Assembly (NCBI GenBank): GCA_030448265.1 | Contig: JAUJNG010000013.1 | Location: 94,621-158,620 of the forward strand | DNA: 64,000 nucleotides | From: Abditibacterium sp. | GTDB taxonomy: Bacteria; Armatimonadota; Abditibacteriia; Abditibacteriales; Abditibacteriaceae | Reading direction: 5' to 3' | Shown here: positions 1-64,000 of the stretch, in pieces | How the letters are laid out: each line of letters starts with the position of its first letter | Position numbering within the stretch: position 1 is the first letter of the stretch | Program-made: the position numbers and the translations under genes | Notes under the pieces: generated by a model | Told to the model about the DNA's origin: nothing | The model's input: the letters and a program-made list of their open reading frames with translations, nothing else | Databases searched by the model: none

Positions 1-443
1 GCTCAGCGCCGAGGTTCAACAAGAGCGAGCAGGTGTTGCGCTGTCCCTCAAGCGTGATTCCTGGCCCGAATCGCACCTATTATGCTAATCAGGCAACCAA
101 TCCTGGCGGCGGCACGCGCAGCGAAGGCGCCTTCAACGCGTGGAATTCGGCGGGTCACAGCGAAGCCGAGTTTGTTTCGCCTGCGACGACGATCACGGTG
201 ACGGAAAGCGTCGCGAACGGTTGGTGAGAAATCCGCACTGGAGACAGTGCCTTTGGAGATCACTTATTCGTCGGACATCTCGGCACGACCAACTACTGGT
301 TCGTGACCAACAAGACTTTCACGCAGCAAAGTTGGAAAGCCAAATCGCCCCAAACATTTATCGAAGGCATCGCCACCACCGGCATGAAGGGATATGTCGT
401 CAAGAGGCCCGCACCCGTTTTTGGATGCGGGCCGTTGTTTTGA
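1..443 (+). pseudogene. 3' remnant of a DUF1559 (prepilin-type, H-X9-DG family) gene with an in-frame TGA
   Basis: The frame reads KSEQVLRCPS...VANGW*EIRTGDSAFGDHLFVGHLGTTNYWF. KSxQxxxCPS and HLGTxN are DUF1559 C-terminal motifs. Stop at 225-227, the usual DGHVK is missing, and the 5' end lies outside the window. Confidence 0.5.
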
Positions 444-543
444 GCCTGCAGCGGTGTGAACCTTCTCAAAGGGGCGTTTCACCCTGAAACGGAACCGCTT
501 TAAGCGGCGATGAATACGCTTTAGCTCTTCTTGCGAAGCATCC

Positions 544-1734
544 CTATCGAACCGCTTGCGGCACGAGGCGCAAAAGTTCGCCGTCCTGTTCGTCGGTCAA
601 AAGATACAGATGACCATCGGGCCCCTGACGCACGTCGCGCACGCGGCGCCCGATGGGCAGACGTTCCTGGTTCACGACCTTGCCGTTGGCATCCAGAACC
701 ACGCGGCGCACATCGCGCGTAGCCAGACCGCCACTGAACAGATTGCCCCTCCACTGCGGAAACTTGTCGCCGGTGTAGTAGGCCAGACCGCTCGCGCCAG
801 GCGAAGGCGTCCAGGCGACCAGGGGATCAACCATTCCGGCTTTGGTTTTGAGGCCCACCGGTTCGCCAGTGCGATAATCGCCACCCAGCGAGACCACCGG
901 CCAGCCGTAATTTTTGCCTGCCTGGAGCAAATTCAACTCATCGCCGCCGCGCGGCCCGTGTTCGGTCGCCCAGATGCGCCCTTGCGGGTCGCGGATCAGG
1001 CCCTGAATGTTGCGATGGCCGATGCTCCACAGTTCAGGAAGCGCCCCTTCTATTCTGGAAAAAGGGTTGTTGGGCGCGGCTTTGCCGTTTTCGTCGAGGC
1101 GCAACATCGAGCCCTGGTGCGAAGCTACGTTTTGCGCCTGCTCGCGCGCCAGAACGCCCCCGATGCGCGTGGGAGGATTGCCGCCATCGCCGATGCTCAT
1201 CAGCAACGTGCCGTCGGGCAGCCACAGCAAACGCGAACCGAAATGAGCGCCGCCGCTTTTCTCGAGGCCCACCTGGAACAAGGTTTGAATGTCTTTGACC
1301 CGCTCGCCGTCATACACGCCACGCACCAGCGTGGTGCGATTGGCGCGGCCCGTGCCGGTGGAAAGCGTGAGGTAAACCCATTTGTTGGCGGCGAATTTGG
1401 GATGCAGCGCGATATCGAACAGACCGCCCTGTCCGCCGGTGAAGACCTGGGGCATTCCAACCAGTTCGATTTCTTCGAAAACCCGTCCGTTGACGCGGTG
1501 GAGGGTGCCGTCTTTCGAGGTGACGAGCATTTGTCCATTGGGCAACCAGACTATGCCCCAGGGACGCACCGCGCCCTGGGCAACGGTTTCGACCTTCCAG
1601 CCTTTGGCTTGGGGCGGTGGGCCGGAAACTTCGGGCTGAGCCTGCACACAAGACATCGAAAGGGCGCCCAGAGCCAGGGAAACCACGCCGGTTTGCACCC
1701 TGCGCGCAGCGGTGTTGGGAAAACGAAAAGTCAT
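544..1734 (-). CDS. PQQ-dependent (glucose/sorbosone) sugar dehydrogenase, secreted
   Basis: Motifs PWGI, GQGGLFDIALHP, HFGSRL, GHRNIQG, EHGPRGGDELN, NYGWP, GRRVRDV. Signal-like N-terminus from ATG 1734. Confidence 0.92.
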   Translation of the reverse strand: MTFRFPNTAARRVQTGVVSLALGALSMSCVQAQPEVSGPPPQAKGWKVETVAQGAVRPWGIVWLPNGQMLVTSKDGTLHRVNGRVFEEIELVGMPQVFTGGQGGLFDIALHPKFAANKWVYLTLSTGTGRANRTTLVRGVYDGERVKDIQTLFQVGLEKSGGAHFGSRLLWLPDGTLLMSIGDGGNPPTRIGGVLAREQAQNVASHQGSMLRLDENGKAAPNNPFSRIEGALPELWSIGHRNIQGLIRDPQGRIWATEHGPRGGDELNLLQAGKNYGWPVVSLGGDYRTGEPVGLKTKAGMVDPLVAWTPSPGASGLAYYTGDKFPQWRGNLFSGGLATRDVRRVVLDANGKVVNQERLPIGRRVRDVRQGPDGHLYLLTDEQDGELLRLVPQAVR

Positions 1735-1758
1735 AAAATAATTCCTAAAATAATTGGA

Positions 1759-1830
1759 GGTGTTACGCAGTTGAAAACTTGGAAGAGGGTGCAAGCCCCG
1801 CCTCACCCAAGTTTTCAACTGCGTAACACC
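1759..1830. repeat. Palindromic miniature element with 24-bp perfect arms
   Basis: ggtgttacgcagttgaaaacttgg (1759-1782) is the exact reverse complement of 1807-1830. Confidence 0.85.
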
Positions 1831-2024
1831 AAAATTGCTTGATCGCGCCACAAAACCATCTCGCTCCATGCGACGTTTGAAACAAAAGCGTTCAATATCA
1901 AATCAAGTGGACGTGGCGATGCCCTCTTTTAGTCTCTGGGCAGCCCAAAAGGTTCCATTCTCGCCCTCATATTCTGTGCTGGTTGGGTTCGCCCTGGAAC
2001 TTTTCGATGCTGGCAACGACTCGC

Positions 2025-3092
2025 TCAACGCATTGAGTGTGCCGTTGCCTGAGCAGGCGCTGAGGTCAAACGGACGGTCACCTGGGCGGTGCGACCGCCG
2101 CGTCGCAGCCCAAGTGACAACACATCACCAGGACGGCGAGCGCGCAGCACACGGCGCAGGTCGCTGCCTCGATTGACCGGCGTCTCATCAGCGCGCGTGA
2201 TGATGTCCTGCGCGCGAACTCCCGCCTGCGCCGCCGGTGAGCCGGCCTGAACATCCTGAACCACGACGCCCTGACGCACCGGCATATCGAACTGCTGCGC
2301 GGTTTCCGGCTCGACATCGCTGTAGCTGATGCCCAGTTGAACGCGTTGCACCCGCCCCGTTTCGAGCAGCTGCTGCGCGATGCTGCTGGCCAGGTTAATC
2401 GGAATGGCGAAACCCAAACCGCTGGCGCCATTGCCGCGCAGCACGGCGGTGTTGATGCCGATGACGCGGCCCCGCGAGTCGAGCAGCGGCCCGCCCGAGT
2501 TGCCAGGGTTGATCGCGGCATCGGTTTGAATCAAGCCGTCCATCTCGAACCCGCTGCGATTGATGGCGGAGACCACGCCTGTCGTGACGCTGCGGTCAAG
2601 GCCGAGCGGGTTGCCGATGGCGATGCTGGCCTGCCCCGCTTGCAACTGATCGGAATCACCCAGAGGTGCCCGAGGAAAACTGCCGCCGGCTATCTTGACA
2701 ACCGCAACATCGGCGCTCGCGTCGCGGCCCAAAACGCGGCCCACCAGCCGGCGCCCATCAGCCAGTTCGACGCGCACTTGTTGAGCCCCACCTACAACAT
2801 GGGCGTTGGTCAAGAGCACGCCGTCGGAGCGGATGAGCACGCCCGATCCCATGCCGCCGTTGCGGCTGACGGTGACAACGGCGGGCGATACCTGCCGCGC
2901 CACGCGGATGATGTTCTGCTCTTCGCTGCTCATCGACGGCGCGTCGATAAAGCGCGCGTCCTGCGCCCACGCCAGAGGCAGCGCCAAGGGCCACGAGTGC
3001 GCGTTCTGAACTAATCCCTGCCCAATGCCCACACCGGTTCCCAGCGCGAGCGCCAGACCAAATGGGCGAAGTGACTTACTAAGTTTCTGCAT
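2025..3092 (-). CDS. htrA: HtrA/DegP-family trypsin-like serine protease with a PDZ domain
   Basis: [28 protein letters not shown] and a C-terminal PDZ. Start at ATG 3092 (MQKLSK). Confidence 0.93.
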   Translation of the reverse strand: MQKLSKSLRPFGLALALGTGVGIGQGLVQNAHSWPLALPLAWAQDARFIDAPSMSSEEQNIIRVARQVSPAVVTVSRNGGMGSGVLIRSDGVLLTNAHVVGGAQQVRVELADGRRLVGRVLGRDASADVAVVKIAGGSFPRAPLGDSDQLQAGQASIAIGNPLGLDRSVTTGVVSAINRSGFEMDGLIQTDAAINPGNSGGPLLDSRGRVIGINTAVLRGNGASGLGFAIPINLASSIAQQLLETGRVQRVQLGISYSDVEPETAQQFDMPVRQGVVVQDVQAGSPAAQAGVRAQDIITRADETPVNRGSDLRRVLRARRPGDVLSLGLRRGGRTAQVTVRLTSAPAQATAHSMR

Positions 3093-3353
3093 TGTCCTTC
3101 TTTGCCGTCCTTTTTTATTGCCCCTGCGACCTACCCGAAGTTCTTCGTCCGCGTGCCACAAATGGGCGAGCAAGTCACTTGCGTAAGTGACTTGCGGCGG
3201 CGAAAACATAACAGAAGAGCCAGCCAGGAAGCGTCGCAGCGAGAAAACTCTGCGACACCTGCTCTGGCAGGCTCTTAATTTAGCGAGAGTTGATCGATGG
3301 AGAGACGATGTTTATCGTCTTTACGTTCATCGGTTTCCGCCTTGATCGCTCCG

Positions 3354-3537
3354 CGCGCAATTGTGATGAAGCTCACCCGACTCTGGACAAAAAGAGACAG
3401 AAAGAGGAGGCAGGGGCGCAACTCCTACGTGAAATCCGCGCCCCTGCCTTGCAGCCTTCGCGTGGAGTGACACCGCCTCACGGCTGGGTTTGAGTCTCAA
3501 TCGCTGGAGGCAACCCCTCAAGGCACCCAATCGTGTG
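3354..3537 (+). ncRNA. Candidate structured ncRNA (rod-like, 6S-RNA-like)
   Basis: 12-bp apical stem 3408-3419/3438-3449, ctca-ccc pairing with gggtttgag, wobble-rich end pairing, purine-rich internal bubble, about 185 nt. Folded by eye only. Confidence 0.3.
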
Positions 3538-3609
3538 TTGGAACACTTCTTCCTCACCAGCCGGCGTGTGATTCCTCGCGTTGAGAACATCCGGCAGAGA
3601 TCAATCCTT

Positions 3610-4535
3610 ATGATGAAAAAACCTGTTCGCTTTTGTCATTGTGGCTGTGCTGTCTGGCTTTTAGCCCGTTCTCGTGGCAAGGCACCTCACGAGCCGAGGC
3701 GCAAGTGCGGCCCAATCCAGTCATTCGCAACGTCGTCTATGGCGAAGCCGGTGGCCAAAAACTCCTGCTCGATGTTTACGGTGCCAATCCCGCCCTCACG
3801 CGCCCCGCCATCATCTTCGTGCATGGCGGCAGTTGGAGCAGCGGTTCCAAGCACGACCTGGGCTTTGCGGCGGCGGCCCTGGCGCGTCAGGGTTATGTGG
3901 GCTTCTCCATCAATTACCGGCTGCTGCGAAACGGCAGGAACCGCTTTCCGGCTCAACTTGACGACGTGCAGCGAGCGGTGCGCTGGGTGCGCGCTCACGC
4001 CCGCGAATACGGCGTGGATCCGCGCCGCATCGGTGCCCTGGGCGCTTCTGCCGGCGGGCATCTGGCGGCTTTGCTGGGCACGACCGACACGCGCGACAAC
4101 AGCGATGCGGCCCTGGCGCGCTACTCCAGCCGTGTCCAGTGCGTTGTCGATCTTTATGGCCCAACCGACTTCACACCGGCTTTGGACCCCGCCAACCAGA
4201 GGAGGATGGCTGCCGCGAAATCTCCAGGAGCGGGGATCGTGCAACAGTTTCTGGGGCCCCTGCCCCAGGCTGCCGACAACTACCGTCTGGCTTCGCCCAT
4301 CACGCACATCGACAAGAAAACGGTGCCTTTCCTGATTTTTCATGGCGGCAGGGACACCCTGGTTCCGCTCGACCAGTCTCAGCGTCTGCACCGCGCGCTG
4401 CGCGCTGCAGGTGTCGAGTCGAGGTTGATTGTTTTTCCCGAAGCGGGTCATGGCTACACGGAGCCGAGGCTGTTGGCGCAAACCTTCGCTGCCGTTCAGG
4501 AGTTTTTCAACCGGCACCTCAAGACGTCCCCCTGA
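3610..4535 (+). CDS. Secreted alpha/beta hydrolase (BD-FAE/HSL-like esterase); probable 1-nt frameshift in the signal peptide
   Basis: HGGSW, GASAGGH nucleophile elbow, HGGRD, GHG. ATG 3610 (MMKKPVRF) joins the 3633 ORF if the T4 run at 3631-3634 were T5. Confidence 0.88.
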
Positions 4536-4608
4536 CCCCGAAGTAAGTTGAGAATTGGGCTCAAGAACAATGGCTCCATTCGCGCCTGATTTGGCTTAAG
4601 TCAATGCT

Positions 4609-5274
4609 ATGTCCCCAACCGAAGAAAGTTACACCTATCCAGCCGTGACTGTCGATGCGATTGTCTTCACCATTCGGCAGGAACAGTTGCAAGTTGCCCT
4701 CATCAAAAGGGGCATCGAACCGTTCAAAGGCTCCTGGGCGATTCCTGGCGGCTTCGTGCGTCTCGACGAATCTCTCGAAGACGCCGTGAAGCGCGAATTG
4801 AACGAGGAAGTCGGAGCCGATGGCGTCTATCTGGAGCAGCTTTACACCTTTGGCGAGCCGGAGCGCGATCCGCGCGGCCGCGTAATCACCGTGGCTTACT
4901 TCGCCCTGGTCGCCGCCGAGAACCTGCGCGAACTCACCGCCGCGACCGATGCCGCCGAAGCGCAGTGGTTTTCTCTGCATGATCTGCCTCCTCTGGCCTT
5001 CGACCACCGCCAAATTTTAGACCTCGCCCTGGGCCGGCTGCGCGCCAAGCTGGAATACAGCACCATCGCCTACGCGCTGCTGCCCAGAGCATTTCCGCTC
5101 ACCCAGCTTCAAAAGGTGTATGAGATCATTCTCGACCGCCCGCTCGACAAGCGCAATTTCCGCAAGAAAATCCTCTCCCTGGGCCTTCTCGAACCCACCG
5201 ACGAGCGTTCCGGCGGCGCGCATCGACCGGCGACGCTCTACCTCTTCAAAAACAGCCAGGTGACTTTTTTCTGA
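4609..5274 (+). CDS. nrtR: NrtR-family regulator (NUDIX plus winged HTH)
   Basis: VTVDAIVF, WAIPGGFV, NUDIX box RELNEEVG, QLYTFGEPERDPRGRVITVAY, LAFDH, C-terminal DKRNFRKK...HRPATLY. Confidence 0.92.
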   Translation: MSPTEESYTYPAVTVDAIVFTIRQEQLQVALIKRGIEPFKGSWAIPGGFVRLDESLEDAVKRELNEEVGADGVYLEQLYTFGEPERDPRGRVITVAYFALVAAENLRELTAATDAAEAQWFSLHDLPPLAFDHRQILDLALGRLRAKLEYSTIAYALLPRAFPLTQLQKVYEIILDRPLDKRNFRKKILSLGLLEPTDERSGGAHRPATLYLFKNSQVTFF

Positions 5275-5303
5275 CTTAACCGCCCCAAATTTTCCTCCCG
5301 CCC

Positions 5304-5366
5304 TTGACAAGCGATGGAGTAAGTGTAAAATTAACACCAACGCCGGAGTTAGTGTTCATTTCACGC
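5304..5366 (+). promoter_or_regulatory. Sigma70-type promoter overlapped by two NrtR-like operators
   Basis: TTGACA 5304-5309, 16-nt spacer, TAAAAT 5326-5331. GTGT-N7-ACAC at 5323-5337 and GTGT-N7-ACGC at 5352-5366. Confidence 0.65.
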
Positions 5367-5402
5367 GAACTCAATCATTTCGCCGGTGTGAAGGAGGAAC
5401 CA

Positions 5403-6554
5403 ATGCTGGTGACCCGCTCAACCCTGGAAGCGATAGCGCCGCGATTAGAAGGCGCGGCATGTCCCGAAGAAGTCTTTGGACTTTTGGCGGGCCAAACACC
5501 GGAAAAGCTCGCGGCGCTGAAGTCGGTGCAGCGCGGGCTGACGCGGGCCTGTCATCCCGATCTGGCGGCGCCCGCAGACAAAGCTCTGGCGACGCAGTTG
5601 TTTCAGTCGCTGGGGATTTGGGAGGGCATCGCCCGTCTGAAAATCGAAAATGGCACTTACGGCGATTTTCAGCCCTATCGCGCTCCAAGTCCGCCTTACA
5701 CACCGGTCGAGCTCGTGGTGCGCGGGCGGGCGCTGAAACTCACCGGCCTCATTGTCGAAGGCACTTTCGCGGGTGTTCACCGCGCCGAGTACGAGGGCGA
5801 AGACGATTCGCAGCGCGCCGTCTTCGTGAAAATCGCCCGCAGCGCGGGGGACAACGACTTACTGGAGCGGGAGTATCGGGTTTTGAAAGGGTTTCAGCAG
5901 ACCGATCCCGATCCCGACGCGGAGGATTTCCTGGCGACGCAGCGCGCTTATGTGCCCTGCCCTCTCACGTCTTTTTCTCTTCTGGACGAGAGCGGAGCCA
6001 AACACCGCGCCAACGTCCTGAGCGTGCCGCAGGGACGCTGCCTCACGGCGGAAACGCTGCGCCGCGACAAATATCCGTGTGGCATCGAGCCGAAACACGT
6101 GTGGTGGATTTTCAGGCGCCTGCTCCTGACGATTTGGATGGCGCATCTGAAGGGCACTGTTCATGGCGGAGTCACCCCCGACCATGTGCTGGTCTTTCCC
6201 GAAGCGCACGGTCTGGTGCTGCTGGACTGGACGTGTGCGGCTAAAATCGAAGAAGAACACGTTCCGGCCATTAATCCCGCTTACAAGGCTTTCTATCCGC
6301 CGGAAATCTTTCGCAAAGAGGCGGCGCTGCCCGCGACGGATTTGTTTATGGCGGCAGCCACCGCGATTGATATGCTCGGCGGTGATCCAGGCAAACGCTG
6401 GATTCCGTCTGCGGTGCCCGCTGCTCTGGGAGAAGCGCTGCTGAGCTGTCTCGACCCCATCGCGTCGCGCCGCCCGCAGGATGCCGAAGCGTTTCACAAC
6501 CAGTTCGGCGCTTTGCTGGGCCGGCGCATCTACTCCCCAATGCTCATCCCCTGA
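5403..6554 (+). CDS. N-terminal J-domain-like (HPD) region fused to a Ser/Thr-kinase-like domain lacking the catalytic Asp
   Basis: RBS aaggagg. RACHPD; VFVKIA (VAIK Lys); LLEREY; HGGVTPDHVL in place of HRDxKPxN; LLDW; FYPPE; DLFMAA. Confidence 0.8.
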   Translation: MLVTRSTLEAIAPRLEGAACPEEVFGLLAGQTPEKLAALKSVQRGLTRACHPDLAAPADKALATQLFQSLGIWEGIARLKIENGTYGDFQPYRAPSPPYTPVELVVRGRALKLTGLIVEGTFAGVHRAEYEGEDDSQRAVFVKIARSAGDNDLLEREYRVLKGFQQTDPDPDAEDFLATQRAYVPCPLTSFSLLDESGAKHRANVLSVPQGRCLTAETLRRDKYPCGIEPKHVWWIFRRLLLTIWMAHLKGTVHGGVTPDHVLVFPEAHGLVLLDWTCAAKIEEEHVPAINPAYKAFYPPEIFRKEAALPATDLFMAAATAIDMLGGDPGKRWIPSAVPAALGEALLSCLDPIASRRPQDAEAFHNQFGALLGRRIYSPMLIP

Positions 6555-6614
6555 GCCAACACGACCCGCACCGCTCTTGCGCGGTGCATTCCCGAAATGG
6601 GAAAGGACTCTATC

Positions 6615-7652
6615 ATGGGTGCAGGAATTTTCAATACTTCGGCCAGCGCGGCCCGCGCCAATATGCGCGCCCGCAGCGGCGCCACCGCGTTTACTCACGA
6701 CCTCGCGGCGCGAGCGGGCAAAGCCGCGCTGCTGCACAAAAGCCTGGATGTCACCAGGAAGCCGCGACGCGAGTCGCGCGATGTCGCGGGCAAGCCGCCG
6801 GCGACTCCCATCATGGTCTGGCTCGATGTCACCGGCAGCATGAGCCAAATTCCCAGCTTGCTGATTCAAGACCTCAATAAGCTGATGAGGCTCATCGTGG
6901 ACGGCAAAGTCGTCACCGACCCGCAGATCTGTTTCGCCGCCATCGGCGACGCGACCAGCGACCGCGTGCCGGTTCAGGTGGGCGAGTTCGAGGCGGACGA
7001 CAAGCTCGCCGAGGCTCACCTTGCCAACATTTTTCTGGAAGGCGCGGGCGGCGGCCAGAACAGGGAATCGTATGAAATGGCGCTGTGGTTTGCCGGCAAT
7101 CAAGTCGATACCGATGCCTTCGAGAAGCGCGGCGAAAAGGGATTTCTCTTCCTCATCGGCGACGAAGCGCCCTATGGCAAGGTGCGGCGCGATTTGGTCA
7201 AAACCTATCTCGGCGTGCCAATCCAGAAAGACGTGTCGCTCAAAGAAGCGGTCGCACAGGCTTCGCGGAAGTTTCACGTTTTCGTGATTCGTCCTGGCGG
7301 CACCAGCAACTACGCCGATCCCAATGTGCAGCGCGCCTGGACATCGGTTCTGCCCGCCGAGCGGGTGATCAAGCAGGAGAACTGGCAGGACATCGTTCCT
7401 CTCATGGCGGGCATGATTTCGGTGATGTCGGGCGAGAGCCTCGACGACATTCGTCCTGGTTTCGCAGTGCGGCCATTTGGCAATCATGCCGATCCCTGGT
7501 TCCCCGCGCAGCGTCTGTGGCCAACGGTTCGGCATCGCCCGTGCGGGGATGGTGGCGGCGCGCCTGGACATCCTGATGTTCCAACCGCGCAGCGTCTGGT
7601 GATCAAATCCAGGATTGAACTGGAGACATCGTTCCTCTCAGCGCGAGCATGA
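6615..7652 (+). CDS. vWA (MIDAS) domain protein; 3' end probably garbled
   Basis: RBS aaagga. DVTGSM MIDAS, AIGDA, EGAGGGQNRESYE, FLIGDEAPY. Sequence after about 7450 loses protein-like character. Confidence 0.82.
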   Translation: MGAGIFNTSASAARANMRARSGATAFTHDLAARAGKAALLHKSLDVTRKPRRESRDVAGKPPATPIMVWLDVTGSMSQIPSLLIQDLNKLMRLIVDGKVVTDPQICFAAIGDATSDRVPVQVGEFEADDKLAEAHLANIFLEGAGGGQNRESYEMALWFAGNQVDTDAFEKRGEKGFLFLIGDEAPYGKVRRDLVKTYLGVPIQKDVSLKEAVAQASRKFHVFVIRPGGTSNYADPNVQRAWTSVLPAERVIKQENWQDIVPLMAGMISVMSGESLDDIRPGFAVRPFGNHADPWFPAQRLWPTVRHRPCGDGGGAPGHPDVPTAQRLVIKSRIELETSFLSARA

Positions 7653-9161
7653 TCCTTGATGTCGCTGAATTGGTGAGCGACGCACGGTTTCGGCGATGGC
7701 CGCCTCTTTCGACAGCGCGGGCATTGATGCACACGGCAAATCGCTGGTCTCACTTTTGGCCAAAAGGTTCGATCACCGATGCCCTGGTCGCGGGGATGGT
7801 GGCGGCGCGGATCTGGTGGTGCGCCGTCAGCAACGGCGGTGCCCAGGCCAAATCCAGTGATTGACGAACTTTGAGACGGGCTGCCACATCTTTCATCGCT
7901 CGGCAGCGGCACCCTGGTGGAAGGCTTCCAAAGCTTCATTAAAGGAGGGCGCGGTGCACACGGCATTTGTTATGCTTTTGGGTCAATCCGCTCGCTTGCG
8001 CACCAGCAGCGGTGCATTGACGAAGCGAGGACATCTTTCATCAGTTCGGCAGCGGCACCCAAGAACTCGCTCGCTTTGCATTACGAGGAATTGGCGCTCC
8101 AAGAACTGGGCGTTAAGGATGCGGCGGAGCGAATGTTTGTCGATGCCAGAGCATTGGTGACCACGCCCTACCACATGATTTTCAACCAACTCAGGGAATT
8201 ATCGCGCGGGGAAGGCAGGCATGGATCGTGTGGCCTGGGCATTGGCGAAACGGCGGCGGATGCTCTCGATTTCGAGCCGGATGTCCTGCGTTATAGCGAC
8301 CTGAGCAACCAAGGGTTGCTGGGATGCAAGCTGCGCTGGCACCGCGATCTCAAGCGGCGCCAGTTGGAAGGGTTGATGGCACCGTTGGCTGCCCAGACGG
8401 GTGCGGCGAGACGGAAAATTCACGCTCTGCTAAGCCAGATGGAGAGTGAGGACGAGATGGAAGCGGCCCACGATGTCTTTGCGGCCATCGCCGAACGCTT
8501 CAAACTCGCGCCGCCCGATTTCCTGGCCGCGAGGATGAGGAAATCGGGAGCGACGGTGTTTGAAGGCGCGCAGGGAGTGCTCCTCGACGAAAGATGGGGC
8601 TTTCATCCCCACACGACCTGGTCGAACACCACGCCCGCCAACGCGCTGCAACTCATCAAGGAAACGCGGTGCAGCATTCAAACCACCGTGCTGGGATTGA
8701 CTCGCGCCTACGGAACTCGTCACGGCACCGGCCCCTTTCCAAGCGAAGATGAAGGGGTGACTCTGGCCCTGCCCGAACCGCACAACCCAACCAATGAGTG
8801 GCAAGGCCCATTTCGAGCCGGATGGCTCGACCTTTCTTTGCTCCGTTACGCTATTGAGGTCAGCGGTCGGATCGATGGCCTGGTAATCACCTGTCTGGAT
8901 CGCGTCAAAGACTTGCCGGAGGTTAAAGTAGGAACCGGCTATGGGATCAAGGGCGACTCGTGGCACCTGACTCCCAACTATTCCGCTGGTCTGGCGGAGC
9001 AGGAGAAAATGGGGAAGATGCTGGGTGAGGTCGATGTAACTTACACGCCCGCTCATCCCGAACCACCGGCGTATGCTCGGCAGGTAGCGGAATCGCTCGG
9101 CCTGCCTCTTCTGGGGTCTTCCTTTGGCCCCACGGCTCGAGACAAAGTGTTCGCATTTTAA
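7649..9161 (+). CDS. Divergent adenylosuccinate-synthetase-like (PurA fold) enzyme; 5' part frameshifted or jumbled
   Basis: ATGA overlap with the vWA stop. Fragments GFGD, KGSITDAL, NGGAQA, HIFHQFGSGT lie in different frames. Intact part has HGSCGLGIGET, FEGAQGVLLD, RAYGTRHGTGPFPSE, GWLD, ITCLD, SFGP. Confidence 0.8.
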
Positions 9162-9553
9162 AGCGGTTCTCGTTTGAGTTGATCCACGCTCGTTGGTAGG
9201 GACATGGCCTGCCACCTAATGTGTGACTTATTTTTCAATGGCTGAAGAGCCAGAAAGCTTGTGTGCCAGGAGGCTGAAGCCTCGGCAAGCAAACCAAGCC
9301 TGCCTTCGCAGGCTACACCTCATCCATAGGCCACGCAGGTGGCCTTGGTTTGGTTGCCGAGGCTTCAGCCTCCTGGCACATCCTGGAACACCTTGGAACA
9401 TCCTGGCACACAAGCCATCATCGTAGACTCTCACACTCCCCAAGAGTCACACATTAAGTGGCAGGCTATGTCCTTCGAGGGAGTAAGAAGCACCACAAGG
9501 ACATGGCAGGCCATGTCCCTACGAACCTGTCATTTCATTCGAGAACCGCTTTA
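9159..9553. mobile_element. Nested composite palindromic element (MITE/REP-like)
   Basis: 14-bp perfect terminal IR taaagcggttctcg/cgagaaccgcttta. Inner GTAG-REP arms 9196-9228/9445-9473 and 9498-9522. Inner arms about 9262-9298/9344-9380. Four 10-bp tandem units at 9371-9410. Confidence 0.75.
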
Positions 9554-9733
9554 AGCTGGTTGGCCTTCTTGAGAGGTGAAAGCGGCCATTGGGCCGCAAA
9601 CTCTGCCTGAAGCCCAATACACGCGCAAGCGAGGAGCTTGATTGAATTTTTCAATGCTCCAGTTGCCGTTGAGGTGCTGTTCTTCGACAACCTAAGGTTC
9701 AAGCCAGACGGTGGAATCGCGCGCCATGAAAAA

Positions 9734-10585
9734 TCAGTGCCGCAATAGGAACTCCGCGACTTCTCTCCACCACGCCGCGCGCGGATCGATGTCGAGCGTG
9801 TTGTGTCCGGCGTCGTGCTGAATCCACAACTTCTTCGGGCCACCGTAGCCCTCGAAAAGCGCCTGGCCAAACCGAGTCGGCACAATGTCATCTTTGCCGG
9901 CCAGCAACACCGCGACGCGGCCCGAGTATTTTTTCAGGGCCGCCGCCGCTTCATATTTGTCTTGCAAAACGAGGCGAACCGGAAACATCGGAAAGCGACT
10001 GGCCGCGACATCGGCGGTGCTGGTGTAAGGCGTGACCAGGAACAAACCGCGCACGTCGCGGGGATGCTGGGCCGCCAGCAGGCACGCCACGCCAGTCCCC
10101 AGCGATTCGCCGGCGATATAAAGTGGTCGCGGGTCGTTTTTCAGCAGTTGGTTCAAGGCCGCGTTCGCCGCCGCCACGATTTCGCTCTGGTTCGCCTGGC
10201 CTTCTCGCCAGCCATAGCCAGGATATTCCAGGCAGTAAAAGTCCCACTCTTTTCCATCGCGCTGCGCCCCAAGTCCGTCCATGAAATAGGTGCGCGTGAG
10301 AGCGTGCCCGCCGTTGCCGTGCAAAAGGAGCATACGGTTTTGCGCGGGTTCTGGCGCTTCGCGTTTCCAGCCAATAAGTGCGCCCTGTGCATCGCGCCAC
10401 GGCTGCACTTTGTGCTGCGGGGCGAGCGCGAGAAATTCGCTTTCCTGCCCGCGAGTGGGATGATACATGAAAGTGCGCTGCATCAAAGCGAGAACGAGAA
10501 ATACGCTCGCGTAGACGCTCAATGCGAACCATAACAGCTTAATCGCCATGTGCTTTCGAGAAGAGACAGCGCGCAAAGTCTTCAT
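9734..10585 (-). CDS. Membrane-anchored alpha/beta hydrolase (ABHD13/Bem46-like)
   Basis: LLLHGNGG, EYPGYG, GESLGTGVA, DDIVP, GHN; N-terminal TM helix. Confidence 0.88.
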   Translation of the reverse strand: MKTLRAVSSRKHMAIKLLWFALSVYASVFLVLALMQRTFMYHPTRGQESEFLALAPQHKVQPWRDAQGALIGWKREAPEPAQNRMLLLHGNGGHALTRTYFMDGLGAQRDGKEWDFYCLEYPGYGWREGQANQSEIVAAANAALNQLLKNDPRPLYIAGESLGTGVACLLAAQHPRDVRGLFLVTPYTSTADVAASRFPMFPVRLVLQDKYEAAAALKKYSGRVAVLLAGKDDIVPTRFGQALFEGYGGPKKLWIQHDAGHNTLDIDPRAAWWREVAEFLLRH

Positions 10586-10644
10586 GGTATCCCGTTTGGA
10601 ATGGCGCGGTGACGTCAGCCGACAGGGCCATCTCATCAGGAATT

Positions 10645-10760
10645 ATTCACCGCCCTACGCAGAGGCGCAAAGGTAAAAAACGAGAGTGAAAAGCGAGGCT
10701 TGGGGGCCAAGGCAGAGCTTCCCCGCTTTTTTCTTTGCGCCTCTGCGTAGGGCGGTGAAT
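10645..10760. repeat. Palindromic MITE-like element (caccgc..cagaggcgcaaag family)
   Basis: 28-bp perfect arms 10645-10672/10733-10760. Confidence 0.85.
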
Positions 10761-10849
10761 CAATTTCTGATGCGATGGCCCTGAGTCAGCCGAAAACCTC
10801 GCTTTGGATAGACGCCCGCTCCTGTCACACTGCCAGAGTTGAGATTACG

Positions 10850-11881
10850 ATGCCACAAAAGAGCGTTCGTTCCCATCGCGGCGAGCTGCCTGCCGCTCCC
10901 CAGACGCCTCCGCAACGGGTGTCCAGAGCCATGACGGGTGTTTCGGCGCTGCTTTGCCTGGGCCTGACGCTTTGCTACTGGCGGCGGCCCGATGCCTTCG
11001 CTGCGGTCACGATTTTTCCGGTCGGGTGCTGGTTTGTGCTTGGACTGCTGCTGACCGCTTGGGGCTGGAATCGCAGCCTTGCGCGCCAGGCCAAGTGGGT
11101 GGGAGCGATGTGGCTGGGGTTTCTGTTGATTTTCGCCGATGAACCCCGCAGCCTCCTGCGCGCGCTCCTGCCTCCACCGTCTCGAGATGAAGCGCGCAAC
11201 CTGCGCGTGGTTTCGCTCAATTGCAGTGCCGGCGATCCTTTGGCGGCGGCAGAAGTGGCGAAGTGGAAACCCGACGTGGTGCTGCTTCAGGAATCTCCGT
11301 CGCGCGCCGATGTCGAGCGACTGGCGCGCAGGCTGTTTGGAAAAGAGGGTGATTTCCTCTGGGGCGTCGATGGTTCCATCCTCGCTCGCGGCAGGCTGAC
11401 CCCGCGCCCGCTCTCGTCGGCCCTACGCAACTACTTTGTCCAGGCGCGCCTTCAATTACCGCAGGGCCAGGAGGCGGAAGTGCTGAGTCTGCGCCTCATG
11501 ACGCCGCCGTTTCGCATCGACTTGTGGTCACCATCGTGTTGGGAGGCTTATCCTCATAACCGTCAACTTCAGCGCGACCAGATGGGTGCCATCAGGGAGC
11601 AGTTGGGCGCGGTTCCCGATGAGCGCGCCCTCATCGTGGGCGGAGACTTCAACGCTCCTCAGGGCGATGCGATTTTCGGTGCCCTGCGCCCCCGCCTGCG
11701 CGACAGCTTCTCCCGCGCGGGCCGAGGCTGGGGCAATACCATCATCAACGATTTCCCCGCACTACGCATCGACCAAATCTGGGCCAGCGAGGCGTTGCAG
11801 CCGCGAAGTGTGAGAGCGCATCAAACCCAGAACTCCGATCACCGCGCCGTTATCGCCGATTTTCGCTGGAGCACCAAGTGA
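10850..11881 (+). CDS. Membrane endonuclease/exonuclease/phosphatase (EEP) family protein
   Basis: Three N-terminal TM segments; VVSLNC, LLQES, GGDFNA, RIDQIW, SDHRAV. Confidence 0.88.
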   Translation: MPQKSVRSHRGELPAAPQTPPQRVSRAMTGVSALLCLGLTLCYWRRPDAFAAVTIFPVGCWFVLGLLLTAWGWNRSLARQAKWVGAMWLGFLLIFADEPRSLLRALLPPPSRDEARNLRVVSLNCSAGDPLAAAEVAKWKPDVVLLQESPSRADVERLARRLFGKEGDFLWGVDGSILARGRLTPRPLSSALRNYFVQARLQLPQGQEAEVLSLRLMTPPFRIDLWSPSCWEAYPHNRQLQRDQMGAIREQLGAVPDERALIVGGDFNAPQGDAIFGALRPRLRDSFSRAGRGWGNTIINDFPALRIDQIWASEALQPRSVRAHQTQNSDHRAVIADFRWSTK

Positions 11882-11966
11882 TTCGCCTTCAATACGATGG
11901 GACTGGGCTGAGCGTGGAGTTTCAATACACCCTGATGACGCCGGTTATTTGAGATTGAGATGTGCG

Positions 11967-12074
11967 GCTTAACGTTTAATCTCACCCGCAACCGGAAGCC
12001 GAAGCGCAGTGGAGCGAGGAACGAGCGGAACGAAGCGCAGGCTGTAGAAGGTCGGGTGCTGCGCCTTGTTGTGC
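11967..12074 (-). mobile_element. Integron attC site (108 bp)
   Basis: Minus strand: R'' GCACAAC, 5 nt, L'' GCAGCACC, central imperfect palindrome, L' GGTGAGA, 6 nt, R' GTTAAGC. Lies 16 nt after the stop of ORF 12091-12450. Confidence 0.8.
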
Positions 12075-12090
12075 TGCTTGTCGGTCGCTT

Positions 12091-12450
12091 TCAATCAGTG
12101 ATTTTGAGATCGTTGAGCGTGTGTTCGCTTGGCCCCGACAAATTTACTGAGACTTTTTCTCTTGGCACTGCGTTGGAATATGTCGGCAAACCAACGATAA
12201 CCAATAAAAAATCTTCTATCACGCTCGCAGCGTTCATGTTTATCCACGAGTGACCAGCATTTAGATGTTTTTCAAATAGTGCCGTATATTCATCTGGTGT
12301 TACAAGCGCAGAACGAGGAACGAGGCTAACCTCACCATGTGTGATGTCAGTATCCTCAGCAATCAAAATGCGCGACCACGAAAGCGGCTGTTGGGACGAA
12401 CCGAGCCAAGAAGTAAGTCGTTCGAGATGTCGTTGGAGTTCGCTTATCAT
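12091..12450 (-). CDS. Hypothetical gene-cassette ORF (about 119 aa), lower GC
   Basis: ORF ends just before attC and is AT-richer than its flanks. No motif recognised. Confidence 0.6.
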   Translation of the reverse strand: MISELQRHLERLTSWLGSSQQPLSWSRILIAEDTDITHGEVSLVPRSALVTPDEYTALFEKHLNAGHSWINMNAASVIEDFLLVIVGLPTYSNAVPREKVSVNLSGPSEHTLNDLKITD

Positions 12451-12562
12451 TATCTTCAAGTTTCACTTTCCGAAACGCCGCGCGCAAGCAGAACAACAAC
12501 GTCGCTGTGTCGAAGCGCACGGCGTCGCACAGATGGAAACTGAGTTAGTAGAATGGAGAGTT

Positions 12563-13075
12563 ATGGGCAATATCCAAGAACGTCCACTCACCGACGAAGA
12601 AAAAGCAGAGTTTGAGACGCGTTCGTCGCGGGCTCTCAAGAATCTGGGTGTCAATGCCCCTGAAGCCAGTGCGGAATCTATTGTTCAACTGGTCGATGCT
12701 TTCGTGGATAAATGGCAAACCGGCGGCTTCGCGCCACGAAAGTCATTGTTCAGTCGCAAACCGGCTTTGCCCGACAGTGTTGATGTCGCATTGGGCCTGG
12801 GTGCCGTGTGGGGAGATCAAATCGTCAGGAAATTTGGCTGGGAATGGACGTGTCTTCAACAGGACGGACAAGATTTATATTGTGTCGCTTCTCAAGACTG
12901 TGGCTGGGTCATTTATCCCACCTATTTCCTCAAGGCGTGTCTTGACAATCCCCATGCCGATTGCACCGCCATGCTGAGTTTCAACATGCTGGCGGCGGGC
13001 AATATTCCTGCAAACCCCGCCAATAGTTATGAGAACCTGATGGGCGGAGTTCAAAGGGTCGTCCCCAAGCGTTAA
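12563..13075 (+). CDS. Hypothetical protein, DUF3806-like
   Basis: RBS ggag before ATG 12563. ALGLGAVWGDQIVRKFGWEW...GWVIYP resembles DUF3806; lower GC. Confidence 0.55.
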   Translation: MGNIQERPLTDEEKAEFETRSSRALKNLGVNAPEASAESIVQLVDAFVDKWQTGGFAPRKSLFSRKPALPDSVDVALGLGAVWGDQIVRKFGWEWTCLQQDGQDLYCVASQDCGWVIYPTYFLKACLDNPHADCTAMLSFNMLAAGNIPANPANSYENLMGGVQRVVPKR

Positions 13076-13158
13076 AATCTCGGCGCCCTTGTTCCACCTC
13101 ATCGTCAGGTGACTCACATCGGGACAAGGCGATTCGATGATGGGCGAAAAGCCATGGA

Positions 13159-13196
13159 AAAAGCCGCGCACTTCGCAATGCGCGGCTTTTGGTTTT
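13159..13196 (+). terminator. Intrinsic terminator
   Basis: aaaagccgcgca-loop-tgcgcggctttt followed by a T-rich tail. Confidence 0.75.
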
Positions 13197-13613
13197 TGTC
13201 GAGGCTCTATTCGCCTCGTTCCACGAGATAACGCATCTCGCCATCGACCAGAATCACACCCAGCACGCGGCGCCACTGCGACTCCGTTTGCGCCTGATGC
13301 TTTCCTGCTTCTTCGTTCGACGGCTTTTCCCCACTAAAGATAAAGGGGTTGTCCCCCTGGGTTTGAAACGTGTTCAAGGTGTTCATTTGTCCTTTCCTTC
13401 GCTCGGATTGTGGAGGTCAAAGACGCCTTCAACTCCATATTTGTTCGTCAAGAACTTTCAGTTCCTCGCCCTGAGTGGGCTACGAGGAAACACGCAAAAG
13501 CCAGCCTACAAGCTGTTCCCCGCGATCTTATTCCCAATAGGCTCTTGGCGAATGGGCGGCAGATCAAATCGCCCTCTATCGGGGCGCGGGTCTGGCCGGA
13601 CGCTCTTTGAGAG

Positions 13614-15965
13614 TCAGTTTGAAGGGTGAACATTGCTCTGGGCGTCGTAGAGCCACTGGCACCACTGCGCCCGCGTCATCGAAGCGCCGCTTTTGCGGGG
13701 CGAAGCGGCAGACGAATGGCGCCGCCCCAGCAGTTTCAGAGCGTTGAAGAGCCACTCTCTGGCCTCGGATGAGGTGAGCGGATCATTGGGGCGCAGTTCG
13801 GGGGACGCCGCGAGAATTTTCCAGTGCCGCAGCGAGTGCGCCGCGATGAAAGCGGCGTGGTCGGGCCGCAGATCGGAAAAAGCACTCGCGTCGTCGATGG
13901 CGGGCCGCAGCTCCGGTTTTTGGGTTTGCAGCCATTTCCACCCCCACTCCAGGGCCTGCGCGCGCGTAATGGCGGCGTCCGGTCGAGCCTCGTATTCAGG
14001 GAAAAACCCTTTGGTGCCAAAGTATTGAAGCGCCGCCCAGTGCGGGTGCTCCAAAGGCACATCGGTGAACACGCAAATCACCTGACCTTGCCGGAGCAAC
14101 TGCCTTTGTATTGCCTCGATGTCAAGGCGCGAAGGCGCGAGATTTTCCTTCACCGCGAGATGAGCCGCCACGCCCGCCGCCGTTCCAAGCGACATAAAAA
14201 CCGGCTCCATCCGCAAAGTGCCGTAGCCGATGTGCGAAGACGACACGCAAACGCTCACCACCACGCCTTCGATGCCCAGGGGAATCATGGTGCCAAAAGG
14301 CACCTGTGACGGCTGAGTCTGGTTTCCTGGCAGATAAAAAAAGCCTTCCAGCAGGCCGTTTTTTTCGGGCGAGGTGGCGTGGGAGTCGATGGGATAATCG
14401 GCAACGGCAATGCTGTCGGGGTGAAAATTGGGACGGCGCTCCGGCACGAGCGAGCGCGCATCGTTTTCGGTAAAAGTCGCGCGGCCCACGATGCGGCGGC
14501 CTTCGCGCACATAAAGCTGAGTTGGAAAGTGGTTGTTATCGACGAACTCATCGCTCGCAAAGCCCCAGCGCCCCGCTTCCTGCCGGAAAGAGAGCGGCAC
14601 GTCGGGATCGTTTTGCACAAAGTAGAGCAGTCCCAGAATATGGTCGCGGTGAGCCTGCGCCAGAGCTTCGCGCTCCCAGAGATCGGCTTCGGGATAGGAA
14701 TCGCTGCCGCCGATCAGGTCGGTGGAAGGATTGCCCAACGGATGGTTGTTGGCATCGAACTTCCCTGCGGGGAGGGGCAAAATGCTCATCACCTGCTCCA
14801 GACTTTTGATGCGGCCACTTGCGATGTCGGGAAGCAGCGTCAGATAACGGTTGCGGTCGTAGGATTTGGGAGCGGGAAACGGGGTGAGATTGTCGGCGCG
14901 CTGGGTGAGAATAAGGCGGTAATTATACGCCTGCACCTTACGGTCGCCCTTTCCACTGCCGAACTGCACGCGGCGCTGAAGCGGATCCCAGAAAAGTTCT
15001 CCGGCGTGTTCTTCGCCAAACTCGCCTTTGCCTTCGCGCCCAATGCGATATGCGGCGCCGGACTGCGCTGCCAGATCGCCTTCGTAGGTGGCGTCGATGA
15101 AAACTTTGGCGCCCAGCGTTTTGCGAATCATGCGCGGCCTGTCGATCACATAAAGCGCGCTGACGCGGTTGCCCTGCTTCTTCACGTCGCGCGAATGGTG
15201 GTCGAGCATCACGGAAAGGTTGGGCTGCCCCGCGAGCATACGCCCAAACACCCACTTGGCGACGCGCGGTTCGAAATAGTAACCGTCGCGACTCGCTTTG
15301 AGCTGGGGCGAATCGGGGCCGTAAGTCGTCGCGTAATAATGGCGCACGTTGTCGGCGAACTCTTTGAACAGCCCGCCGGAAGACTTCATGGAACCGAAAT
15401 CGGTGCGAGTGAGACCGCCCGTCATCATGCCGCCCAGCCAGGGCGAGGGACTCACCAAAGCCACTTTCTCGCCCAGGCGCGCCGCGCTGAGCGCCGCCGC
15501 GATGCCGCCTGGCGTGGCGCCCACCACCACGACATCGAAGGCGGCGCGGGTTTCGCGCGTGGTTTCGTTGGGAAGGCGCGTCGCGTCGGAAATCGGCGGC
15601 GACAAAACTTCCCCCGCGCCCCCAACGGCTGCCACCGCGTAGGAATACACCGTATTGGGAGTCAGACCGGAATTTTTGAACTCGCGCGCTTCCCCGCCGA
15701 GCGCGGCCACGATCTGCCCATCGCGATAAATGCGAAAACCCCCAGCGCTCACCCCCGAATTCCATTGCAAGAGAAAAGTGGACGGAGACAAAGCCTGTAA
15801 ACGGGTAATGAGAGGACGCGGCGCGGACGAATGGATTTCACTCTTTGGCGTGGGAGAGGCTGGAGCGAGGGGATCAGCCCAGGCGCAGGTCGAAACAGCA
15901 CTGCAAAGACTCAACCCAAATACGATTTTTCGCAACACACTTTTTCGAGACGGCATGACCTTCAT
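13614..15965 (-). CDS. Secreted FAD-dependent oxidoreductase with an N-terminal FN3 domain and C-terminal SLH-like repeats
   Basis: VVVGATPGGIAAA, FIDATYEGDL, QAYNYR, YVREGRR, LRMEPVFM. FN3 motif LTPNTVYSYAV; C-terminal FTDVP...ITRAQ. Confidence 0.88.
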   Translation of the reverse strand: MKVMPSRKSVLRKIVFGLSLCSAVSTCAWADPLAPASPTPKSEIHSSAPRPLITRLQALSPSTFLLQWNSGVSAGGFRIYRDGQIVAALGGEAREFKNSGLTPNTVYSYAVAAVGGAGEVLSPPISDATRLPNETTRETRAAFDVVVVGATPGGIAAALSAARLGEKVALVSPSPWLGGMMTGGLTRTDFGSMKSSGGLFKEFADNVRHYYATTYGPDSPQLKASRDGYYFEPRVAKWVFGRMLAGQPNLSVMLDHHSRDVKKQGNRVSALYVIDRPRMIRKTLGAKVFIDATYEGDLAAQSGAAYRIGREGKGEFGEEHAGELFWDPLQRRVQFGSGKGDRKVQAYNYRLILTQRADNLTPFPAPKSYDRNRYLTLLPDIASGRIKSLEQVMSILPLPAGKFDANNHPLGNPSTDLIGGSDSYPEADLWEREALAQAHRDHILGLLYFVQNDPDVPLSFRQEAGRWGFASDEFVDNNHFPTQLYVREGRRIVGRATFTENDARSLVPERRPNFHPDSIAVADYPIDSHATSPEKNGLLEGFFYLPGNQTQPSQVPFGTMIPLGIEGVVVSVCVSSSHIGYGTLRMEPVFMSLGTAAGVAAHLAVKENLAPSRLDIEAIQRQLLRQGQVICVFTDVPLEHPHWAALQYFGTKGFFPEYEARPDAAITRAQALEWGWKWLQTQKPELRPAIDDASAFSDLRPDHAAFIAAHSLRHWKILAASPELRPNDPLTSSEAREWLFNALKLLGRRHSSAASPRKSGASMTRAQWCQWLYDAQSNVHPSN

Positions 15966-16105
15966 ACTCTCTTTGAATTGTTTCGGCGCGAAGTGTGGTT
16001 CGGCCAATGGTTATTAATATAATAGTTTATTTTCCTGCGTCAAACTCTCACTTCGTGGTTTTCGACTCTTCTGTTCCTTCCTCAAATCCGCAACACTGGT
16101 TACTG

Positions 16106-17137
16106 ATGATTCCGCCCCTGCACCGCTACAAACTCCCTTTGTTCGCCATTTCGTGCCTCGCCAGCGCGTGTTTTCCGGCCCTGGCTCAACAAACCCGACC
16201 TCCTTCCACTTCGATGACCGTCCCGCAGCCGACCTCGCTTTCTCCTTTTGCCGACGACCTAACGCGGCAGATTTTGGCGCGCTTTGTGGGCGAAAAACTC
16301 AAAGCCGACGAGTTCGCCTGGACGCTCATCGATCTGCAAAATCCGGTGGTGCCCGCCATCGCCGGTTATCGCGCCGATGAGCCGATTTATCCGGCGAGCG
16401 TCGTCAAATTGTTCTATCTGGCGGCGGCGCAGCACCAACTCGAAAGCGGGCAAATGCCCGACACGCCCGAACTGCGCCGCGCTCTGCGCGACATGATCGT
16501 CGATTCCAGTAACGACGCGACGGCGCTGGTGCTCGATATGCTCACCGGCACGACGGGCGGGCCGGAACTTTCGCCCGCAGAGTTCGCGCTCTGGGCGCAA
16601 AAACGCAACGGCGTCAACCGCTTTTTCGCCGGTCTGGGCTTCGGCGGCATTAATGTCAATCAAAAACCGTGGAACGAAGGCCCCTATGGCCGCGAACGCC
16701 AGTTTGTCGGCCCCAATTACCACAACCGCAACAAACTCACGACGGCGGCCACGGCTCGTTTGCTTTCTCAAATCGCGCGGCGCCAGTGGGTTTCACCCGC
16801 GCGCTCCGACGAGATGCGCGAACTTTTGAAACGCGATCCGACGGCCAAAGCGAGCGCCGACTCCCAGGTCGCGGGCTTTATCGGCGCGGCCATTCGCGAC
16901 GTTCCTGGCGCGGCGCTGTGGTCGAAAGCGGGATGGACGAGCAAGACCCGCCACGACGCGGCTTACATCGAACTGCCAGTTTCACCCCAATTTCCGCGCG
17001 GGGCGCGCTTCGTGCTGGTAGTTTTTACTTCCAACCATGCCCCAAATACCCAGATGTTGCCCGCGATGGCGCGTTTGATCATCGACAGGCAGTTTGGCAG
17101 TAGCGCTGCCCAAGTGAACACGGCCCAGGTGAAATAG
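16106..17137 (+). CDS. Serine hydrolase, class A beta-lactamase-like fold
   Basis: PASVVK (SxxK), DSSND, WSKAG; signal peptide. Confidence 0.85.
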   Translation: MIPPLHRYKLPLFAISCLASACFPALAQQTRPPSTSMTVPQPTSLSPFADDLTRQILARFVGEKLKADEFAWTLIDLQNPVVPAIAGYRADEPIYPASVVKLFYLAAAQHQLESGQMPDTPELRRALRDMIVDSSNDATALVLDMLTGTTGGPELSPAEFALWAQKRNGVNRFFAGLGFGGINVNQKPWNEGPYGRERQFVGPNYHNRNKLTTAATARLLSQIARRQWVSPARSDEMRELLKRDPTAKASADSQVAGFIGAAIRDVPGAALWSKAGWTSKTRHDAAYIELPVSPQFPRGARFVLVVFTSNHAPNTQMLPAMARLIIDRQFGSSAAQVNTAQVK

Positions 17138-17147
17138 ACTGGCGCCG

Positions 17148-17921
17148 ATGGATTTAACCTGGTGGCAGTGGGCGGCGCTGGCGGGCGGCTCGTTTTTGAT
17201 TGGAGCGACCAAAGCGGGCCTGGTGGGCATCGGCATTCTGGCGATTGCCATTTTCGCCCTGATTTTGCCGCCGCGCGATTCGACGGGTGTGGTGCTGCCG
17301 CTTTTGATCTGCGCCGATGCCGTGGCCGTCGCGCTCTATCGCCGCCACGCGGTGTGGCCGCATCTGGTTCGGCTCGTGCCCTGGGCGGCTCTGGGCATCG
17401 TCGTGGGCGCGGGCGCCATGAGCCGCATCGACGACCGCGCGGTTCAACTCTTTCTCGGCGTCGTGCTGCTCGCTCTGACGCTTTATCAACTGGGCCAGCG
17501 CTTGCGTCCCTCGGCGCCGCAGGAAACGCCGCAAGCCGCCGAAGGCGCGGGGGAGCACTCGGCCAGCGTGGGATTGGCTGCCGTTGTGGGTCTGGCGGCG
17601 GGTTTTGTGACCATGCTCTCCAATGCGGCGGGGCCGCTCATGCTGCTTTATCTGCTGGCGATGAGACTGCCCAAATGGGAAATGATCGGCACCGGCGCGT
17701 GGTATTTTCTGCTGCTCAACGTGTTGAAAGTGCCCTTTAGCGCCGACCTGGGATTGATTAATGCGTCTTCTTTGCTTTTAGACCTGACGCTGGCGCCCTT
17801 CGCCGTGGCGGGCGTGCTTCTGGGGCGGCGTTTGATCGCGCTCATCCCGCAGAACGCTTTCGAGTTGCTGGCGCTGATTTTTACCGGCCTTGCCGCCGCA
17901 CGCCTGCTGTGGATGGGATGA
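17148..17921 (+). CDS. TauE/SafE-family (sulfite exporter-like) membrane protein
   Basis: Eight TM segments; STGVVLPLLICAD; NAAGP. Confidence 0.88.
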   Translation: MDLTWWQWAALAGGSFLIGATKAGLVGIGILAIAIFALILPPRDSTGVVLPLLICADAVAVALYRRHAVWPHLVRLVPWAALGIVVGAGAMSRIDDRAVQLFLGVVLLALTLYQLGQRLRPSAPQETPQAAEGAGEHSASVGLAAVVGLAAGFVTMLSNAAGPLMLLYLLAMRLPKWEMIGTGAWYFLLLNVLKVPFSADLGLINASSLLLDLTLAPFAVAGVLLGRRLIALIPQNAFELLALIFTGLAAARLLWMG

Positions 17922-17959
17922 CAACGCGGCGCCGTGGCCCTCGCCCAATTTTCTTGCGA

Positions 17960-18424
17960 CTAACTCCCAGCGCCAACACCCAGCAGTTCCAGCGTTTTGG
18001 CGTCAGGGCTTCCCTGGAAATGCTTTTCGAGCAGGCGCTCGAACACCGAGCCCGAAGGCGACACCTGCGCGAACAGGGTCGCGCACGAGCGCAGTTTCAG
18101 GTCATCGGGCGAGCCGAAGATCTCCTGGGCCGAGCGACCCTCAACGCGCAGCACTGCGTGGGTGCACTCCAGCAGCCTGGCGCCCAGCACCGGATGGGCG
18201 AGATAGGCCCTGGCCTCTTCCAGACTTTTAATCGCGAAGTGCTTCGAAGTTGAACTGAAAGCCAAGCCATCGAACTGCGGAAAGATGAACCACATCCAGT
18301 GCGTGCGTTTCCGGCCACTGCGGATTTCCGCGAGCGCCTGCTCGTAGTCGTTCTCCTGCGCTTGGACAAAGCGGCTCAAGTTGAAGGGGTCACTGGTGGG
18401 GCGGGAGTCGCTGGAAAGGGTCAT
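17960..18424 (-). CDS. DUF1810 family protein
   Basis: FNLSRFVQAQ, GRKRTHWMWFIFPQ, YLAHPVLGARL, PDDLKLRSC. Confidence 0.9.
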   Translation of the reverse strand: MTLSSDSRPTSDPFNLSRFVQAQENDYEQALAEIRSGRKRTHWMWFIFPQFDGLAFSSTSKHFAIKSLEEARAYLAHPVLGARLLECTHAVLRVEGRSAQEIFGSPDDLKLRSCATLFAQVSPSGSVFERLLEKHFQGSPDAKTLELLGVGAGS

Positions 18425-18600
18425 GCGGGTTTGTGATTTCCGAGGGTCTTTGGAACCTATCCAAAGGGGCTGGGAGCGCGAGCATCCATGCTCGCAGTGC
18501 GGCCTCAGCCGCATCAAAGGCGTGAGGCTTTCGCGGGGTTGCGAGTAAGGATGCTCGCGCTCCCGAAAAAAGTTTAAACGTCTATCGAGATAGGCTCTTA

Positions 18601-18752
18601 GAATCAGTTTGAAAAGTCGGTAGCTGTTGGTCAAGCGGTTTGTAGGGGTGCCGCGAGGCGCGTTTGGATCAACTCTTACGCTTTCCAAACGCGCCTCGCG
18701 GCACCCCTACAAACCGCTCTATAAACCGCAAAAGGACTTTTCAAACTGATTC
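18601..18752. repeat. Nested palindromic element: 18-bp outer IR enclosing a 35-bp GTAG-REP-like doublet
   Basis: Outer gaatcagtttgaaaagtc 18601-18618/18735-18752; inner 18634-18668/18684-18718, both perfect. Confidence 0.85.
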
Positions 18753-18798
18753 TTAGTGTGCCTCCTCATTTGCTTCGGCGCTCACTCTCTCATCCCCT

Positions 18799-20607
18799 TC
18801 AGGACAACTCGAAGACCGCACCGCGCGGCTTGAACGGCAGACGCGCGCCCAAAGGAATCAGAAACGCGTGATCGCGCGAAACGCGCAGATCATGCTCGCA
18901 CAAAGCGTCGGTGATGATGAGAATCGGCCCGTTTTTGGGAAAATCTTCGGCATTTTGCAGCAAATCGACGCCAGGCTGCAAGATGGTGCCACCTCGACCA
19001 CGGATTTTGACCCGCCCCGCCATCTCATCGGGCGCGAGGTAGCCTTCATCGTAAGCGGTGGCGTCGCAAAAGATGAGGCGCGCGGCTGGAACATCGCGTG
19101 CCTGGGCGTAACTGGCGATGCTGCCGAGCGCTTTGCCCAGCAAACTGCGGCTCATCGAGCCGGACGTGTCCAAAACCACGCCGAAAGTGCGCGACTCGCG
19201 CAGTTCGTCGGGCGTGTGCAGGCTGGGACGCGGAATGTCGGGCGTCGCGCTCTGGCGCCGACTCAGGCGCGCGTAGGTGCGTTTTTTTTCGAGCGGCGGA
19301 AAATACTCGTCGAACCAGCGCGCCAGAGCCACATCCCAGGGAATGGCGGGCATTTGCAGCGCGCCGATCTCCTCGACCAGACCCGCCGGCAACAGGCCGC
19401 GCCCGTCGCCTTCGTGATAACTCAGACCCTGCGCCAGCGCGCTGCGATACCAGGCATCGAGCGTCGTGCCCTCGCCCACGCGCGCGAAATCGACTTCGGC
19501 GCCCTCCAGGATGTCGGATTTGCCAAAACCGCGCATGGTTTGCAGCTTGCGATAGCGGCGCAAATCTTTGGTGATGAGGTCGTAAATCGCTTCCGCCGAC
19601 AGGCCGCGCAACTGCGGGTCGTGCAAAAGCCCCAGCGCGGGCACTTCACCGACATTCATTTCGAGGAGCCAGTCGTTGATGACGAAATCGCACGCCACAT
19701 TCCACAAATACGGGTCGCGCGAGCCGCAACGCACATCGTGGCGCAGACCGGCGTGCAAAAATTCATGCGCCATCACGAAGCGATATTGCATTTCGTTCAG
19801 GCCTGCGCCTGGGGCGAAGAAAATCTCGCGGCTTTCCATGTTGATCGCGGCCACGCTGATGCCCAGGCGGTTGCAAAGCGGCCCGTCCTCGATGATTTTG
19901 AACGCCGCCGCCAGCGCGCCCAGAAGCGGGTAAGACGATATGAACCACGCGCGCGCTTTCTCGGCTTGAGTTGGCTCGGCAGCATCACCGTCCAGGCCTG
20001 CCGCGACGCGAACCGCGCTCGACACCGCGCGCTGCAAGCCGTCGGAAAACAGGCGCGGCCACTCCGGCGGCCTGTAATAAGCGTGTTTTACGGGTTCGCA
20101 CCATTCCATATCGAGATTTCCAACGCCCGCAGTGCCAAGTTGCGCCAGGTGAGGCGGGATGCCGCCTTCTCGAAAACGCGCGGCCAAACTTTCTTCTTCG
20201 CGCGCCGGCAACGGCGGAAATTGGGAGTGCGGCAGAATATCTATGGGCGCGGTTCCGACTTTGATGTCGGCCAGAAAACGCGCCACGACGCAATCGCAGG
20301 CCGCGTTCCATTCGGGCGTGTTGTGGGCGTGAAAATGATCGAACGCCAGATGCAAAAGCGCATGAGCCAGCACGTATTCCCACTCGCTTGGCTCGACGCG
20401 CCGCGTGGGATGAACGCGAATCTGACCGTCGGCGCGCACGACACAAAACCCCTCGCGCGGCACGCCGTTGTGATTGGAATCGTTGCGGCGGATGAACTCG
20501 GCGTGCATCGCGAGCGCCGAAAACAGCGGGTGCTGGCGCAGATTGGATAATCCGCGCTCGAACTGCACCGCCGCCATATCAAGTTGAGGCGCTTTCTTCT
20601 TCGCCAT
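18799..20607 (-). CDS. DUF2201-type metallopeptidase-like plus vWA protein (two peptidase-like modules)
   Basis: HALLH and HEFLH segments, each followed by WNxACDxV; C-terminal vWA DTSGSM, GRGGT, ITD. Confidence 0.85.
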   Translation of the reverse strand: MAKKKAPQLDMAAVQFERGLSNLRQHPLFSALAMHAEFIRRNDSNHNGVPREGFCVVRADGQIRVHPTRRVEPSEWEYVLAHALLHLAFDHFHAHNTPEWNAACDCVVARFLADIKVGTAPIDILPHSQFPPLPAREEESLAARFREGGIPPHLAQLGTAGVGNLDMEWCEPVKHAYYRPPEWPRLFSDGLQRAVSSAVRVAAGLDGDAAEPTQAEKARAWFISSYPLLGALAAAFKIIEDGPLCNRLGISVAAINMESREIFFAPGAGLNEMQYRFVMAHEFLHAGLRHDVRCGSRDPYLWNVACDFVINDWLLEMNVGEVPALGLLHDPQLRGLSAEAIYDLITKDLRRYRKLQTMRGFGKSDILEGAEVDFARVGEGTTLDAWYRSALAQGLSYHEGDGRGLLPAGLVEEIGALQMPAIPWDVALARWFDEYFPPLEKKRTYARLSRRQSATPDIPRPSLHTPDELRESRTFGVVLDTSGSMSRSLLGKALGSIASYAQARDVPAARLIFCDATAYDEGYLAPDEMAGRVKIRGRGGTILQPGVDLLQNAEDFPKNGPILIITDALCEHDLRVSRDHAFLIPLGARLPFKPRGAVFELS

Positions 20608-21671
20608 TATTTCTTCTCAACCAAACGCGGCAGGTCGCGGACGACTTCGGCCAAAAACCAGCCAGGAAGCGCGTTATTTTCCTCTTCGGCCACGGCCACC
20701 TGCGCGATTTCGAGCGAAATGTTGGCCAGGTCTTTGAGGAGTCCCTTAGCCGCGAACGCCAGTTCCGCGCTGCGGCCCGACAATTTAGCCTTATCGGGCG
20801 GCAGCTCTTTCGATAAGCGGGCGCGAAAACTCTGGGCCAGAAAATACAAAACGTCGCGGTCTTCGGGCTGGAACGGCCATTTCGCCTCGCCTTTGAGGAT
20901 CGCATCGAGGGCGTATTTGGAGCGGACTTGTTTGACGTAAGCCTTGAATTGGGTGGCGTGCGCGGGCGTCAGACAGCCAAACGCGAGGGCGTCGAACCAG
21001 GTCGCATCGAGCGGTTTCTCGCCGCCGTCGTGGAAGGAGTGGAGGGCATCCGAGAGCATGTGCCAGGCGCGAGGCGTCGAAAAGGGTTCTTCGTGTTTGG
21101 GCGGCGCCGTCCAGAGATGGTCGGGGCGCGCCGCGATGTAATCGCACACCAGGGGGTGAATCTGGTTTTGGCGCGCCCATTCGAGCCAGTCGCGTGCCGA
21201 GGCCGCGAGATGAACGTGAACCATGCGATTGAGAAGGGCCGACGACATCGGTTTCACAATGGCCGCGTCCTGAGCGCGATTGCCGGCGCCCACCACAATC
21301 GAACCGGCGGGAAGAGAGTATTCGCCTAACTTGCGGTCGTGAATCAGCGAGTAAAACGCTTTTTGCACTTCGCTGGAACAGGCGTTGAGCTCGTCCAGAA
21401 ACAAACAGTAAGGCTCATCGCGCGCAATTGAGCGCGGCGGGCAAAAGCGGCTTTTGCCCTCGATGATTTGCGGCACGCCGATGAGATCTTCGGGCGCGAG
21501 CTGGCTTCCCAGCAAAGACACGCACTCCAATCCCAGGGAACGCGCGAACTTCTCGACGAGCGCCGATTTGCCAATGCCAGGCGGCCCCCAGATAAAAACG
21601 GGACGCACCAGAGCGACATTAAGCAGAAATTCGGGAAGCTGAGACGGCGTGAGAGACGTGGAAGCGTTCAT
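20607..21671 (-). CDS. MoxR-type AAA+ ATPase
   Basis: GPPGIGKS Walker A, LFLDELN Walker B, GAGNR, SALLNR; coupled to the downstream vWA gene. Confidence 0.92.
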   Translation of the reverse strand: MNASTSLTPSQLPEFLLNVALVRPVFIWGPPGIGKSALVEKFARSLGLECVSLLGSQLAPEDLIGVPQIIEGKSRFCPPRSIARDEPYCLFLDELNACSSEVQKAFYSLIHDRKLGEYSLPAGSIVVGAGNRAQDAAIVKPMSSALLNRMVHVHLAASARDWLEWARQNQIHPLVCDYIAARPDHLWTAPPKHEEPFSTPRAWHMLSDALHSFHDGGEKPLDATWFDALAFGCLTPAHATQFKAYVKQVRSKYALDAILKGEAKWPFQPEDRDVLYFLAQSFRARLSKELPPDKAKLSGRSAELAFAAKGLLKDLANISLEIAQVAVAEEENNALPGWFLAEVVRDLPRLVEKK

Positions 21672-21862
21672 TTAGGGAGAAGATGAAGACGGGCAAATAC
21701 GGCGAGCGAGCGGAATCCGGTTGGCGGCGCGCGGAGTCGATGCCCACTGATTAATCCTACCCTACGGTATGAACAGGTTGTTGTGCCACGAACTCGGGTG
21801 TGGGGCGGTCGCGCAGCGCTTGAGAACAGCACTCGGAGTTTTTATCCATCGCGGGCGTAGTG

Positions 21863-22023
21863 AGAGCCTATCCAAAGAGGTGGTTTGCAGCGACTAAAGT
21901 CACCGCAACAACGACGCGAAGTCCGCCGGCGCGGGCTGAATGCCTCTCAACCTGCGAAGGCAGGTTTTGCGTCGTTGTTGCGGTGACTTTAGTCGCTGCA
22001 AACTGCCTTTTTGGATGCGCTCT
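21863..22023. repeat. REP doublet (GCAG-type) with cloverleaf core, copy 1, inside an outer IR
   Basis: Core 21887-21999 gcagcgactaaagtcaccgc...gcggtgactttagtcgctgc with two internal hairpins; outer arms agagcctatcc/ggatgcgctct. Confidence 0.85.
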
Positions 22024-22049
22024 AAGCAGTGTGGTCGGCACGGCGCTTT

Positions 22050-22541
22050 TCAAACGATGGTGAATTCAATGGGCAAAGCGCGAACTTGAGAACTGTTGGT
22101 CAGGTGTGCTTCCAGGCGATATCTGCCAGGCGGCAGTTCGCCCATCTCGCTGCCGATTTCAGTGCTGTAGGTCTGGCGCTCCCCCATTTTCAACTTGAGG
22201 GTGCTGGTCATCTGGGTGAACATCTTGTTGGCGCTCCAGATGTAAACCGGCTCTTTCTCGCCGAGTTTGAAGACCTTGAAGTCGTAGCGCTGACCCGAGG
22301 AAAATTTCAGGTAAGCGTCTTTGCGCTGAATGTTGGTGGCTTTGAGCGTCACCTTAACGGGTTCGCCTGCCGTGTATTGGCGTTTGTTGGTGTTCACCTG
22401 CAACTCGACCCAGGAGCCGCCTTTCACCCCACGTTTCCCCAGGGGGGCCTCTTGAGCCATCACCGGCGGGGCACAGATCAAAAAAGGTGTGGCCACCAGC
22501 GTTAAAGCCAGAAACTTATGGCGCTTAATTTTGCTTTGCAT
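22050..22541 (-). CDS. Secreted BsuPI-like (Ig-fold putative proteinase inhibitor) protein
   Basis: LKFSSGQRYDFKV, VYIWSANKMFTQ, PGRYRLEA; signal peptide. Confidence 0.75.
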   Translation of the reverse strand: MQSKIKRHKFLALTLVATPFLICAPPVMAQEAPLGKRGVKGGSWVELQVNTNKRQYTAGEPVKVTLKATNIQRKDAYLKFSSGQRYDFKVFKLGEKEPVYIWSANKMFTQMTSTLKLKMGERQTYSTEIGSEMGELPPGRYRLEAHLTNSSQVRALPIEFTIV

Positions 22542-22665
22542 GATGTCATCGACTGCCAGCCAAAAACATTTGTTCCAGCGGAGTTTCTAACGGCTGCATC
22601 CACGCCGGCGGTGTTACTCCAGCCCGCACAATCTTGGAATCCAAAGTGCTCAAGAGGCGGCCTCA

Positions 22666-23313
22666 TTGAAGAGGAACGACCCCAACATGAACGAAGACCC
22701 CAACAATAGCCAGAGCACACCAGCCCATGACAAGCCAACCGGAGCGGACGCGGGCTGGCGGCTGCGCCAGACGCGGCGGCGGGTGGAAACTGCGATTTTG
22801 AAGTGGCGAGATGACGATGTGACGGTGCGAGGCCAGGGCGATATGGTCTATTCCTATATCGAAAAAGCTCCTGGCGTCTTGATCGTGCCCATCACCCGCG
22901 AGGGGCAGATGGTGCTGATTCGGCAGTATCGCTATCCGGTAGATCAGTGGTGTTTGGAAATTCCTGCCGGCGGCACTCATGACACGGGGGATGCCCCTCT
23001 CGAAGAGGTCGCGCTCAAGGAATTGTCCGAGGAACTCGGCGCGACCTGCGCCACTCTGGAGCCCGTTGCCACCTTCTATGCCGAACCCTCGATGACGGAT
23101 GAGAAATGCCACGTTTACCTGGCTCATGGCGTCGAGCTGCGCCACGAGGCGCACCCTGAAGGCAGCGAAAGAATTGAAAAAGTCGTGGTTCCAATTGAGG
23201 AGGCGCTGCGACTGGCCCAGGAAGGAGAGATGAAGTCTGGCCCCTGCACCCTGGCGGTTCTGCTGTGCCGGAAGGCGCTGGTGCGTCACGGCTTCCTGAC
23301 CGGAGGATCTTGA
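22666..23313 (+). CDS. NUDIX hydrolase, ADP-ribose pyrophosphatase-like
   Basis: LIRQYRYPV, EIPAGG, ALKELSEELG. Confidence 0.88.
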   Translation: MKRNDPNMNEDPNNSQSTPAHDKPTGADAGWRLRQTRRRVETAILKWRDDDVTVRGQGDMVYSYIEKAPGVLIVPITREGQMVLIRQYRYPVDQWCLEIPAGGTHDTGDAPLEEVALKELSEELGATCATLEPVATFYAEPSMTDEKCHVYLAHGVELRHEAHPEGSERIEKVVVPIEEALRLAQEGEMKSGPCTLAVLLCRKALVRHGFLTGGS

Positions 23314-23402
23314 CCAGCATGGGCGCGCGAGCAGGCAAAGTGGCCACAATCAAAGATGCATTTGATTTGCACCCCCAGCCATGCCATGCCAACACCCACG
23401 TT

Positions 23403-24209
23403 TCAGGAAGTGGTGTCTTGCACTGTGGGAGGAATCACAAAAGGAAAGTCGCCGTTTCTGGCTTGCGAGAGTTCCACAAGCACCTGGGCCAGATTTGCGG
23501 TGGCCTCTTCTAAAATCGCCAGTCCTTTGGCAGCCGTGGCCAGACGCGGATCGCCGGTTCCGGTGTCACGAGTCAGTGCAGCCCACTGGCGCTGCACCCA
23601 CACCCCTGGCGTTTGGGTCAGTGCCGGCAAGGCGGACGGTGTCGTGGCGCCATCGCCCGCAGCGTCCAGATCGACCCAGGCCGGTTCCAGGTGCAACATC
23701 AGGCTGGTTTCGAATTCGTCGGCGTGATCACCAGGAATCTCCTGAGCGGCTCTGCCCTGAGGCGACAAGGCAAAACCGTGAGCCTGCACGATAAAAATGG
23801 GCAGATCGGCCATGACATCGCGCAGCAGCGGCTTGAATTCGTTGCCGCCGTGAAAGTTGAGCACCACCAGGCGGTCGATGTTCTGGCGCAGCAGCGAATC
23901 CGCGACATCGAAGAGGATTTTGGCCTGTGTCGAAGCGCGCAGCGAAATGGTGGCGACCTGGGGAAGTTGCGCGTGATTTTGTCCAAAAGGGAGAGCGGGC
24001 AGCAGGACGCAGCGCGCCCCTGAGGCGTTGGCGCGTTCTACGGCTCTGGTTCCTAGTGCGCTGGCTTCGATGATGTCGGTGCCGTGGGGCAGGTGGAAGT
24101 TGTGGGCTTCGGTGGCACCCCACGGCAAAACAGCGACATTGGGTTTGAGTTCGAGGAGTTGGCGGTAGTTGGCTTCGAGAACAACAAAAGGGCGAGCAGA
24201 GAAATCCAT
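23403..24209 (-). CDS. Creatininase family amidohydrolase
   Basis: LPWGATEAHNFHLPHGTD, NFHGGN, DHADEFETS, GDPRLATAAKG. Confidence 0.9.
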   Translation of the reverse strand: MDFSARPFVVLEANYRQLLELKPNVAVLPWGATEAHNFHLPHGTDIIEASALGTRAVERANASGARCVLLPALPFGQNHAQLPQVATISLRASTQAKILFDVADSLLRQNIDRLVVLNFHGGNEFKPLLRDVMADLPIFIVQAHGFALSPQGRAAQEIPGDHADEFETSLMLHLEPAWVDLDAAGDGATTPSALPALTQTPGVWVQRQWAALTRDTGTGDPRLATAAKGLAILEEATANLAQVLVELSQARNGDFPFVIPPTVQDTTS

Positions 24210-24221
24210 GGAATCCAGAGT

Positions 24222-24389
24222 TTAGAAGCTGTTTAGTCAATGGCACTTTTACTTTGAAGTGCCGGAAAACACGTCATGCTGAGCCTGCGAAGCATCTGGC
24301 GTTGCTGCCATGTGAGCCTGCAAACCAGATGCTTCGCAGGCTCAGCATGACGAGAATTGCGAGTTTTCCATTGACTAAACAGCCTCTAA
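24222..24389. repeat. Nested palindromic element (gtcatgctgagc...gctcagcatgac core)
   Basis: Outer 22-bp arms 24222-24243/24368-24389 (1 mismatch); inner 28-bp perfect arms 24272-24299/24325-24352. Confidence 0.85.
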
Positions 24390-24476
24390 TGGCCTTGCCG
24401 ATCAGACCAATGGCCTTGTCGCGCTTGCACCCCTAACAGGCGGCATTGCTTTTGCGTTGGGGCGCGGGCCTGGAGA

Positions 24477-25271
24477 ATGAACACCATGGCAATGTTAGAC
24501 GGTAAAGTCGCCTTTATCACGGGCGCGGCGAGCGGTATCGGTGAATCCACGGCGCGGCGTTTCGCCCAGGAAGGCGCACGCGTCGTGCTGGCCGACCTCA
24601 ACACCGAGAATTTGCAACGGGTGCAACGAGATATCGAGAGTCTGGGAGGCCAGGCTGCATCGGTTGGGTGCAATGTCACCGATGCGACTTCGGTTCAGGA
24701 GGCTTTTGCCGTCGCAACGGAGCGGTGGGGGCGCCTCGATGTGGTCTTTGCCAATGCGGGCATCGCCGGAGTCTGGGCGCCTCTGGAGGACTTGCAGCCC
24801 GAAGAATGGGATCGCACTCTCCAAACCAACCTGCGAGGCGTCTTTTTAACGCTGCACTTTGCCATTCCGCACCTGAGAGCTACGGGCGGGGGCAGTGTCA
24901 TCATCACCAGCAGCATCAGCGGCAATCGCACCTATGCCCAGGCTGGAGCGGCGGCTTACAGCACTTCCAAAGCGGGACAGGTCGCCCTGATGAAGATGGC
25001 GGCGCTGGAATTAGCGCGCTACAACATCCGCGTCAACGCGGTGTGCCCTGGCACCATCCCCACCAACATCGGTGAGAACATGGAAACGCGCAACACGCAG
25101 GAAGTCGGCTTGCCTGAAATCCGCGAGGGCGAAGGCAACCCCGCACTGCACGGCGGCATCGGGCAGCCCCGCGATGTGGCCAACACCTGCCTGTTCCTCG
25201 CCTGCGACCTCAGCCTCCACGTGTCGGGGGTCGAGATTTACGTCGATGGCGGCGAATCGCTGCTGCGTTGA
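24477..25271 (+). CDS. Short-chain dehydrogenase/reductase
   Basis: TGAASGIG, NAGI, YSTSK, VNAVCPG. Confidence 0.93.
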   Translation: MNTMAMLDGKVAFITGAASGIGESTARRFAQEGARVVLADLNTENLQRVQRDIESLGGQAASVGCNVTDATSVQEAFAVATERWGRLDVVFANAGIAGVWAPLEDLQPEEWDRTLQTNLRGVFLTLHFAIPHLRATGGGSVIITSSISGNRTYAQAGAAAYSTSKAGQVALMKMAALELARYNIRVNAVCPGTIPTNIGENMETRNTQEVGLPEIREGEGNPALHGGIGQPRDVANTCLFLACDLSLHVSGVEIYVDGGESLLR

Positions 25272-25328
25272 CTCAGGGGCCGCACACAATAGCATGACGA
25301 GAATGACAGAGTTTTTCCTTTTGACCTC

Positions 25329-25471
25329 TTGCGAAAGTGGCTTGCAGCGACTGAAGTCACCGCAACAACGACGCGAAACCTGCCTTCGCAGGTTGGGGAG
25401 CATCCAGTCCGCGCAGGCGGACTTCGCGTCGTTGTTGCGGTGACTTCAGTCGCTGCAAACCACTTTCGCAA
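25329..25471. repeat. REP doublet (GCAG-type), copy 2, inverted relative to copy 1
   Basis: Core 25344-25456; outer arms ttgcgaaagtgg/ccactttcgcaa. Confidence 0.85.
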
Positions 25472-25502
25472 GTTTTTCCTATTGACTCAACAGCCTCACG
25501 AT

Positions 25503-26219
25503 ATGAAAGTTCTTTTAACCGGCCCATCGGGGCGTATCGGGCCGCATCTGGTGGCACCGTTTCGCGAGGTTTACGACCTCCAGACCTTCGATTTAATCGG
25601 AAACGGCGCCGATTTCGAAGGAAATTTATCGCAAATCGAGCCGCTTCGCGCCGCGATGCGGGGCTGCGAAGTCGCGGTGCATCTGGCGGCGACTTCCGAT
25701 GAAGCGCCGTTTGTCGAAAAGTTGGTGCCCAACAACGTTGTGGGCGTTTACAATGTTCTCGAAGCGGCGCGCCTCGAAGCGGTGCGGCGCGTGGTGTTCG
25801 CGTCGTCGGTTCAGGCCGTTTCGGGCAATACGCGCGGCCAGGGGGCGCCCTTTGACAATCAGGAAGCGCCTCGTCCTGGCACGCTTTACGGCGCCACCAA
25901 AATTCTTGGCGAGACGATGGGGCGCTGGTATCACGACAAACACGGCCTCGAATTCATCGCGATTCGCATCGGCGCTTTTCAGCCCCCCGATTCGCCGCTT
26001 CTCGAGAAGACATGGTGCCGCGAACTCTGGCTGTCGCCGCGCGACGCCGCCGCGCTGTTTCGCGCCGCCATCGAGACGCCCGACATCGGCTACGCCATCG
26101 TCAACGGCACTTCCAAAACGGTTCGAGAGCGCCTGTCGCTGCAAAGCGCCCGCGAGATTTTAGGCTGGGAGCCGCAGGACGACGTTCACGAGGTTTCTCG
26201 CTCTCTGGGAGAGAATTAA
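25503..26219 (+). CDS. NAD-dependent epimerase/dehydratase (uronate dehydrogenase-like)
   Basis: LLTGPSGRIG, HLAA, FASS, YGATK, IRIG, WLSPRD. Confidence 0.9.
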   Translation: MKVLLTGPSGRIGPHLVAPFREVYDLQTFDLIGNGADFEGNLSQIEPLRAAMRGCEVAVHLAATSDEAPFVEKLVPNNVVGVYNVLEAARLEAVRRVVFASSVQAVSGNTRGQGAPFDNQEAPRPGTLYGATKILGETMGRWYHDKHGLEFIAIRIGAFQPPDSPLLEKTWCRELWLSPRDAAALFRAAIETPDIGYAIVNGTSKTVRERLSLQSAREILGWEPQDDVHEVSRSLGEN

Positions 26220-26299
26220 CCACAGAGACACGGAGGCACAGAGAAAAAAGAGAGTTTTGATTTCCAGCTTCAAAAATCTCCGTGTCTCTGTGGTTAATT
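26214..26299. repeat. Palindromic MITE-like element (accacagagacac family)
   Basis: 22-bp perfect arms 26214-26235/26278-26299; the left arm contains the upstream gene's TAA. Confidence 0.85.
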
Positions 26300-26306
26300 G
26301 AAACTT

Positions 26307-27257
26307 ATGAAAATCGTTTTGACCGGCGCAAGCGGCTACCTTGGCAATGCGCTGGCGCCGTTTCTGGCCGCAAGGGAACACGAAATCGTTCTGGTGGCGC
26401 GGCGCGAGATTCACTCGCGGCCCACAAACACGCGATTTTTTGGGTGGGACGGCGAAAATCTCGGCGAGTGGGCGCGCGAAATCGACGGCGCCGATGCGGT
26501 GATTAACCTCGCGGGCCGCAGCGTCAACTGCCGCTACAACGAGGAAAATAAGCGTGAAATTCTCCAATCGCGCCTCCAAACGACGCGCCTTGTCGCCCGC
26601 GCCATCGCCCAGGCGAAAAATCCGCCGCGCGTCTGGCTTAACGCATCGGGGGCGATTTACGCAAATCAACGCGAGCGCGATTTGGACGAGAATGGCGCTG
26701 TGGGCGAAGGCTTTTCCGTCGAGGTGTGCAAAGCGTGGGAAGGCGCGCTTTTAGAGGCCGATTTGCCCCAGACGCGCCGCGTCGCGCTGCGAATGTCGAT
26801 GATTTTCGGACGCAGCGCGCCGGTTTTCAATGTTTTCGCACGTTTGACGAAGTTGGGTTTGGGCGGGCCGCAGGGCGATGGCGGGCAATACGTTTCGTGG
26901 ATTCACGAGCGTGACTGCCTGCGCGCGCTGCAATTTCTGCTCGAAAATGAAACATTGAGCGGGCCGGTCAACGTCTGCGCGCCGCACCCAATTCCCAACC
27001 GCGAATTTACGCGGGTTTTGTGCCGCGTTTTCGGCGTGCCGTTCGGTTTGCCCGCGCCCAGACCCGCGATGGAAATCGGCGCGATTTTAATGCAAACCGA
27101 AACCGAACTGGCGCTCAAAAGCCGCCGCGCCGTGCCGAAACGGTTGCTCGATGCCGGTTTCAAGTTCGATTTTCCGCACTGGCGACTTGCGGCGCCCGAC
27201 ATCATTAATTCACCGCATTGGCGCAAAGGCGCAAAGAATTTAGAGAGGACTCCATGA
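26307..27257 (+). CDS. TIGR01777-family epimerase/oxidoreductase (YfcH-like)
   Basis: LTGASGYLG, VINLAGRSV, SRLQTT, GLGG..G.G.QYVSWIH, GPVN, DAGFKF. Confidence 0.92.
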   Translation: MKIVLTGASGYLGNALAPFLAAREHEIVLVARREIHSRPTNTRFFGWDGENLGEWAREIDGADAVINLAGRSVNCRYNEENKREILQSRLQTTRLVARAIAQAKNPPRVWLNASGAIYANQRERDLDENGAVGEGFSVEVCKAWEGALLEADLPQTRRVALRMSMIFGRSAPVFNVFARLTKLGLGGPQGDGGQYVSWIHERDCLRALQFLLENETLSGPVNVCAPHPIPNREFTRVLCRVFGVPFGLPAPRPAMEIGAILMQTETELALKSRRAVPKRLLDAGFKFDFPHWRLAAPDIINSPHWRKGAKNLERTP

Positions 27258-27324
27258 ACCGCTTTTTTCACATCTCTTCTTCTTTTTGGCTCCTAAAATC
27301 TTTGCGCCTCTGCGTCTTTGCGGT
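27211..27324. repeat. Palindromic MITE-like element overlapping two coding sequences
   Basis: caccgcattggcgcaaaggcgcaaaga (27211-27237) pairs with tctttgcgcctctgcgtctttgcggt (27299-27324); same family as 10645 and 58450. Confidence 0.7.
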
Positions 27325-28018
27325 TTGGTTTCTTCTCGGTTCCGCTCAGGCCAAAGAGGTTCAAAATCACGGCGTCGTCTTTGAAAAATGGATCCGCGAC
27401 ACCTTTTTCGACGGCTACGAGCCGCAATCCTACACCCAGAAATGGGATATTCCCGCCTCGGCCAACAAGCGGTTCGGCGGCATTCCCATCAATCCCAAAG
27501 CCATTAAATATCGCGCGCCGGTCGATCTGGGCGACGCCATTCGCCAGTATCAAATCGACGAGACGTTTTGGATGATTATCGGCTACTGGCAGCAGGAGGG
27601 CGACAAAAAACGCTTCGTCAACGTCGTGGCGGCCCGCATCGAACCCGCGCAGTATCGCAGGCTGTGGGGCGATATTACGCTCGAAGATTTAAAGCGACTC
27701 GACGCCGTCATCAAAGACACGCCCGATTATCGTGAGGCGCGCAAACTCGCGCAGGCGATGAAAAAGTCCAGGCCGTTTTCGGGTTCAATTATCACGCTCA
27801 ACCCGAAAATCGACTCCAAAACTCAGCGCCGTTTGCAGTGTTCGCTTTCTTTTGCCAACGTGTTCAAACATCTGGCGCCCACTGCCGACCCCGCGATTCA
27901 GCAGCGCCCGCTTTTGTGGGGCGTGCCGGTTTTGCCGGCTTTCGACTCGCCCCCTCGCAGTTTTGGGGCTAAAACCGAGACTAAATCAACTCCCGATGCA
28001 ACGCCGTCAAATCGTTAG
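27254..28018 (+). CDS. Hypothetical secreted protein, possible PD-(D/E)xK-like nuclease
   Basis: ATGA coupling to the upstream gene; signal peptide ending SAQA; QNHGVVFEK...KWD...NPK pattern. Confidence 0.65.
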   Translation: MNRFFHISSSFWLLKSLRLCVFAVWFLLGSAQAKEVQNHGVVFEKWIRDTFFDGYEPQSYTQKWDIPASANKRFGGIPINPKAIKYRAPVDLGDAIRQYQIDETFWMIIGYWQQEGDKKRFVNVVAARIEPAQYRRLWGDITLEDLKRLDAVIKDTPDYREARKLAQAMKKSRPFSGSIITLNPKIDSKTQRRLQCSLSFANVFKHLAPTADPAIQQRPLLWGVPVLPAFDSPPRSFGAKTETKSTPDATPSNR

Positions 28019-28139
28019 CGAAAGCATTGTGATGATGAACGCGGCATTTTGACGATTCAGGACGCTGATACTTTCTCTTCCCTGTTTGAGGAAGTCGAAT
28101 GTCCCTGGGCGACGCGGGCGATTTGGTCTTCAAAAATCT

Positions 28140-30731
28140 TCACTCCAGCAGCCGCGCCAGCGCCGCGACTAAATCGGCGGGCGCCACCGGTTTGGCGAGG
28201 TGGTTTTGATAACCGCACGACAAAGCCAGATCGCGGTCTTCGGCGCGCGCATACGCGGTGAGCGCCAGCGCCGGAAGTTCGCCGCCTCGCGCGGCGGGTA
28301 AATGGCGCACGCGCTTAATCAGGCTGTAGCCGTCTTCGCCTGGCATGCCGATATCAGAAATCAGCAGGTCGGGCACCTCGTTTTCGATGAGTTGAAGCGC
28401 CTGGGCGGCACTGGCGGCGCTTCGCACCCGCGCCCCGAAGAGCAGCAGCGATTTTTCAAGGAAAAAGCGCGCGTCGCGTTCGTCATCGACTACCACGATG
28501 CTCACGCCAGCCAGAGGCGTCTCCGGCGCGCGCGGAGAGGCGAGTCTCGCCTGAGATGCGTTTGGATTTTCTGCGGAAGTGAGGGGCGGCGCGAGGGGCA
28601 GGCGAACCGTGAAACTCGAACCCTGGCCGCGCCCCGCCGAATATGCGCTCACCTCGCCGCCGTGCTGCTCCACCAGATGATGCACGATGGAAAGCCCGAT
28701 CCCCAGACCACCATAACGGCGCGTCGGGGAGCCGTCGGCCTGACGGAATCTCTCGAAAACGTGGGGCAAAAACGCGGGGTCGATGCCCTGCCCGCTATCG
28801 CGCACTTCGATTTCCAATCCGGCCTCGACGCGGCGCAAACTGACCTCGACGCGCCCGCCTGGGGGCGTGAACTTCACCGCGTTGGAAAGCAAATTCCACA
28901 TCACCTGCTTCAAACGGTCGCCATCGCCCACCATGCGGCCCTGATCGGCGATGGCGACGATGATTTTCACTCCCCGCTCGCGCGCCGCCGGCTCAACGGT
29001 TTCGAGGGCCGCTTCCACCACGCGCGCCAGTTCGATGGGGCGCACTTCCAGCTTCAACTTGCCCGAAATAATGCGCGACACATCGAGCAAATCATTGACG
29101 ATCTGGGTCTGAGCAGTGGCGTTGCGCTCGATGGTGTCGTAGGCCTGGCGGCGCATCGCGGAGTCGAAATCTTCGGTTTTGAGCAGATGAATCCAGCCCA
29201 GAATCGGGGTGAGCGGGGTGCGAAGTTCGTGGGAAACCACCGCCAGAAATTCGTCCTTCAGGCGATTGGCGGCTTCGGCTTCGCGGCGAAACCCCGCCTC
29301 GCGCTCCAGGGCGACGCTTCGTTCGCGCGCGGCCTGCTTCTGGTCTTCGATGTCGGTGCAGGTGCCGAACCACTTCAGGATGCGCCCGCTTTCATCCCGA
29401 AACGGCAGGGCGCGGCCCAGAAACCAGCGATAGGTGCCATCGTGACGCCGAAACCGGTATTCGATTTCATAGGGTTCGCCGCTTTCGAGGCTGCGATTCC
29501 ACCGCTCGCGGCTGCGCTCCACGTCTTCGGGATGAAGCGGCAGCGCCCAGCCTTCGCCCAGACTGAGGTCGCGGCTCTGACCGGTGTAAGTGAACCACTG
29601 CGCGTTGAAATACTCGTGGTAGCCGCGCGCATCGGTTATCCACACCATCTGCGGAATCGACTCAATAACAAAGCGATAGCGCGCTTCCGAAGCAGTGATA
29701 GCCTGCTGATCGCGGCGCGCGCTTTCGAGCAGCAGCGCGTTTTCCAGCGCCACCGCCGCCTGCGACGCCAGACCCTGCAAAACGCGCTCGTCGCTCGCCT
29801 TGAAATGCCCCGCCGTGGGATGGCACAAAATCATTGCCCCCAGTCGCTGCCCCGAACGCGAGGCGAGCGGCGCGACGAGATGGGACGCCATCGCCGCCTC
29901 TTCGCCGCGAGGAAAGCCCGAAATTCCATTTTCTGGCGCGAAAAGCGGGGTTTGACGCGCGTCATCAAGGCGAACCAGACAATTTTGCATCCCCAACGGC
30001 GCGGCCAGAGCCGGAACCTGGCCCTGGAGCGAATGGAACGTCACAGTTTTTCCATCGGTTGTGGCGTATTGGGCCAGAGAAGAGAGCAGCCTGTCGCCGT
30101 GGGGCGGCAAAAAGGCGCCGATGTGGGCGCCGGTGAGTTGCATCGCGGCCTGCGCGACGGTTTCCACGATGCGATTCAAATCGGGTTCGCCCGCCACGAC
30201 CTGGCCGACATGATAGAGCGTTTCGATGACCTGCGATTCTTCGCGCAGCCGAATTTCAGTCAGTTTGCGCGCCGTGATGTCTTCATGCGCCACCACGACG
30301 TGAAGCGGAGCGCTCCCGATGGGGCCGTCGTGGTGCGGGAATTCCCTGCAAAAGGGCGTCGCGCGCAGCGAAAACCAGCGCACTTCGCTTGGACTGTGGC
30401 AGGGATATTCGAGATAAAACTCACTGGTCTGGCCCGCGAAGACGGCGCGCAAACCCGCCAGGACTTCGGGCGCTTCGCCGGCGGCGTCGCCCTCGGCCTG
30501 CGCGCAGACGTTGAGATAGTTGAACCCCACGCCCGCGTCGTGCGAATCGAAGCCGTTGCTTTGCGCGAAGCGCCGCCACGCCGCATTGACGGCGATAATC
30601 ACGCCCTGAGCGTCCAAAATCGCGATCTGGGTGATCAGCGAATCGAGCGTGGCTCCCAAAATCAGCGCGTTGGCGGCGTCATCTGCGGGCGAGGCGGGGG
30701 GCGAAGTCCACAGGGAAGAGCTGTCGATCAT
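28140..30731 (-). CDS. Hybrid sensor histidine kinase (PAS-GAF-PAS-HisKA-HATPase-REC)
   Basis: SHELRTPL H-box, NLLSNAVKF, DSGQGI, GGLGIGL, REC domain ISDIGMP...KP. Confidence 0.95.
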   Translation of the reverse strand: MIDSSSLWTSPPASPADDAANALILGATLDSLITQIAILDAQGVIIAVNAAWRRFAQSNGFDSHDAGVGFNYLNVCAQAEGDAAGEAPEVLAGLRAVFAGQTSEFYLEYPCHSPSEVRWFSLRATPFCREFPHHDGPIGSAPLHVVVAHEDITARKLTEIRLREESQVIETLYHVGQVVAGEPDLNRIVETVAQAAMQLTGAHIGAFLPPHGDRLLSSLAQYATTDGKTVTFHSLQGQVPALAAPLGMQNCLVRLDDARQTPLFAPENGISGFPRGEEAAMASHLVAPLASRSGQRLGAMILCHPTAGHFKASDERVLQGLASQAAVALENALLLESARRDQQAITASEARYRFVIESIPQMVWITDARGYHEYFNAQWFTYTGQSRDLSLGEGWALPLHPEDVERSRERWNRSLESGEPYEIEYRFRRHDGTYRWFLGRALPFRDESGRILKWFGTCTDIEDQKQAARERSVALEREAGFRREAEAANRLKDEFLAVVSHELRTPLTPILGWIHLLKTEDFDSAMRRQAYDTIERNATAQTQIVNDLLDVSRIISGKLKLEVRPIELARVVEAALETVEPAARERGVKIIVAIADQGRMVGDGDRLKQVMWNLLSNAVKFTPPGGRVEVSLRRVEAGLEIEVRDSGQGIDPAFLPHVFERFRQADGSPTRRYGGLGIGLSIVHHLVEQHGGEVSAYSAGRGQGSSFTVRLPLAPPLTSAENPNASQARLASPRAPETPLAGVSIVVVDDERDARFFLEKSLLLFGARVRSAASAAQALQLIENEVPDLLISDIGMPGEDGYSLIKRVRHLPAARGGELPALALTAYARAEDRDLALSCGYQNHLAKPVAPADLVAALARLLE

Positions 30732-31071
30732 AAGAACGCGCTGGAAAAAACGGAAATAGGCGCTCGGCTCAAAACGCCGCAGCTCTCAAAATAATAGGGC
30801 GATGAAACGGCGACAATTGCCCCTCGGAGGGGCTTCCACTATAATTGTTTCAACGACGTTGCGAGCGACTTGCAATGCAATGACCGTTGAGCATCTGGAA
30901 ATCAAAGCGGAAAGGTTTTCACTTCCTTGGCGCGAGAGCGAATCAGGCAACATGGAAACTGAGGCGCGCGGGCGTAAAAGAAGCGGGGCACTGCTACGAT
31001 GGCGATTTCGAGAGATTCGGCGCGAAATTGCGGCGCGCCAGCGCGCGGCGTCGAAACTTCGGAGAAAATCC

Positions 31072-31800
31072 ATGAAAAATTGTTTTGCAGTCGCTCTGGC
31101 GACCCTCGCGCTGGCCGGTTTGTCCGGCGCGGCGCGCGCCGACCTCACCCTGAGCGGTGCCGTCGGCCTGCCCCTCAACCCGACCGCGCAAATCCCTCAG
31201 GAAGAGGGCGCGCGCATTCAGGGCAACTACTTCCGCCAGGGGAGCGGCGTCAATAACTACAGCCTCGTGGGCGCCACGCGCGTCGGCGACGGGCTGGAAA
31301 TCAACGGCGGCGTCACCAGGCTCGACGGCGGCGCGTTCGAGCGGACGGGGCCTGCTATCGGCGTGAAATATCTGTTTTCGCGCGAAAGCGATCCGGTCGG
31401 CATTCGGTTCGCGGTCGGCGCCGGTTACGACCGCGCTCTGCTCAACCAGACCTACCTTTACGCGGTGGGAACCAAATATCTGGGCGCCGTGACGGGCGAG
31501 AGAATTCCCATCAGCGCGCATTTGGGCATCCGCTACGACCGCTTCGACGCGGGCGGCATTAATTCCAACAAAGCCTCGGTTTACGCCGGCGCCGAAGTGC
31601 CCATCGTGGCCGACGGCAGTTTCCAGGCGGTGGGCGAGATTCAGTCGAGAAACGCCGATGGCGGCTCCATCCCCTACTCGGCGGCGATTCGCTACCGTCC
31701 CAAAGGCCAGCCCTTTGGCGCTTCGGTTGGCGTGGCGCGGCAGGGCCTGGCCGGCAACGGCTTTTTCGCCCAGATCGGTTATTCGTTCGGCACGCGATAA
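31072..31800 (+). CDS. Secreted or outer-membrane beta-barrel-like hypothetical protein
   Basis: Signal peptide ending ARA; alternating beta-strand pattern; C-terminal YSF. Confidence 0.7.
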   Translation: MKNCFAVALATLALAGLSGAARADLTLSGAVGLPLNPTAQIPQEEGARIQGNYFRQGSGVNNYSLVGATRVGDGLEINGGVTRLDGGAFERTGPAIGVKYLFSRESDPVGIRFAVGAGYDRALLNQTYLYAVGTKYLGAVTGERIPISAHLGIRYDRFDAGGINSNKASVYAGAEVPIVADGSFQAVGEIQSRNADGGSIPYSAAIRYRPKGQPFGASVGVARQGLAGNGFFAQIGYSFGTR

Positions 31801-31861
31801 AATCGCGCGCTTGAAACCAAAAGGACGCGGCCCTGGCCGCGTCCTTTTGGTTTGCCCCTCC

Positions 31862-32473
31862 CTAAAAAAACCGTTCCGCCATACGGCGCGAGGTCAGATC
31901 GAGCGCTTCACTGTTGGGAATTTCGTAGCGGTTGCCGTTGGTGTCGGTGAGGAAGATGTGCGGGTAGCGTCCGGTTTGCACGTCTTCGGCACCAGCGATG
32001 AAAAAGGTGATTTCGCGGCGCGGCGTCTCGTTTTCGACGCCGTTGCCGTCGGTTCTGGCGCGGCGCATGAGGCGGAACAGGCCGCTTTTTGCATCGCTTT
32101 CGAGCGATTCCTCGTCGCCCTGAGATGGCTCGTCGCCGCTCGCCTCGACTTCGACGCGCCAGCGCACCTGCCCCGATAACGGTTCGCGTTCGACATCCAA
32201 CACACGCAGAATTTCGGTGATGTGATAGATCTGCGCCAGTTCTTCGCCCAGTTTGTGCCGCGAATCGGGATCGAGGTCGTGCAGCGATTGGACGACGCCA
32301 ATTTCATTCCCGTCTTGGTCGCTGAGGACGATGAAGCCGTCGGGATTCGAAAGCGGCAGCGCGCGCTTGGGCGGCGCGAGTCGGATTTTTTGGCCGTCCA
32401 TTTTGAGATATAAAGCGCCCTCTTTGCGAAAGATTTGCAGTTTGTGGGGTGGAAGGAAATGGGTTTGATTCAT
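31862..32473 (-). CDS. DUF1854 domain protein
   Basis: PKRALPLSNPDGFIVLSDQDGNEIG, WRVEVE, TDTNGNRYEIP; sits downstream of an ABC exporter, as is usual for this family. Confidence 0.8.
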   Translation of the reverse strand: MNQTHFLPPHKLQIFRKEGALYLKMDGQKIRLAPPKRALPLSNPDGFIVLSDQDGNEIGVVQSLHDLDPDSRHKLGEELAQIYHITEILRVLDVEREPLSGQVRWRVEVEASGDEPSQGDEESLESDAKSGLFRLMRRARTDGNGVENETPRREITFFIAGAEDVQTGRYPHIFLTDTNGNRYEIPNSEALDLTSRRMAERFF

Positions 32474-32512
32474 GGTTGGGGTTGTTGGGTGGTTTTCTCC
32501 CGCGCTTCGCGC

Positions 32513-32688
32513 GGCCCTCACCCGCCGCTTCGCGGCACCCACGCCCAGAGGGCACCCGCGCAAGCGGGAGAAGGACATAGCGCGCAAGGTCAACCGAGCA
32601 GTGAATTCACGAGTGTAAGAGTGTGTCCTTCTCCCGCTTGCGCGGGTGCCCTCTGGGCGTGGGTGCCGCGAAGCGGCGGGTGAGGGCC
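32513..32688. repeat. Palindromic element with 65-bp perfect arms (ccctcaccc...gggagaagg family)
   Basis: 32513-32577 is the exact reverse complement of 32624-32688. Confidence 0.9.
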
Positions 32689-32715
32689 GGAGCGAAGCGA
32701 CGGGAAAGCTCAATC

Positions 32716-34458
32716 TCAAACTTCCTCTTCGCTCCCCAGCTTCGTCTGCATCTCGACAAGCCGTTTATACAGCCCGTCTTCAAGCGCAATCAGTTCGTCG
32801 TGCGTGCCCTCCTCGACGATTTTCCCCTGTTCCATCACGACCAGCTTGTCGGCATTTTTCACGGTTGACAAACGGTGGGCAATCGCCAAGGTGGTGCGGC
32901 CCAGCATCAAGCGGTCGAGCGCGGTTTGAATAGCGACTTCGCTTTCGGTATCGACGGCGCTGGTCGCTTCGTCCAGAATCAAAATTTTCGGGTCGTCCAG
33001 GATGGCGCGAGCAATCGAAATGCGCTGGCGCTCGCCGCCGCTCAATTTGGCGCCGCGCTCACCGACGTGAGTATCGTAGGCGTCACTAAGGCGCATGATG
33101 AAATCGTGGGCGTTGGCGCCGTGCGCGGCGTTCATCACGTCCTCGAACGAGGCGTCGGGGCGGCCATAGGCGATGTTGTCGCGGATGGTGCCGTGAAACA
33201 AATAGGCTTCCTGCGGCACGACCGAAATATTGGCGCGCAGGTCTTTCAAATCGACTTCGCGCACGTCGTGGCCGTCGATTTTCACCGCGCCCTCTTTGAC
33301 ATCGTAAAAGCGCGTGATCAGCGAAACCAGCGTGGATTTCCCGCTTCCCGACGGCCCGACCAGACCAATCATTTGGCCCGCTTCGACGTTTAGATTGAGG
33401 CCCTCAATCGAGTTTTCGCCCGAATCGTAGCCGAACGAGACGTTTTCCAGTTCGATTTGGCCTTCCATTTCAGGCATCGAGTGCGGCTGCTCAACCGAGG
33501 AAATATCGGGCTGAGTATCGAGAATTTCGTAAATGCGCTCGGCGCTCGCGGAAGTGTTGGCGAAGAGGTTGGCGGAGTTGGCTAGAGTTTGAACCGGCGC
33601 ATAAAACTGCGAAACGTAGCCGGAAAACATCACCAGGGCGCCAGGCGAAAGCCGTCCCTGCAAGACTTCGCGCCCGCCGTAGAGCCACACGATGACCTGT
33701 CCCACGCCAAAAGCGAGCGCGACCGAGGGAAAATAAAGCGCCTGCATGAACTGGGTGGCGATGCCCGCATCGGCGAACTCCTGGCCTTTGGCGCGAAATT
33801 TCTGCGCCTCGAACTCTTCCTGACCAAAAATCTGCACCACCCGAATGCCGCCGATGGTGTCGCTCAAAATCGAGTTCATATCGGCCAGACGGCGCCGCAT
33901 CTGGCGATAGGCGGTGCCGATGCGCTTTTGAAACATCCGCGTCAGCCAGATGAGCGGAACGGTCGGAATCAGGGTCAACAACGCCAATTGGGGATTGGTA
34001 TGAAACAGAATCGCGGCGATAATCACCACGCGCAAGACGTTGACGAGCGATTCGCGAATGCCCTCGACAATGAACTGTTCCAACACCGCGACATCGTTGG
34101 TGACGCGCGACATAATCTGCCCCGTGCGCTTGTTTTGATAAAACGAGAGCGACAGGCTTTGCAGATGCTCATAAAGTTTGGTTCGCACCTGGTAAAGCAC
34201 GCGGTGCGCGAGGCGTCCGGTGAAAACCATGCGCGCGAAATGCGCGATGGTGCGAAAAACCAGCGCGACCAAAAGCGCCGCGCCCAGCAGTTTGAGAAGC
34301 GGCCAGTTTTTTCCGTAAATCGCGTCATCAATGAGCGGGCGGGTGAGCGCGGCGGGCACCATTTCCATCGCCGCCATCACAATCGAGAAACCGACGCTGC
34401 CGCACAGCAGTTTCCAGTGCGGTTTGAGTTCGTCGAAAAGTCGGGGATAGATGTTCAT
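32716..34458 (-). CDS. ABC exporter, fused TMD-NBD
   Basis: Six TM segments; GPSGSGKS, LSGGERQR, ILDEATS, AHRLST. Confidence 0.95.
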   Translation of the reverse strand: MNIYPRLFDELKPHWKLLCGSVGFSIVMAAMEMVPAALTRPLIDDAIYGKNWPLLKLLGAALLVALVFRTIAHFARMVFTGRLAHRVLYQVRTKLYEHLQSLSLSFYQNKRTGQIMSRVTNDVAVLEQFIVEGIRESLVNVLRVVIIAAILFHTNPQLALLTLIPTVPLIWLTRMFQKRIGTAYRQMRRRLADMNSILSDTIGGIRVVQIFGQEEFEAQKFRAKGQEFADAGIATQFMQALYFPSVALAFGVGQVIVWLYGGREVLQGRLSPGALVMFSGYVSQFYAPVQTLANSANLFANTSASAERIYEILDTQPDISSVEQPHSMPEMEGQIELENVSFGYDSGENSIEGLNLNVEAGQMIGLVGPSGSGKSTLVSLITRFYDVKEGAVKIDGHDVREVDLKDLRANISVVPQEAYLFHGTIRDNIAYGRPDASFEDVMNAAHGANAHDFIMRLSDAYDTHVGERGAKLSGGERQRISIARAILDDPKILILDEATSAVDTESEVAIQTALDRLMLGRTTLAIAHRLSTVKNADKLVVMEQGKIVEEGTHDELIALEDGLYKRLVEMQTKLGSEEEV

Positions 34459-34678
34459 GGGGTGGCTGGGTGGTCAGGTGGTTGAGGTCGTTAACCACCC
34501 AAACAAAAACCACCGAGGAAGCCTTCTGCGCGCCTTGTGCGCGGCATCTGGCTCCCTCGGTGGCTGGGAATTGTCGTAGAAACGACTCTGTTTCGAATTT
34601 TATGCGCGCGCGGCAAAACAAATTTCTACAAGGACTTTTAACCCACCCAAACCGTCGCGCCAACCCAAAAACCCGAAA

Positions 34679-35212
34679 TCAACCGCTTTTTTTCTCGACT
34701 TTGAGCAGTTCGACATCGAATTGCAGCGTCGCGCCAGGCGGAATCGTGGCGCCGGAGCCGCGATCACCGTATCCCAAATCCGCCGGAATGGTGAGCTTGC
34801 GTTTGCCGCCCACTTTCATGCCTTTGATGCCCTGATCCCAGCCTTTAATCACCCGTCCGGCGCCCAGGGGAAACACGAAAGGCTCCCTGCCGTAGCTCTG
34901 GTCGAAGACTTTGCCGTTCAGGAGCGAACCTTTGTAGTTCATGGTGAGCGTGTCGCCGTCCTGCGCCGTGTCGCCGGTTCCCACGCGCACGTCTTCGACT
35001 TTGAGCTGCGTGACGCCGCCCGCTAAATCGACGTCCGATTTCGCTTCAACGTCCGATTTCGCTTCGGTCGCGCCGTGATTGTGTCCGTCGCCTTCGGAAT
35101 GCCCTGCCGGAAGGCCTTCAGCACCCGAAGGCGCGGGTGGCGTCTTCGAGAAATATAACGCGCCGCCCAAAACCAGTAGAACGGCGATGATGCCCAATTT
35201 CGATTTATCCAT
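34679..35212 (-). CDS. FKBP-type peptidyl-prolyl isomerase with N-terminal anchor
   Basis: [32 protein letters not shown]. Confidence 0.93.
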
Positions 35213-35259
35213 AATCAATTCTCCGCAACGCGGTGTTGCGCCATGAGTTTAAGAGAGAA

Positions 35260-35613
35260 ATGAAAAAACATCTCGTTTTGTGGGACGGCGAGTGCGGTTT
35301 TTGCCGCCGCAGCGTCGCGTGGCTTCAAAAACACGACCGTTTCGGCGCTTTGCAGTTCGAGCCGTTTCAAGAAGCCGACATCTCGCCCGCCCTGCGCGCC
35401 GCGTGCCGCGAGGCGATTCACGTCGTCAAAAGCGACGGCGAGATAATGCGCGCCGGTCGCGCCGCGCTGTTTTGCGGGCAGCAAACGCGCTGGCATCGTC
35501 TGGCGCGCCTCGCGCAGTGGCCGATTTTCCTGCCGTTGGTGGAGATTGGTTATGCGCTTGTCGCCAAAAACCGTCAATTCGTCTCGAAGTTTGTTTTCAC
35601 TTCCGAGCCTTGA
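35260..35613 (+). CDS. DUF393/DCC1-like thiol-disulfide oxidoreductase
   Basis: LWDGECGFC; GYALVAKNR. Confidence 0.88.
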   Translation: MKKHLVLWDGECGFCRRSVAWLQKHDRFGALQFEPFQEADISPALRAACREAIHVVKSDGEIMRAGRAALFCGQQTRWHRLARLAQWPIFLPLVEIGYALVAKNRQFVSKFVFTSEP

Positions 35614-35902
35614 AAAACAAAGATTCGTGCTGAACGCTCTGGCAAAGTCCACTATTAAAAACCAGGCCAATATGATAGCCGGTGGCCCACCACTGCAAAA
35701 GAGTCGTTCCGTCACCAAAGGAAGAGGTTGCATTCGGCTGGCCCACTGCCGCGATAATTTGGGACTTTGATTGGCCCTCAAGCGGGCCAAACGTTGTGAA
35801 TTTCGAGTGAAGTCTGCGCCCTGTCAAACAGGCAATCCTATCGAGAAGTGGCGACAGAATCAAGCCGAGACACAAGCCGCCAATCAGGGAAGAAGGATCC
35901 AT
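35597..35902 (-). CDS. Small hypothetical membrane-anchored protein
   Basis: N-terminal hydrophobic helix; GQSKSQIIAAVGQP resembles a SmpA/OmlA-like fold; lower GC. Confidence 0.5.
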   Translation of the reverse strand: MDPSSLIGGLCLGLILSPLLDRIACLTGRRLHSKFTTFGPLEGQSKSQIIAAVGQPNATSSFGDGTTLLQWWATGYHIGLVFNSGLCQSVQHESLFFKARK

Positions 35903-35981
35903 TGTCGTAAACGGCATTTTAACAGAGAGTTGAATTGAAGTGACATACCCTGGCCGCCACGACGATTCACCCACCATTTTA

Positions 35982-36713
35982 ATGAACGATTTTCATTTTG
36001 AACGGCCAACCGGACAAGTCGTGATGCGCCCCAAATGGCGCCACCTCTTGTTTTTGCACTGGCCCCTATCGCCCGAAACGGTGCAAAAGATGTTGCCCGA
36101 TGGCCTGGAAATCGACACTTTCGAAGGGCGCGCCTACATCGGTCTGGTGCCGTTTACGATGAGCGAAGTGCGCCCCCATTTCGTGCCCGATTTAGGAAAA
36201 GCGGGCCATTTTTTCGAAAATTTTCCCGAATTGAACGTGCGAACTTACGTCCGGCGTAATGGCGTGCGCGGCGTGTGGTTTTTCTCGCTCGATGCGGCGT
36301 CGAGTCTGGCGGTTGTGGCGGCGCGATTGTGGTTTGGCCTGCCCTATTTCAAAGCGCGAATGCGTTTGCAAGCGCGCGGTGACGAAAGGCGTTTTTGGTC
36401 GCGGCGCCTGTGGCCGCGCTCGCCAAGCGCGATGTGCAGCGCGCGCTATCGCGTGGGCGGCGCGGGCGCTGCGGCGCAAAACGCTTCCTTGGAGCAGTTT
36501 TTAGTTGAGCGTTACGTCCTCTTTTCGCGCAAAAACGGCCAGTTGTTTCGCGGGCGCGTCCATCATGCGCCCTACGAGATTCAGAGCGTCGAACTTCATT
36601 CTTTGCGCGAAACCTGCCTCGCGGCGGCGGGTTTCGAGAGGCCCCACCAAGCGCCGCACGCGATTTACTCGCGCGGCGTCGATGTCGAAGTGTGGAAACT
36701 GGAGACGTGTTGA
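35982..36713 (+). CDS. DUF2071/YqjF family protein
   Basis: WRHLLFLHW, GLVPF, FPELNVRTYV, GVWFFSLDA, FLVERY. Confidence 0.9.
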   Translation: MNDFHFERPTGQVVMRPKWRHLLFLHWPLSPETVQKMLPDGLEIDTFEGRAYIGLVPFTMSEVRPHFVPDLGKAGHFFENFPELNVRTYVRRNGVRGVWFFSLDAASSLAVVAARLWFGLPYFKARMRLQARGDERRFWSRRLWPRSPSAMCSARYRVGGAGAAAQNASLEQFLVERYVLFSRKNGQLFRGRVHHAPYEIQSVELHSLRETCLAAAGFERPHQAPHAIYSRGVDVEVWKLETC

Positions 36714-37405
36714 AACCAACTCCAACCTCTGCCAAATCGCCCGCCGCGATTTTCGATGTGGTGCTGCTGATTTGCGTGTTTTTCCTTTTCGCCACGACCC
36801 TCGCGATGGCGCTTTACGCCGGCGGCACTTCGCTCGACCCCAGCACGCGCGGCTACCAGTTCGACGCCAATTTCCTCTCCGACCTGGGCCGTGCGCGGGC
36901 GCGCAACGGCGCCCCCAACACCTTTCCCGCTCTGCTTTTCCAGGCGGCACTTTCGGGTGCGGGCGTGGCGCTGGCGCTGTTTTTCCTCGCTTTTGCGCGC
37001 CTGTTCTGGCGCGGTCTGGCGTTGCGCGTTCTGGTGGGTTTCGGGACGGCACTGGGCCTTATCGCGGCGTTTTGTTTTCTGGGCGTGGCCCTGGTGCCCT
37101 CGGATGTCGATAGCCCGCGTCACGGCGCGTTCGCGGCGTGGGCGTTTCGCTCCTTTCTGGGCGCGGCGCTGTTTTACAGCCTCGCCATCGCCACGCAGCG
37201 CCATTATCCACGCGCGGCGGCGTGGGTTTTCGTGGCGTTCACCCTCGCTCTGGCCGCCTACGTCACGCTGATTTCGCGCGGGCCGCTTCCCTCTTCGCCG
37301 CAGGGCCTTTTGATTCAAGCGCTGGGGCAAAAACTCATCGTTTACGCTTCGATTGCCAGCATTTTCGTGCAGTCGCTCATCGCGCGGCGCTTTTGCAGCG
37401 ACTAA
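36692..37405 (+). CDS. Integral membrane protein (DUF998-like)
   Basis: Six TM segments; YAGGT...NFLSDLG; QK motif. Start position uncertain. Confidence 0.7.
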   Translation: METGDVLKPTPTSAKSPAAIFDVVLLICVFFLFATTLAMALYAGGTSLDPSTRGYQFDANFLSDLGRARARNGAPNTFPALLFQAALSGAGVALALFFLAFARLFWRGLALRVLVGFGTALGLIAAFCFLGVALVPSDVDSPRHGAFAAWAFRSFLGAALFYSLAIATQRHYPRAAAWVFVAFTLALAAYVTLISRGPLPSSPQGLLIQALGQKLIVYASIASIFVQSLIARRFCSD

Positions 37406-37502
37406 AGTCATCGCAGAGGAAGGCGAAGTCCGCCTGCGCGGACTAATGCATTAACCTGCGAAGGCAGGTTTCGCCTTCCTTTGCGGCGACTTTAGTCGCT
37501 GC
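37395..37502. repeat. REP doublet (GCAG-type), copy 3, which supplies the upstream gene's stop codon
   Basis: gcagcgactaaagtcatcgc...gcggcgactttagtcgctgc with the same two inner hairpins as copies 1 and 2; TAA 37403-37405 lies inside the arm. Confidence 0.85.
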
Positions 37503-37520
37503 CCATTCATTTCAAGTTGG

Positions 37521-37865
37521 TCATTTCCTCACTGCCACGTCTGCCGAACCCCCTTCGTCCCCATCAAGCAATTGCAAAAATCCCAACAAACTGAAGATGT
37601 TAGCGATGTCCGCCCTCATTCTCTCAACCACCAAACGGCCACCTTTGCGGCGCACCTGGCGATGTGTTGCCAGCAGCAAGCCCATCCCCGTCGAGTTGAT
37701 GGCAACGACGTTCTCCAAATCCAGCTTGAGGTGATAGCTGCCCGCTTCGACGAGCCGCGTGAGTGCGTCTTCCAAATCAGGAAATGTCAAAGCATCCACC
37801 GAACCTTGAAGTTGAATGACGCACCACTTTCCTTCGTCAAAGCAATGCAGTTTCAGTTCGCTCAT
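37521..37865 (-). CDS. STAS-domain anti-sigma factor antagonist
   Basis: LQGSVD, LDLENVVAINSTGMGLL. Confidence 0.88.
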   Translation of the reverse strand: MSELKLHCFDEGKWCVIQLQGSVDALTFPDLEDALTRLVEAGSYHLKLDLENVVAINSTGMGLLLATHRQVRRKGGRLVVERMRADIANIFSLLGFLQLLDGDEGGSADVAVRK

Positions 37866-37928
37866 GGTTGTTTTTGTGAAAAAAAGGCCGAAGTGAGAAA
37901 TCACTTCGGCCTTTTCTACAGTTTCGCT

Positions 37929-38981
37929 TCAAGCAAACCCGCCCAACTCTTTGGCCCGCTCGATAATCGCGATCTGGCGCCGCACGTTTTGCGGCGTGAT
38001 GTCGAGCGGCGCGCCTTCGCGAATCGCGCGGTAAAATCCCTGGTAAAACAGCGAGTTCAGTTCGCTGTCGCCGTTTTTGCCGCTCCACGAATCGCTTTGC
38101 CACTCCAACTTCTCCGAATTGTAGCTGCGTCCCGCCGTCGGGGTTTTGTCCACCACGCGCTCCGGCATCGCAGTCCAATCGACCCATTTCCATTCCAGGC
38201 TGTCGGTCGTGCCGCGCAGCGCGCCGTTTTTGCCGGCGATGAGCCACCTGTCCTGCCCGAACGCTATCGCCGACGACAATTCGACATCGACGGCGGGGCC
38301 ACTGGGCGCGCGCAGCACCAGTTTGATGTGGTCTTCGGCGTCGCCCGCCGCCAGAATGCGCCGCATATCGACCCACACTTCGGGATCGGGCGCCTCGTCG
38401 GGCAAATTCATCAGTTGGAGCGCGTGATCCACGACGTGCGGCCCCCAGTTATTGAGAAACCCGCCGGAAAACTCCTTGAGCGTCTGCCAGTCCCAGCGCC
38501 GCCCAAAACCATGCACGCAGAGGCGAATGAGATGAAGTTCGCCCAGAACGCCGCTTTGCACAATCTCGCGCACTTTCCCAAAATGCGCTTCGTAGCGGCG
38601 GTTTTGAAACGGCGCGGCGATTTTTCCGGTGACTCGCGCCGCTTCGATCATGGCGTCGGCTTCCGAGGAAGTCGTGCCGAAAGGTTTCTCGCACACGGCG
38701 TGTTTTCCGGCCTGAAGCGCGGCGACTACGTTGTCTTTGTGCGCCGAATTGGGCGTGGCGACGACGATAACTTCGACGTTTTGGTCGGCCAAAAGCGCGT
38801 TGTAATCGGCGTAGGGCGTGGCGCCGAATTGGGCGGCGGCTTCGTCGCGCCGTTCGGCGCTGAAATCCATCGCGGCCACGATTTGAAACTGCTGCGGCAG
38901 GCCCGCCAGCGTGTTGGCATGGATGCCCCAGCCGCTCCGCCCCAGTCCCGCGATGCCAACTTTAATAGGTGTTTGACTCAT
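37929..38981 (-). CDS. Gfo/Idh/MocA oxidoreductase
   Basis: VGIAGLGRSG, VATPN, VCEKP, FQNRR, WGPHVVD. Confidence 0.92.
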   Translation of the reverse strand: MSQTPIKVGIAGLGRSGWGIHANTLAGLPQQFQIVAAMDFSAERRDEAAAQFGATPYADYNALLADQNVEVIVVATPNSAHKDNVVAALQAGKHAVCEKPFGTTSSEADAMIEAARVTGKIAAPFQNRRYEAHFGKVREIVQSGVLGELHLIRLCVHGFGRRWDWQTLKEFSGGFLNNWGPHVVDHALQLMNLPDEAPDPEVWVDMRRILAAGDAEDHIKLVLRAPSGPAVDVELSSAIAFGQDRWLIAGKNGALRGTTDSLEWKWVDWTAMPERVVDKTPTAGRSYNSEKLEWQSDSWSGKNGDSELNSLFYQGFYRAIREGAPLDITPQNVRRQIAIIERAKELGGFA

Positions 38982-40993
38982 AATTTTGGGTGTTGCAGTT
39001 CGACCATTTGATGACACAACAACTGCGGCACGACAAAAGTAACCGCGCCGTTTTCAGTTGTGAAATCAAGAACTTGCTCCGAGGGCACGAGTTTAACGCC
39101 CTCAACCGCCGCTTCGGTGCGAACCGTGCATTGCACGTCGTAGAGCGGAAACAAATCTTCGATGATTTCCACACTCGCCTGTGCGGTGCCCCATTTGGTC
39201 GAATCGGCGCCGCGTTTTTGCGGCACGGCGAACAAAAGATGCAAAATCGAGCGGTTTTGCGCGCTCTGATGCATCAAACTGGCGCGCCCCGCGCTGGGCA
39301 GGCTCGTTTCGACGCTGGGCTGCGGCAACAGCGTGTGTAGCGCATCTTTGACTAAATCGCGGTAGAGCGGCTGCCCGATCTGGCGATAACTTGTGAAAAT
39401 CGGGTGCGCGAAATAGGCGACGTTTCCATCGCAGACCACGCCAGGAAAGGTCGAATCCTCCGAATCCGGCGTGTGCTGGTGCGAACAGAAATGCTCCCAG
39501 GTGCGATTGAAATAGGTGTCGCGCCGCGCCGCCAGAACCTCGAAATTCTCACTCGCACGCACATTGAGCGCGCCGCCGTGAATCACGAACCGCCCGCGCA
39601 CGAGGGGCGTGGGCGCCTTGTCAGTGGGCACGTAATAATCGGGGTCGAACTCGCTTTTGCCCACCAATACCAACCCCAAATCAAGCGCGAAGGCGGTTTT
39701 TTCGGCATTGAGGCCGCTCGCGCCCGAAAGCAGCAGCCTGCCGCCGTTTTGCACGAACTTCTCGATTTTTCCTCGGAATTCGCCGTCGAGCGTCACTTCA
39801 TCGGGCAAAACCACCACTTTGTAGCTCGCTAAATCACGGTCTAAATCCACGACATCGAACTGGGCGCCAATCTCCAGCAGCATCCGCGAGGCGCCTTCTT
39901 CGGCGTGATTGAAGCGGTTGAAACTCTCGAAACTGCCGCCGAAAACCGATTCGGGCGACACCAGAGCGATGTCGGAAAGCGGCCTCGCGCCCGCGCACCA
40001 CGCTTCTTTGGCCTCCACTTCGGCGTAGGCGGCGCCGATGAGATCATAGGTGTCGAGACTCATCGCGCCGCGCGGATGCAATTGGTCGCCAATCGAGCAT
40101 TTGGAGCCAAAAGCCAGCATCGCGGCGCACTCGTAGCGTAGCGCGTTGGGGCGTTTGAAGCCGCCGAATTCGCCCCAGGTGGTGTGAAATTTTCCGGTCA
40201 TGCCCAGAAAATCGAAGTCCGTCGTGGCGGCGTATTTGGCGGAAATCGGGAAATGATCATAGCCCCAGCCGCCCGTGGGCAGACTTTCCAGTTCGAGATG
40301 AGAATTCCACTTGATGGCGTCGGGCGCGCCCTTGGGAATGTGGCCCGAATTGTGGAAAACGCGGCGGTTGGGGTCGCCGACTTTGCAGGCTTCTGTGGTG
40401 CGGGCGAAGTAGTTGTCCAGAACGGCGCGATTCCAGGCGTGAACGGCGGCGTCATCGAAAATATCGACGCCGTTTTCGCGCATTTTGGCCAGGCCGAGCG
40501 GCGAAAAGTTGTCGCGCGGCTTGATGATGTCGAGAAAAATACCGTCTGCCACATCGTAATTCTGCACAACTTCGAGAATTTGCTCGCACAGATAATCGAG
40601 ATAAGGCGTATCGAACGCCATGTTCTTCCAGCCCGCGTTTTTGGGGTTGAGCATTTTGCCTTCGCGCGAAACCGCAATCCATTCGGGATGGTGGAAGGCG
40701 CTCCATTCGTCATAGCCCGCCGAAATGTAAATCGGGCACTTCACATCGATTTCGCGGCAGGCTTCGATTTGGCGCGCCATGAGTTCGAAATCGAGATGCG
40801 GATGCATTTGGCCGACTTTGGTGTTGTGGTAGCTCAGGCCGTGATGGCATTTGGAAAAAATCGTCACCGAGTTGACGTGGCCGCGCTTGAGGGCTTCCTG
40901 CCACTGTTTGGCGTTGAAATCGGCGCCGATGCCAGGGATTTGTTCGGAGGTGTGGAAGTCGAGGTGAACCTGACGAAAACGGAGTTCGCTCAT
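38978..40993 (-). CDS. Glycoside hydrolase, GH151 alpha-L-fucosidase-like, with beta-galactosidase trimerisation-type domain
   Basis: RFRQVHLDFHTS, KCHHG, DGIFLDI, ELESLPTGGWGY, GKFHTTWGEFGG. Confidence 0.8.
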   Translation of the reverse strand: MSELRFRQVHLDFHTSEQIPGIGADFNAKQWQEALKRGHVNSVTIFSKCHHGLSYHNTKVGQMHPHLDFELMARQIEACREIDVKCPIYISAGYDEWSAFHHPEWIAVSREGKMLNPKNAGWKNMAFDTPYLDYLCEQILEVVQNYDVADGIFLDIIKPRDNFSPLGLAKMRENGVDIFDDAAVHAWNRAVLDNYFARTTEACKVGDPNRRVFHNSGHIPKGAPDAIKWNSHLELESLPTGGWGYDHFPISAKYAATTDFDFLGMTGKFHTTWGEFGGFKRPNALRYECAAMLAFGSKCSIGDQLHPRGAMSLDTYDLIGAAYAEVEAKEAWCAGARPLSDIALVSPESVFGGSFESFNRFNHAEEGASRMLLEIGAQFDVVDLDRDLASYKVVVLPDEVTLDGEFRGKIEKFVQNGGRLLLSGASGLNAEKTAFALDLGLVLVGKSEFDPDYYVPTDKAPTPLVRGRFVIHGGALNVRASENFEVLAARRDTYFNRTWEHFCSHQHTPDSEDSTFPGVVCDGNVAYFAHPIFTSYRQIGQPLYRDLVKDALHTLLPQPSVETSLPSAGRASLMHQSAQNRSILHLLFAVPQKRGADSTKWGTAQASVEIIEDLFPLYDVQCTVRTEAAVEGVKLVPSEQVLDFTTENGAVTFVVPQLLCHQMVELQHPKL

Positions 40994-41034
40994 AAAAAAG
41001 AGTCCAAAAATGGGATGCGACAAGGTTTACCCGA

Positions 41035-41529
41035 TTATTGCGCGCGCCGCGCGGCGAAAAATTCGCGCAGCAGCGCCCCGCATTTGGTTTCCAAGACGCC
41101 GCCGCGCACCTGAAGTCGATGGTTGAGGCGTGGGTCGCGCGCGATGTCGAAAACGCTGCCGCAGGCGCCAGCTTTGTCGTCCCAGGCGCCGAAGACCAGC
41201 CGCGAGACGCGCGACAACCACAGCGCGCCCGCGCACATCGGGCACGGTTCGAGCGTGACATAAAGCGTCACGCCGGTCAAATAGGAAGTTTGAAGCGAGG
41301 CCGCCGCGTCGCGCAGGGCGAGAATTTCGGCGTGGGCGATGGGATCGCGGTCGATTTCGCGGCGGTTGTGGCCGCGCCCGACGATCTGGCCCTCGAAAAC
41401 GCAAATCGCACCGACGGGAACGTCATCGGAGGGAGGAGGGAGGAGGGAGATGGGAGGATTAGGTCGGGATCGACGGCACTTTTCGGCTTCTTCGAGCGCG
41501 TGGCGCATCCAGCTTTCGTCTTCGGTCAT
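41035..41529 (-). CDS. tadA: tRNA-specific adenosine deaminase with a Pro-rich insertion
   Basis: VPVGA, HAE, TLEPCPMC, FGAWDDKAGACGS, LNH. Confidence 0.9.
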   Translation of the reverse strand: MTEDESWMRHALEEAEKCRRSRPNPPISLLPPPSDDVPVGAICVFEGQIVGRGHNRREIDRDPIAHAEILALRDAAASLQTSYLTGVTLYVTLEPCPMCAGALWLSRVSRLVFGAWDDKAGACGSVFDIARDPRLNHRLQVRGGVLETKCGALLREFFAARRAQ

Positions 41530-41536
41530 TAAAAAC

Positions 41537-41608
41537 TGCCCTCACAGGGAATCGAACCCCGATCTTACCCTTAGGAGAGGTCTGCTCTATCCATTGAGCT
41601 ATGAAGGC
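41537..41608 (-). tRNA. tRNA-Arg(CCT), no encoded CCA
   Basis: Cloverleaf gccttcatagctcaatggatagagc...CT-CCT-AA...ggttcgattcc. Confidence 0.93.
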
Positions 41609-41619
41609 GGCACTTTGGG

Positions 41620-41714
41620 AAGGCTAAAGGATGAAGGCTAAAGGCTAAATCAAACCGTAACCGGAAGTGATTTAGCCTTTAGCCTTCATCCTTTAGCCTT
41701 CATCCTTTAGCCTT
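41620..41714. repeat. Palindromic element built of aaggcta/aaggatg heptamers, between two tRNAs
   Basis: 32-bp perfect arms 41620-41651/41669-41700 plus one extra unit. Confidence 0.8.
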
Positions 41715-41724
41715 TGAAAAAGAC

Positions 41725-41797
41725 TGCGCCTGGCACGACTCGAACGTGCGATCTTCGGCTTCGGAGGCCGACGCCTTATCCACTGGGCCACAGGCGC
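41725..41797 (-). tRNA. tRNA-Arg(CCG), no encoded CCA
   Basis: gcgcctgtggcccagtggataaggc, stem tcggc-CT-CCG-AA-gccga, ttcgagt. Confidence 0.95.
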
Positions 41798-41815
41798 GCT
41801 ATCCCCATTGTTTTA

Positions 41816-42655
41816 TCAAATGCAAAGCTCCCCGCGCAACGACGTGAGCGCCTGGCCCGCGATTTCGACGCGCGAATCTCGCCAATGCACCCGCACCAGC
41901 CCGCCGCGTTTGGAGGCTTGAAAACCGGTCATTTCGCGTTTTCCCAGCCGCGCGCCCCAGAACGGCGCCAGCGCAGCGTGAGCCGAACCGGTGGCGGAGT
42001 CTTCGTCGATACCGATGGCGGGCGCGAAAAAACGCGATACGAAATCGTAGCCGTTGCCTTCATATTGAGGCTGTGCCGTGACGATCACGCCGCGCCCATT
42101 CAATGTGCGCGAAATCTGAGTCAGAGCCGAAAAGTCGGGACGCAGAAAGTCAATTTGCCCCTCGCCCGCCGCTTCGATGAGCCAGTCATCGGCGGCCCGA
42201 AACGAGGGATAAGGCCCGTATTGCGTTTCCAAGCCCAGAGCGTCGCGAAGTTCGTCCGGTAAATCGCACGCCTCCGCTTCGCGGGACGGAAAATCAAGCG
42301 CGATCCATTCGCCCTCACTTTGGGCCGTCAAAACGCCGCTAAGCGTGTGGAAACGAAGGCTCTGGTCGCGTCCAGCCCGCGCGGTTTCCCACAAAACGTG
42401 GGCGCTCGCCAAAGTCGCGTGGCCGCACAACTCCACTTCAGTTTCGGGCGTGAACCAGCGCAAATTGAAATTTTCCTCGCTTTTGTGAACCACGAACGCG
42501 GTTTCCGACAGATTCATCTCTGCCGCGACTTCCTGCATCCACTCCGCCTCGCGCGCCTCATCCAAAAGCACCACCGCCGCCGCATTGCCGCGCGCCCTGC
42601 CCCAGGGCAGTTCCCCGACAAACGCATCCACGATAAAAATCGGGGTTTTGGTCAT
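41816..42655 (-). CDS. PhzF family isomerase
   Basis: VDAF, GNAAAV, NLSETAF, RWFTP..EVELCGHATLA, EDSATGSAH. Confidence 0.93.
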   Translation of the reverse strand: MTKTPIFIVDAFVGELPWGRARGNAAAVVLLDEAREAEWMQEVAAEMNLSETAFVVHKSEENFNLRWFTPETEVELCGHATLASAHVLWETARAGRDQSLRFHTLSGVLTAQSEGEWIALDFPSREAEACDLPDELRDALGLETQYGPYPSFRAADDWLIEAAGEGQIDFLRPDFSALTQISRTLNGRGVIVTAQPQYEGNGYDFVSRFFAPAIGIDEDSATGSAHAALAPFWGARLGKREMTGFQASKRGGLVRVHWRDSRVEIAGQALTSLRGELCI

Positions 42656-42672
42656 AAAAATCGCCGCGTCGC

Positions 42673-42701
42673 TTGTCAAAATGGAGCGAAAAAGCTATAT
42701 T
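42673..42701 (+). promoter_or_regulatory. Sigma70 promoter for tRNA-Glu
   Basis: TTGTCA, 17 nt, TATATT, 16 nt before the tRNA. Confidence 0.7.
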
Positions 42702-42717
42702 TTCTTTTTGCCCTAAC

Positions 42718-42791
42718 GTCCCGTTCGTCTAGTGGCCCAGGACATCACCCTCTCACGGTGGAGATCAGGGGTTCGAATCCCCTACGGGATA
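42718..42791 (+). tRNA. tRNA-Glu(CTC)
   Basis: gtcccgttcgtctagtggcccaggac, CT-CTC-AC loop, ggttcgaatcc. Confidence 0.93.
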
Positions 42792-42816
42792 TCGTTGCAC
42801 ACCTCAGTGTATAACC

Positions 42817-42856
42817 ACTGCCCGCCCGCTCTTTGAGTCGGCGGGCAGTTCGTTTT
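42817..42856 (+). terminator. Intrinsic terminator after tRNA-Glu
   Basis: actgcccgcc/ggcgggcagt stem followed by T-rich sequence. Confidence 0.7.
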
Positions 42857-42912
42857 CTGGTCGAAAACAAAAGTTGATTGGGAACTTTGCATGAAATTGA
42901 GATAACGCCGAT

Positions 42913-43530
42913 TCAAACGAAGTCTTCCTTGATCAGCGCGTGAGTGATGCCGCCACCGGCGACGATGGCGCCCTGCGCGACGGCGGAGGCAAGCGACTGC
43001 ATCGGCGAAGTGATGTCGCCCGCCGCGTAAACGCCGGAGACGCTCGTTGCGCCCAGCGCATCGACTTTGAGAAGACCGAAATCGTTGAGTTCGCAGCCCA
43101 TCTTGTGGGCTAAATCCGAGCGCAAATGCTGCCGGAGATGAACCAGGGCGCCGCGCCGCGCGATGGCGTCGCCCGACGCGAAGACGATGCGTTCCAACTG
43201 CCCGCCCGCGCCTTCAAAACGCGCAATTGGGTCTTCGCGCAGGGGAACCTGGTGTTTTTAGAGCAAACTTTTCTGCTCCGGTGAAAGTTTGGAGTCACCA
43301 TCGGTGCAAAGCACCAGATCCGCGCTCCAACTGCACAGCAGAGCCACTTTCCCAAGGCCGGCTTCGCCGCGCCCGATCACGGCGAGCGGCTGGTCGCGCA
43401 CTTCGTAGCCGTGACAAAACGGACAGTGAAAAACGCTCTGGCCCCAGAAAGCGGCGAAGTTTTCGATGGGCGGGAACTCGTCCACAACACCGAACGCGAA
43501 GAGGATTTTGCGGGCGTAGGTAGTTACACA
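42913..43530 (-). pseudogene. Truncated thioredoxin-reductase-like NAD(P)/FAD oxidoreductase
   Basis: VFHCPFCHGYE, VYAAGD. In-frame TAA at 43258-43260; the N-terminal FAD-binding GxGxxG region is absent. Confidence 0.75.
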
Positions 43531-44450
43531 TTCAATTTCTCCTGCCAGAACCGCGTCGTGGCCGCTTTGACCATCCCGAAAATCGCCGTTTGCGCTGCGA
43601 TGTCCGCCGGATGCGTCGCGGTTTCCAATAATCGCCCCGAAAACGAAAAATGCGTCGCGCCCCGCAGATTGAGCAGTTCCTTCAACTCGTCGGGCGCGAG
43701 GCGAAACGCTTCCAACTTCGCGTCCACATCCCTGCCCCACACCGATTTATCGCCATCGCCGGTCACAAACAGCGTCGGCACCTCCAGCGTTTTCCACACG
43801 CCTTTGGGCTGAGAAAGCGCGCCCGCTTCGCCCGAAATGTTGACAACGGCCTTGGCGCGCTCTTCGCGCCACACGAAACGGCCCTGACGGGTTCGCATTT
43901 GCGCGCCGCCCAGAATGAGCGCGACGTGCGCGCCATACGAATAGCCGCCGATGCCGATGCGCGCCGTGTCGATGCGTCCGTCGAAATCGCCGATTTCATC
44001 GAGCAGGCGCGTTATGTCTTCACAGCGCGCCTGCCACAGGCGTTTTTCGCCCAGAACCAGGCCCCACACGTCCCAGGTCGTTTTTTGATGGCCCCAGAAA
44101 ACCGATCCGGTTTCGGCGTGATGGTGATTGTAGGAATCGAAATGCACCGGCTGCATCACCGTGAAGCCGTGCGAGGCCCAGTGCTGCACCAGAAGTTCGT
44201 AGCCGGTGCCGTCGTCGCCGCCGCCGCCCGAAAACACAATCGCGGGGCCGTTTTGCGCCCCAACCGGAAAGGTCAGGCGATGATGAGGCCGGTTGACGAC
44301 TTCAATTTGGAATTGTCCGCGCGCGGCGAGGGTTTCAAATTCGGGGGGAATGGGAACGAGGGGCGCGGCGCATTTGGTCAGTTCGGGATAAAACTTCGCC
44401 AGGTTGTAAAGCACGCGACAGGTTACCCACCATTCGTAAGGGCCAAGCAT
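43524..44450 (-). CDS. Alpha/beta hydrolase (dienelactone hydrolase-like)
   Basis: IVFSGG, GIGGYSYGAH, VTGDGD, GATHFSF. Confidence 0.8.
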   Translation of the reverse strand: MLGPYEWWVTCRVLYNLAKFYPELTKCAAPLVPIPPEFETLAARGQFQIEVVNRPHHRLTFPVGAQNGPAIVFSGGGGDDGTGYELLVQHWASHGFTVMQPVHFDSYNHHHAETGSVFWGHQKTTWDVWGLVLGEKRLWQARCEDITRLLDEIGDFDGRIDTARIGIGGYSYGAHVALILGGAQMRTRQGRFVWREERAKAVVNISGEAGALSQPKGVWKTLEVPTLFVTGDGDKSVWGRDVDAKLEAFRLAPDELKELLNLRGATHFSFSGRLLETATHPADIAAQTAIFGMVKAATTRFWQEKLNV

Positions 44451-44478
44451 CGAGATTCAGTGTGCAAAATTTTCGGCT

Positions 44479-45291
44479 TCAGGGCGCGCGGCGCCGCCCG
44501 CTCACCGGCCTCGCTTTGCCGCCTGCGATAGCAATGACCTGTTGTTTGGCGGCTTCGTAAGACGGTTCTTCGGGCGTCAGGCCAAAGGTCTGGCGCGCCC
44601 AGGGGCCGGTGGGATAATAGGCGTCGTAGTAATACGCCAATGTCTCGGCGGCAGGGGCGTAGGTGCCATCGGGCAAGACATCAAGCGCGCTCCAGCCGGT
44701 TTCAATGGTGATTTTGGGTTTGCCATCGGGCCCGACGATGAAAAATTCGTAGCGGCGCCCCAGATAAGGCGTTTCCGCCTTGCCGGAACGCGGCTGCAAC
44801 ACGAAATATTCGAACGCCAGCACATTATCCTTTCCAATGCTGAACTGGTCGCGGCAAAACGAGGGCTTGGCCGCGTAGCCCGTCGAGTCTTTGCCGCTCT
44901 TGTGCAGCGCGAAGAGGCGGGCGCGAACGGCGTCGCGGGTTTTGAGGTCGCCCATCGCTTGCGCGGTTTGCATCCGTTTGGCGAGAAGATGCCCGTTGTT
45001 TGGCTCCTGCTTTTCCAGGCGCGCGAAAAAAGCCGCCGCCGCCGCGTAATCGCGCGCAAAAAACGCGGCACTGCCCGCATTCCACAGCGCCGAGGGGTCG
45101 TTGGGCATCGCCTTCAAAACGATGCGAAATTGCGCGAGCGCAGGCGCGTATTGCTCCTTATCGAGAAACGCATTGCCGGCGCGAAAGGCGCGTTCGATTT
45201 GAGGACTGGGCGCGCTTTGCGCCCAAAGACCGGCGCACAGCAGCAGCACAAGCGCGGGCAGTGCCCAGGGCGAGATGTGGTAATTTTTCAT
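44479..45291 (-). CDS. Secreted TPR-repeat protein
   Basis: Signal peptide; TPR-like helices (AGNAFL...YAPALAQF...ALWNAG). Confidence 0.75.
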   Translation of the reverse strand: MKNYHISPWALPALVLLLCAGLWAQSAPSPQIERAFRAGNAFLDKEQYAPALAQFRIVLKAMPNDPSALWNAGSAAFFARDYAAAAAFFARLEKQEPNNGHLLAKRMQTAQAMGDLKTRDAVRARLFALHKSGKDSTGYAAKPSFCRDQFSIGKDNVLAFEYFVLQPRSGKAETPYLGRRYEFFIVGPDGKPKITIETGWSALDVLPDGTYAPAAETLAYYYDAYYPTGPWARQTFGLTPEEPSYEAAKQQVIAIAGGKARPVSGRRRAP

Positions 45292-45348
45292 GGTGTTTTA
45301 GGGCCAAACCGAGCCAATTTTCAACGGCGCAAGCCACATTTCATTCTA

Positions 45349-47865
45349 ATGCAAACTTTCGATCTCCCCACCCTCTGGCAAGTCCAGGCCGTCTCCAATT
45401 TCGAAGAAGTGCCGCCCGAAATTGGAAATCGCGCCCTTCCCGCTCAAGTTCCTGGGGGTATTCATCTCGATTTGCTCCGCGAAAATCTCATTCCCGACCC
45501 GTATTTAGACCAAAACGAATTTTTGGTGCAGTGGATTGGGCGCACCGACTGGGAATTTTCCACCACTTTTTCGGTTTCCGCCGAAGCGATGCGCGAAGAG
45601 CGTGTTGATTTGGTGTGCGAAGGCCTCGACACGATTGCGACGGTGTGGATTAACGGCGCCGAAGTGGGACGGAGCGAAAATATGCACGTCGAATCTCGCT
45701 TCCGTGCGAAAGACGTTTTAAAAGCGGGCGAAAACGAAATTCGGGTTCGTTTCGCTTCCGCCGTGCATTACGCGCGCGAAATGCGCGACCGCTTGGGCGA
45801 TTTGCCGCACGCCAATTCCTATCGGGACGCCGACGGAAAGTGCGAGCCGTTTCATTTCATCCGCAAAAACGCCTGCAATTTCGGCTGGGATTGGGGGCCG
45901 GCGCTGGTCACGGCGGGGATTTGGAAAGCGATTCGGCTGGAGGCGTGGAGCGTGGCGCGGATTCAATCGATGCGGCCTTTGGTGCGCGTGGCGAATGAGA
46001 AAGTGGCGGTGGTGGATTTTGAAGTGGATGTCGAGTTTGCAGAAGCTGCGAATGGAAAGAAATTCAAGGCCGAAGTTACGCTTTGGGAGGATGAAAGCGA
46101 CGAAGAAGCAATTCAAGCTAACGAACTTTCAATTTCTTCTGGCACTGCTTCCATTTCGCTTTTCAAGAAAAATCCAAAGTTATGGTGGCCGCGCGGATAT
46201 GGAGAACAATCACTTTACAAAGTGTGGGTTGTGATTTGGGAGACAGCCAAAGATGCAGACCGGCAGTTAGATTTTTCGCAATTTCAAATCGGTCTGCGCG
46301 AAGTCGAACTCGACACTTCGCCCGATGATTATGGTGCGGTGTGGACGCTCAAAGTCAACGGGTGCGAAATCTGGTGCAAAGGCGCCAACTGGATTCCCGA
46401 CGATGTGTTTTTGCCGCGCGCCAATGAACCCCAGCGCCTTCAAACTCGACTCCAACAGGCCGCCGACGCGGGCATGAACACCCTGCGCGTCTGGGGCGGC
46501 GGCATCTACGAAACCGACGCATTCTACTCGCTTTGCGACCAGATGGGCCTGCTGGTGTGGCAGGATTTCCCCTTCGCCTGCGCCGCCTACGCCGAAGAAT
46601 CGCCGCTGAAGGAACTGGTCGAGGCCGAGGCGCGCTTCAACGTGGCGCGTTTGAGCAAACATCCCAGTCTGGTGCTGTGGAACGGCTGCAACGAGAACAT
46701 CTGGGGCTATTTCGACTGGGGATGGCAGCAAAAAGTCGAAGGTCGCACCTGGGGCGCGGGCTATTATTTCGATTTATTGCCCTCGATTGTCAAAGAACTT
46801 GCGCCCACGACGCCCTATTGGCCTGGCAGTCCGTTTTCCGGCTCGATGGACATTCATCCCAACGCCGACCAATGGGGCAACAAGCATATGTGGGACACCT
46901 GGAACGATGTCAATCACACCCATTTCCGCAAATACGCGCCGCGATTTGCCTCAGAGTTTGGCCATCAGGCGCCGCCAACATGGGCGACTTTGAAACGCGC
47001 CATTCCCGCCGACCAGCTCGATCCGTTTTCGCCCGCGATGCTGCATCATCAAAAAGCAATCGGCGGCAACGACAAACTGCACAATCGCTTGAAAGAACAT
47101 TTCGAGATGCCCTCGGATTTCGACGACTGGCTGTTTTTAACCCAACTGATGCAGGCGCGGGCGATGACGACGGCAGTGGAATGGTTTCGCACCCGAAGCG
47201 TGTGCAGAGGCGCGCTGTTCTGGCAGTTGAACGACTGCTGGCCGGTGACGAGTTGGGCCGCGATTGACGGCGACGGACGGCCCAAACCGCTTTATTTCGC
47301 GGCGAAGCAGTTTTTTCGGGACAGGCTGCTCACGATTCAGCCCGATGGACAACATCTGGCGCTGTGGGCGCATAATGACTGCGATGAATCCTGGTTTGGC
47401 CAAGGCACCATGCGCTTGTTGACGATGGAAGGAGAAGAAAAGAAATCTGACACTTTTCGATTTTTCCTGGGGGACCGCGATCTTGTCAAAATTGGCGACT
47501 TGGAAGGCTTTGAACCCGCGAATAAGCAAAACGAGTTTTTGGCAGTATTAATTGAAGGCGCCGTTCAGAACGATGAGTGCTTCTGGTTCTTCGACATCGA
47601 CAAACACTTGAACTACCCCGAACCCAAATTCGAGGCCAAGTGGAACGGCAACGAACTGGAACTCACCGCGCAGACGCTCATCCGCGACCTTTACCTCAAC
47701 GCCGACCGCGTTGGAGGCGAGGCTGAATATGGCCTTGTGACTTTGCTGCCTGGCGAAACAATTGGTTGGGAAATCAAGGGCGTCACGGCGGCAGATTTGA
47801 ATTTGGAAACGCTGACTTCGCGTCCGGTTTTGAACTGCGCCAATTTTTACGGGGCGAAACGGTAA
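45349..47865 (+). CDS. GH2 beta-mannosidase
   Basis: EGLDT, RKNACNFGWDWGP, KGANWIP, RVWGGG, WNGCNE, RFASEFG, FWQLNDCWP. Confidence 0.95.
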   Translation: MQTFDLPTLWQVQAVSNFEEVPPEIGNRALPAQVPGGIHLDLLRENLIPDPYLDQNEFLVQWIGRTDWEFSTTFSVSAEAMREERVDLVCEGLDTIATVWINGAEVGRSENMHVESRFRAKDVLKAGENEIRVRFASAVHYAREMRDRLGDLPHANSYRDADGKCEPFHFIRKNACNFGWDWGPALVTAGIWKAIRLEAWSVARIQSMRPLVRVANEKVAVVDFEVDVEFAEAANGKKFKAEVTLWEDESDEEAIQANELSISSGTASISLFKKNPKLWWPRGYGEQSLYKVWVVIWETAKDADRQLDFSQFQIGLREVELDTSPDDYGAVWTLKVNGCEIWCKGANWIPDDVFLPRANEPQRLQTRLQQAADAGMNTLRVWGGGIYETDAFYSLCDQMGLLVWQDFPFACAAYAEESPLKELVEAEARFNVARLSKHPSLVLWNGCNENIWGYFDWGWQQKVEGRTWGAGYYFDLLPSIVKELAPTTPYWPGSPFSGSMDIHPNADQWGNKHMWDTWNDVNHTHFRKYAPRFASEFGHQAPPTWATLKRAIPADQLDPFSPAMLHHQKAIGGNDKLHNRLKEHFEMPSDFDDWLFLTQLMQARAMTTAVEWFRTRSVCRGALFWQLNDCWPVTSWAAIDGDGRPKPLYFAAKQFFRDRLLTIQPDGQHLALWAHNDCDESWFGQGTMRLLTMEGEEKKSDTFRFFLGDRDLVKIGDLEGFEPANKQNEFLAVLIEGAVQNDECFWFFDIDKHLNYPEPKFEAKWNGNELELTAQTLIRDLYLNADRVGGEAEYGLVTLLPGETIGWEIKGVTAADLNLETLTSRPVLNCANFYGAKR

Positions 47866-47888
47866 AATGTGCCTGGAGGTGCGAAATT

Positions 47889-48458
47889 ATGAGGACTTTA
47901 GTTGCGAATGATCCACTTGTCAAAGAATTGATGAAGGTTGAAGGCAAAGCGGAGATTGTGGATGGAAAACTCAAGGAGTTACCAATGACAGGCGACGAAC
48001 CTGGGTATGCGGGCGACGAAATTTACGTTTCGCTTCGTCAACACGCGATAAACACGGGTGAAGGGCGAGCAGTGGGAGATGGGAAAGGATTTATGTGCGA
48101 TTTGCCGCATCGCAAATCTTTTTCGCCCGATGCGGCTTTCTACATCGGGCCAGGTAGCGGCAAGAAGTTCTATCCAATTCCACCGGTTTTTGCGGTCGAA
48201 GTCCGCTCCGAAAACGATTACGGGCGCCGCGCCGATGCTGCTATTCGCGCCAAAATTGCCGATTATTTTGCGGCGGGCACGCTGGTGGTCTGGGATGTCG
48301 ATCTGGACGGTGAAAGCGAAATCATCGCCAAATACAGCGCCAGCGACCCGCATAACCCACAGTTTTTCGGCAGGGGCGAAATCGCCGACGCGCAGCCCGC
48401 CGTTGCGGGCTGGACGCTGCCGGTGGATGCGCTGTTTGCAAGAGAGAGAGGCGCGTGA
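47889..48458 (+). CDS. Uma2/DUF820 endonuclease, copy 1
   Basis: KAEIVDG, SPDAAF, AVEVRS, YFAAGTLVVWDVD. Confidence 0.9.
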   Translation: MRTLVANDPLVKELMKVEGKAEIVDGKLKELPMTGDEPGYAGDEIYVSLRQHAINTGEGRAVGDGKGFMCDLPHRKSFSPDAAFYIGPGSGKKFYPIPPVFAVEVRSENDYGRRADAAIRAKIADYFAAGTLVVWDVDLDGESEIIAKYSASDPHNPQFFGRGEIADAQPAVAGWTLPVDALFARERGA

Positions 48459-49226
48459 AGGCGCGGCAAGCCCATCAAGTGGGCCTTGGCAGGCTCCTTT
48501 CTACAGGGCGAAAGGGTAATATCGAGTTGGAGGCACCAAAATTATGGCGACTTTAGTTGCAAACGACCCGCTTGTCGAAGAATTGATGAAAGTTGAAGGC
48601 AAAGCAGAGATTGTGGATGGAAAAATCAAGGAGTTACCAATGACAGGCGACGAACCCAGTTATGCCAGTGGCAAAATTTTCATTTCGCTGGACATTTACA
48701 GCGAAGCGAACGGCGGGCGCGCGGTTCAAGATGGCGCCGCTTTTCTATGCGAGTTGGCCCATCGCAAATCGTTCTCGCCTGATGCGGCTTTCTACATGGG
48801 GCCGAGGGCTGGCATGCGATTTTTCCCTGAACCACCGGTTTTCGCGGTTGAGGTGCGAAGCGAAAACGACTACGGACGCCGCGCCGAAATCGCCATTCAC
48901 GCCAAGATCGCCGATTATTTCGCGGCGGGCACTCTTGTCGTCTGGGATGTCGATCTGCAAAACGAGGAAGTCGTCGCCAAATACACTTCGCAAAATCCGC
49001 TCGTGCCCCAGGTGTTCCGGCGCGGCGAGACTGCCGACGCCGAGCCTGCCGTTGCGGGCTGGACGCTGCCGGTGGATGCGCTGTTTGCAAGAGAGAGAGG
49101 CGCGTGAAGGCGCGGCAAGCCCATCAAGTGGGCCTTGGCAGGCTCCTTTCTACAGGGCGAAAGGGTAATATCGAGTTGGAGGCACCAAAATTATGGCGAC
49201 TTTAGTTGCAAACGACCCGCTTGTCG
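48399..49226 (+). repeat. 179-bp identical direct repeat spanning the Uma2 gene junctions
   Basis: 48399-48577 is identical to 49048-49226 (offset 649 bp). Confidence 0.9.
48544..49107 (+). CDS. Uma2/DUF820 endonuclease, copy 2
   Basis: Same motifs as copy 1. Confidence 0.9.
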   Translation: MATLVANDPLVEELMKVEGKAEIVDGKIKELPMTGDEPSYASGKIFISLDIYSEANGGRAVQDGAAFLCELAHRKSFSPDAAFYMGPRAGMRFFPEPPVFAVEVRSENDYGRRAEIAIHAKIADYFAAGTLVVWDVDLQNEEVVAKYTSQNPLVPQVFRRGETADAEPAVAGWTLPVDALFARERGA

Positions 49227-49768
49227 GAGAATTGATGAACACGGAGGGTAAGGCGGAGATTGTCGAGGGGAGAATTGTGGAATTTATGTCAACAGGAAAA
49301 GCACCCAACCGTGCGGCGGGACGAATCTATATTTCGCTCGATTCACACGCGCAAAATAGCGACGAGGGCGAAGCCGCGAGCGACAACGCGGGCTTTTTGT
49401 GCGATTTACCCCATCGCGGCTCATTTTCACCGGATGCGGCGTATTATATCGGGCCGGAGAATCCTGATTCGGAGATGGATTTTTTTCCTCAACCGCCTGT
49501 ATTTGCCGTTGAAGTGCGCTCCAAAAACGATTACGGCCCCAAAGCCGAGCGCGCCATTCGCGCCAAAATCGCCGACTATTTCGCGGCGGGCACGCTTGTG
49601 GTGTGGGACGTCGATCTGCAAAATGAGGAAGTGATTGCCAAATACAGCGCCCAAAATCCGCTCGTGCCCCAGGTGTTCCGGCGCGGCGAAATCGCCGACG
49701 CCGAGCCTGCCGTCGCGGGCTGGACGATGCCGGTGGACGCGCTTTTTGCGCGCGCGGCGACAGGCTGA
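49193..49768 (+). CDS. Uma2/DUF820 endonuclease, copy 3
   Basis: Same motifs as copy 1. Confidence 0.9.
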   Translation: MATLVANDPLVGELMNTEGKAEIVEGRIVEFMSTGKAPNRAAGRIYISLDSHAQNSDEGEAASDNAGFLCDLPHRGSFSPDAAYYIGPENPDSEMDFFPQPPVFAVEVRSKNDYGPKAERAIRAKIADYFAAGTLVVWDVDLQNEEVIAKYSAQNPLVPQVFRRGEIADAEPAVAGWTMPVDALFARAATG

Positions 49769-49776
49769 AAACGCAT

Positions 49777-49821
49777 CAATACGCAAAAAAGGACGTCAGT
49801 CCCGCCCTTTTTTGCGTATTG
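49777..49821. terminator. Bidirectional terminator-like hairpin
   Basis: caatacgcaaaaaagg/ccttttttgcgtattg between convergent genes. Confidence 0.7.
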
Positions 49822-49833
49822 CGCTGTGAAAAA

Positions 49834-50880
49834 CTAAAACGTGCGGCGCAGCGAGACGCCGACGAAAGCATCGGTGCTGTCGTCGGTGAGGCCCAGATCG
49901 GCGTTGGCGCGAAAACTGGTGTCGCCGCCGGAGTTGTAGGAAAGCGATTGTGAAAGGTAAGCCACATTTTGCCCCGCATCGAGCAGAAACGGGCTGGAGA
50001 GGCGGTTGGCGTTGAGGCTGGTCGAAACCGAGAATTCGGGGCCGAGCGCGTAGGAAAAACCGATTTCGCCGCCATACGAGGCCGGAAGCCGGAACCGTTC
50101 GCCATTCACGGTGCGCGACAAACCCTGGCCGTAATTCACCGAACCGAAGAGCTGCAACGGCACGCGCAGTTTGCGAAGCGAAAGGCGCACGAAAGGCTGG
50201 TAAAACCCGTTTCCAGTCGGCAGTTCATTGGGCCGGAGTTCAAAAGTGTCTTTTCCGGTTGGCAAAACCAGGCCGAGCGCGATGCCGGTTTCGACGCCGC
50301 GCTTCGATTCGGGCGAACGGCGCTGCACCACGACCGAAACGTCGCCGATGCCGTTGCCGCGCAGTGTCGTGTTGCTGACGCCGCGAAACTGCACCGATTG
50401 GCCCACGAGCGGCACTCCCACCGCGAGGTTGGTGCGCGGGCCGAGCGGATACTCCGCCGAAACGTTGAGAACGCGGATGCGGCGGCGAATGCGGGCTTCG
50501 CGCGGCGTTGGATCGGCCACCACGATGGTCTGGCCGTCGAACCCAAACGACAAATCGGCATAGGTCGTGACGCGGCGCCTGCCGCTTTCGGGAGTTCCAG
50601 CCGGTTGAACTTCGCGGTCGCCGGTGGGCGAAGTCGAAGAGGCGGCGGAAGGGTTGGCGGGCGGTTCGAGCTGCGCCAGCACGACCCACACCGGCCGCAT
50701 CGGGCGCGAACGCCCAAAAGCGGCATCGGACGCGGGGGTGTTGGCGGCGCGCTTGGCGCGCCAGGCGTGCAGTCGCGGCATGAGTTCCTGAGCGGAACCA
50801 GGCGAGGAAAACAGCCCCGTCAGGGCCAGAAGCGGCAGGATGATGCGGCGGGGAAGGGAGCGAGGCGCAAAAGCGAGCAA
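49834..50880 (-). CDS. Outer-membrane beta-barrel 'transporter' (FapF/phenol-MetA-like)
   Basis: TTG start with RBS aagga. GIGDVSV, VLPTGKD, LPTGNG, LGLTDDSTDAFVGVSLRRTF (terminal F). Confidence 0.72.
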   Translation of the reverse strand: MLAFAPRSLPRRIILPLLALTGLFSSPGSAQELMPRLHAWRAKRAANTPASDAAFGRSRPMRPVWVVLAQLEPPANPSAASSTSPTGDREVQPAGTPESGRRRVTTYADLSFGFDGQTIVVADPTPREARIRRRIRVLNVSAEYPLGPRTNLAVGVPLVGQSVQFRGVSNTTLRGNGIGDVSVVVQRRSPESKRGVETGIALGLVLPTGKDTFELRPNELPTGNGFYQPFVRLSLRKLRVPLQLFGSVNYGQGLSRTVNGERFRLPASYGGEIGFSYALGPEFSVSTSLNANRLSSPFLLDAGQNVAYLSQSLSYNSGGDTSFRANADLGLTDDSTDAFVGVSLRRTF

Positions 50881-50890
50881 GGCGATCCTT

Positions 50891-51511
50891 TTAACGAAAC
50901 GTGGGAATGAGTGGAGCGCGCTTAGTTTCCAAGGCGCGGCGCATTTGGGCAAGGTCGCGCCGCGCCTGGGCGAACGCGGCAGCGTTGACCCGTCCATCGG
51001 GGCGCGCCGCGACGAAAACGTAGCCATCCGTGGCGCTGGGTTTGGCGTCGGGCGCAATCCAGCGCTTCAAAAACGCTTTGCGGCTCATTATGATGTTGCC
51101 CACCGCCGGATCGGATAATCCCACTTCCTTGTCGTTGGCTTCCAGAACGACCGCGAAATGCGGTTCGGGATTGAGCATCCGCACGATAACCGGCGTTCCA
51201 AAGGCGCGCAACTGGTTCTGCAGCGTCGCGTAATCCATGCGAAAGCTGTCGGCGTCGCATTTTTTGGCGGCGGCGGCGGCTTCCAGGCCTTTGAGCGAAG
51301 TTCCACTTGTGGGATTGGTGCTGGCCAGCCGCATGATTTCGGCTTCCTGAGCGGGAATGTCGAGATAAAAGGTCAAAAGCGTCGCGAGGGCTGCGGGGCC
51401 GCAATCGGAAGAGGTCGATTGCGTGATGAGGCGCGCGGAGTCGGCGCGCGCGGCGCTGCCCAGCGCGGGCGTGAGCAGGGCCAGACAAAAAACGGCAGAA
51501 AGTCGGAGCAT
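50891..51511 (-). CDS. Secreted stand-alone C39 peptidase (FapD-like)
   Basis: Signal peptide; QSTSSDCGPAALATLL (Gln, Cys), HFAVV (His), DPA. Confidence 0.88.
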   Translation of the reverse strand: MLRLSAVFCLALLTPALGSAARADSARLITQSTSSDCGPAALATLLTFYLDIPAQEAEIMRLASTNPTSGTSLKGLEAAAAAKKCDADSFRMDYATLQNQLRAFGTPVIVRMLNPEPHFAVVLEANDKEVGLSDPAVGNIIMSRKAFLKRWIAPDAKPSATDGYVFVAARPDGRVNAAAFAQARRDLAQMRRALETKRAPLIPTFR

Positions 51512-51674
51512 GAGGGTAATTTTCCCTGAATGGGGCTAAGAGCGCTTCTGTTTCGCAAAACCTGAGACTTTTTAGACGCGCTCTAAGCGTTGTGAAAAAC
51601 CACAACGCCGGCACCGCTTCTTGCGAATCGGTGCCGGCGTGGGGATGGCCAAGGGCCGGTTGAGCGGCGTCGTT

Positions 51675-51971
51675 TTAGAACGCGCGCGGGGGCAGAGCGC
51701 GACCGGTGGGGGTCAGACCATCACCGGCGGCGTGGTTGCGCCAGTTGTCGGCGGGCGTGAAGCCCTGGCCTGGAGGGCCATAGTGTCCGGTGGTGCCGAA
51801 GCCGTAGCCTGGCTTGGAGGGCAGCACGGGGCAACCGCAGTGGCGACCGGTCACATCGACTTTCTCGGTCGCGGTGACCGATTTGGCGCCCGAAACAACG
51901 GCGACTTTGGCGTCGACCTGGGTGGCAGAAGCCAGCACCGTGAGCGCACTGAGAACAGCAAGAACTTTCAT
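51675..51971 (-). CDS. Small secreted Gly/Pro/His-rich protein
   Basis: RBS gggag; signal peptide ending VDA; HCGC and KPGYGFGTTGHYGPPGQG. Confidence 0.75.
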   Translation of the reverse strand: MKVLAVLSALTVLASATQVDAKVAVVSGAKSVTATEKVDVTGRHCGCPVLPSKPGYGFGTTGHYGPPGQGFTPADNWRNHAAGDGLTPTGRALPPRAF

Positions 51972-52243
51972 TTTGTGTAACTCCCTAAACAAGATTTTTC
52001 CCCTCGTCCAAGGGCGAGGTTAGTCCCGTAGTAAACAAAGAATTTGCCATATTTTTAAGCGTGAATCTGCCACGGGTATATTTAGTGGTTAAACGTATCC
52101 ACCCGTTCGACCGCCTGAAAAAAATTCTTGTTCCCATCGAGCGAGACGCGCCTTTGGATTTGCTTTTTTGCTCCCCTGGCGGCATCTATTCTGCATTGGG
52201 GCCTGACCCCTCGTGGGGATGAACTCACCAAGGAGAAAATGAC

Positions 52244-52908
52244 ATGGCACGACTCGAAGGCGAAAAGAAATCCATTTTGCCCATTATTGTGGGCGCACTT
52301 TTGTTCGCAGGACTCGCGGCAGGAGCCTATTACCTGATGGGCAACCGCGCCAATGACGGCAACACCGCCGGCCAAACCACAACCATCGACAACGGCGCAG
52401 GCGCATCCACAACCGATGACGCAGCCGCAACGGAAAACAGCGCCGACAACACGGCAACCGACAACACAGCGACCGACAATGCGATGAGCGGCAACACCGC
52501 GACGGATAACGCGGCGACCGATAACACAGCGACCGGCAACGCGATGAGCGACAACGCGATGTCAACCGACAATGCCGCATCCGGCAACGCGATGTCAGGC
52601 GGTAACGCGATGTCGAGCGGCAATGCGATGTCTTCGGGCAACGCCGCTTCTGATAACGCGGCCAGCGGCAACGCGATGTCCGGTGGAAACGCGATGTCGA
52701 GCGGCAACGCGGCTTCGGCGGGGCGATGAGCGGCAGCGCGACGAACAATGCCACCAGCAGCACGGCAACCGAAGCCAAGGCGAAGCCTCTCGCGGCTCGT
52801 TCCAAAACCATCACCAACGACAAAGCCAAGACGATGGTGACTTATCGCAAAGAGGTCATGCCCAATGGCACTGTGAATCGCACTCAAACCAAAACCGGCA
52901 CATCCTGA
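52244..52908 (+). CDS. Membrane-anchored DNTAT/GNAMS repeat protein, probably one gene split by a 1-nt frameshift
   Basis: TM helix followed by about 17 penta/hexapeptide repeats. ORF 52726-52908 begins MSG and becomes in-frame if the G4 run at 52720-52723 were G5. Confidence 0.7.
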
Positions 52909-52931
52909 GCGAAAACGGTCACTATCCCAAC

Positions 52932-52965
52932 AAAAAACCCCGAACCAAATTGGTTCGGGGTTTTT
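52932..52965. terminator. Bidirectional intrinsic terminator
   Basis: aaaaaaccccgaacca-aat-tggttcggggttttt. Confidence 0.85.
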
Positions 52966-52973
52966 CGTTGCGG

Positions 52974-53138
52974 TTATTTGCAGCAGGGAGCGCAGGTCTG
53001 GCCGCACTTCGAGCAGCATTTGCCCTGGGTGCAGCAGGTGCCGCAGGTTTTGCCTTCGGCGGCGGAAGCCGACACGGCGCCGACACAGCTCGCGGCGAGA
53101 ACGCCCAACAGGGCGGCTTTGGCGATTAATTGTTTCAT
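52974..53138 (-). CDS. Secreted Cys-rich (metallothionein-like) peptide, 54 aa
   Basis: RBS ggagg; signal peptide ending ASA; mature AEGKTCGTCCTQGKCCSKCGQTCAPCCK has 9 Cys. Confidence 0.78.
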   Translation of the reverse strand: MKQLIAKAALLGVLAASCVGAVSASAAEGKTCGTCCTQGKCCSKCGQTCAPCCK

Positions 53139-53181
53139 TTTCAGTCCTCCTTCGGGTTTGGTTTTTCTGACGCGCAACAAT

Positions 53182-53595
53182 TCAACAGGGAGCCGGTGGT
53201 GCGCGACAAGAAAACGCAGATCCAAAGATTCGGCGCGGCGGAGGCGGGTCAACTTCGCCCGCGATGTGGGCGATTCGAGTCGTGGGCGCCGCAAAAAAAA
53301 CAGGAGAAGCGAAATTAGCTTCGGATAGCGCGGAATCGGAGGCAAAATCCGCTAACGCCGTGGGAATCGACGCCCTTTGCGGCGGGAGCGGCGCTGCGAC
53401 CGAGCCGAGGATCCCCACATTCGGAGCAGCTTCGCGGCAACAGTCGCCGCAGGGCATAGCGCACTGCGGCACATTCTGGGCGCACATCGGCGCGATTTCA
53501 TTCCCGATGCAAACGCGCGCTGCCAGGGGCGAAAAAGAGCTGAGCAGCGCAAAAAACGCCGCAAAAATCCAAGTTTTAGCCCTGAAAAATTGCAT
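53182..53595 (-). CDS. Cys-rich exported uORF ending in RAPP (DUF2946/CruR-like)
   Basis: N-terminal hydrophobic segment; C-x8-C-x6-C-x3-C-x2-CC; ends CRAPPAPC*. Confidence 0.7.
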   Translation of the reverse strand: MQFFRAKTWIFAAFFALLSSFSPLAARVCIGNEIAPMCAQNVPQCAMPCGDCCREAAPNVGILGSVAAPLPPQRASIPTALADFASDSALSEANFASPVFFAAPTTRIAHIAGEVDPPPPRRIFGSAFSCRAPPAPC

Positions 53596-53684
53596 AACCG
53601 GCTTAAAACGATATGCGGCTCCCCTCAGCGTTCCCATTGTCGAAAGAAGGGGGCAATTTGACCGCCCCGAAAAATCATTCGGAT

Positions 53685-54497
53685 TCAACGCCGCGCCCAC
53701 AACAAATAGACCTCGAACTGCCCCGCCTCCGGTTCCCTTTCCGTCCAGATTTGGCTCAGGCCGTGATGTTGGAGAAGCTTTCGCATGGCGTCGAGGCGCC
53801 CGTTTTCGTCATGCACTTCGGCCACGATTTGGGTGATTTTGGGCCAGTCTGCGCGGTCTATTCCGGCCAGAACGTCCATCTCGGCGCCTTCCACGTCGAT
53901 TTTAAGCACATCGAGGCGCGAAACGGCCAATTTTCGAAGCTGCGCCGACAACGGTTCGACGGGGCATGTCACAGTGCGCGAGGCGAACAGAATGCGGCAC
54001 AAAACGGCCAGAAAAACCGCGCGAAGCGACCTGGGAGCGCGGCGAAACCAACCGCAGCGCGGCGTGAGTTGGGGATTGTCGAACACACTCTCGACCGCGA
54101 CACGCGCATTTCTGCGGGTTTCGGCAGGAAAGCGGGTCGAAAGCGCGCTCAGAAAGCGAAAATAAGTGAAAGTCGCAGTTTCGCTTCGCTCGCCCAGCGC
54201 CAGGGGGTGAACTTCGATTTTTCCTTTTCCCAGAGCTTTGGCGTTGGCGCGAAGCGCGGCAAATGTGGCGGGCATTGGCTCGAAAGCGTGAACTTTGGCT
54301 CCCATTTGGGCCGCTTCGAGCGCGAACAAACCGATATTGGCGCCGACATCGAAAACCACGTCATCGGGGCGAATTTCCAGGCCATGCGCGAAATAACCTT
54401 GCGCCTGGGCGTGCACGCCGCGCACTTCGTCGCGGTGAACGCACCAGACGCGGCGGCCATCGGGCAAAGCGACACGTTTCAAACGCGTTTTCTTCAT
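53685..54497 (-). CDS. FkbM family methyltransferase
   Basis: VFDVGANIG, AFEP, LKIDVEGAE, EVH; ATGA coupling to cinA. Confidence 0.9.
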   Translation of the reverse strand: MKKTRLKRVALPDGRRVWCVHRDEVRGVHAQAQGYFAHGLEIRPDDVVFDVGANIGLFALEAAQMGAKVHAFEPMPATFAALRANAKALGKGKIEVHPLALGERSETATFTYFRFLSALSTRFPAETRRNARVAVESVFDNPQLTPRCGWFRRAPRSLRAVFLAVLCRILFASRTVTCPVEPLSAQLRKLAVSRLDVLKIDVEGAEMDVLAGIDRADWPKITQIVAEVHDENGRLDAMRKLLQHHGLSQIWTEREPEAGQFEVYLLWARR

Positions 54498-55753
54498 GGC
54501 GAGAGTAAAAAACGGCGCAGGGAATCGAGCGCTGCGAGCGCCGCGCGGCGGCGAATCGCGTCGCGGTCTCCGAAAAACTCGCGTTTTTCGGTCACGACCC
54601 CGTTTTCGTGCGCCAGAGCGAGCCAGACCGTGCCCACCGGCGCGCCGCTTTGCGTTGTTGGCCCCGCTTCGCCGGTTGTGGCCAGAGCGAAGGTCGCGCC
54701 CGTCAACCTTTGCGCGCCGAGCGCCATTTCGCGCGCCACGGCTTCGCTCACCACGCCGTTTTCTTCGATGGTTTGCGCCGCAACGCCCAGAATGTCGCGT
54801 TTCAAATCGGCGTTGTAGGCGACCACGCCGCCGCGAAAGGTCGCGCTCGAACCCGCCGTTTCGCTCACAAATCCCTGCAAAACACCGCCGGTCAGCGATT
54901 CCGCCACGCCCAGCGTCGCGCCGCGTTTTTGCAGCAGATCGAGCGTCACCGAGGGCAAAGTTTGCGCGTCGGAGCCGAAAATATATTGCCCTACTCGCTC
55001 GCGCAAACGCGCTTCCATTTCGTCGAGCAGCTCTTTGGCCTGCGCTTCGTTGCGGGCTTTGGCGGTGAGGCGCAGATGGACTTCGGTATTGCCGAAAATG
55101 AGCGGCGCGACGGTGGGATTGGTGGCCGTTGTTAGGATGTCTTCGACCTGATCCGCCAGACCCGATTCGCCGATGCCGAATGAGCGCAGCACCCGCGACA
55201 CGATAATCTGGCGCTCCCCGCCCATTTTCTGCGTCAAAATCGGGACGATGCCGCCGTCGAGCATCGCCTTCATCTCGCGCGGCACGCCAGGGACGGCGAA
55301 AATCCATTTGTCGCCCACGCCGCGAAACTGCCCCTCGAACTGCACGCCAGGCGCGGTTCCGACCGGATTATGCAGTTCGACGCAGCCTGCGGGCAAATAC
55401 GCCTGGCGCAAGGTCGTATCGCTGATTGGATAGTTGCGCTTGGCGAAAAAAGCCCGCAGATTGGCGGCGAGATCTTCCTGATATTGCAACTCCACGCCCA
55501 GCGCGGCGGCGATGGCTTCGCGGGTGAGATCGTCGGTGGTGGGGCCGAGACCGCCGGTAATCACCAGAACATCGGCGCGTGACAGGGCGCCCTGGATGCA
55601 GTCGGTGATGCGTTCGAGATTGTCGCCCGCCGTTTGTTTGCGGTGCAAATCGACGCCGATTCCGGCGAGTTGAGTGGCGATGTAGGCGGCGTTGGTGTCG
55701 ATTATCTGGCCCAGCAGAAGCTCGGAGCCGACACAGAGAATTTCAGCGCGCAT
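54494..55753 (-). CDS. cinA: Competence/damage-inducible protein CinA (MoCF-like plus PncC)
   Basis: GSELLLGQIIDTN, TGGLGPTTDD, PGVPREM, AESLTGG, TGEAGP. Confidence 0.95.
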   Translation of the reverse strand: MRAEILCVGSELLLGQIIDTNAAYIATQLAGIGVDLHRKQTAGDNLERITDCIQGALSRADVLVITGGLGPTTDDLTREAIAAALGVELQYQEDLAANLRAFFAKRNYPISDTTLRQAYLPAGCVELHNPVGTAPGVQFEGQFRGVGDKWIFAVPGVPREMKAMLDGGIVPILTQKMGGERQIIVSRVLRSFGIGESGLADQVEDILTTATNPTVAPLIFGNTEVHLRLTAKARNEAQAKELLDEMEARLRERVGQYIFGSDAQTLPSVTLDLLQKRGATLGVAESLTGGVLQGFVSETAGSSATFRGGVVAYNADLKRDILGVAAQTIEENGVVSEAVAREMALGAQRLTGATFALATTGEAGPTTQSGAPVGTVWLALAHENGVVTEKREFFGDRDAIRRRAALAALDSLRRFLLSP

Positions 55754-55771
55754 AGGGGATTTCGTTGGGTC

Positions 55772-55852
55772 TGGGATAGAAGAAGGAAAGAAAAGAAGAA
55801 AGGGCATTTCAAAAGGCTTTCCCTTCTTCCTTTCTTTCCTTCTTCTATCCCA
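55772..55852. repeat. Purine/pyrimidine palindromic element
   Basis: 22-bp perfect arms 55772-55793/55831-55852. Confidence 0.75.
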
Positions 55853-55859
55853 AAAAGAG

Positions 55860-56005
55860 GCGCTGCATCTTGCACCTTTGAGAATCTACTCCGCAAGTTG
55901 GTAGTAGCGCCGCGAGGCGCGTTTGTTGTCACTCTGGGCCAAACGCGCCTCGCGGCGCTACTACCAACTTGCGGAGTAGATTCTCAAAGGTGCAAGATGC
56001 AGCGC
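55860..56005. repeat. Palindromic element with 66-bp perfect arms (GTAG-REP core)
   Basis: 55860-55925 is the exact reverse complement of 55940-56005; core gccgcgaggcgcgtttg is shared with the 18634 element. Confidence 0.9.
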
Positions 56006-56041
56006 GTAAATGCGGGGCAAGTATGGCGTAAACTGGGGGCT

Positions 56042-57172
56042 GTGCCTGGTCTTTACGTTCACATTCCGTTTTGCGCGCGTCGCTGTCCCTACTGCGATTT
56101 CGCGGTCAGCACTAACGCGCGGGCCGATTTTCGGGACTCTTACGTCGCCGCGCTGCAAACCGAACTCGAAACGGCGCTGGGCGAAACCAATTTACGCTTC
56201 GAAACCGTATTTTTCGGTGGCGGCACACCCACCGAGCTTCCCGCCACGACTTTAGGTCGCATTTTGGCCTCCGTTCTTCCCCATGTGGCGCCGGATGCAG
56301 AAATTTCGCTCGAAGCCAACCCCGAAAACCTCGATTTGAGGTTTTTGAAGGCGTTGCGCGCGGGCGGCTGGAACCGATTATCGCTGGGCGCGCAGAGTTT
56401 CGATGAGCGCGAACTGCGCGTTCTGGGCCGCGCCCACGACGCGAAGAAAATCGAAAACGTGGTGCGCGACGCCAAAACCGCCGGATTTCAAAATATTTCG
56501 CTCGATTTGATTTACGGCGCGCCGCGCACGAGTTTGGGGTCGTGGCGCACCAGTTTGCGGCGCGCGATTGCGCTCGATGTGACGCACATTTCGGCTTATT
56601 CGCTGACCATTGAAGAGGGCACCGCGTTTGGGCGCGCGGTTTCGCGGGGCGATATGGGCGCGCCCGACGACGATTTCGGCGGCGAATTGATGGACGAAGC
56701 GGCTCAAATGCTGGGCGAGGCGGGTTTCGAGCGTTATGAAGTGTCGAACTGGGCCAGAATGGGTTTCCGAAGCCGCCACAACGCCAACTACTGGCGCGGC
56801 GGCGATTATCTGGGCGTGGGATGCGGCGCGCACTCGCATTTCGAGGGCCATCGCTTTTGGAACGAACGCGACGCGAAGACTTACGTCAAGGCAATACAAA
56901 CCCAGGGCACGGCGCGTGCGGGCGAGGAATGGTTGACGCCGCGCCAGCGCGCGGTTGAACTGGTGGCGCTGGGTGTGCGCTGTCGCGACGGGTTCAGCCT
57001 CGAAGAAGTCTCCCAAACCGGCGCCTTCGATGCCCGCGCCGCTTTGAACGGCCAGCTTGTGGCCTTAATTGCAACGGGAGCGTTGCGCGAGGAAAGCGAA
57101 CGCATCGTTCCAGGCGCGCAGGGTTTTGCCATCGCCGACGGTCTGGCGGCGCGTTTAGTCGGACAATTTTAG
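56042..57172 (+). CDS. hemW: Radical SAM heme chaperone HemW
   Basis: YVHIPFCARRCPYCDF, FFGGGTP, EANP, DLIYG, YEVSNW, HNANYW. Start uncertain (GTG 56042 or ATG 55997). Confidence 0.92.
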   Translation: MPGLYVHIPFCARRCPYCDFAVSTNARADFRDSYVAALQTELETALGETNLRFETVFFGGGTPTELPATTLGRILASVLPHVAPDAEISLEANPENLDLRFLKALRAGGWNRLSLGAQSFDERELRVLGRAHDAKKIENVVRDAKTAGFQNISLDLIYGAPRTSLGSWRTSLRRAIALDVTHISAYSLTIEEGTAFGRAVSRGDMGAPDDDFGGELMDEAAQMLGEAGFERYEVSNWARMGFRSRHNANYWRGGDYLGVGCGAHSHFEGHRFWNERDAKTYVKAIQTQGTARAGEEWLTPRQRAVELVALGVRCRDGFSLEEVSQTGAFDARAALNGQLVALIATGALREESERIVPGAQGFAIADGLAARLVGQF

Positions 57173-57194
57173 AAGTTTTGACGGGGAAAATACC

Positions 57195-58436
57195 ATGAAA
57201 AAATGCTGGTCTTTTGCAATCGGGGCGTTGGCTTTGCCGCTCGCCCTTTTTTCGGGTGTCGCCAGGGCGCAAAACGCTCCGGCACCGCCGCGCACCGTTT
57301 ATCTTTACAGTGCGGCGCTGGGCACGGTGGGAGGCAATCTGGGCGCCGCCAAAACCGCGCCCTGGGGCAATGGCCTGGCGGCCATCGCGCGCGAAACGGT
57401 CTATGAAGGCGCTCCGGTTTTGGGCGTCACCACGCGCAACTTTCAGGAAGGCGTGCGCTTCGATTTAAACACGCCCATCGACATCGAGGGCTTTCGCGCC
57501 AACGGCTTTTTACGGCTCCGGCTCCGCTTTCGAGACACCGCTCCCGCCGCGACCGAAGGCGCGGTCGAGGGCGAAGGTGAAATTCCTCCAGGCGCAATGG
57601 AAGAAGATCCCAGAGCAAGGAGAAGAGAGAGAAGGCAGCGCAGGGAGGCCGCTCCCCTGCTGAAACCGGCGTGGAAAGGCGCGGCTCAGTTCGGCGGCGC
57701 CCTGCCGCCTCTGGGCGGAGCGGGCGCCGAGGGCGAAATGAATCCCGACGGCACCACCCCTGAAGAAGCGCTGCCTTCCCAGCAGACCAACATCACCGAA
57801 CTGGGCATCACCCTGCTGCGCGACAACGGCGTCACGATGGGACGTATTCCCGTCAACCTCGAAACCAGCGAGCCCGATGAAGAAGGCTGGCGTCTGTTCG
57901 TGCTGCCCATCAGGGACATGACCTCGACCGCCAATGCTTCGGGGCCGGTGCGGAGCGTGATTCTCACCAGCGACGAAGAAGACTCTTTTTATCTGGCGCA
58001 GGCCGCGCTTGTGATTGAAAGCGGTCAAATGACGGTCTCGATTCGCCGCATCGAAGACCCGCCAGGCGCACAGGTGAGCGAAGTGGAGTTCAAACCTGGC
58101 GCTGTCACCCTGATTGCCGATGTCGAAGCCGGAGCCGCCGATCCCGCGGTGGAATGGAATTTCGACGCCGACAACGTGGGAAATTTGCCGCTCACGGTTT
58201 TCACTAACCCCAACGCGCCCAATCCAGCGCTGGGCGAGGGAGAACTGGGCGGCGAATTTCCGGCAGAGGGGCAGGCGACGGTGCCGGCTGGCCCCCGCCT
58301 CGACGCGCGCGGTTTGACGGGGACTTTCACCTATCCCAACGAGGAGCAAAACTACCGCGTTGAAGTCACGGTGCGTGACCGCAGCGGCCAGAAACAGCCC
58401 GTGAAAGCCTCGATCTTAGTGAAAGTGCGCGGCTAA
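57195..58436 (+). CDS. Secreted acidic hypothetical protein with a PKD-like C-terminus
   Basis: Signal peptide ending ARA; WNFD...FTYP...YRVEVTVRD. Confidence 0.7.
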   Translation: MKKCWSFAIGALALPLALFSGVARAQNAPAPPRTVYLYSAALGTVGGNLGAAKTAPWGNGLAAIARETVYEGAPVLGVTTRNFQEGVRFDLNTPIDIEGFRANGFLRLRLRFRDTAPAATEGAVEGEGEIPPGAMEEDPRARRRERRQRREAAPLLKPAWKGAAQFGGALPPLGGAGAEGEMNPDGTTPEEALPSQQTNITELGITLLRDNGVTMGRIPVNLETSEPDEEGWRLFVLPIRDMTSTANASGPVRSVILTSDEEDSFYLAQAALVIESGQMTVSIRRIEDPPGAQVSEVEFKPGAVTLIADVEAGAADPAVEWNFDADNVGNLPLTVFTNPNAPNPALGEGELGGEFPAEGQATVPAGPRLDARGLTGTFTYPNEEQNYRVEVTVRDRSGQKQPVKASILVKVRG

Positions 58437-58449
58437 AGCGTGCTGGAGC

Positions 58450-58555
58450 AATCGGGTTAAAATTGTTCACCGCAAAGACGCAGAGAAATGAGAACGGGCT
58501 CTCTTTTCTTTCTCTGCGCCTATGCGTCTTTGCGGTGAACAATTTTAACCCGATT
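58450..58555. repeat. Palindromic MITE-like element (caccgcaaagacgca family)
   Basis: 33-bp perfect arms 58450-58482/58523-58555. Confidence 0.85.
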
Positions 58556-58565
58556 TTTCCGATTT

Positions 58566-59414
58566 ATGAGCGGTTTTCACACTCTGGCACGCCCCGTCGA
58601 AATCGGCGGCGTCGGTCTGCACTGCGGAAGTCAGGTCGAATTGCGAATCGTGCCCGACGAGCGCATCGGCTGGCGTTTCGTGCGCCTCGATTTACCCCAG
58701 TCGCCCGAAGTCGTCGCTGCGGTCGAAAATGTCGCCGCGACCCAGCACGCCACGGTTTTAGCGCAGGGTAAGGCGAGCGTTTCGACAACCGAACATTTGC
58801 TGGCGGCGCTGTGGGCACTCGACGTGACGCACGCGCGCATCGAACTCGACGGCCCCGAAGTGCCGATTCTGGACGGCAGCGCCCTGGCCTGGGTCGAAGC
58901 GCTCAAAGCGGCCGGATTGCAGCCCGTCGAAGGGCCGCGTCCGCTTTTCGGCCTGAACCGTATGGTGTGGTGGGAAGGCGGAGGCGCGAACGTTGTGGGC
59001 GTGCCCCACGACGAATTTCGACTTAGCGTCGCGGTCGATTTCGACCATCCCCACGCCGGTGCCCAGAGCGTCGATTTTTCGCTTGACGGCGCCACTTTCG
59101 AGCGCGAAATCGCTCCGGCGCGCACTTTTACGCTGGAGAATTGGCTCGAACCGCTTCGCGCGGCGGGCCTGATTCGTGGCGGCTCGCTCGACAACGCCGT
59201 GGTAGTGAGCGACACGGGGCTTTCGTCGCCGCCGCGACTGGAAAACGAAATGGCGCGCCATAAAGCGCTCGACTGCATCGGCGACCTCGCGCTGCTTTTT
59301 GGCGGCAACGGAGGCGCGCTTCGCGCCCATTTCATTGCCATTCGCGCCGGACACGGGCCACATCGGGATTGGATGGAGTCTTGCCAGCGCCAGAATGCTC
59401 TGCTACGATTTTAA
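58566..59414 (+). CDS. lpxC: UDP-3-O-acyl-N-acetylglucosamine deacetylase
   Basis: GVGLHCG, TTEHLLAAL, EVPILDGS, EIAPARTF, ARHKALDCIGDL, AGH. Confidence 0.93.
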   Translation: MSGFHTLARPVEIGGVGLHCGSQVELRIVPDERIGWRFVRLDLPQSPEVVAAVENVAATQHATVLAQGKASVSTTEHLLAALWALDVTHARIELDGPEVPILDGSALAWVEALKAAGLQPVEGPRPLFGLNRMVWWEGGGANVVGVPHDEFRLSVAVDFDHPHAGAQSVDFSLDGATFEREIAPARTFTLENWLEPLRAAGLIRGGSLDNAVVVSDTGLSSPPRLENEMARHKALDCIGDLALLFGGNGGALRAHFIAIRAGHGPHRDWMESCQRQNALLRF

Positions 59415-59519
59415 AAGGCGCTTTCGGTTAGAAAAGCGGCGCGGACGGGTATAATGTAGCTGTGAGTTTCGCGCCGGCCCTTTTTATTTTTCAGCGCGCC
59501 GCCGCGAGGAGCATTTTTT

Positions 59520-60209
59520 ATGATTTTTCCCATTTCCAACGCGGTTTTCGGCCCGCCGAGACATCCCAAAAGCCTCAAAAGTGGTTTCACACTTATTGAA
59601 CTCCTGGTCGTTATAGCCATAATAGCGATCCTCGCCGCCATCCTCTTTCCCGTGTTCGGACGCGCCCGCGAAAATGCGCGTCGCTCGTCGTGCCAGTCGA
59701 ATTTAAAGCAGATCAATCTGGGAATTCAACAATATACGCAGGATGCCGACGAGAAGTATATGCCGCAAAACGTTGTTGCTTACGCGTCAGGTGGGCCATA
59801 CAAAACATTCGCTCACCTTTTGCAGCCTTATACCAAAAGCACTCAAATCTTTGTTTGTCCCTCGGCAACCGGATCTCCCGTCGCCGTAGCTACAACGGCC
59901 GACACCACCGACCATTCCTGGCAGGCGAACTTTCAAAATTTAAATATTATCGGTTCTTACGGAGCAAACAGTGCGATTATTGCATCTTCCCCCATCTCTG
60001 AAGGGCAAATCGCGTCTCATTCAACAACCGTATTACTTTTTGATGCCACTTATCCTGAGGGCGCCCCTGGCACCAACGGTTTCTCATCGGCATTGAGACG
60101 GCATCTGGAAGGCGCTAATATTGGCTTCGCCGATGGACACGTTAAATTTTTTCCGCGCACGCGCGCTTTAGACCCCAACGGTCTCAATTTTGTCCCCAGT
60201 CCTCCTTGA
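59520..60209 (+). CDS. DUF1559 prepilin-type N-terminal cleavage/methylation protein
   Basis: [49 protein letters not shown]. Confidence 0.93.
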
Positions 60210-60229
60210 TCTTCCAATCTGCAAAACCC

Positions 60230-60264
60230 AAACGCCACCCGAACATTCGGGCGGCGTTTCTTTT
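60230..60264 (+). terminator. Intrinsic terminator
   Basis: aaacgccacccgaa/ttcgggcggcgttt followed by a T tract. Confidence 0.7.
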
Positions 60265-60289
60265 CGCGTCTTTCGTATGCTTAACCGTT

Positions 60290-61054
60290 GTGGCATTTTG
60301 CGAACTTCATTATTCCAGCCCCTCGCTGCAAAAGCAGACGGGCTGCAACATCCTCATCCCCGAACTTCCCGATTTCAACGGCCCCTATTCCGTTCTTTAT
60401 CTGCTGCACGGGCTTTCCGACGACTACACCATCTGGCAGCGCAAAACCAGCATTGGGCGCTATGTGCAGATGCTGCCGCTCATGGTGGTGATGCCCGATG
60501 GCGGGCGCGGTTTTTACACCGACGCCAAAGAAGGCTACGCCTACGAAAGCGCGATGATGCAGGACTTAATCCCTTTCATCGACCGCACCTTTCACACTCG
60601 CGCCGAGCGCAAAGGACGCTGCATTAGCGGGTTGTCGATGGGCGGCTACGGCGCGCTGAAACTGGCGCTCAAACATCCCGATTCGTTCGTTTCGGCGCAC
60701 GGTCATTCGGGGGCCTACGGCTTCGCGCACGGCGATTGGCGCAGCGATCAAAGCGAATTTACCCGCATCACCGGCCCCAATCCCCAGGGCGGCCCCGACG
60801 ATGTTTATGCGCTCGCCGAAGCCGCCGACCGTTCCAAACTGCCCGCGCTGCGTTTCGACTGCGGCACCAGCGATTTTCTCATCGAAGACAACCGCAAGTT
60901 TCACGGGCATTTGCAAAGCCTCGGCGTGCCCCACGAATACGCCGAATTTCCTGGCGCCCACGATTGGGCCTACTGGGATAAACACATCCAATCGGCGCTG
61001 CGCTTCCATGCCAAACATCTCGGCGTTTCCAAGCCGCGACTTCGTGCGAGCTAA
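60290..61054 (+). CDS. Esterase family protein (putative S-formylglutathione hydrolase/XynC-like)
   Basis: YLLHGLSDD, VMPDGGRGFY, GLSMGGYGA, DCGTSD, GAHDW; GTG start. Confidence 0.9.
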   Translation: MAFCELHYSSPSLQKQTGCNILIPELPDFNGPYSVLYLLHGLSDDYTIWQRKTSIGRYVQMLPLMVVMPDGGRGFYTDAKEGYAYESAMMQDLIPFIDRTFHTRAERKGRCISGLSMGGYGALKLALKHPDSFVSAHGHSGAYGFAHGDWRSDQSEFTRITGPNPQGGPDDVYALAEAADRSKLPALRFDCGTSDFLIEDNRKFHGHLQSLGVPHEYAEFPGAHDWAYWDKHIQSALRFHAKHLGVSKPRLRAS

Positions 61055-61062
61055 GAAGAAAT

Positions 61063-61154
61063 TTCACACCAAGAAACAAAGGTCGCACAAAGAACACAAA
61101 GAAATCCAAAAAATCCTTTGTGTTCTTTGTGCGACCTTTGTTTCTTGGTGTGAA
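61063..61154. repeat. Palindromic MITE-like element (cacaaagaacacaaag family)
   Basis: 39-bp perfect arms 61063-61101/61116-61154. Confidence 0.88.
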
Positions 61155-61161
61155 CCCAAAC

Positions 61162-62127
61162 TCAGGCGCGAGACGGCAATTCATCGTGCCGTCGGCAGTT
61201 TTCGACGGCGCGCGCGAGGTGTTTGCACCACCACTGCGGCGTCCAGACATCGGGTTCGTGGTGGGCGTGACGGTAGCGAAAATCGGGGCAGTCGCAAAAC
61301 ACCTGGCCGCCTTCGACATCCACGACCGGATGCCAGCGCGTGGCGTCGTCGCGGGTGAAAGAGCGCGTGCGAAAGAAAACGTGTCCGGCGGCGGCATGAT
61401 CACGGCGCACCTTGCGATGGCGCGGCGCGAAACGCGGCTTTTCAAGTTGAAAACCCCCGCCGTAAGTCAGCGCCAGAAGGTCGCGCGCATCGGGCGCGTT
61501 TTCCAGGCTCTGCCAGCCGCTCGCTTCGGCGTCCGTCGCCGCGACGCGAAGCAAGTTCGAGGGCACGGTTTGCGGGGCCGCACTCAAAATCCGTTCGTTT
61601 TGCACCCTTCCATCGAGCCACAACTTTACCGCGTCGCCGCGCAAAATAGCGGGCATGCGCGCGCCGAGCGGCTCCACCAGACGGTTGGCCTCAACCGTCA
61701 CCAGAGCGAGCCGGTCTTCGTCCTCGTCCGGCTCCCAGATCGCGGCCAGATAGAGCGGCTCACCGCTGCGGGCGCGAAAATAAAACGGCACATTTTGGCC
61801 GTCGATGTCGCGCCACATCCAAAACCCGTCGGCGGGCACGACGGCACGGCGCCCGCGCAAAGCGGCGGCAAACGCCGGACGGCGCGCCAGAGTTTCGGCG
61901 CGCGCCGCGAACAGGCGCTGGCGCTCGCGCTGCGAGGCGTTCCACCACTGGGGCACCAGTCCCCAGCGAAAACCGCGAAAAACTCGCGCGCCCTCTTCAT
62001 CCACGACCGCGCCGAGCAACTGCCCTGGCGCGATCTCGAAACGCGGCGCCAGCGAAAATTCGCGCCGCGCCACGCCCAATTCACGCACCACTCTCTCGCC
62101 ACTGTGAAGCGTCAACTTCTTTTGCAT
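61162..62127 (-). CDS. SRAP (YedK/HMCES-like) domain lacking catalytic residues, fused to a SWIM zinc finger
   Basis: PRFEIAPGQ, RWGLVP, ARAET, PADGF, RMPAIL; C-terminal CDC-x20-CKH. Confidence 0.8.
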   Translation of the reverse strand: MQKKLTLHSGERVVRELGVARREFSLAPRFEIAPGQLLGAVVDEEGARVFRGFRWGLVPQWWNASQRERQRLFAARAETLARRPAFAAALRGRRAVVPADGFWMWRDIDGQNVPFYFRARSGEPLYLAAIWEPDEDEDRLALVTVEANRLVEPLGARMPAILRGDAVKLWLDGRVQNERILSAAPQTVPSNLLRVAATDAEASGWQSLENAPDARDLLALTYGGGFQLEKPRFAPRHRKVRRDHAAAGHVFFRTRSFTRDDATRWHPVVDVEGGQVFCDCPDFRYRHAHHEPDVWTPQWWCKHLARAVENCRRHDELPSRA

Positions 62128-62270
62128 TTCATGTCCTTTTAATTTCAAATTCTTTCGACAGAGGCATTTTTCACTGATTTCAATGAAAGTAATTATTAGA
62201 CGGAAATGGGTAACAGACGTTGCGCGGAAATGGAAGTTTTTGTGTCGAAATGAGCGTGTTTTTGGTTGGC

Positions 62271-62360
62271 TTGGAGAACGCGAAGCGTGAGCGAGTGAAG
62301 CCTGACTGTGACTTCGATGTGGCAGCCACGCCTCACTCGCTCACGCTTCGCGTTCTCCAA
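62271..62360. repeat. Palindromic element (cgaagcgtgagcgag family)
   Basis: 28-bp perfect arms 62271-62298/62333-62360. Confidence 0.85.
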
Positions 62361-62372
62361 TGCGGCAAAACA

Positions 62373-62400
62373 AAAACGGGCCGATATATCGGCCCGTTTT
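62373..62400. terminator. Bidirectional terminator-like hairpin
   Basis: aaaacgggccgatatatcggcccgtttt. Confidence 0.75.
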
Positions 62401-62415
62401 TGGAAAAGCATGGTT

Positions 62416-62826
62416 TTATTTGATGTTCGCACTCGCTTCGTAAACCTGGCCTTGCGGCTGGCCTTCGGCGCGAATTTGCTCCACGATGTCGCGCGGCGCC
62501 AGATAAGGCAGCACGAGGGAGGCCACCAGAATCGGGCCGGCGAGAAGTTCAATGCCATCAAGGGCGAAATCCGCCGCCATGCCGACGATGGGCAGCAGGA
62601 GCATCAGAGCGGTTTGCAGAGGCAGTTCGAGGATTTCGAGGACGAAAACCGCGCCCAGTCCCAATCCCAGCGCCGCGATTTTGGATTTGAAGGGCACGCG
62701 GCCATCGCGCAGCAGACGCAAACCGAGTTTGAAATCGAGGGCGCCGCCCGATGCGCCCTGCACGCTCGACGCGACGGCCCGCCCCAGCAAACGGCGACCC
62801 ACAAAAGCGGCAATGTGACGAATCAT
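62416..62826 (-). CDS. Small membrane protein, YkvA/DUF1232-like
   Basis: [14 protein letters not shown] followed by hydrophobic helices. Confidence 0.6.
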
Positions 62827-63085
62827 AGAAGCTCCAAAAACACAAATTGGGCGCGTCGCCTTCATTTTGAATCAGCGAGAACCGACACTTCAACGCACCG
62901 GCGCGGCACTGGTTCGTTTTTTGCTTGTGGCGATGAGAATTTCAAAAAGGGAACAGTTCTTGACGTGCCCAGAACTGTGCCCGCGTCTGAGAGAAACGAA
63001 AGGCGCAACCCCGTCATTTTGCGGGACGTCAAAAGCACTAACCTCTTCAGGGTATTTTATCAAGAGACGTTGGGAGAACATTTTT

Positions 63086-64000
63086 ATGTCCGAAATCACC
63101 AAAAATAGTCGCGGTCGCCGCGCGCTTCAAGCCGGCGCCATCATCGCCGCCGCCGGTGCGGGTTACGCACTGCGCGACATGAGTGTGGATGCTCAAAATA
63201 GTCCCGCTACAACGGTGCCTCCGGCGCAAAAAACGCCCGTGGTGCAAACCGACGCCACGCGCGATGCTGCTTCGACCCAAGGCGCCTTCGCCGATGTCGC
63301 CAAAGCGGTCGAACCCGCCGTGGTCACGATTCGAACTCAGGAAGCGCGACAAAATCCGGCGAGCGGCGGCAGAGGCCCTGGCCCCCGCCTGCGTCCCTTC
63401 GGTGGGCAGGGACAGGGCGCCCCAGGCGGCGCCGAGCCGTTTGGCGGCGATTTGCAGGAATTCTTCAAGCAATTCCAGCGCAATTTCGGCCTCAACGAGC
63501 AATCGTTCAACTCCGATTCGTGGCAGGGCCGTGTCATGCGCGAAAAATGGGCCGAGGCCAAAGCGCAGTTCATTCAAGACCGGCGTGGCGGCGGTCTGGG
63601 CTCGGGCATGATTTATCGCGCCGACGGGCTGATTCTGACCAACGCACACGTCGTGCGCGGGGCGGACACCGTGGAAGTGACGCTTTCCGACGGTCGCAAA
63701 TTCGGGAAAGCCAAAGTGCTGGGCCGCGACGAGCGCACCGACATTGCGGTCGTCAAAGTGGATGCGACGGGCCTCCCTACCGTCAAATTGGGCGACTCCG
63801 ATGACACTCGCGTTGGCGATTGGGCCATCGCCGTCGGCAACCCCTTCGGCCTCGATCACACCCTCACCGTGGGCGTCATTTCGGCCAAAGCGCGCCAATT
63901 GAACCTCGCCCGCGACAATCGCACCGATTATTTGCAAACCGACGCTTCGATCAACCCTGGAAACTCCGGTGGCCCGCTTCTCGACATTTATGGCCGCGTG
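63086..64000 (+). CDS. htrA: HtrA/DegP-family protease, runs off the window end
   Basis: [45 protein letters not shown]. Absent from the ORF track because no stop lies in the window. Confidence 0.93.

Follow-up and report, generated by a model that had tools for sequence, protein, structure and literature searches.

A bacterial and phage gene cassette combining a PurA-like enzyme and a vWA/MIDAS protein with a J-domain pseudokinase and a possible NrtR-type regulator

To our knowledge, two reactions are known in the PurA superfamily, those of PurA and of the phage enzyme PurZ. In E. coli PurA, Asn38, Thr129 and Arg143 are presumably the ligands of the IMP 5'-phosphate, and Thr301, Arg303 and Arg305 those of L-aspartate. 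TerY-P triads consist of a vWA protein, a PP2C phosphatase and a Ser/Thr kinase, while MoxR-vWA, BchI-BchD, CobS-CobT and CoxD-CoxE are analogues for an NTPase-vWA pair acting in remodelling or metal insertion. NAD+/ADP-ribose turnover is a central currency in phage-bacterium conflict. The residue at position 13 is Ser instead of Asp in 100% of phage PurZ proteins (PMC12884076), and vWA proteins serve as co-chaperones of NTPases (PMC7159879). NrtR binds sites with a GT-N7-AC core and has ADP-ribose (ADPR) as its effector; the same study lists 'nrtX-nrtY', of unknown function, which may or may not belong to the cassette described here (PMC2330246). The neighbourhoods of DarT-like ARTs of the Lmac_3114 family include an adenylosuccinate-synthetase domain, AAA and Nudix (PMC12522546). 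We found no published description of our cassette, or of the combination of vWA, PurA-like protein and pseudokinase, in the literature searched.

The window, meaning the whole stretch analysed, comprises 64,000 nt of Abditibacterium sp. (GCA_030448265.1, contig JAUJNG010000013.1, positions 94,621-158,620, forward strand). Four co-oriented genes, recognized as such by a first-pass annotation, occupy 4609-9161 on the + strand in the order nrtR, J-domain/kinase-like, vWA and PurA-like, and are flanked by genes for ordinary enzymes. A GC-rich palindrome with 54-nt arms is located 3' of the cassette (9262-9380) and is one among several intergenic hairpin elements that are repeated.

The cassette copy in the window appears broken solely because the record is locally scrambled at 7448-8067, which takes in the 3' part of the vWA gene, the spacer and the 5' part of the PurA-like gene. 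Logan short-read contigs from this strain (runs X1, X2 and X4) matched the window with no mismatches over 3610-7447 and 8068-9225, and compared with them the intervening stretch is block-shuffled and ridden with indels. The scramble was also checked by blastn and tblastn against relatives and by three-frame reading. On the vWA side, the true order in the read contigs is 7447, 7683-7730, 23 nt and 7518-7621, with the vWA stop near 7600, inside the last of these pieces, and a C-terminus in the real strain of ...PTAQRL. On the PurA-like side, 7935-7973 is followed by 27 nt, 7762-7925, 37 nt and then 8068 onwards. The PurA-like start in the real strain is GTG 7954, preceded by AAAGGAGGG with its RBS at 7941-7949, and the N-terminus reads MHTAFVITDLTFGDAGKGS... 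Both genes are intact in the read contigs, with a hairpin-bearing spacer between them. In the window version, about 85 N-terminal PurA-like codons are unreadable, including the P-loop and the His41 region, and the called protein (P0001) has only 342 aa. What looks like a pseudogene in this record is a sequence artefact. So is the ATGA overlap at 7649, from which translational coupling of vWA and PurA-like had been proposed; it falls within the scrambled stretch, and the true spacer parts the two genes.

The cassette is widespread. The vWA family was found in at least 582 species genomes and forms about 1057 clusters at 50% identity with E<=1e-30. A neighbourhood survey of 80 loci returned the order (nrtR)-kinase-like-vWA-PurA-like on a single strand, and the predicted co-occurrence of the four genes held across phyla. 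Of the 76 loci that no contig end truncates, 72 have the PurA-like gene adjoining the vWA gene, and the other four have a vWA gene without an adjoining PurA-like gene. A kinase-like gene is present in about 65 of 78 loci, and nrtR lies upstream in 48 of 80. Apart from ORFs overlapping cassette genes, no other neighbour is common to more than 11 of the 80 loci. Judged by ORF coordinates, many Actinobacteria have the PurA-like start at the vWA stop. The cassette also occurs on plasmids and megaplasmids, in variable genomic context, and the vWA gene is found in 219 phage records. About 200 cluster C1 mycobacteriophages carry the vWA and PurA-like pair together with a kinase-like gene; in Sebata, gp260-263 are the J/HG-kinase-like protein, vWA, an 88-aa protein and the PurA-like protein. 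In Vibrio phage Va1 and Rhizobium phage TM30, only the vWA and PurA-like pair is present, adjoined by nrdD/nrdG and by Nudix and PRTase genes, respectively. The constant core of the cassette is the PurA-like protein and the vWA/MIDAS protein.

The intact 3' portion of the PurA-like gene (8068-9161, + strand, 364 codons) was identified by Pfam (PF00709 Adenylsucc_synt, 8e-44), alignment and PDB matches to the PurA fold (1e-37). It encodes GSCGLGIGE (8223-8249), FEGAQGVLLD (8559-8588), TRHGTGP (8715-8735), EWQGPFRAGWLD (8796-8831), ITCLD (8886-8900) and SSFGP (9117-9131). A survey of 179 sequences in E. coli PurA numbering found Asp13 (Asp in 177 of 179), Lys16, His41, Gln224, Thr239, Asp333 and SxGP to be kept. 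The catalytic and P-loop residues can be read in relatives with an intact gene and in the sequence supported by the reads, and are scrambled in the window as written. PurA-type GTP-driven activation is likely, since the P-loop GD-GKG, Asp13, Lys16, His41, Gln224, Asp333 and SxGP are all retained. The substrate ligands are altered across the same sequences: Asn38 is replaced by Gln and Thr129 by an invariant Cys, Arg143 is absent, and the L-aspartate loop Thr301/Arg303/Arg305 becomes W-Q-G-x-F-R, with Cys or His at the Lys331 position. These replacements uphold the first-pass proposal of a re-purposed PurA-like ligase, as far as residues can indicate.

An ordinary second adenylosuccinate synthetase, that is, a biosynthetic or salvage isozyme with unrelated neighbours, would be consistent with the strong PF00709 match, the kept catalytic residues and the name given in public records. 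We nevertheless consider it very unlikely. On the PurA equivalog models TIGR00184 and NF002223, whose cut-offs are 395-402, the family scores 120-184 bits (157-184 for P0003, a full-length relative), which together with the replaced IMP 5'-phosphate and L-aspartate ligands argues against PurA. Among the matches listed, plasmid family members share 35-42% identity with the query, and canonical PurA 26-32%. The gene is also found on plasmids and phages and is adjoined by the vWA gene almost always. PurZ was ruled out by Asp at position 13 and by 17-56 bits on the PurZ model NF038379 (NCBIfam; cut-off 300). The public labels 'adenylosuccinate synthetase' and '2-aminooxy adenylosuccinate synthetase', as well as 'Ser/Thr kinase' for the kinase-like protein, are probably wrong.

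The intact 5' portion of the vWA/MIDAS gene (6615-7447, + strand, 277 codons) begins at the true start ATG 6615 (MGAGIF...) and encodes RESRD (6768-6782), DVTGS (6825-6839) and IGDE (7155-7166), the last two being invariant in the family. The protein has no Pfam match and falls in PHROG 2971, of unknown function. Its structural model (pLDDT 90.4) matches the integrin I-domain and vWF A3 (Foldseek, E 1e-5 to 1e-4), identifying a vWA fold with a DxSxS-type MIDAS, and the intact DxTGS MIDAS noted earlier was confirmed as DVTGS. An obligate pairing of a MIDAS vWA with a P-loop GTP-binding protein could suggest an NTPase-vWA remodelling or metal-insertion pair, in which the PurA-like protein is mainly a GTP-driven switch and not a ligase. 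The co-chaperone role of vWA proteins towards NTPases (PMC7159879) and the chaperone traffic implied by a J-domain partner point the same way. Such a pair is quite unlikely here, as Asp13, His41 and Gln224, which serve only PurA chemistry, are kept across the 179 sequences and no conserved metalloenzyme client lies nearby. Nor is any AAA+ gene, MoxR included, conserved in the 80 loci.

Both ends of the vWA protein are distinctive. Among full-length members, 224 of 238 begin with MG, and 216 of these 224 have an aromatic residue at position 6. For nearly all representatives the profile match starts from the first residue, residues 1-7 are unstructured in the model, and the motif is kept in phages that have no kinase-like gene. 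At the other end, the occurrence of a C-terminal -RL follows that of the kinase-like gene: where the gene is present, 55 proteins have -RL and 7 lack it, and where the gene is absent, 3 have -RL and 11 lack it. Re-assignment of locus L012, where the kinase-like gene is downstream of PurA-like, changes the absent class to 2 versus 11, and the association has a Fisher p of ~4e-7 both with L012 counted in the present class and with L012 left out of it.

A more radical reading of the vWA N-terminus is that the PurA-like enzyme works as a protein ligase and joins a purine nucleotide, through C6/N6, to the alpha-amine of the vWA N-terminal glycine ('N-terminal purinylation'). Met would be removed, the vWA Gly would replace aspartate as the nucleophile, and about 330 Da would be added if the donor were IMP. 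The vWA protein would then be a carrier or switch, read or reset by the J-domain pseudokinase and DnaK; NAD+ breakdown products would switch the ligase on, and large phages would have copied the module. The near-universal MG at residues 1-2, with profile matches from the first residue, its retention in phage pairs without a kinase-like gene, the unstructured residues 1-7, the exchange of the L-aspartate side-chain ligands for aromatic residues, and the stop-to-start junction seen in ORF coordinates in many Actinobacteria all favour this reading. We still judge it unlikely. We know of no precedent for nucleotide addition to a protein N-terminus via purine C6, and the conserved N-terminus is equally explicable as a docking element. 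Moreover, protein ligation does not account for the altered IMP 5'-phosphate site, and one modified protein per enzyme partner would be odd for a phage pair set among nucleotide-metabolism genes.

The kinase-like gene (5403-6554, + strand) was characterized through homologs, an AlphaFold2 model and PHROG. It has its true start at ATG 5403, after the RBS GAAGGAGG at 5390-5397, and the called protein (P0241) has 383 aa, with homologs of 356-383 aa. The model (pLDDT 93.6) shows an N-terminal J-like helical domain and a Hanks-type kinase fold, and the protein matches PHROG 3043 'kinase' at 2e-36. Its HPD motif (5553-5561) is (nearly) invariant and sits between model helices 32-50 and 57-82, as in a J-domain, and Pfam DnaJ matches on relatives are weak or faint. 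The VAIK-type Lys lies in VFVKIAR (5820-5840), the DFG-equivalent DW(T) in LLDWT (6219-6233) and YPPE at 6294-6305, while VHGG occupies the HRD position (6159-6170). The family as a whole retains HPD, Lys, Glu, DW and APE and has HG for HRD in all proteins, so the catalytic Asp of HRD is missing in every member. Judged by these residues, the protein is a pseudokinase throughout the family, in line with the first-pass description; the motifs named there (HPD, VAIK Lys, HGG and DxTGS) were all located and are conserved across their families. Membership of a TerY-P-type triad, also suggested there, fails because PP2C is missing and the kinase is inactive: neither PP2C nor any other conserved neighbour was found in the 80 loci.

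The first gene (4609-5274, + strand) encodes an N-terminal Nudix domain (PF00293, 2e-21) and a C-terminal NrtR winged helix (NrtR_WHD, PF21906, 5e-26), the domain fusion of NrtR. Its Nudix box (4747-4818) is intact (G-x5-E-x7-REUxEExGU), as in 48-50 of 50 cassette NrtRs. On the NCBIfam equivalog model NF050029 it reaches 182 bits, the cut-off being 400, so it may not be an ortholog of the characterised NrtRs. The only near-consensus promoter, TTGACA-16-TAAAAT (5304-5331, + strand, scoring 11/12), lies downstream of nrtR and ahead of the kinase-like gene. Overlapping its -10 is a GTGT-N7-ACAC palindrome, GTGTAAAATTAACAC (5323-5337), which contains the GT-N7-AC core and is a candidate NrtR operator. 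The motif occurs once in the 64-kb window, where the chance expectation of 0.29 is not negligible, and the promoter/operator block is also conserved in locus L001. The window site is single and its motif is unlike the actinobacterial GTTnTTCTC-N5-GAGAAnAAC; predicted tandem palindromic operators lie upstream of nrtR in 47 of 48 nrtR-bearing loci, nearly all of them actinobacterial. The Nudix/NrtR gene is linked to the cassette in three arrangements (upstream, divergent and downstream). NrtR is missing in the phages and in those Chloroflexota loci that were examined, which means that a link to NAD/ADPR is not universal. The earlier notion of an NrtR-controlled operon is thus plausible, given the candidate operator and tandem palindromes, but does not extend to all loci, and NrtR is outside the minimal core.

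ADP-ribose-type control had led to the proposal of an induced anti-phage or abortive-infection system. The NrtR/Nudix linkage, plasmid carriage and variable genomic context would suit such a system, as would another PurA-domain family near DarT-like ART and Nudix genes (PMC12522546). PADLOC 2.0 gave no match for vWA or PurA-like and only weak kinase-fold similarity, to the MkoA (4e-10) and PD-T4-6 models. The neighbours are ordinary enzymes, none of them conserved, and none of the genes looks like a toxin effector. About 200 lytic mycobacteriophages, as well as Vibrio and Rhizobium phages, have the core, and a phage-useful role, metabolic or counter-defence, fits this better. We therefore regard a defence system as improbable.

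Our preferred reading, offered tentatively, is that the cassette is a self-contained, accessory, NrtR-gated nucleotide-transforming module and not a TerY-P-like defence triad. Its PurA-like enzyme would keep PurA-type chemistry, in which GTP phosphorylates a purine 6-oxo group and an amine displaces the phosphate, and would act on substrates other than IMP and free L-aspartate. Its product would not be adenylosuccinate, because the IMP 5'-phosphate and L-aspartate ligands are replaced. From gene adjacency and phyletic correlation we infer contacts of the vWA protein with its partners: its N-terminal M-G-x-x-x-aromatic segment and MIDAS face may engage the PurA-like enzyme, and its flexible C-terminal tail (-RL) the J-domain pseudokinase, which would not phosphorylate but bring DnaK/Hsp70 to the complex. 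In this organism, Actinomycetota and some Planctomycetota, an NrtR-type repressor operator appears to cover the promoter. With an intact-Nudix repressor there, the module would switch on when an ADP-ribose-class nucleotide accumulates through NAD+ breakdown. Our best guess at its role is adjustment or repair of purine or NAD-derived nucleotide pools under NAD+-breakdown stress, a capability that large lytic phages may have borrowed for their own nucleotide-metabolism modules. If so, the PurA-like enzyme would be a third class of the PurA superfamily, with a rebuilt substrate pocket, and an abundant one, with over 1000 clusters at 50% identity and members in several bacterial phyla, on megaplasmids and in about 200 sequenced mycobacteriophages, apparently tied by its regulator to NAD+/ADP-ribose turnover. 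Since lytic phages carry it, the cassette is open to direct study with C1 phages in M. smegmatis, and also in Streptomyces.

The cassette resembles several known systems in part. With PurA (EC 6.3.4.4; E. coli 1ADE, B. thailandensis 3UE9) it shares fold, P-loop and catalytic residues, and it differs in Gln38, Cys129, the lack of Arg143, a new aspartate loop and Cys/His331, and in being accessory and nearly always paired with vWA. Like PurZ/PurZ0 of the 2-aminoadenine pathway in Z-genome phages, it is a PurA paralog carried by phages, and PHROG 1211 and the Sebata record give the mycobacteriophage member a PurZ-like name, but it has Asp where PurZ has Ser. As in TerY-P triads, a vWA gene adjoins a kinase-fold gene; PP2C is absent, the kinase has a J-domain and no catalytic Asp, and the constant partner is PurA-like. 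As in MoxR-vWA and chelatase-type pairs (PMC7159879), a MIDAS vWA adjoins a P-loop NTPase with which it probably cooperates, on a chaperone theme, although the NTPase is a PurA-fold ligase and not AAA+, sensor/effector domains are absent, and Hsp70 would be recruited via the J-domain. Like the Lmac_3114-family neighbourhoods (PMC12522546), it ties a PurA-domain gene to ADP-ribose/Nudix biology, but has no ART gene. Finally, as in NrtR regulons (PMC2330246), a Nudix and winged-helix repressor adjoins its target operon, with a palindromic GT-N7-AC operator at the promoter and tandem sites. Unlike in those regulons, the targets are neither NAD biosynthesis nor pentose genes, the actinobacterial operator differs from the regulon sites, and the Nudix box is intact; in the two NrtRs that the study characterised it is perturbed, and they have no hydrolase activity.

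The four-gene cassette at 4609-9161 of the window is a real, widespread and uncharacterised gene set, and, as the first-pass annotation had it, its four reading frames are co-oriented, all lying on the + strand. Gene 1 (4609-5274, +) encodes an NrtR-type protein with Pfam matches to NUDIX (2e-21) and the NrtR winged helix (5e-26), and scored below the cut-off of the NCBIfam NrtR equivalog (182 vs 400 bits). The kinase-like gene 2 (+ strand) was first assigned a start at TTG 5304. Its homologs are 356-383 aa long and the called window protein, P0241, has 383 aa; the start is therefore placed at ATG 5403, preceded by GAAGGAGG. The features originally read from its sequence were all recovered, namely an HPD motif (residues 51-53), a VAIK-type Lys (K143) and HGG in place of HRD (VHGG in full). 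The alpha-C Glu is also kept, DW occupies the DFG position and YPPE resembles the APE motif. An AlphaFold2 model (pLDDT 93.6) consists of four N-terminal helices and, after them, a Hanks-type kinase fold that Foldseek matched to PknB (4e-11); HPD falls between the helices spanning 32-50 and 57-82. Gene 3 (+ strand), the vWA gene, starts at ATG 6615 (MGAGIF...) and had no match in Pfam; structural matches to its model (pLDDT 90.4) include vWF A3 and integrin I domains. Two motifs, DVTGS and IGDE, do not vary across the vWA family, in keeping with the intact DxTGS MIDAS noticed earlier.

Gene 4, the PurA-like gene, matches Adenylsucc_synt (8e-44) in the window from profile position 75 onwards only. 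Intact homologs have 442 aa and an N-terminus of the form MHTA.V.TDL.FGDAGKGS. In the window this N-terminus is split between three frames and interrupted by stops, with some fragments duplicated and ~105 nt of extra sequence, and the C-terminus of the vWA protein is displaced as well. The same strain is present in Logan short-read contigs from four soil-metagenome sequencing runs (X1-X4). X1 shows 0 mismatches to the window over 3610-7447 and 8068-9225, while 7448-8067 is block-shuffled relative to the same-strain contigs and carries many 1-2 nt indels. On the vWA side, the order in X1 and X2 is 7447, 7683-7730, GACCACGAAATCGCTGGTTCCCC, 7518-7621, and X3 also carries the first of these joints. 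On the PurA-like side, the order in X1 and X2 is 7935-7973, CACGGATCTCACTTTTGGCGATGCGGG, 7762-7925, GTGGAAACTTTTCTTTCGCGCCATATGCTGGTCAATC, then 8068 onwards, with the last joint also carried by X4; piece 7762-7925 differs between short-read contigs and window by 10 mismatches and 19 gap positions. Depth is the same at the joints as in the flanking sequence. In the short-read order, the vWA protein ends in ...PTAQRL and the PurA-like gene begins at GTG 7954, preceded by AAAGGAGGG. Against the short-read contigs, no further rearrangement of this kind was found in window 1-20000, the rest of which matches exactly.

The cassette genes are thus intact in nature, and the broken stretch is an artefact. 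A diversity-generating (DGR) or phase-variable region at 7448-8067 was rejected for two reasons: many 1-2 nt indels separate the copies, and the short-read contigs agree on a single intact order (X1 and X2, joined by X4 on the PurA-like side). X3 supports the vWA-side joint. The short-read contigs stop in a GC-rich inverted repeat within the vWA/PurA-like spacer, and long palindromes like it occur at 9262-9380, 10645-10760 and 18472-18729. GC-rich palindromes probably caused the bad consensus, as a consensus or assembly fault.

Since the stretch is scrambled relative to the short-read contigs, the ATGA at 7649 is no real gene junction, and the vWA/PurA-like overlap once read there is a product of the shuffling. 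In three relatives (L001 7873-8000; L010 1573-1719; L004 7914-8000), the two genes are separated by spacers of 87-147 nt with strong hairpins (z-scores of -1.9, -5.2 and -2.9, respectively; two followed by U-runs), which are conserved in position and structure but not in sequence. Such spacers argue against translational coupling in this clade, and the hairpin could set the vWA:PurA-like ratio by partial termination or processing. In the ORF coordinates of many Actinobacteria, the vWA stop coincides with the PurA-like start. The description of the cassette is corrected to one without ATGA coupling, with a PurA-like gene intact in nature and with genes 2 and 3 starting at 5403 and 6615.

The palindromes at 9262-9380, 10645-10760, 18472-18564 and 18623-18729 are GC-rich and intergenic, with arms of 34-54 nt, and look like repeated hairpin elements of REP/MITE type. 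Around 9190-9550 and 17391-18750, short-read contigs break or skip and depth rises 2-4x. Elsewhere, part of an HtrA-like protease gene (2002-2668) has a contig depth of ~200x in X1 vs ~16x elsewhere, which suggests that other organisms, more abundant in the sample, share this sequence.

PurA-like relatives with 40-83% identity were found in Abditibacteriota, Armatimonadota-like and Chloroflexota records, on contigs where kinase-like, vWA and PurA-like genes stand in a row; nrtR lies upstream in L001 and is not found there in L004, L005, L006 or L008. Relatives of the vWA family occur in at least 582 genomes (pattern scan, one genome per species) and form 1057 clusters at E<=1e-30 when 1.84 billion representatives are scanned in full with HMMER. 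A co-occurrence check proposed with the first-pass annotation was run by profile searches at the 80 best loci (~50 from Actinomycetota, with Chloroflexota, Planctomycetota, one Abditibacteriota and one gammaproteobacterial MAG), and the genes were found together. A PurA-like gene is adjacent to the vWA gene at 72 of the 76 loci not cut by a contig end, a kinase-like gene is present at about 65/78, and nrtR lies immediately upstream at 48/80, all of them actinobacterial bar one Gemmataceae locus. ORF clustering of the 80 loci gave no other neighbour conserved in more than 11, apart from ORFs overlapping cassette genes. At the four loci lacking the PurA-like gene, no analogous enzyme takes its place, the next gene being a sigma factor, a LysR regulator, an AAA/DUF5925 protein or nothing identifiable. 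In plasmid copies, the Nudix/NrtR gene is divergent (Agrobacterium vitis) or downstream (Rhodococcus), and its link to the cassette is therefore independent of gene order. In Abditibacteriota IAD-21 (L004 13289-16362), the triad is without nrtR, and two NAD-related genes are found 5-7 kb away, nadC (QRPTase) and one for a KptA/Tpt1-type NAD-dependent RNA 2'-phosphotransferase; this link is anecdotal.

The vWA family is also present in 219 phage records, ~200 of which are cluster C1 mycobacteriophages (Bixzunavirus). In phage Sebata, HPD, VHGA and DWC are found in gp260, which is labelled 'Ser/Thr kinase'; gp261 is the vWA member, and gp263 is a family-typical PurA-like protein (GDAGKGT, GSCGKGIGE, TRHG, WQGKFRQGHLD). 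Of the cassette, Vibrio phage Va1 (beside nrdD/nrdG) and Rhizobium phage RHph_TM30 (beside Nudix and PRTase genes) have just the vWA and PurA-like pair, which is therefore the minimal core, with the pseudokinase and NrtR as add-ons. At 3-4 kb upstream of its pair, RHph_TM30 encodes a ComF-like PRTase, a HAD-type hydrolase and a Nudix protein (L093 1498-3164), and all these genes may belong to a larger nucleotide or NAD module. Published C1 phage notes list only a 'PurA-like adenylosuccinate synthetase' and a 'serine/threonine kinase' (PMC9476963). The Sebata 'Ser/Thr kinase' next to the PurA-like gene is without the catalytic Asp. The PurA-like gene itself (PHROG 1211) is labelled '2-aminooxy adenylosuccinate synthetase' (PurZ-like), a label that is probably wrong because the phage protein has retained Asp13 and does not pass the PurZ model.

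To characterise the PurA-like enzyme, 179 family sequences were aligned to B. thailandensis PurA and read in E. coli numbering, with residue roles presumed from the E. coli PurA structural literature. Asp13, Lys16, His41, Gln224, Thr239, Asp333 and SxGP are invariant or nearly so. Changed positions are Glu14 to Ala, Lys18 to Ser/Thr, Gln34 to Asn, Asn38 to Gln, Thr128 to Ser, Thr129 to Cys (178/179), Arg131 to Met/Leu and Lys331 to Cys/His; Arg143 has no counterpart. The Thr300-Arg305 loop, which we take to be the aspartate loop of PurA, is replaced by W-Q-G-x-F-R, and an invariant His follows the conserved Thr-Arg. Both the PurA and PurZ equivalog models gave scores far below their cut-offs. 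As judged from these residues, the family has probably kept the chemistry and changed the substrates, which bears out the initial view of a re-purposed PurA. In phage PurZ, position 13 is invariably Ser (PMC12884076), whereas the PurA-like family keeps Asp; this and the low score rule out PurZ identity. Plasmid-borne members have 35-42% identity to the query, with canonical PurA at 26-32% among the matches listed; a plasmid-borne Burkholderia 'adenylosuccinate synthase' (27% identity) was set aside, its context being unrelated.

In one Chloroflexota-type triad (L096 2262-4358), the PurA-like protein (P0041) is fused to a Peptidase_S51 domain. This is a cyanophycinase-like serine exopeptidase with GxSAG (PDB 6nqc, 7e-31), which excludes an ammonia channel with the domain as a glutaminase-type donor, as in CTP synthase. 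The fusion is an unexplained hint of aspartyl-peptide chemistry.

Both termini of the vWA protein are distinctive. Profile matches begin at residue 1, and 224 of 238 full-length members start with MG, 216 of these having an aromatic residue at position 6, a pattern kept in phages without the kinase. The C-terminal tail, modelled at low confidence, ends in -RL in 126/238. At judgeable loci, -RL vs other endings number 55 vs 7 with a kinase-like gene and 3 vs 11 without; after re-assignment of L012, where the kinase-like gene lies downstream of the PurA-like gene, the latter become 2 vs 11 (Fisher p about 4e-7), and the phages agree with this association. We infer a division of labour, with the N-terminal segment acting for the enzyme and the tail for the pseudokinase. 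The vWA match is broken near residue 177, not far from IGDE, in P0340, P0432 and several C1 phages (e.g. Yassified gene 258); weak Hint (intein-like) Pfam matches lie at the break in P0340 and P0432, and in some C1 phages an HNH endonuclease gene is annotated under the partial match. This fits with the motif being functionally critical.

The interval between nrtR and gene 2 holds the region's best promoter-like site, TTGACA-16-TAAAAT (11/12). The sole GTGT-N7-ACAC of the window (chance expectation 0.29), GTGTAAAATTAACAC, overlaps its -10 box. This predicted operator is conserved in L001 and includes GT-N7-AC, the core described for NrtR sites (PMC2330246). At 47 of 48 nrtR loci, GTTnTTCTC-N5-GAGAAnAAC sites lie upstream of nrtR, mostly as two copies 16 bp apart. 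The Nudix box is complete in 48-50 of 50 cassette NrtRs, whereas the two NrtRs characterised previously have perturbed boxes and no hydrolase activity (PMC2330246). The same study identified ADP-ribose as the NrtR effector and described nrtX-nrtY as genes of unknown function in the nrtR2 regulons of Streptomyces and Frankia. A 2025 survey reported another PurA-domain gene beside DarT-like ART and Nudix genes (PMC12522546), which suggests a broader tie of PurA-like enzymes to ADP-ribose biology.

As the likeliest function, though a somewhat doubtful one, we tentatively propose that the cassette is an NrtR-gated nucleotide-transforming module, in which a vWA-dependent PurA-like ligase would work with the J-domain pseudokinase as an Hsp70 adaptor. 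Ligation of a nucleotide to the N-terminal glycine of the vWA protein by the PurA-like enzyme is improbable. The defence reading in the first-pass annotation, framed around a TerY-P-type triad, was not supported: the cassette has no PP2C and its kinase is dead, PADLOC models found nothing for the vWA or PurA-like proteins, and no further neighbour is conserved across the 80 loci. A full-text literature search found no description of the cassette. When compared with PurA, PurZ, TerY-P, MoxR-vWA and the PADLOC systems, it belonged to none of them; in its general way of working, it resembles PurA-type ligases and NTPase-vWA pairs.

Follow-up and report, generated by a model that had tools for sequence, protein, structure and literature searches.

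The locus examined here raises the question of whether a PurA-like gene with an altered aspartate-binding loop encodes an intact enzyme and, if it does, which reaction this enzyme catalyzes. The gene lies in a stretch of 64,000 nucleotides, which was analyzed as a whole and is referred to as the window. An earlier note had placed the gene at 8080-9161 and had proposed that its product joins a nucleotide to an amine other than aspartate, possibly a protein side chain, and may use an NTP other than GTP. An ORF at 7917-9161 (+) matches the Pfam family Adenylsucc_synt (PF00709) with an E value of 8e-44, over profile positions 75-362 only. The motif coordinates given here are those of frame +3 of this ORF. 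The PurA scaffold motifs and the altered motifs quoted in the note are all in place between 8220 and 9134 on the plus strand. The translation contains FEGAQG at 8559-8576, GPFPSE at 8730-8747 and, as the counterpart of TGWLD of PurA, GWLD at 8820-8831. HGSCGLGIGE is located at 8220-8249, NPTNEWQGPFR at 8784-8816, and TCLD at 8889-8900. Alignment with the solved PurA structures 3ue9, 3hid and 1cg3/1ade (E. coli, Yersinia) confirms residue by residue that these three motifs replace IGTTGRGIGP, GATTGRRRR and TKLD respectively. A canonical purA gene was also looked for in the window, and none is found.

The gene is longer than 8080-9161, a range that covers just four-fifths of it, at the 3' end. 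The PurA-like homologues are ~442 aa long and begin with an N-terminus of the form MHxAxVxTDLTFGDAGKGS...NGGAQAAHT, which is absent from the window ORF, and the intact ones match PF00709 profile positions 5-413. In the window, the P-loop end of the gene falls within 7448-8067. Downstream of this stretch, positions 8068 to 9161 (+) represent codons ~79-442, are identical to read-derived contigs and carry HGSCGLGIGE, FEGAQG, TRHGTGPFPSE, NPTNEWQGPFRAGWLD, TCLD and SFGPT. The 3' 1.1 kb of the gene contains no frameshifts. The stretch 7448-8067 itself, which covers the 3' end of a gene for a vWA protein, the spacer and the 5' end of the PurA-like gene, is scrambled into pieces of 8-39 nt that are interleaved and partly duplicated. 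Fragments of the PurA-like N-terminal codons and of the upstream vWA C-terminus are scattered across all three frames. When the gene is aligned at the DNA level with its three nearest homologues, indel runs of -5, -7, +8, +4, -2, +4 and -1 and ~105 extra bases become apparent, and the vWA C-terminus is similarly disturbed.

Public soil metagenome runs from one study (X1-X4) contain the source organism, and the window was compared with Logan contigs of X1, X2 and X4. Between positions 1 and 20000, the X1 contigs have 0 mismatches to the window outside 7448-8067, and the only other disagreements are due to copies of multi-copy repeats around 9158-9530. The X2 and X4 contigs also have 0 mismatches outside 7448-8067. 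Inside this stretch, a different and intact arrangement is present in the X1 and X2 contigs, and in X4 for the joint of 7925 and 8068. When the X1 differences are applied, two open genes result, one for a 442-aa PurA-like protein and the other for a vWA protein ending ...PTAQRL*. The rebuilt PurA-like protein starts with V/MHTAFVITDLTFGDAGKGS, contains the P-loop GDAGKG and GGAQAAHT, and is preceded by AAGGAGG. In the window, the gene's own AAGGAGG ribosome-binding site and its GTG start codon (7954) survive in a displaced fragment at 7935-7973 (+), which is identical to the X1 contig at 39/39 positions and belongs immediately 5' of the P-loop codons in that contig. The P-loop with Asp13 and Lys16 is present in the read-derived intact gene, and is destroyed in the assembled window. 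The rebuilt gene gives dN/dS values of 0.10-0.21 against four orthologues, and of 0.08-0.14 in its first 85 codons. The PurA-like gene is intact in the organism, probably a soil bacterium resembling Abditibacteriota, and is under purifying selection.

An exact-match map reveals how the scrambled stretch is built. Positions 7625-7925 form a zipper of ~20 pieces of 8-28 nt, which alternate colinearly between two adjacent, non-homologous true segments, and a second mosaic is found at 7981-8067. The scramble is centred on a hairpin in the spacer between the vWA and PurA-like genes, where the Logan contigs break as well. Sampled 31-mers of 7455-8060 are present in 0 indexed runs. We conclude with high confidence that 7448-8067 is a merging, consensus or assembly artefact of the deposited contig and not a pseudogene, because the flanks are perfect, the mosaic is colinear and two-tracked, its words occur in no run and the rebuilt genes are open. 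A diversity-generating or recombination mechanism, nanopore-type indel noise and natural pseudogenisation were each considered and rejected in view of the sizes of the pieces, their colinear order on two tracks and the flawless flanks. The window sequence could be real if it represented a rearranged, frameshifted allele, either a pseudogene or a gene for an N-terminally truncated protein of 342 aa without the P-loop. The deposited contig does read so, a product of 342 aa (P0001) has been called on it, and Logan contigs omit rare variants, so that such an allele could escape them. This reading is nevertheless strongly disfavoured, since merging of two misaligned sequences yields such alternating pieces of 8-28 nt, whereas we know of no mutational process that alternates short pieces colinearly from two non-homologous segments. 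The absence of mismatches to X1 over the surrounding 18 kb, the absence of the scrambled words from all runs, the position of the hairpin where de Bruijn contigs break and the frameshift-free 3' 1.1 kb also argue against it. Thus, a local assembly error in the contig has produced two false truncated genes.

The intact protein was then compared with its relatives. A scan of one genome per species gives 596 candidate loci, the best 80 of which are all members of one clade, and IMG/VR gives a further 185. The best 80 of the 596 loci come from Actinomycetota (Streptomyces, Nocardia, Micromonospora, Actinomadura and Rhodococcus), Chloroflexota, Myxococcota, Planctomycetota, Armatimonadota, Abditibacteriota, Saccharibacteria and Variovorax. 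Residues were counted in 153 non-identical clade members aligned to Yersinia PurA, and are given in E. coli numbering. In E. coli PurA, D13, H41, K16 and Q224 phosphorylate O6 of IMP, D333 together with S414 specifies guanine, aspartate is held by T300, T301, R303 and R305, and the 5'-phosphate is held by N38, T129, T239 and R143'. In the clade, G12, D13, K16, H41, E221, Q224, D229, R272, G274, G276, R306, G308 and D333 are invariant (153/153), and G15, G17, T239 and D311 are retained in 151-152 of the 153 members (T239 in 151). The L-aspartate site lacks the PurA residues: T300 is replaced by W, F or Y in 145/153, T301 by Q in 149/153 and R305 by F, L or V in 143/153, and R303 is deleted. The site for the 5'-phosphate and ribose of IMP also departs from PurA, with N38 replaced by Q (153/153), T129 by C (149/153) and V273 by H (153/153), and with R143' deleted together with R303 across the clade, while T239 is kept. 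In addition, T128 is replaced by S in 139/153 and S240 by W in 146/153. The Lys of the TKLD motif, K331, is changed to H in 114, C in 32 and N in 6 of the 153 members, while the Asp of this motif (D333) never changes, and S414 is retained in 131/153. The altered motifs described in the earlier note are therefore real, but they are not peculiar to this copy, because they extend over the whole clade, and TCLD is a minority form.

Judged from these residues, the clade consists of PurA paralogues, in which the core for GTP and phosphotransfer is retained, and the subsite for aspartate and half of that for the ribose-phosphate appear to be rebuilt. This speaks for a new active site and against decay, because the residues for the chemistry are invariant and the replacements are themselves conserved clade-wide. 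That the protein is an adenylosuccinate synthetase is very unlikely, because the aspartate-binding residues are lost across the 153 members and the intact protein scores only 179 bits against the purA equivalog NF002223, with a cut-off of 402. It scores 152 bits against TIGR00184 (cut-off 395.55) and 54.8 bits against the PurZ family NF038379 (cut-off 300). The view of the earlier note that the enzyme is not an aspartate-using PurA is therefore well borne out. The chance that it is an ordinary purA product with divergent motifs is slight in the extreme, even though PF00709 is matched well above threshold, the catalytic core is conserved and public sources call the homologues adenylosuccinate synthase. 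Besides the clade-wide loss of the aspartate-binding residues and R143 and the scores below every purA equivalog cut-off, the gene is embedded in a module with genes for a vWA protein and a J-domain kinase-like protein, and occurs in Saccharibacteria, Streptomyces and lytic phages. It is also highly doubtful that the protein has given up ligase activity and serves, without catalysis, as a GTP-binding switch or scaffold. Remodelling of both substrate subsites would fit such a loss, but in 153 sequences, drawn from phages and many phyla, the phosphotransfer residues never vary, and the clade-wide conservation of the replacements C129, W240, H273, W300 and Q301 points to a new active site instead.

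The genes next to the PurA-like gene were characterized in the same way. The gene at 5403-6554 (+) encodes an N-terminal J-domain fused to a Hanks-type kinase fold, as assigned by alignment, AF2, Foldseek and the Pfam matches of its homologues (PF00069 and PF00226). The AF2 model has a pLDDT of 93.6, and its top Foldseek match is PknB (1mru), with the DnaJ-PKA chimera 4wb7 also among the matches. In the alignment of homologues, D53 of the HPD motif is invariant and H51 is present in at least 90% of the sequences; in the kinase fold, the β3 Lys K143 is present in at least 90% and the αC Glu E157 is invariant. H-G-A/G stands in place of the HRD motif, and in the catalytic loop the Lys has changed to T or L and the Asn, in most sequences, to His. 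This protein is predicted to be a J-domain pseudokinase that recruits Hsp70, the prediction of a pseudokinase being made because the catalytic Asp is missing. The gene at 6615-7447 (+), which represents the intact first ~277 codons, encodes a protein of the vWA fold according to alignment, AF2 (pLDDT 89) and Foldseek, which matches integrin I-domains and vWF-A3; a Pfam search of this protein gives no match. It has the MIDAS motifs DVTGS, GD..D and GDE, and D71-x-T-G-S75, D112/D116 and G-D183-E184 are invariant in the alignment. The N-terminal Met-Gly is invariant among the homologues, and their disordered tail ends with -RL in 20/28 sequences. The C-terminus of the window copy is lost in the scrambled stretch, and is continued intact to ...AQRL* in the X1 contig.

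Upstream of these genes, a protein with Nudix and winged-helix domains and an intact Nudix box is encoded at 4609-5274 (+) (Pfam NUDIX, 2e-21; NrtR_WHD, 5e-26). It scores 182 bits on NF050029, the family of ADPR-responsive repressors, which has a cut-off of 400, and the RELxEE catalytic helix is retained in most of the NrtR-like copies. Between this gene and the module, the window contains a strong promoter-like site, TTGACA-16-TAAAAT at 5304-5331 (+), with 11/12 matches in a consensus scan, and the palindrome TAACACCAACGCCGGAGTTA at 5332-5351 (+). This palindrome is a candidate operator, and is conserved in locus L003 as TAACTCCAACGCCGCGAGTTA. The NrtR-like protein is likely an ADP-ribose-responsive regulator or hydrolase of the module. 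According to tblastn, an NrtR-like homologue adjoins the module in 43/64 genome loci, usually directly upstream; it is adjacent in the window and in L003, and overlaps the start codon of the kinase-like gene in actinomycetes.

The order of the module genes was determined by tblastn in 80 loci from genomes and 80 from viruses (K, kinase-like; V, vWA; P, PurA-like; N, NrtR-like). The order K-V-P is found in nearly all loci with sufficient flank. Among the genome loci, NKVP accounts for 33/64, KVP for 15/64 and KVPN for 5/64. All three module genes are present in 62/80 viral loci, and KVP stands alone in 49/72. Three unrelated long contigs share the identical three-gene set with differing flanks, and, apart from the NrtR-like gene, no fourth gene is conserved among the module loci. 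In one lineage, a cyanophycinase-like S51 peptidase is fused to the PurA-like enzyme. The vWA protein and the J-domain pseudokinase are thus near-obligate partners of the PurA-like enzyme in bacteria and phages. Several large IMG/VR contigs have the order NrtR, NAMPT, vWA, PurA-like, J-kinase and NMNAT-like, and in the viral loci L094, L099 and L119 the module lies between NAMPT and an NMNAT-like gene. The module is probably tied to NAD/ADP-ribose status, a link that comes from gene neighbourhood only. In Ralstonia phage RsoM2USA, which has the best phage NAMPT relative, the module does not lie beside NAMPT.

The module is also carried by isolated lytic phages, as found in 201 Mycobacterium phage records of cluster C1 (Bixzunavirus). 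In Pinkcreek, the J-domain kinase-like protein, the vWA homologue and the PurA-like protein are gp240, gp241 and gp243 respectively, and an intein interrupts gp241 within the GDE motif of its MIDAS. Most viral loci, and the mycobacteriophage locus too, lack the link to NAD genes. The PurA-like adenylosuccinate synthetase and the module genes are reported to be conserved in all cluster C1 mycobacteriophages (PMC9476963). The clade has already been annotated in these phages, as "PurA-like adenylosuccinate synthetase". Full-text literature searches on PurA-like proteins with vWA, J-domain, kinase, defence or NrtR yield genome announcements only and no functional characterization.

The genetic context bears on two further explanations. 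One is that the locus is an abortive-infection or anti-phage module like the TerY-P triad, in which the PurA-like enzyme depletes or poisons the nucleotide pool. In favour of this role, the module is self-contained, its flanks vary and its occurrence among the phyla is patchy; it also combines vWA and kinase-like proteins, as TerY-P does, and the kinase-like protein has weak PADLOC matches to MkoA and PD-T4-6. However, when the three module proteins are searched with PADLOC, nothing is returned for the vWA and PurA-like proteins, the flanks in the window and in loci L001-L003 are ordinary metabolic genes, and the module is present in all cluster C1 lytic mycobacteriophages and stands beside NAD-salvage genes in phage contigs. 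Defence is therefore unlikely, and a pro-replication or counter-defence role fits better, because of the conservation in C1 phages and the NAD-salvage neighbours. The other explanation is that of the earlier note in full, in which an NTP other than GTP drives the joining of a nucleotide to a protein side chain. The change of K331 to His, Cys or Asn could favour a switched NTP, and a protein substrate would suit the near-obligate vWA partner with its invariant Met-Gly and its disordered tail, the peptidase fusion and the J-domain, which implies handling at the protein level. This combination is quite improbable, because the invariant D333 and the mostly retained S414 argue for guanine. The altered specificity motif has thus not carried the claim of a switched NTP: GTP is the likeliest donor, because only the Lys of TKLD changes.

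The best overall explanation, to which we give moderate confidence, is that the gene, garbled by assembly, encodes a PurA-type ligase that is driven by GTP, uses an amine other than aspartate and works in a vWA/J-pseudokinase module linked to NAD/ADP-ribose. In this mechanism, the enzyme would bind GTP, and Asp13 as a base and His41 as an acid, with Lys16 and Gln224, would transfer phosphate to the oxo group of a substrate of the hypoxanthine or guanine type. The phosphate would then be displaced by an amine other than L-aspartate. The phosphate/ribose-binding arginines R143 and R303 are gone, so that the acceptor itself is uncertain. Retention of D13 and Q224 is also compatible with plain IMP binding. 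The vWA protein and the Hsp70-recruiting pseudokinase may gate or scaffold the enzyme, and the NrtR-like protein may couple expression of the module to ADP-ribose/NAD status.

As regards the nucleophile, the leading guess, which is only tentative, is that ammonia or a small amine aminates the substrate directly in a reaction of the IMP-to-AMP type, by which adenylate and NAD pools would be rebuilt, because this reaction fits the NAMPT/NMNAT/NrtR neighbourhood and the carriage by phages. The need of a simple metabolic amination for a vWA protein and an Hsp70-recruiting pseudokinase is not obvious. The next guess, an unlikely to rather unlikely one, is that the nucleophile is an amine of a peptide or protein, for example Gly2 at the free N-terminus of the vWA protein, because this fits the J-domain, the fused peptidase and the near-obligate presence of a vWA partner. 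Still more doubtful is a case without a second step, in which the PurA-like enzyme would act as a kinase or switch. A protein "purinylase" is similarly improbable: GTP would activate C6 of a nucleotide of the hypoxanthine or guanine type, which would be coupled to the vWA Gly or a peptide amine as an N6-linked adduct, the J-pseudokinase would handle the complex, ADP-ribose would switch the module on, and phages and bacteria contesting NAD/adenylate pools would use it. Whichever amine is used, the clade is found in hundreds of bacterial species from six or more phyla and in every cluster C1 mycobacteriophage, and its members are mis-annotated everywhere as adenylosuccinate synthetase. It may point to an undescribed nucleotide-modifying or nucleotide-salvage reaction in phage-host conflict, probably linked to NAD/ADP-ribose.

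Of the known systems, PurA (EC 6.3.4.4, PF00709; E. coli 1ade, Yersinia 3hid) is alike in fold and length, with ~30% identity over nearly the full length. The P-loop GD(A/E)GKG, D13, K16, H41, Q224, T239, GxGP, the GWLD-type motif, D333 and S414 are common to both. In contrast to PurA, however, the clade has the loop N(E/x)WQG-xFR instead of GATTGRRRR, lacks R143 and carries T129C, S240W, V273H, N38Q and H or C at K331, and its genes are never found in a purine operon, but with genes for the vWA protein and the J-pseudokinase instead. PurZ/PurZ0 of the 2-aminoadenine (Z-genome) phages is likewise a PurA paralogue that phages carry and whose substrate has changed, and is a precedent for repurposing of this fold in phages. 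PurZ retains aspartate as the nucleophile. Neither DatZ nor MazZ is found among the annotated neighbours of the module loci. The chemistry of the clade is probably that of PurA and PurZ, yet its aspartate site, its IMP phosphate site and its scores against the curated cut-offs place it outside both. PurZ, with the Z-genome, was the earlier surprise among PurA paralogues, and the present clade is much larger.

The PurA-like proteins of C1 mycobacteriophages (Bixzunavirus, for example Pinkcreek gp243, Catera and ScottMcG) belong to the same clade with 39-43% identity and have the same substituted motifs, GGSCGKGIGE, WQGKFRQGHLD and THLD. Their locus shares the J-domain kinase-like and vWA genes, but the vWA gene contains an intein and an NrtR-like gene is absent nearby. 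The TerY-P triad, which consists of the vWA protein TerY, a Ser/Thr kinase and a PP2C phosphatase, shares the MIDAS vWA and the Hanks-type kinase fold. It differs in that the kinase of the present module has no catalytic Asp and has a J-domain, the PurA-like enzyme takes the place of the phosphatase, and no PADLOC model is matched by the vWA protein. With the NrtR regulon and phage NAD+ salvage (NAMPT and NMNAT), the likeness is one of neighbourhood only, the NrtR-like gene being adjacent or overlapping in most bacterial loci, and we know of no PurA-type enzyme in any described NAD pathway. The interesting result is a conserved four-gene module common to bacteria and phages, with a link to NAD/ADP-ribose that is read from gene neighbourhood.

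In the module vWA proteins (positions 6615-7447 in the window; alignment A4), the N-terminal Met-Gly is invariant, as is the GGG..E.Y core inside the conserved EG-GGGGQxxESYE loop. The C-terminal ~20 residues are disordered, and 20 of the 28 sequences end in -RL. The vWA homologue of Mycobacterium phage Pinkcreek, gp241 (4897-6720 of its locus, L170), is split by an intein exactly within the conserved MIDAS motif, KG(F/Y)xF|IGDE, and retains its C-terminal ...ADRL despite this intein. This protein is labelled as a hypothetical protein in the Pinkcreek record and as an HNH endonuclease in the genome announcement.

A 570-aa shadow ORF (5859-7571, minus strand) overlaps the kinase-like gene and the vWA gene in antisense. 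The source annotation may have called it in place of the vWA product of the window itself, as the latter is absent from the database hits. The window contains a second vWA-type gene (18799-20607, minus strand), which is unrelated to the module vWA gene; it encodes a metallopeptidase of the DUF2201_N type that carries a VWA-like DUF2201 domain.

Upstream of the kinase-like gene, at 5304-5351, a strong sigma-70-like promoter (TTGACA-16-TAAAAT) is immediately followed by the palindrome TAACACCAACGCCGGAGTTA. This palindrome recurs, conserved, in the corresponding orthologous spacer of another genome contig with the module, L003, and is a candidate operator for the neighbouring NrtR-like protein.

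A MITE-like element (9158-9530) with the inverted termini TTGGTAGGGACATGGCCTGCCAC (9193-9215, plus strand, and 9503-9525, minus strand) is located just past the stop codon of the PurA-like gene. Its contig depth is ~10x that of its flanks in four runs, indicating that it is multi-copy in the community or the genome. Contigs of the soil-metagenome run X1 also join it to the window at ~17391 and ~18540-18750. In the same run, a short stretch (~2484-2525) of the HtrA-like protease gene (2025-3209) shows a contig depth of ~200x with many loose ends, and is common to many other contigs.

In large IMG/VR contigs (L099, 2511-9555; also L094 and L119), the module sits between an NrtR-like gene and NAMPT at one end and a gene for an NMNAT-like cytidylyltransferase at the opposite end, all on one strand. 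A dNMP-kinase-like gene is also close by. In the Abditibacteriota genome contig L001 (11464-18362), the genes for NadC (quinolinate phosphoribosyltransferase) and for an NAD-dependent RNA 2′-phosphotransferase of the Tpt1/KptA type are located 5-7 kb downstream of the module, which may be a coincidence.

The PurA-like enzyme of another module locus (protein P0041; L089, 2262-4358) is fused to a C-terminal Peptidase_S51 domain, which has an intact Ser motif, GCSAGAM, and matches the cyanophycinase-like exopeptidase 6nqc (E=3e-30).

Follow-up and report, generated by a model that had tools for sequence, protein, structure and literature searches.

A conserved pair of small exported ORFs in Abditibacterium, a RAPP-ending Cys-rich leader and a Cys-rich peptide, as a candidate arrest-peptide switch

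A two-gene unit with small exported products

The window analyzed here is a 64,000-nucleotide stretch of the Abditibacterium sp. assembly GCA_030448265.1 (contig JAUJNG010000013.1, positions 94,621 to 158,620). It contains a small (~620 nt), self-contained unit of two ORFs (Table 1). A first-pass annotation of the sequence had described a 137-residue ORF with an export-like N-terminus, six clustered Cys residues and a CRAPPAPC end, followed across a 43-nt gap with a strong ribosome-binding site (RBS) by a 54-residue peptide. All of these elements are present at positions 52974-53595, with the gap and the peptide exactly as given. The strand, which that description omits, is the minus strand for both ORFs. 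Its expectation that annotation would easily overlook them is borne out in several public assemblies, where they are missed or mis-called.

Table 1. Features of the ORF1-ORF2 unit and its flanks, in window positions
Feature	Position	Strand	Description
Terminator	52932..52966	.	Bidirectional intrinsic terminator, CCCCGAACC-AATTT-GGTTCGGGG, with A-run and T-run flanks; read from sequence
ORF2	52974..53138	minus	54-aa precursor of predicted secreted Cys/Lys-rich peptide
ORF1-ORF2 spacer	53139..53181	minus	43 nt; Shine-Dalgarno GAAGGAGGA at 53153-53145
Helix 3' arm	53158..53177	minus	In spacer, just upstream of ORF2 RBS; MFE folds, duplex tests
ORF1	53182..53595	minus	ATG 53595, stop 53184-53182, 137 aa; exported leader, candidate regulatory arrest peptide
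Arrest module	53194..53214	minus	F-S-C-R-A-P-P (TTT TCT TGT CGC GCA CCA CCG)
Helix 5' arm	53200..53219	minus	Coding sequence directly upstream of P-site Pro codon; MFE folds, 8 lineages
D-P-P-P-P block	53236..53250	minus	ORF1 residues 116-120, 14-15 residues upstream of RAPP
Cys cluster	53437..53511	minus	C29, C38, C45, C49, C52, C53 of ORF1; candidate periplasmic sensor
Export signal or signal-anchor	53515..53595	minus	ORF1 residues 1-27; inspection of sequence
FkbM-family methyltransferase	53685..54497	minus	Upstream neighbor (Pfam PF05050, TIGR01444); not a constant part of the unit

ORF1 translates to MQFFRAKTWIFAAFFALLSSFSPLAARVC...FSCRAPPAPC*. A longer reading from a GTG at 53700 (172 residues) is possible; all homologues begin at the equivalent of the ATG, with M(Q/R/H)F..K.W. 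Arg5 and Lys7 precede a hydrophobic stretch of 16-18 residues with SPLAAR at its end, which by inspection has the character of a signal peptide or an N-in/C-out anchor. This N-terminus (M.F..K.W......AL....SPLAAR.C) is the most conserved block of the family, whose members are 132-143 residues long. An AlphaFold2 model of ORF1 has a mean pLDDT of 40 and a helix at residues 5-18 only; the lack of a predicted fold beyond the signal helix is what would be expected of a nascent-chain sensor.

In addition to the six clustered Cys residues, ORF1 carries Cys130 and Cys137. Cys29 and Cys53 are invariant and a CC or CCC doublet occurs in seven of eight family members, although the form of the cluster varies (CGDCC, CHNWC, CGHCC, FCCC, PCCC). 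The doublet lies 67-78 residues before the Arg of R[AG]PP, a distance that would place the cluster outside both ribosome and translocon while a ribosome sits on RAPP.

The RAPP sequence occupies residues 131-134, three residues ahead of the stop, and Ser129, Arg131, Pro133 and Pro134 of the surrounding module are invariant across the family. That RAPP stalls ribosomes, as the first-pass annotation stated, is well founded in the literature (PMC10951233). Among arrest motifs, RAPP and RGPP rank as the strongest; both are depleted from proteomes and over-represented toward the C-terminal ends of small exported proteins (PMC12992588). By reference to these studies (PMC10951233; PMC12992588), stalling is predicted with the CCA codon (53199-53197) in the P-site and CCG in the A-site. 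The module contains several rare codons (TCT 7%, TGT 14%, GCA 7% and CCA 10% of their codon families), of which TGT and CCA are retained at synonymous sites in all eight lineages. Further upstream, Asp116, Pro118 and Pro119 of the D-P-P-P-P block are invariant, and the distance from D..PP to the Arg is 14-15 residues in every member. Following the two-module model of RAPP arrest peptides (PMC10951233), this block probably makes up the portion of the arrest module that interacts with the tunnel.

The ORF2 precursor consists of a signal peptide, MKQLIAKAALLGVLAASCVGAVSASA, and a mature part, AEGKTCGTCCTQGKCCSKCGQTCAPCCK, joined at a Sec-type AxA cleavage site between VSASA and AE. The mature part comprises 28 residues, including 9 Cys (32%) and 4 Lys, with no hydrophobic or aromatic residue. 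The number of Cys residues had been given correctly in the first-pass annotation; their span is 22 residues rather than 23 and their pattern is CxxCC....CC..C...C..CC rather than the one listed, both trivial slips. Among the orthologues (alignment A9), the mature part is 22-37 residues long, contains 6, 8, 9 or 10 Cys and carries a net positive charge (+3 to +6) in most lineages. The composition and the variable Cys number fit metal-thiolate clusters better than a fixed disulfide framework. A reading of ORF2 as a lipoprotein (LAASC) was rejected, as that Cys is confined to the window clade.

The composition that characterizes metallothioneins, ~30% Cys in CC, CxC and CxxC arrangements with no aromatic residues, is found in six of six ORF2 orthologues. 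By sequence, ORF2 falls into no known metallothionein family in Pfam, NCBIfam or the PDB, and searches of these three, including a PDB search with an ORF2 profile, gave no relatives beyond signal-peptide noise. A word-index homologue search with ORF2 yielded zero candidates, and a scan of metagenome contigs with its RBS-plus-start pattern (AGGAGGANTGAAAATGAAACAA) produced 24 matches, all by chance and none a Cys-rich peptide. The terms "metallothionein-like" for ORF2 and "metal-sensing" for ORF1 are descriptions of amino-acid composition, plausible at that level.

Conservation of the pair and of its RNA pairing

The ORF1-ORF2 pair is kept in eight distinct Abditibacterium-like lineages with ORF1 identities of 33-70% (homologues P0002-P0005 and P0009-P0011), which also have in common a terminator and the same-strand secreted Cys/Lys-rich peptide. 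The first-pass annotation had made its proposal depend on conservation of the pair, and the eight lineages indeed retain it together with a short spacer (34-54 nt), a strong AAGGAGG site and an R[AG]PP motif 2-4 residues from the ORF1 stop. Seven lineages have RAPP and one has RGPP; in the latter, ...SCRAPPxxx has become ...GCRSSGRGPPSI, with an arrest-competent motif type at the same position. Purifying selection acts on both genes, with dN/dS values of 0.19-0.46 for ORF1 and 0.13-0.36 for ORF2.

The chance frequency of the motif was estimated from a six-frame translation of the window, which gives 591 stop-to-stop segments of at least 60 residues. R[AG]PP occurs nine times in these segments, in three cases within 10 residues of a stop versus ~0.7 expected, and the other two near-stop occurrences are antisense to real genes. 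A single near-stop R[AG]PP in one genome is thus only mildly unusual. The ORF1-ORF2 pair, by contrast, is a real feature and not a product of chance, because eight lineages retain the two genes together and keep the motif in its place. Genome contigs scanned with ORF1 peptide patterns returned 37 pattern matches and zero relatives (alignment A3 is too divergent to serve for such scans), and a tblastn search of plasmids with the family member P0003 returned nothing relevant.

In the MFE folds of the eight lineages, the codons immediately ahead of RAPP form a helix with spacer sequence that directly precedes the ORF2 RBS. Duplexfold comparisons with shuffled spacers support this helix in six of eight lineages (p 0.002-0.046), the values for L004 and L007 being non-significant. 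These per-lineage duplex tests replaced a family-wide RNA alignment (A6), in which the 3' arms are mis-aligned because the spacers differ in both length and content. One compensatory change, U-A to C-G, distinguishes the helix of the window from that of L001. The reach of the 3' arm also differs: in the L003 clade it (ACAAGAAAAAGG) extends into the first G residues of the RBS, and in the window clade it stops ~8 nt short, leaving the RBS uncovered. A strong inner hairpin at the stop codon was considered as a universal element and rejected as specific to the L003 clade.

The geometry of this pairing is, on our analysis, that of SecM/CutF-type unmasking by a stalled ribosome. The computed unmasking itself is modest and uneven. 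The mean cost of opening the ORF2 RBS is 7.3 kcal/mol in free mRNA, 6.1 with the footprint of one stalled ribosome blocked and 4.7 with two, compared to 6.9-7.2 kcal/mol for control blocks. For the window the corresponding values are 7.0, 5.2 and 6.6 kcal/mol, and in L114 the cost rises with one ribosome.

The strong terminator downstream of ORF2 serves both the ORF1-ORF2 unit and a converging repeat-protein gene, and equivalents follow ORF2 in L003, L004, L007, L112 and L114. The surroundings are otherwise variable. The FkbM gene precedes the unit in L001, L004 and L007; the L003/L112 clade lacks it and has cinA directly before ORF1, and the MAG L032 carries FkbM with neither ORF. The neighboring genes are cinA, hemN, lpxC, the methyltransferase, the repeat protein and a C39/FapF-like cluster, with no metal-homeostasis gene near the pair. 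The C39 peptidase and an outer-membrane transporter lie 1.5 kb away, beyond the converging gene, and in L112 the C39 cluster is not next to the pair. The gene that follows downstream in the L112/L114 clade encodes a pyridine-nucleotide disulfide oxidoreductase of the TrxB type. A RiPP or bacteriocin reading based on the methyltransferase and the C39 peptidase was rejected because FkbM is missing in half of the lineages, the C39 cluster is non-adjacent in L112, and ORF2 has a Sec signal rather than a GG leader. Soil and biocrust metatranscriptome contigs cover ORF2 RNA, in each case ORF2 alone without ORF1, a pattern compatible with a separate promoter for ORF2 or with transcript processing.

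A candidate switch and its alternatives

The reading favored here, with moderate confidence, is that ORF1 acts as an arrest peptide of the RAPP/RGPP class to regulate ORF2, with the pause set by the exported Cys cluster. The analysis establishes the layout of the unit, its conservation, the purifying selection on it and the RNA complementarity; we infer that the ribosome stalls, in which direction control runs and what kind of signal acts. ORF1 would be exported co-translationally via its N-terminal signal, and at the pause the Cys cluster, ~70-80 residues upstream, would already be past the membrane. The paused ribosome would sit over the F-S-C-R-A codons, which in free mRNA pair with the RBS-adjacent spacer. 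Because the ribosome covers these codons, a long pause would keep the RBS open and allow translation of ORF2 from its very strong Shine-Dalgarno sequence; upon quick release, the helix would re-form and ORF2 output would be low. By analogy with CutF, the duration of the pause would depend on the chemistry of the exported cluster. Its thiols, when free to fold or oxidize, would pull on the chain and end the stall, which they would not do when bound to a thiophilic metal (Cu(I), possibly Zn, Cd or Hg). The product of ORF2 would then serve as a secreted, metallothionein-like buffer of thiols that is produced as needed.

A doubtful extension of this scheme is a self-referential thiol-buffer circuit, in which the ORF1 cluster mimics ORF2 (CGDCC versus CGTCC or KCC) and the pause lengthens only when free thiophilic metal or oxidant exceeds the capacity of the ORF2 pool. 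If true, translation alone, with no transcription factor involved, would titrate the production of an exported metallothionein. Such a system would be the first arrest-peptide-controlled, Sec-exported bacterial metallothionein, with a sensor family independent of DUF2946.

The same arrest switch might instead respond to the thiol redox state or oxidative-folding capacity of the envelope. As a full account this is unlikely; as a signal, thiol redox fits as well as metal does. A disulfide within the Cys cluster would end the pause, which would last longer under reducing conditions or with an overloaded Dsb system, and ORF2, with its CxxC and CC motifs, would be a small redox-active or sacrificial thiol peptide. 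The current model of CutF already has disulfide formation as the stall-releasing step (bioRxiv 10.1101/2025.02.05.636593), and RAPP/RGPP upstream ORFs are enriched ahead of genes for DsbA-family and thioredoxin-like proteins (PMC12992588). The neighborhood free of metal genes and the TrxB-type gene of the L112/L114 clade are in keeping with such a role, but the latter gene lies past a terminator and is missing from the window clade. A 28-residue peptide with odd and variable Cys counts would, moreover, be an unusual redox catalyst.

A decidedly improbable alternative dispenses with translational control: ORF1 and ORF2 would be merely co-expressed exports, for instance a membrane-anchored partner, a chaperone or an immunity protein together with a disulfide-rich peptide that is antimicrobial or serves in signaling, with CRAPP as a structural or binding motif. 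The positive charge of most ORF2 orthologues, the C39 peptidase and transporter nearby, the ORF2-only RNA contigs and the weak modeled unmasking of the RBS are all consistent with this assignment. The signal of ORF2 is nevertheless not a leader that C39 would process, and the C39 cluster is separated from the pair by the converging gene and not next to it in L112, as described above. The variable Cys count and the absence of hydrophobic or aromatic residues in mature ORF2 also argue against it. Additionally, RAPP and RGPP are strongly counter-selected in ordinary proteins (PMC12992588), yet ORF1 has preserved such a motif, and in one lineage re-created it, always at a set distance from the stop.

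It is very unlikely that ORF1 is a secretion monitor of the SecM/ApdA/ApdP kind, released only by Sec/YidC pulling force, with incidental Cys residues and with ORF2 as an envelope-stress peptide made upon impaired export: an export signal plus a C-terminal RAPP do define the ApdA/ApdP type (PMC7897499; PMC10987492; PMC10951233), but the downstream gene encodes no Sec/YidC component and the Cys cluster (C29, C53 and the CC doublet) ranks with the best-conserved parts of the ORF1 family. Least probable, and hardly to be expected, is a CruR- or TnaC-like effect on transcription or mRNA fate, with occupancy of the ORF1 end blocking Rho or RNase so that ORF2 mRNA is completed or stabilized only during arrest; CruR does act in this way (PMC9426467) and ORF2-only RNA could be a stable processed 3' fragment, but the 34-54-nt spacer, versus 162 nt in cruR-bfrG, leaves little room for a rut site, and the conserved pairing and strong RBS point to control of initiation.

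Relation to known arrest peptides and metallothioneins

The coupling of copper to downstream genes by the DUF2946 proteins CruR and CutF, via a C-terminal RAPP or Pro-rich stall, is documented as the first-pass annotation had it (PMC9426467; PMC9973294; bioRxiv 10.1101/2025.02.05.636593). Both share with ORF1 an export signal, a Cys motif and a C-terminal stall motif (PMC9426467; PMC9973294). Membership of ORF1 in DUF2946, for which that annotation had suggested an HMM search, did not materialize. The window ORF1 has no match to PF11162 (DUF2946; CruR/CutF/CzcI family; gathering score 23.7 bits) at E<=10. Two of 11 family members do match, P0003 as the best (16.3 bits, E 0.017) and P0009 (9.9 bits, E 1.6), both sub-threshold, yet full-length, in the same register and ending at RAPP. 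An hhalign comparison of the ORF1 family (A7) with seven CzcI-type plasmid proteins (A8), a peripheral RAPP-less subfamily of which four members themselves match PF11162, gives 1.9% probability and an alignment spanning only the signal peptide and first Cys. ORF1 does share the RAPP near the stop but lacks the CXXC that DUF2946 proteins carry ~45 (+/-2) residues before it (PMC9426467). Because of the failure of the model and the spacing of 67-78 rather than ~45 residues from Cys to RAPP, ORF1 is treated here as a family separate from DUF2946 that may work like CutF and CruR; the analogy with these copper sensors is thus architectural only. As small proteins with a conserved C-terminal motif, the ORF1 family members would fall into the broader RAPP/RGPP arrest-peptide class.

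CutF, from the cutFOG operon of Rhodobacter capsulatus, is the best mechanistic match to ORF1. It is likewise a small Sec-exported leader with a Cys motif, which must be periplasmic, and a C-terminal Pro-based stall, and it lacks both a stable fold and an independent function. In cutFOG, an RNA structure lying between the leader and its target conceals the target RBS until stalling exposes it (PMC9973294; bioRxiv 10.1101/2025.02.05.636593). The two differ in that CutF stalls on PPP with relief by EF-P, contains a single CxxxC rather than a cluster of 5-6 Cys, is recognized as a DUF2946 protein, and controls a Tat-exported multicopper oxidase rather than the 28-residue peptide that is the presumed target of ORF1.

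CruR (Bp2923) of Bordetella pertussis also heads an operon and has, exactly as in the window ORF1, a RAPP three residues from the stop (PMC9426467). Its arrest in vitro places the two Pro codons in the P- and A-sites (PMC12992588). In contrast to the candidate periplasmic sensor of ORF1, CruR senses in the cytoplasm, with no need for its signal peptide, and its CXXC lies 45 +/- 2 residues from RAPP; copper relieves the arrest, with Rho termination in a 162-nt intergenic region (PMC9426467). Its target is a TonB-dependent transporter, unlike the small Cys-rich ORF2.

ORF1 also resembles the class surveyed by Fujiwara et al. in 2025, defined by a length of <300 residues, a localization signal, a C-terminal RAPP or RGPP and a same-strand downstream gene (PMC12992588). 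That class includes SLIV_16130 and SLIV_18480 of Streptomyces lividans, and some members have conserved Cys/His residues predicted to bind metal and lie upstream of copper or thioredoxin-like genes (PMC12992588). The survey contains no example from Abditibacteriota and no small Cys-rich peptide as target; pairs with an "unknown" downstream gene were dropped, so a pair of the ORF1-ORF2 kind was not reportable there (PMC12992588). Discarding such pairs creates a blind spot for modules of this type. The translocation monitors ApdA, ApdP, SecM, VemP and MifM differ from ORF1 in having Sec/YidC components as targets, translocation force alone as signal, and no Cys cluster.

Mature ORF2 has no sequence similarity to known metallothioneins. 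In composition it resembles the bacterial metallothioneins SmtA/BmtA, PmtA and MymT, as well as Csp1, which are small, ~30% Cys in CxC, CC and CxxC motifs, rich in Lys, Ser, Thr and Gly and poor in hydrophobic residues. To our knowledge, the known bacterial metallothioneins have no signal peptides, whereas ORF2 is predicted to be Sec-exported. The exported copper-storage protein Csp1 is a 4-helix bundle that takes the Tat route, unlike the 22-37-residue mature ORF2 with its Sec signal. Arrest peptides that sense outside the cytoplasm are a recent subject (CruR 2022, CutF 2023-25, the RAPP/RGPP survey 2025), and all of their described targets known to us are enzymes, transporters or chaperones. 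The first-pass statement that the target type is undescribed for RAPP upstream ORFs agrees with the searchable arrest-peptide literature, which mentions no metallothionein-like target.

If confirmed, the system would add a sensor family invisible to the DUF2946 model, suggesting that the combination of export signal, Cys and RAPP arose or diverged repeatedly. It would also add a target class, the tiny secreted Cys-rich peptide, that annotation often misses or replaces by an antisense ORF. For Abditibacteriota, a phylum of soil and biocrust that, as far as we know, has only one genus in culture and almost no molecular genetics, it would be the first regulatory mechanism. Set beside the known systems, the unit suggests that a translational switch of an established type, carried by an exported leader, here governs a target of a new type, a very small secreted peptide resembling metallothioneins.

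Anatomy and conservation of the ORF1-ORF2 unit

ORF1, the candidate RAPP arrest leader (MQFFRAKTWIFAAFFALLSSFSPLAARVC IGNEIAPMCAQNVPQCAMPCGDCC ... EVDPPPPRRIFGSAFSCRAPPAPC, then stop), opens with basic residues and a hydrophobic stretch of 16-18 residues, carries six Cys within residues 29-53 and a DPPPP block at residues 116-120, and ends in RAPP (residues 131-134) with three more residues before the stop. The mature part of the secreted ORF2 peptide, AEGKTCGTCCTQGKCCSKCGQTCAPCCK, comprises 28 residues, among them 9 Cys, 4 Lys and none that is hydrophobic or aromatic. The first-pass annotation gave the coordinates and features of the pair correctly but left its strand unstated and miscounted by one residue.

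Features of the ORF1-ORF2 unit and its surroundings (window coordinates unless a relative's contig is named)
Feature	Position	Strand	Description
ORF1	ATG 53595 to TGA 53184-53182	minus	137 aa
ORF1-ORF2 spacer	53181-53139	minus	43 nt; ribosome-binding site GAAGGAGGA at 53153-53145
ORF2	53138-52974	minus	54 aa; Sec signal peptide of typical form, MKQLIAKAALLGVLAASCVGAVSASA/AE
Terminator	52932-52966		9-bp GC-rich hairpin between A-run and T-run; closes unit; shared with the gene converging on ORF2
Repeat protein gene	52244-52908	plus	converges on ORF2; membrane-anchored, MARLEGEKKS...
Three-gene cluster	49834-51992	minus	105-aa secreted protein, periplasmic C39 peptidase, outer-membrane protein
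Two tandem Uma2-family (PF05685) genes	48544-49768	plus	putative restriction-endonuclease-like
Extra hairpin	L003 2630-2675; L112 10423-10470; L115 936-985		12-14 bp

A single R[AG]PP (RAPP or RGPP) near a stop is weak evidence by itself: six-frame translation of the window (59% G+C) yields 591 segments of 60 aa or longer with nine such motifs among them, of which three lie no more than 10 residues from a stop, and the two besides that of ORF1 are antisense to real genes. Sequence conservation settles that the pair is beyond chance. A word-index search returned one ORF1 homologue with 69% identity, an exhaustive HMMER search of 1.84 billion representatives four more distant ones, and a profile search three further. 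The homologues' contigs, with one GTDB MAG, provide eight distinct lineages: the window and the Abditibacterium-like contigs L001, L003, L004/L033, L007, L112/L113, L114 and L115. The two-ORF arrangement, on whose conservation the earlier proposal had been made to depend, and the R[AG]PP near the stop are kept in all eight, with 2-4 residues after the motif, a spacer of 34-54 nt containing AAGGAGG, a downstream ORF of 48-62 aa whose signal peptide (..LLGVLAA...AVSAS.) is shared and whose tail is Cys/Lys-rich, and an intrinsic terminator 3′ of ORF2. Both ORFs are real genes on which purifying selection acts, with pairwise dN/dS values of 0.19-0.46 (ORF1) and 0.13-0.36 (ORF2) and dS reaching saturation. 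Abditibacterium MAGs are the genomes that match best, soil metagenomes are the runs containing the sequence, and the word-index, HMMER and profile searches found no relatives beyond this group. A different Abditibacterium MAG has a terminator and tRNA genes after its orthologous FkbM methyltransferase gene, in the place of ORF1-ORF2 (L032 5870-6145). The pair is therefore either not genus-wide or located elsewhere in that genome.

No relatives of ORF2 were found in Pfam, NCBIfam or PDB. Its mature orthologues contain 6, 8, 9 or 10 Cys, and just five Cys columns are invariant; Lys is abundant, and the remaining residues are small or polar. Cys counts that vary and can be odd, together with the lack of any hydrophobic residue, speak against a toxin or defensin fold with a fixed disulfide knot, and composition favors a candidate metal-thiolate or thiol-buffer peptide. 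The gene is transcribed in nature, because metatranscriptome contigs of 172-209 nt from three soil/biocrust runs, 89-96% identical, cover ORF2 with a few spacer bases (52967-53160) and no ORF1. Such ORF2-only Logan contigs could come from a promoter of ORF2's own, from a processed 3′ fragment that is stable, or simply from an ORF1 too divergent to map. ORF2 is also, as anticipated, easily missed by annotation: public gene calls on L004 (8332-8727), L005, L006 and L114 (1357-1506) place an antisense ORF of 131 or 49 aa there instead, and on L112 and L113 the gap downstream of ORF1 is left without any gene.

The unit lies downstream of cinA in all lineages, separated from it by the FkbM methyltransferase gene in half, and is divergent from hemN-lpxC. 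No metal-related genes occur near it; beyond the terminator, the L112/L114 clade has a TrxB-like oxidoreductase. The window and L004 clades share the converging repeat protein gene and the three-gene cluster in synteny, as L006 does for the cluster; because they are missing from this place in L112, they were set aside as parts of the unit. The repeat protein, which has no Pfam match, is built from tandem repeats rich in N/S/T/D/A (periods 15, 18, 30 and 66 nt); it occupies two overlapping frames in the window (52244-52729 and 52726-52908) and a single ORF of 211-218 aa in L004/L033, the split being due to a frameshift or to mis-assembly of the repeats. Within the cluster, the C39 peptidase (PF03412) has weak similarity to FapD/FilB and the outer-membrane protein weak similarity to FapF/FilC, so that the whole looks like a Fap/Fil-type fiber or amyloid secretion module.

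The candidate arrest module and its RNA context

RAPP and RGPP are the two motifs that most readily yield robust, EF-P-refractory arrest; few tetrapeptides are as depleted in bacterial proteomes, and both are enriched close to the C-termini of small exported proteins (Fujiwara et al. 2025; PMC12992588). In the eight-sequence ORF1 alignment, S129, R131, P133 and P134 are among the 21 invariant columns of 137, and the D.PP block precedes the Arg by 14-15 residues in every member. L004/L033 have ...GCRSSGRGPPSI in place of ...FSCRAPPxxx; the local sequence has changed, but RGPP, itself an arrest-competent motif, still stands two residues from the stop. That the motif has been kept, and created anew, at an unchanged distance from the stop codon is hard to account for other than by selection for arrest. 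The near-identical contigs L033 (3821-4225) and L004 (8001-8405) differ inside the module, five positions before RGPP (GCRSSGRGPP versus GCCSSGRGPP). AlphaFold2 with the family alignment predicts only an N-terminal helix for ORF1 (mean pLDDT 40), a lack of fold that fits function as a nascent chain.

The genome seldom uses the codons of the module (53194-53214, minus strand), which make up small shares of their codon families (TCT 7%, TGT 14%, GCA 7%, CCA 10%). All eight lineages, RGPP variant included, have TGT for the Cys before Arg and CCA for the P-site Pro despite saturated synonymous divergence, which suggests constraint on the nucleotides themselves. In MFE folds of the ORF1 3′ end and spacer, a helix recurs in most lineages between UUU UCU UGU CGC GC, 5′ of the P-site proline, and the spacer just 5′ of the ORF2 ribosome-binding site. 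This duplex outperforms dinucleotide-shuffled spacers in six of eight lineages (p = 0.002-0.046). In L004 and L007 it is not significant, the ribosome-binding site there being paired with other upstream segments. L001 has the synonymous UCC where the window has UCU, and a spacer A of the window is correspondingly G in L001. The 3′ arm stops about 8 nt short of the ribosome-binding site in the window clade and extends into it in the L003 clade (ACAAGAAAAAGG).

With CCA in its P-site, an arrested ribosome would occupy about -15 to +15, a stretch that takes in the entire 5′ arm and extends as far as the stop codon, leaving the ribosome-binding site (+40 to +60) and AUG (+52 to +72) accessible to a second ribosome. 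In a partition-function model, the mean cost of opening the ribosome-binding site is 7.3 kcal/mol on free mRNA, 6.1 kcal/mol with one stalled ribosome and 4.7 kcal/mol with a stalled and a queued ribosome, against 6.9-7.2 kcal/mol for control blocks elsewhere. The computed unmasking is in the expected direction, but modest and uneven, and the proposed RNA mechanism is plausible. The L003 clade alone has an extra hairpin, which starts +9 to +11 after the P-site codon, includes the stop codon and shows compensatory substitutions (AAUCA/UGAUU, GAGCG/CGUUC, GAGCAG/CUGCUC); it would lie where the mRNA enters a RAPP-paused ribosome.

Comparison with CruR, CutF and DUF2946

ORF1 is probably a regulatory RAPP arrest peptide. 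The most likely fuller reading, an arrest-peptide switch of the CutF/CruR kind from a family missed by the DUF2946 model that would control a Sec-exported metallothionein-like mini-peptide, stands at about even odds. Metal as the signal is somewhat less likely than not, and its main rival is a thiol-redox signal. The first-pass annotation knew of no such target for RAPP upstream ORFs, and the literature searched likewise describes no metallothionein-like mini-peptide as an arrest-peptide target; one large RAPP/RGPP upstream-ORF survey left out pairs with unannotated downstream genes (PMC12992588). If true, the unit would add a new target type for arrest-peptide switches and a sensor family unrecognized by the DUF2946 model.

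CruR and CutF are the defining members of DUF2946 (PMC9426467; PMC9973294). ORF1 shares their architecture but is not recognized as a member: in the HMM search proposed at first pass, the window ORF1 has no PF11162 match at E<=10. Two of 11 ORF1 family members give full-length matches below threshold (16.3 and 9.9 bits; cut-off 23.7), and hhalign of the ORF1 family against CzcI-type DUF2946 members, themselves a peripheral comparator, gives a probability of 1.9%. CruR combines an export signal, a CXXC and RAPP three residues from the stop, and its arrest is relieved by copper, with Rho termination following in a 162-nt intergenic region (PMC9426467). CutF combines a Sec signal with a CxxxC in the periplasm and a PPP stall at the C-terminus, and copper binding blocks disulfide formation, prolonging the stall and switching CutO on (PMC9973294; bioRxiv 10.1101/2025.02.05.636593). 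The Cys-to-RAPP distance is 67-78 residues in the ORF1 family, whereas the corresponding CXXC-RAPP gap in CruR is 45 +/- 2 residues (PMC9426467). Because 70-80 residues approximate the length spanning exit tunnel and translocon, the Cys cluster would lie outside the membrane during the pause, a placement that would bring ORF1 closer to the periplasmic sensing of CutF than to CruR.
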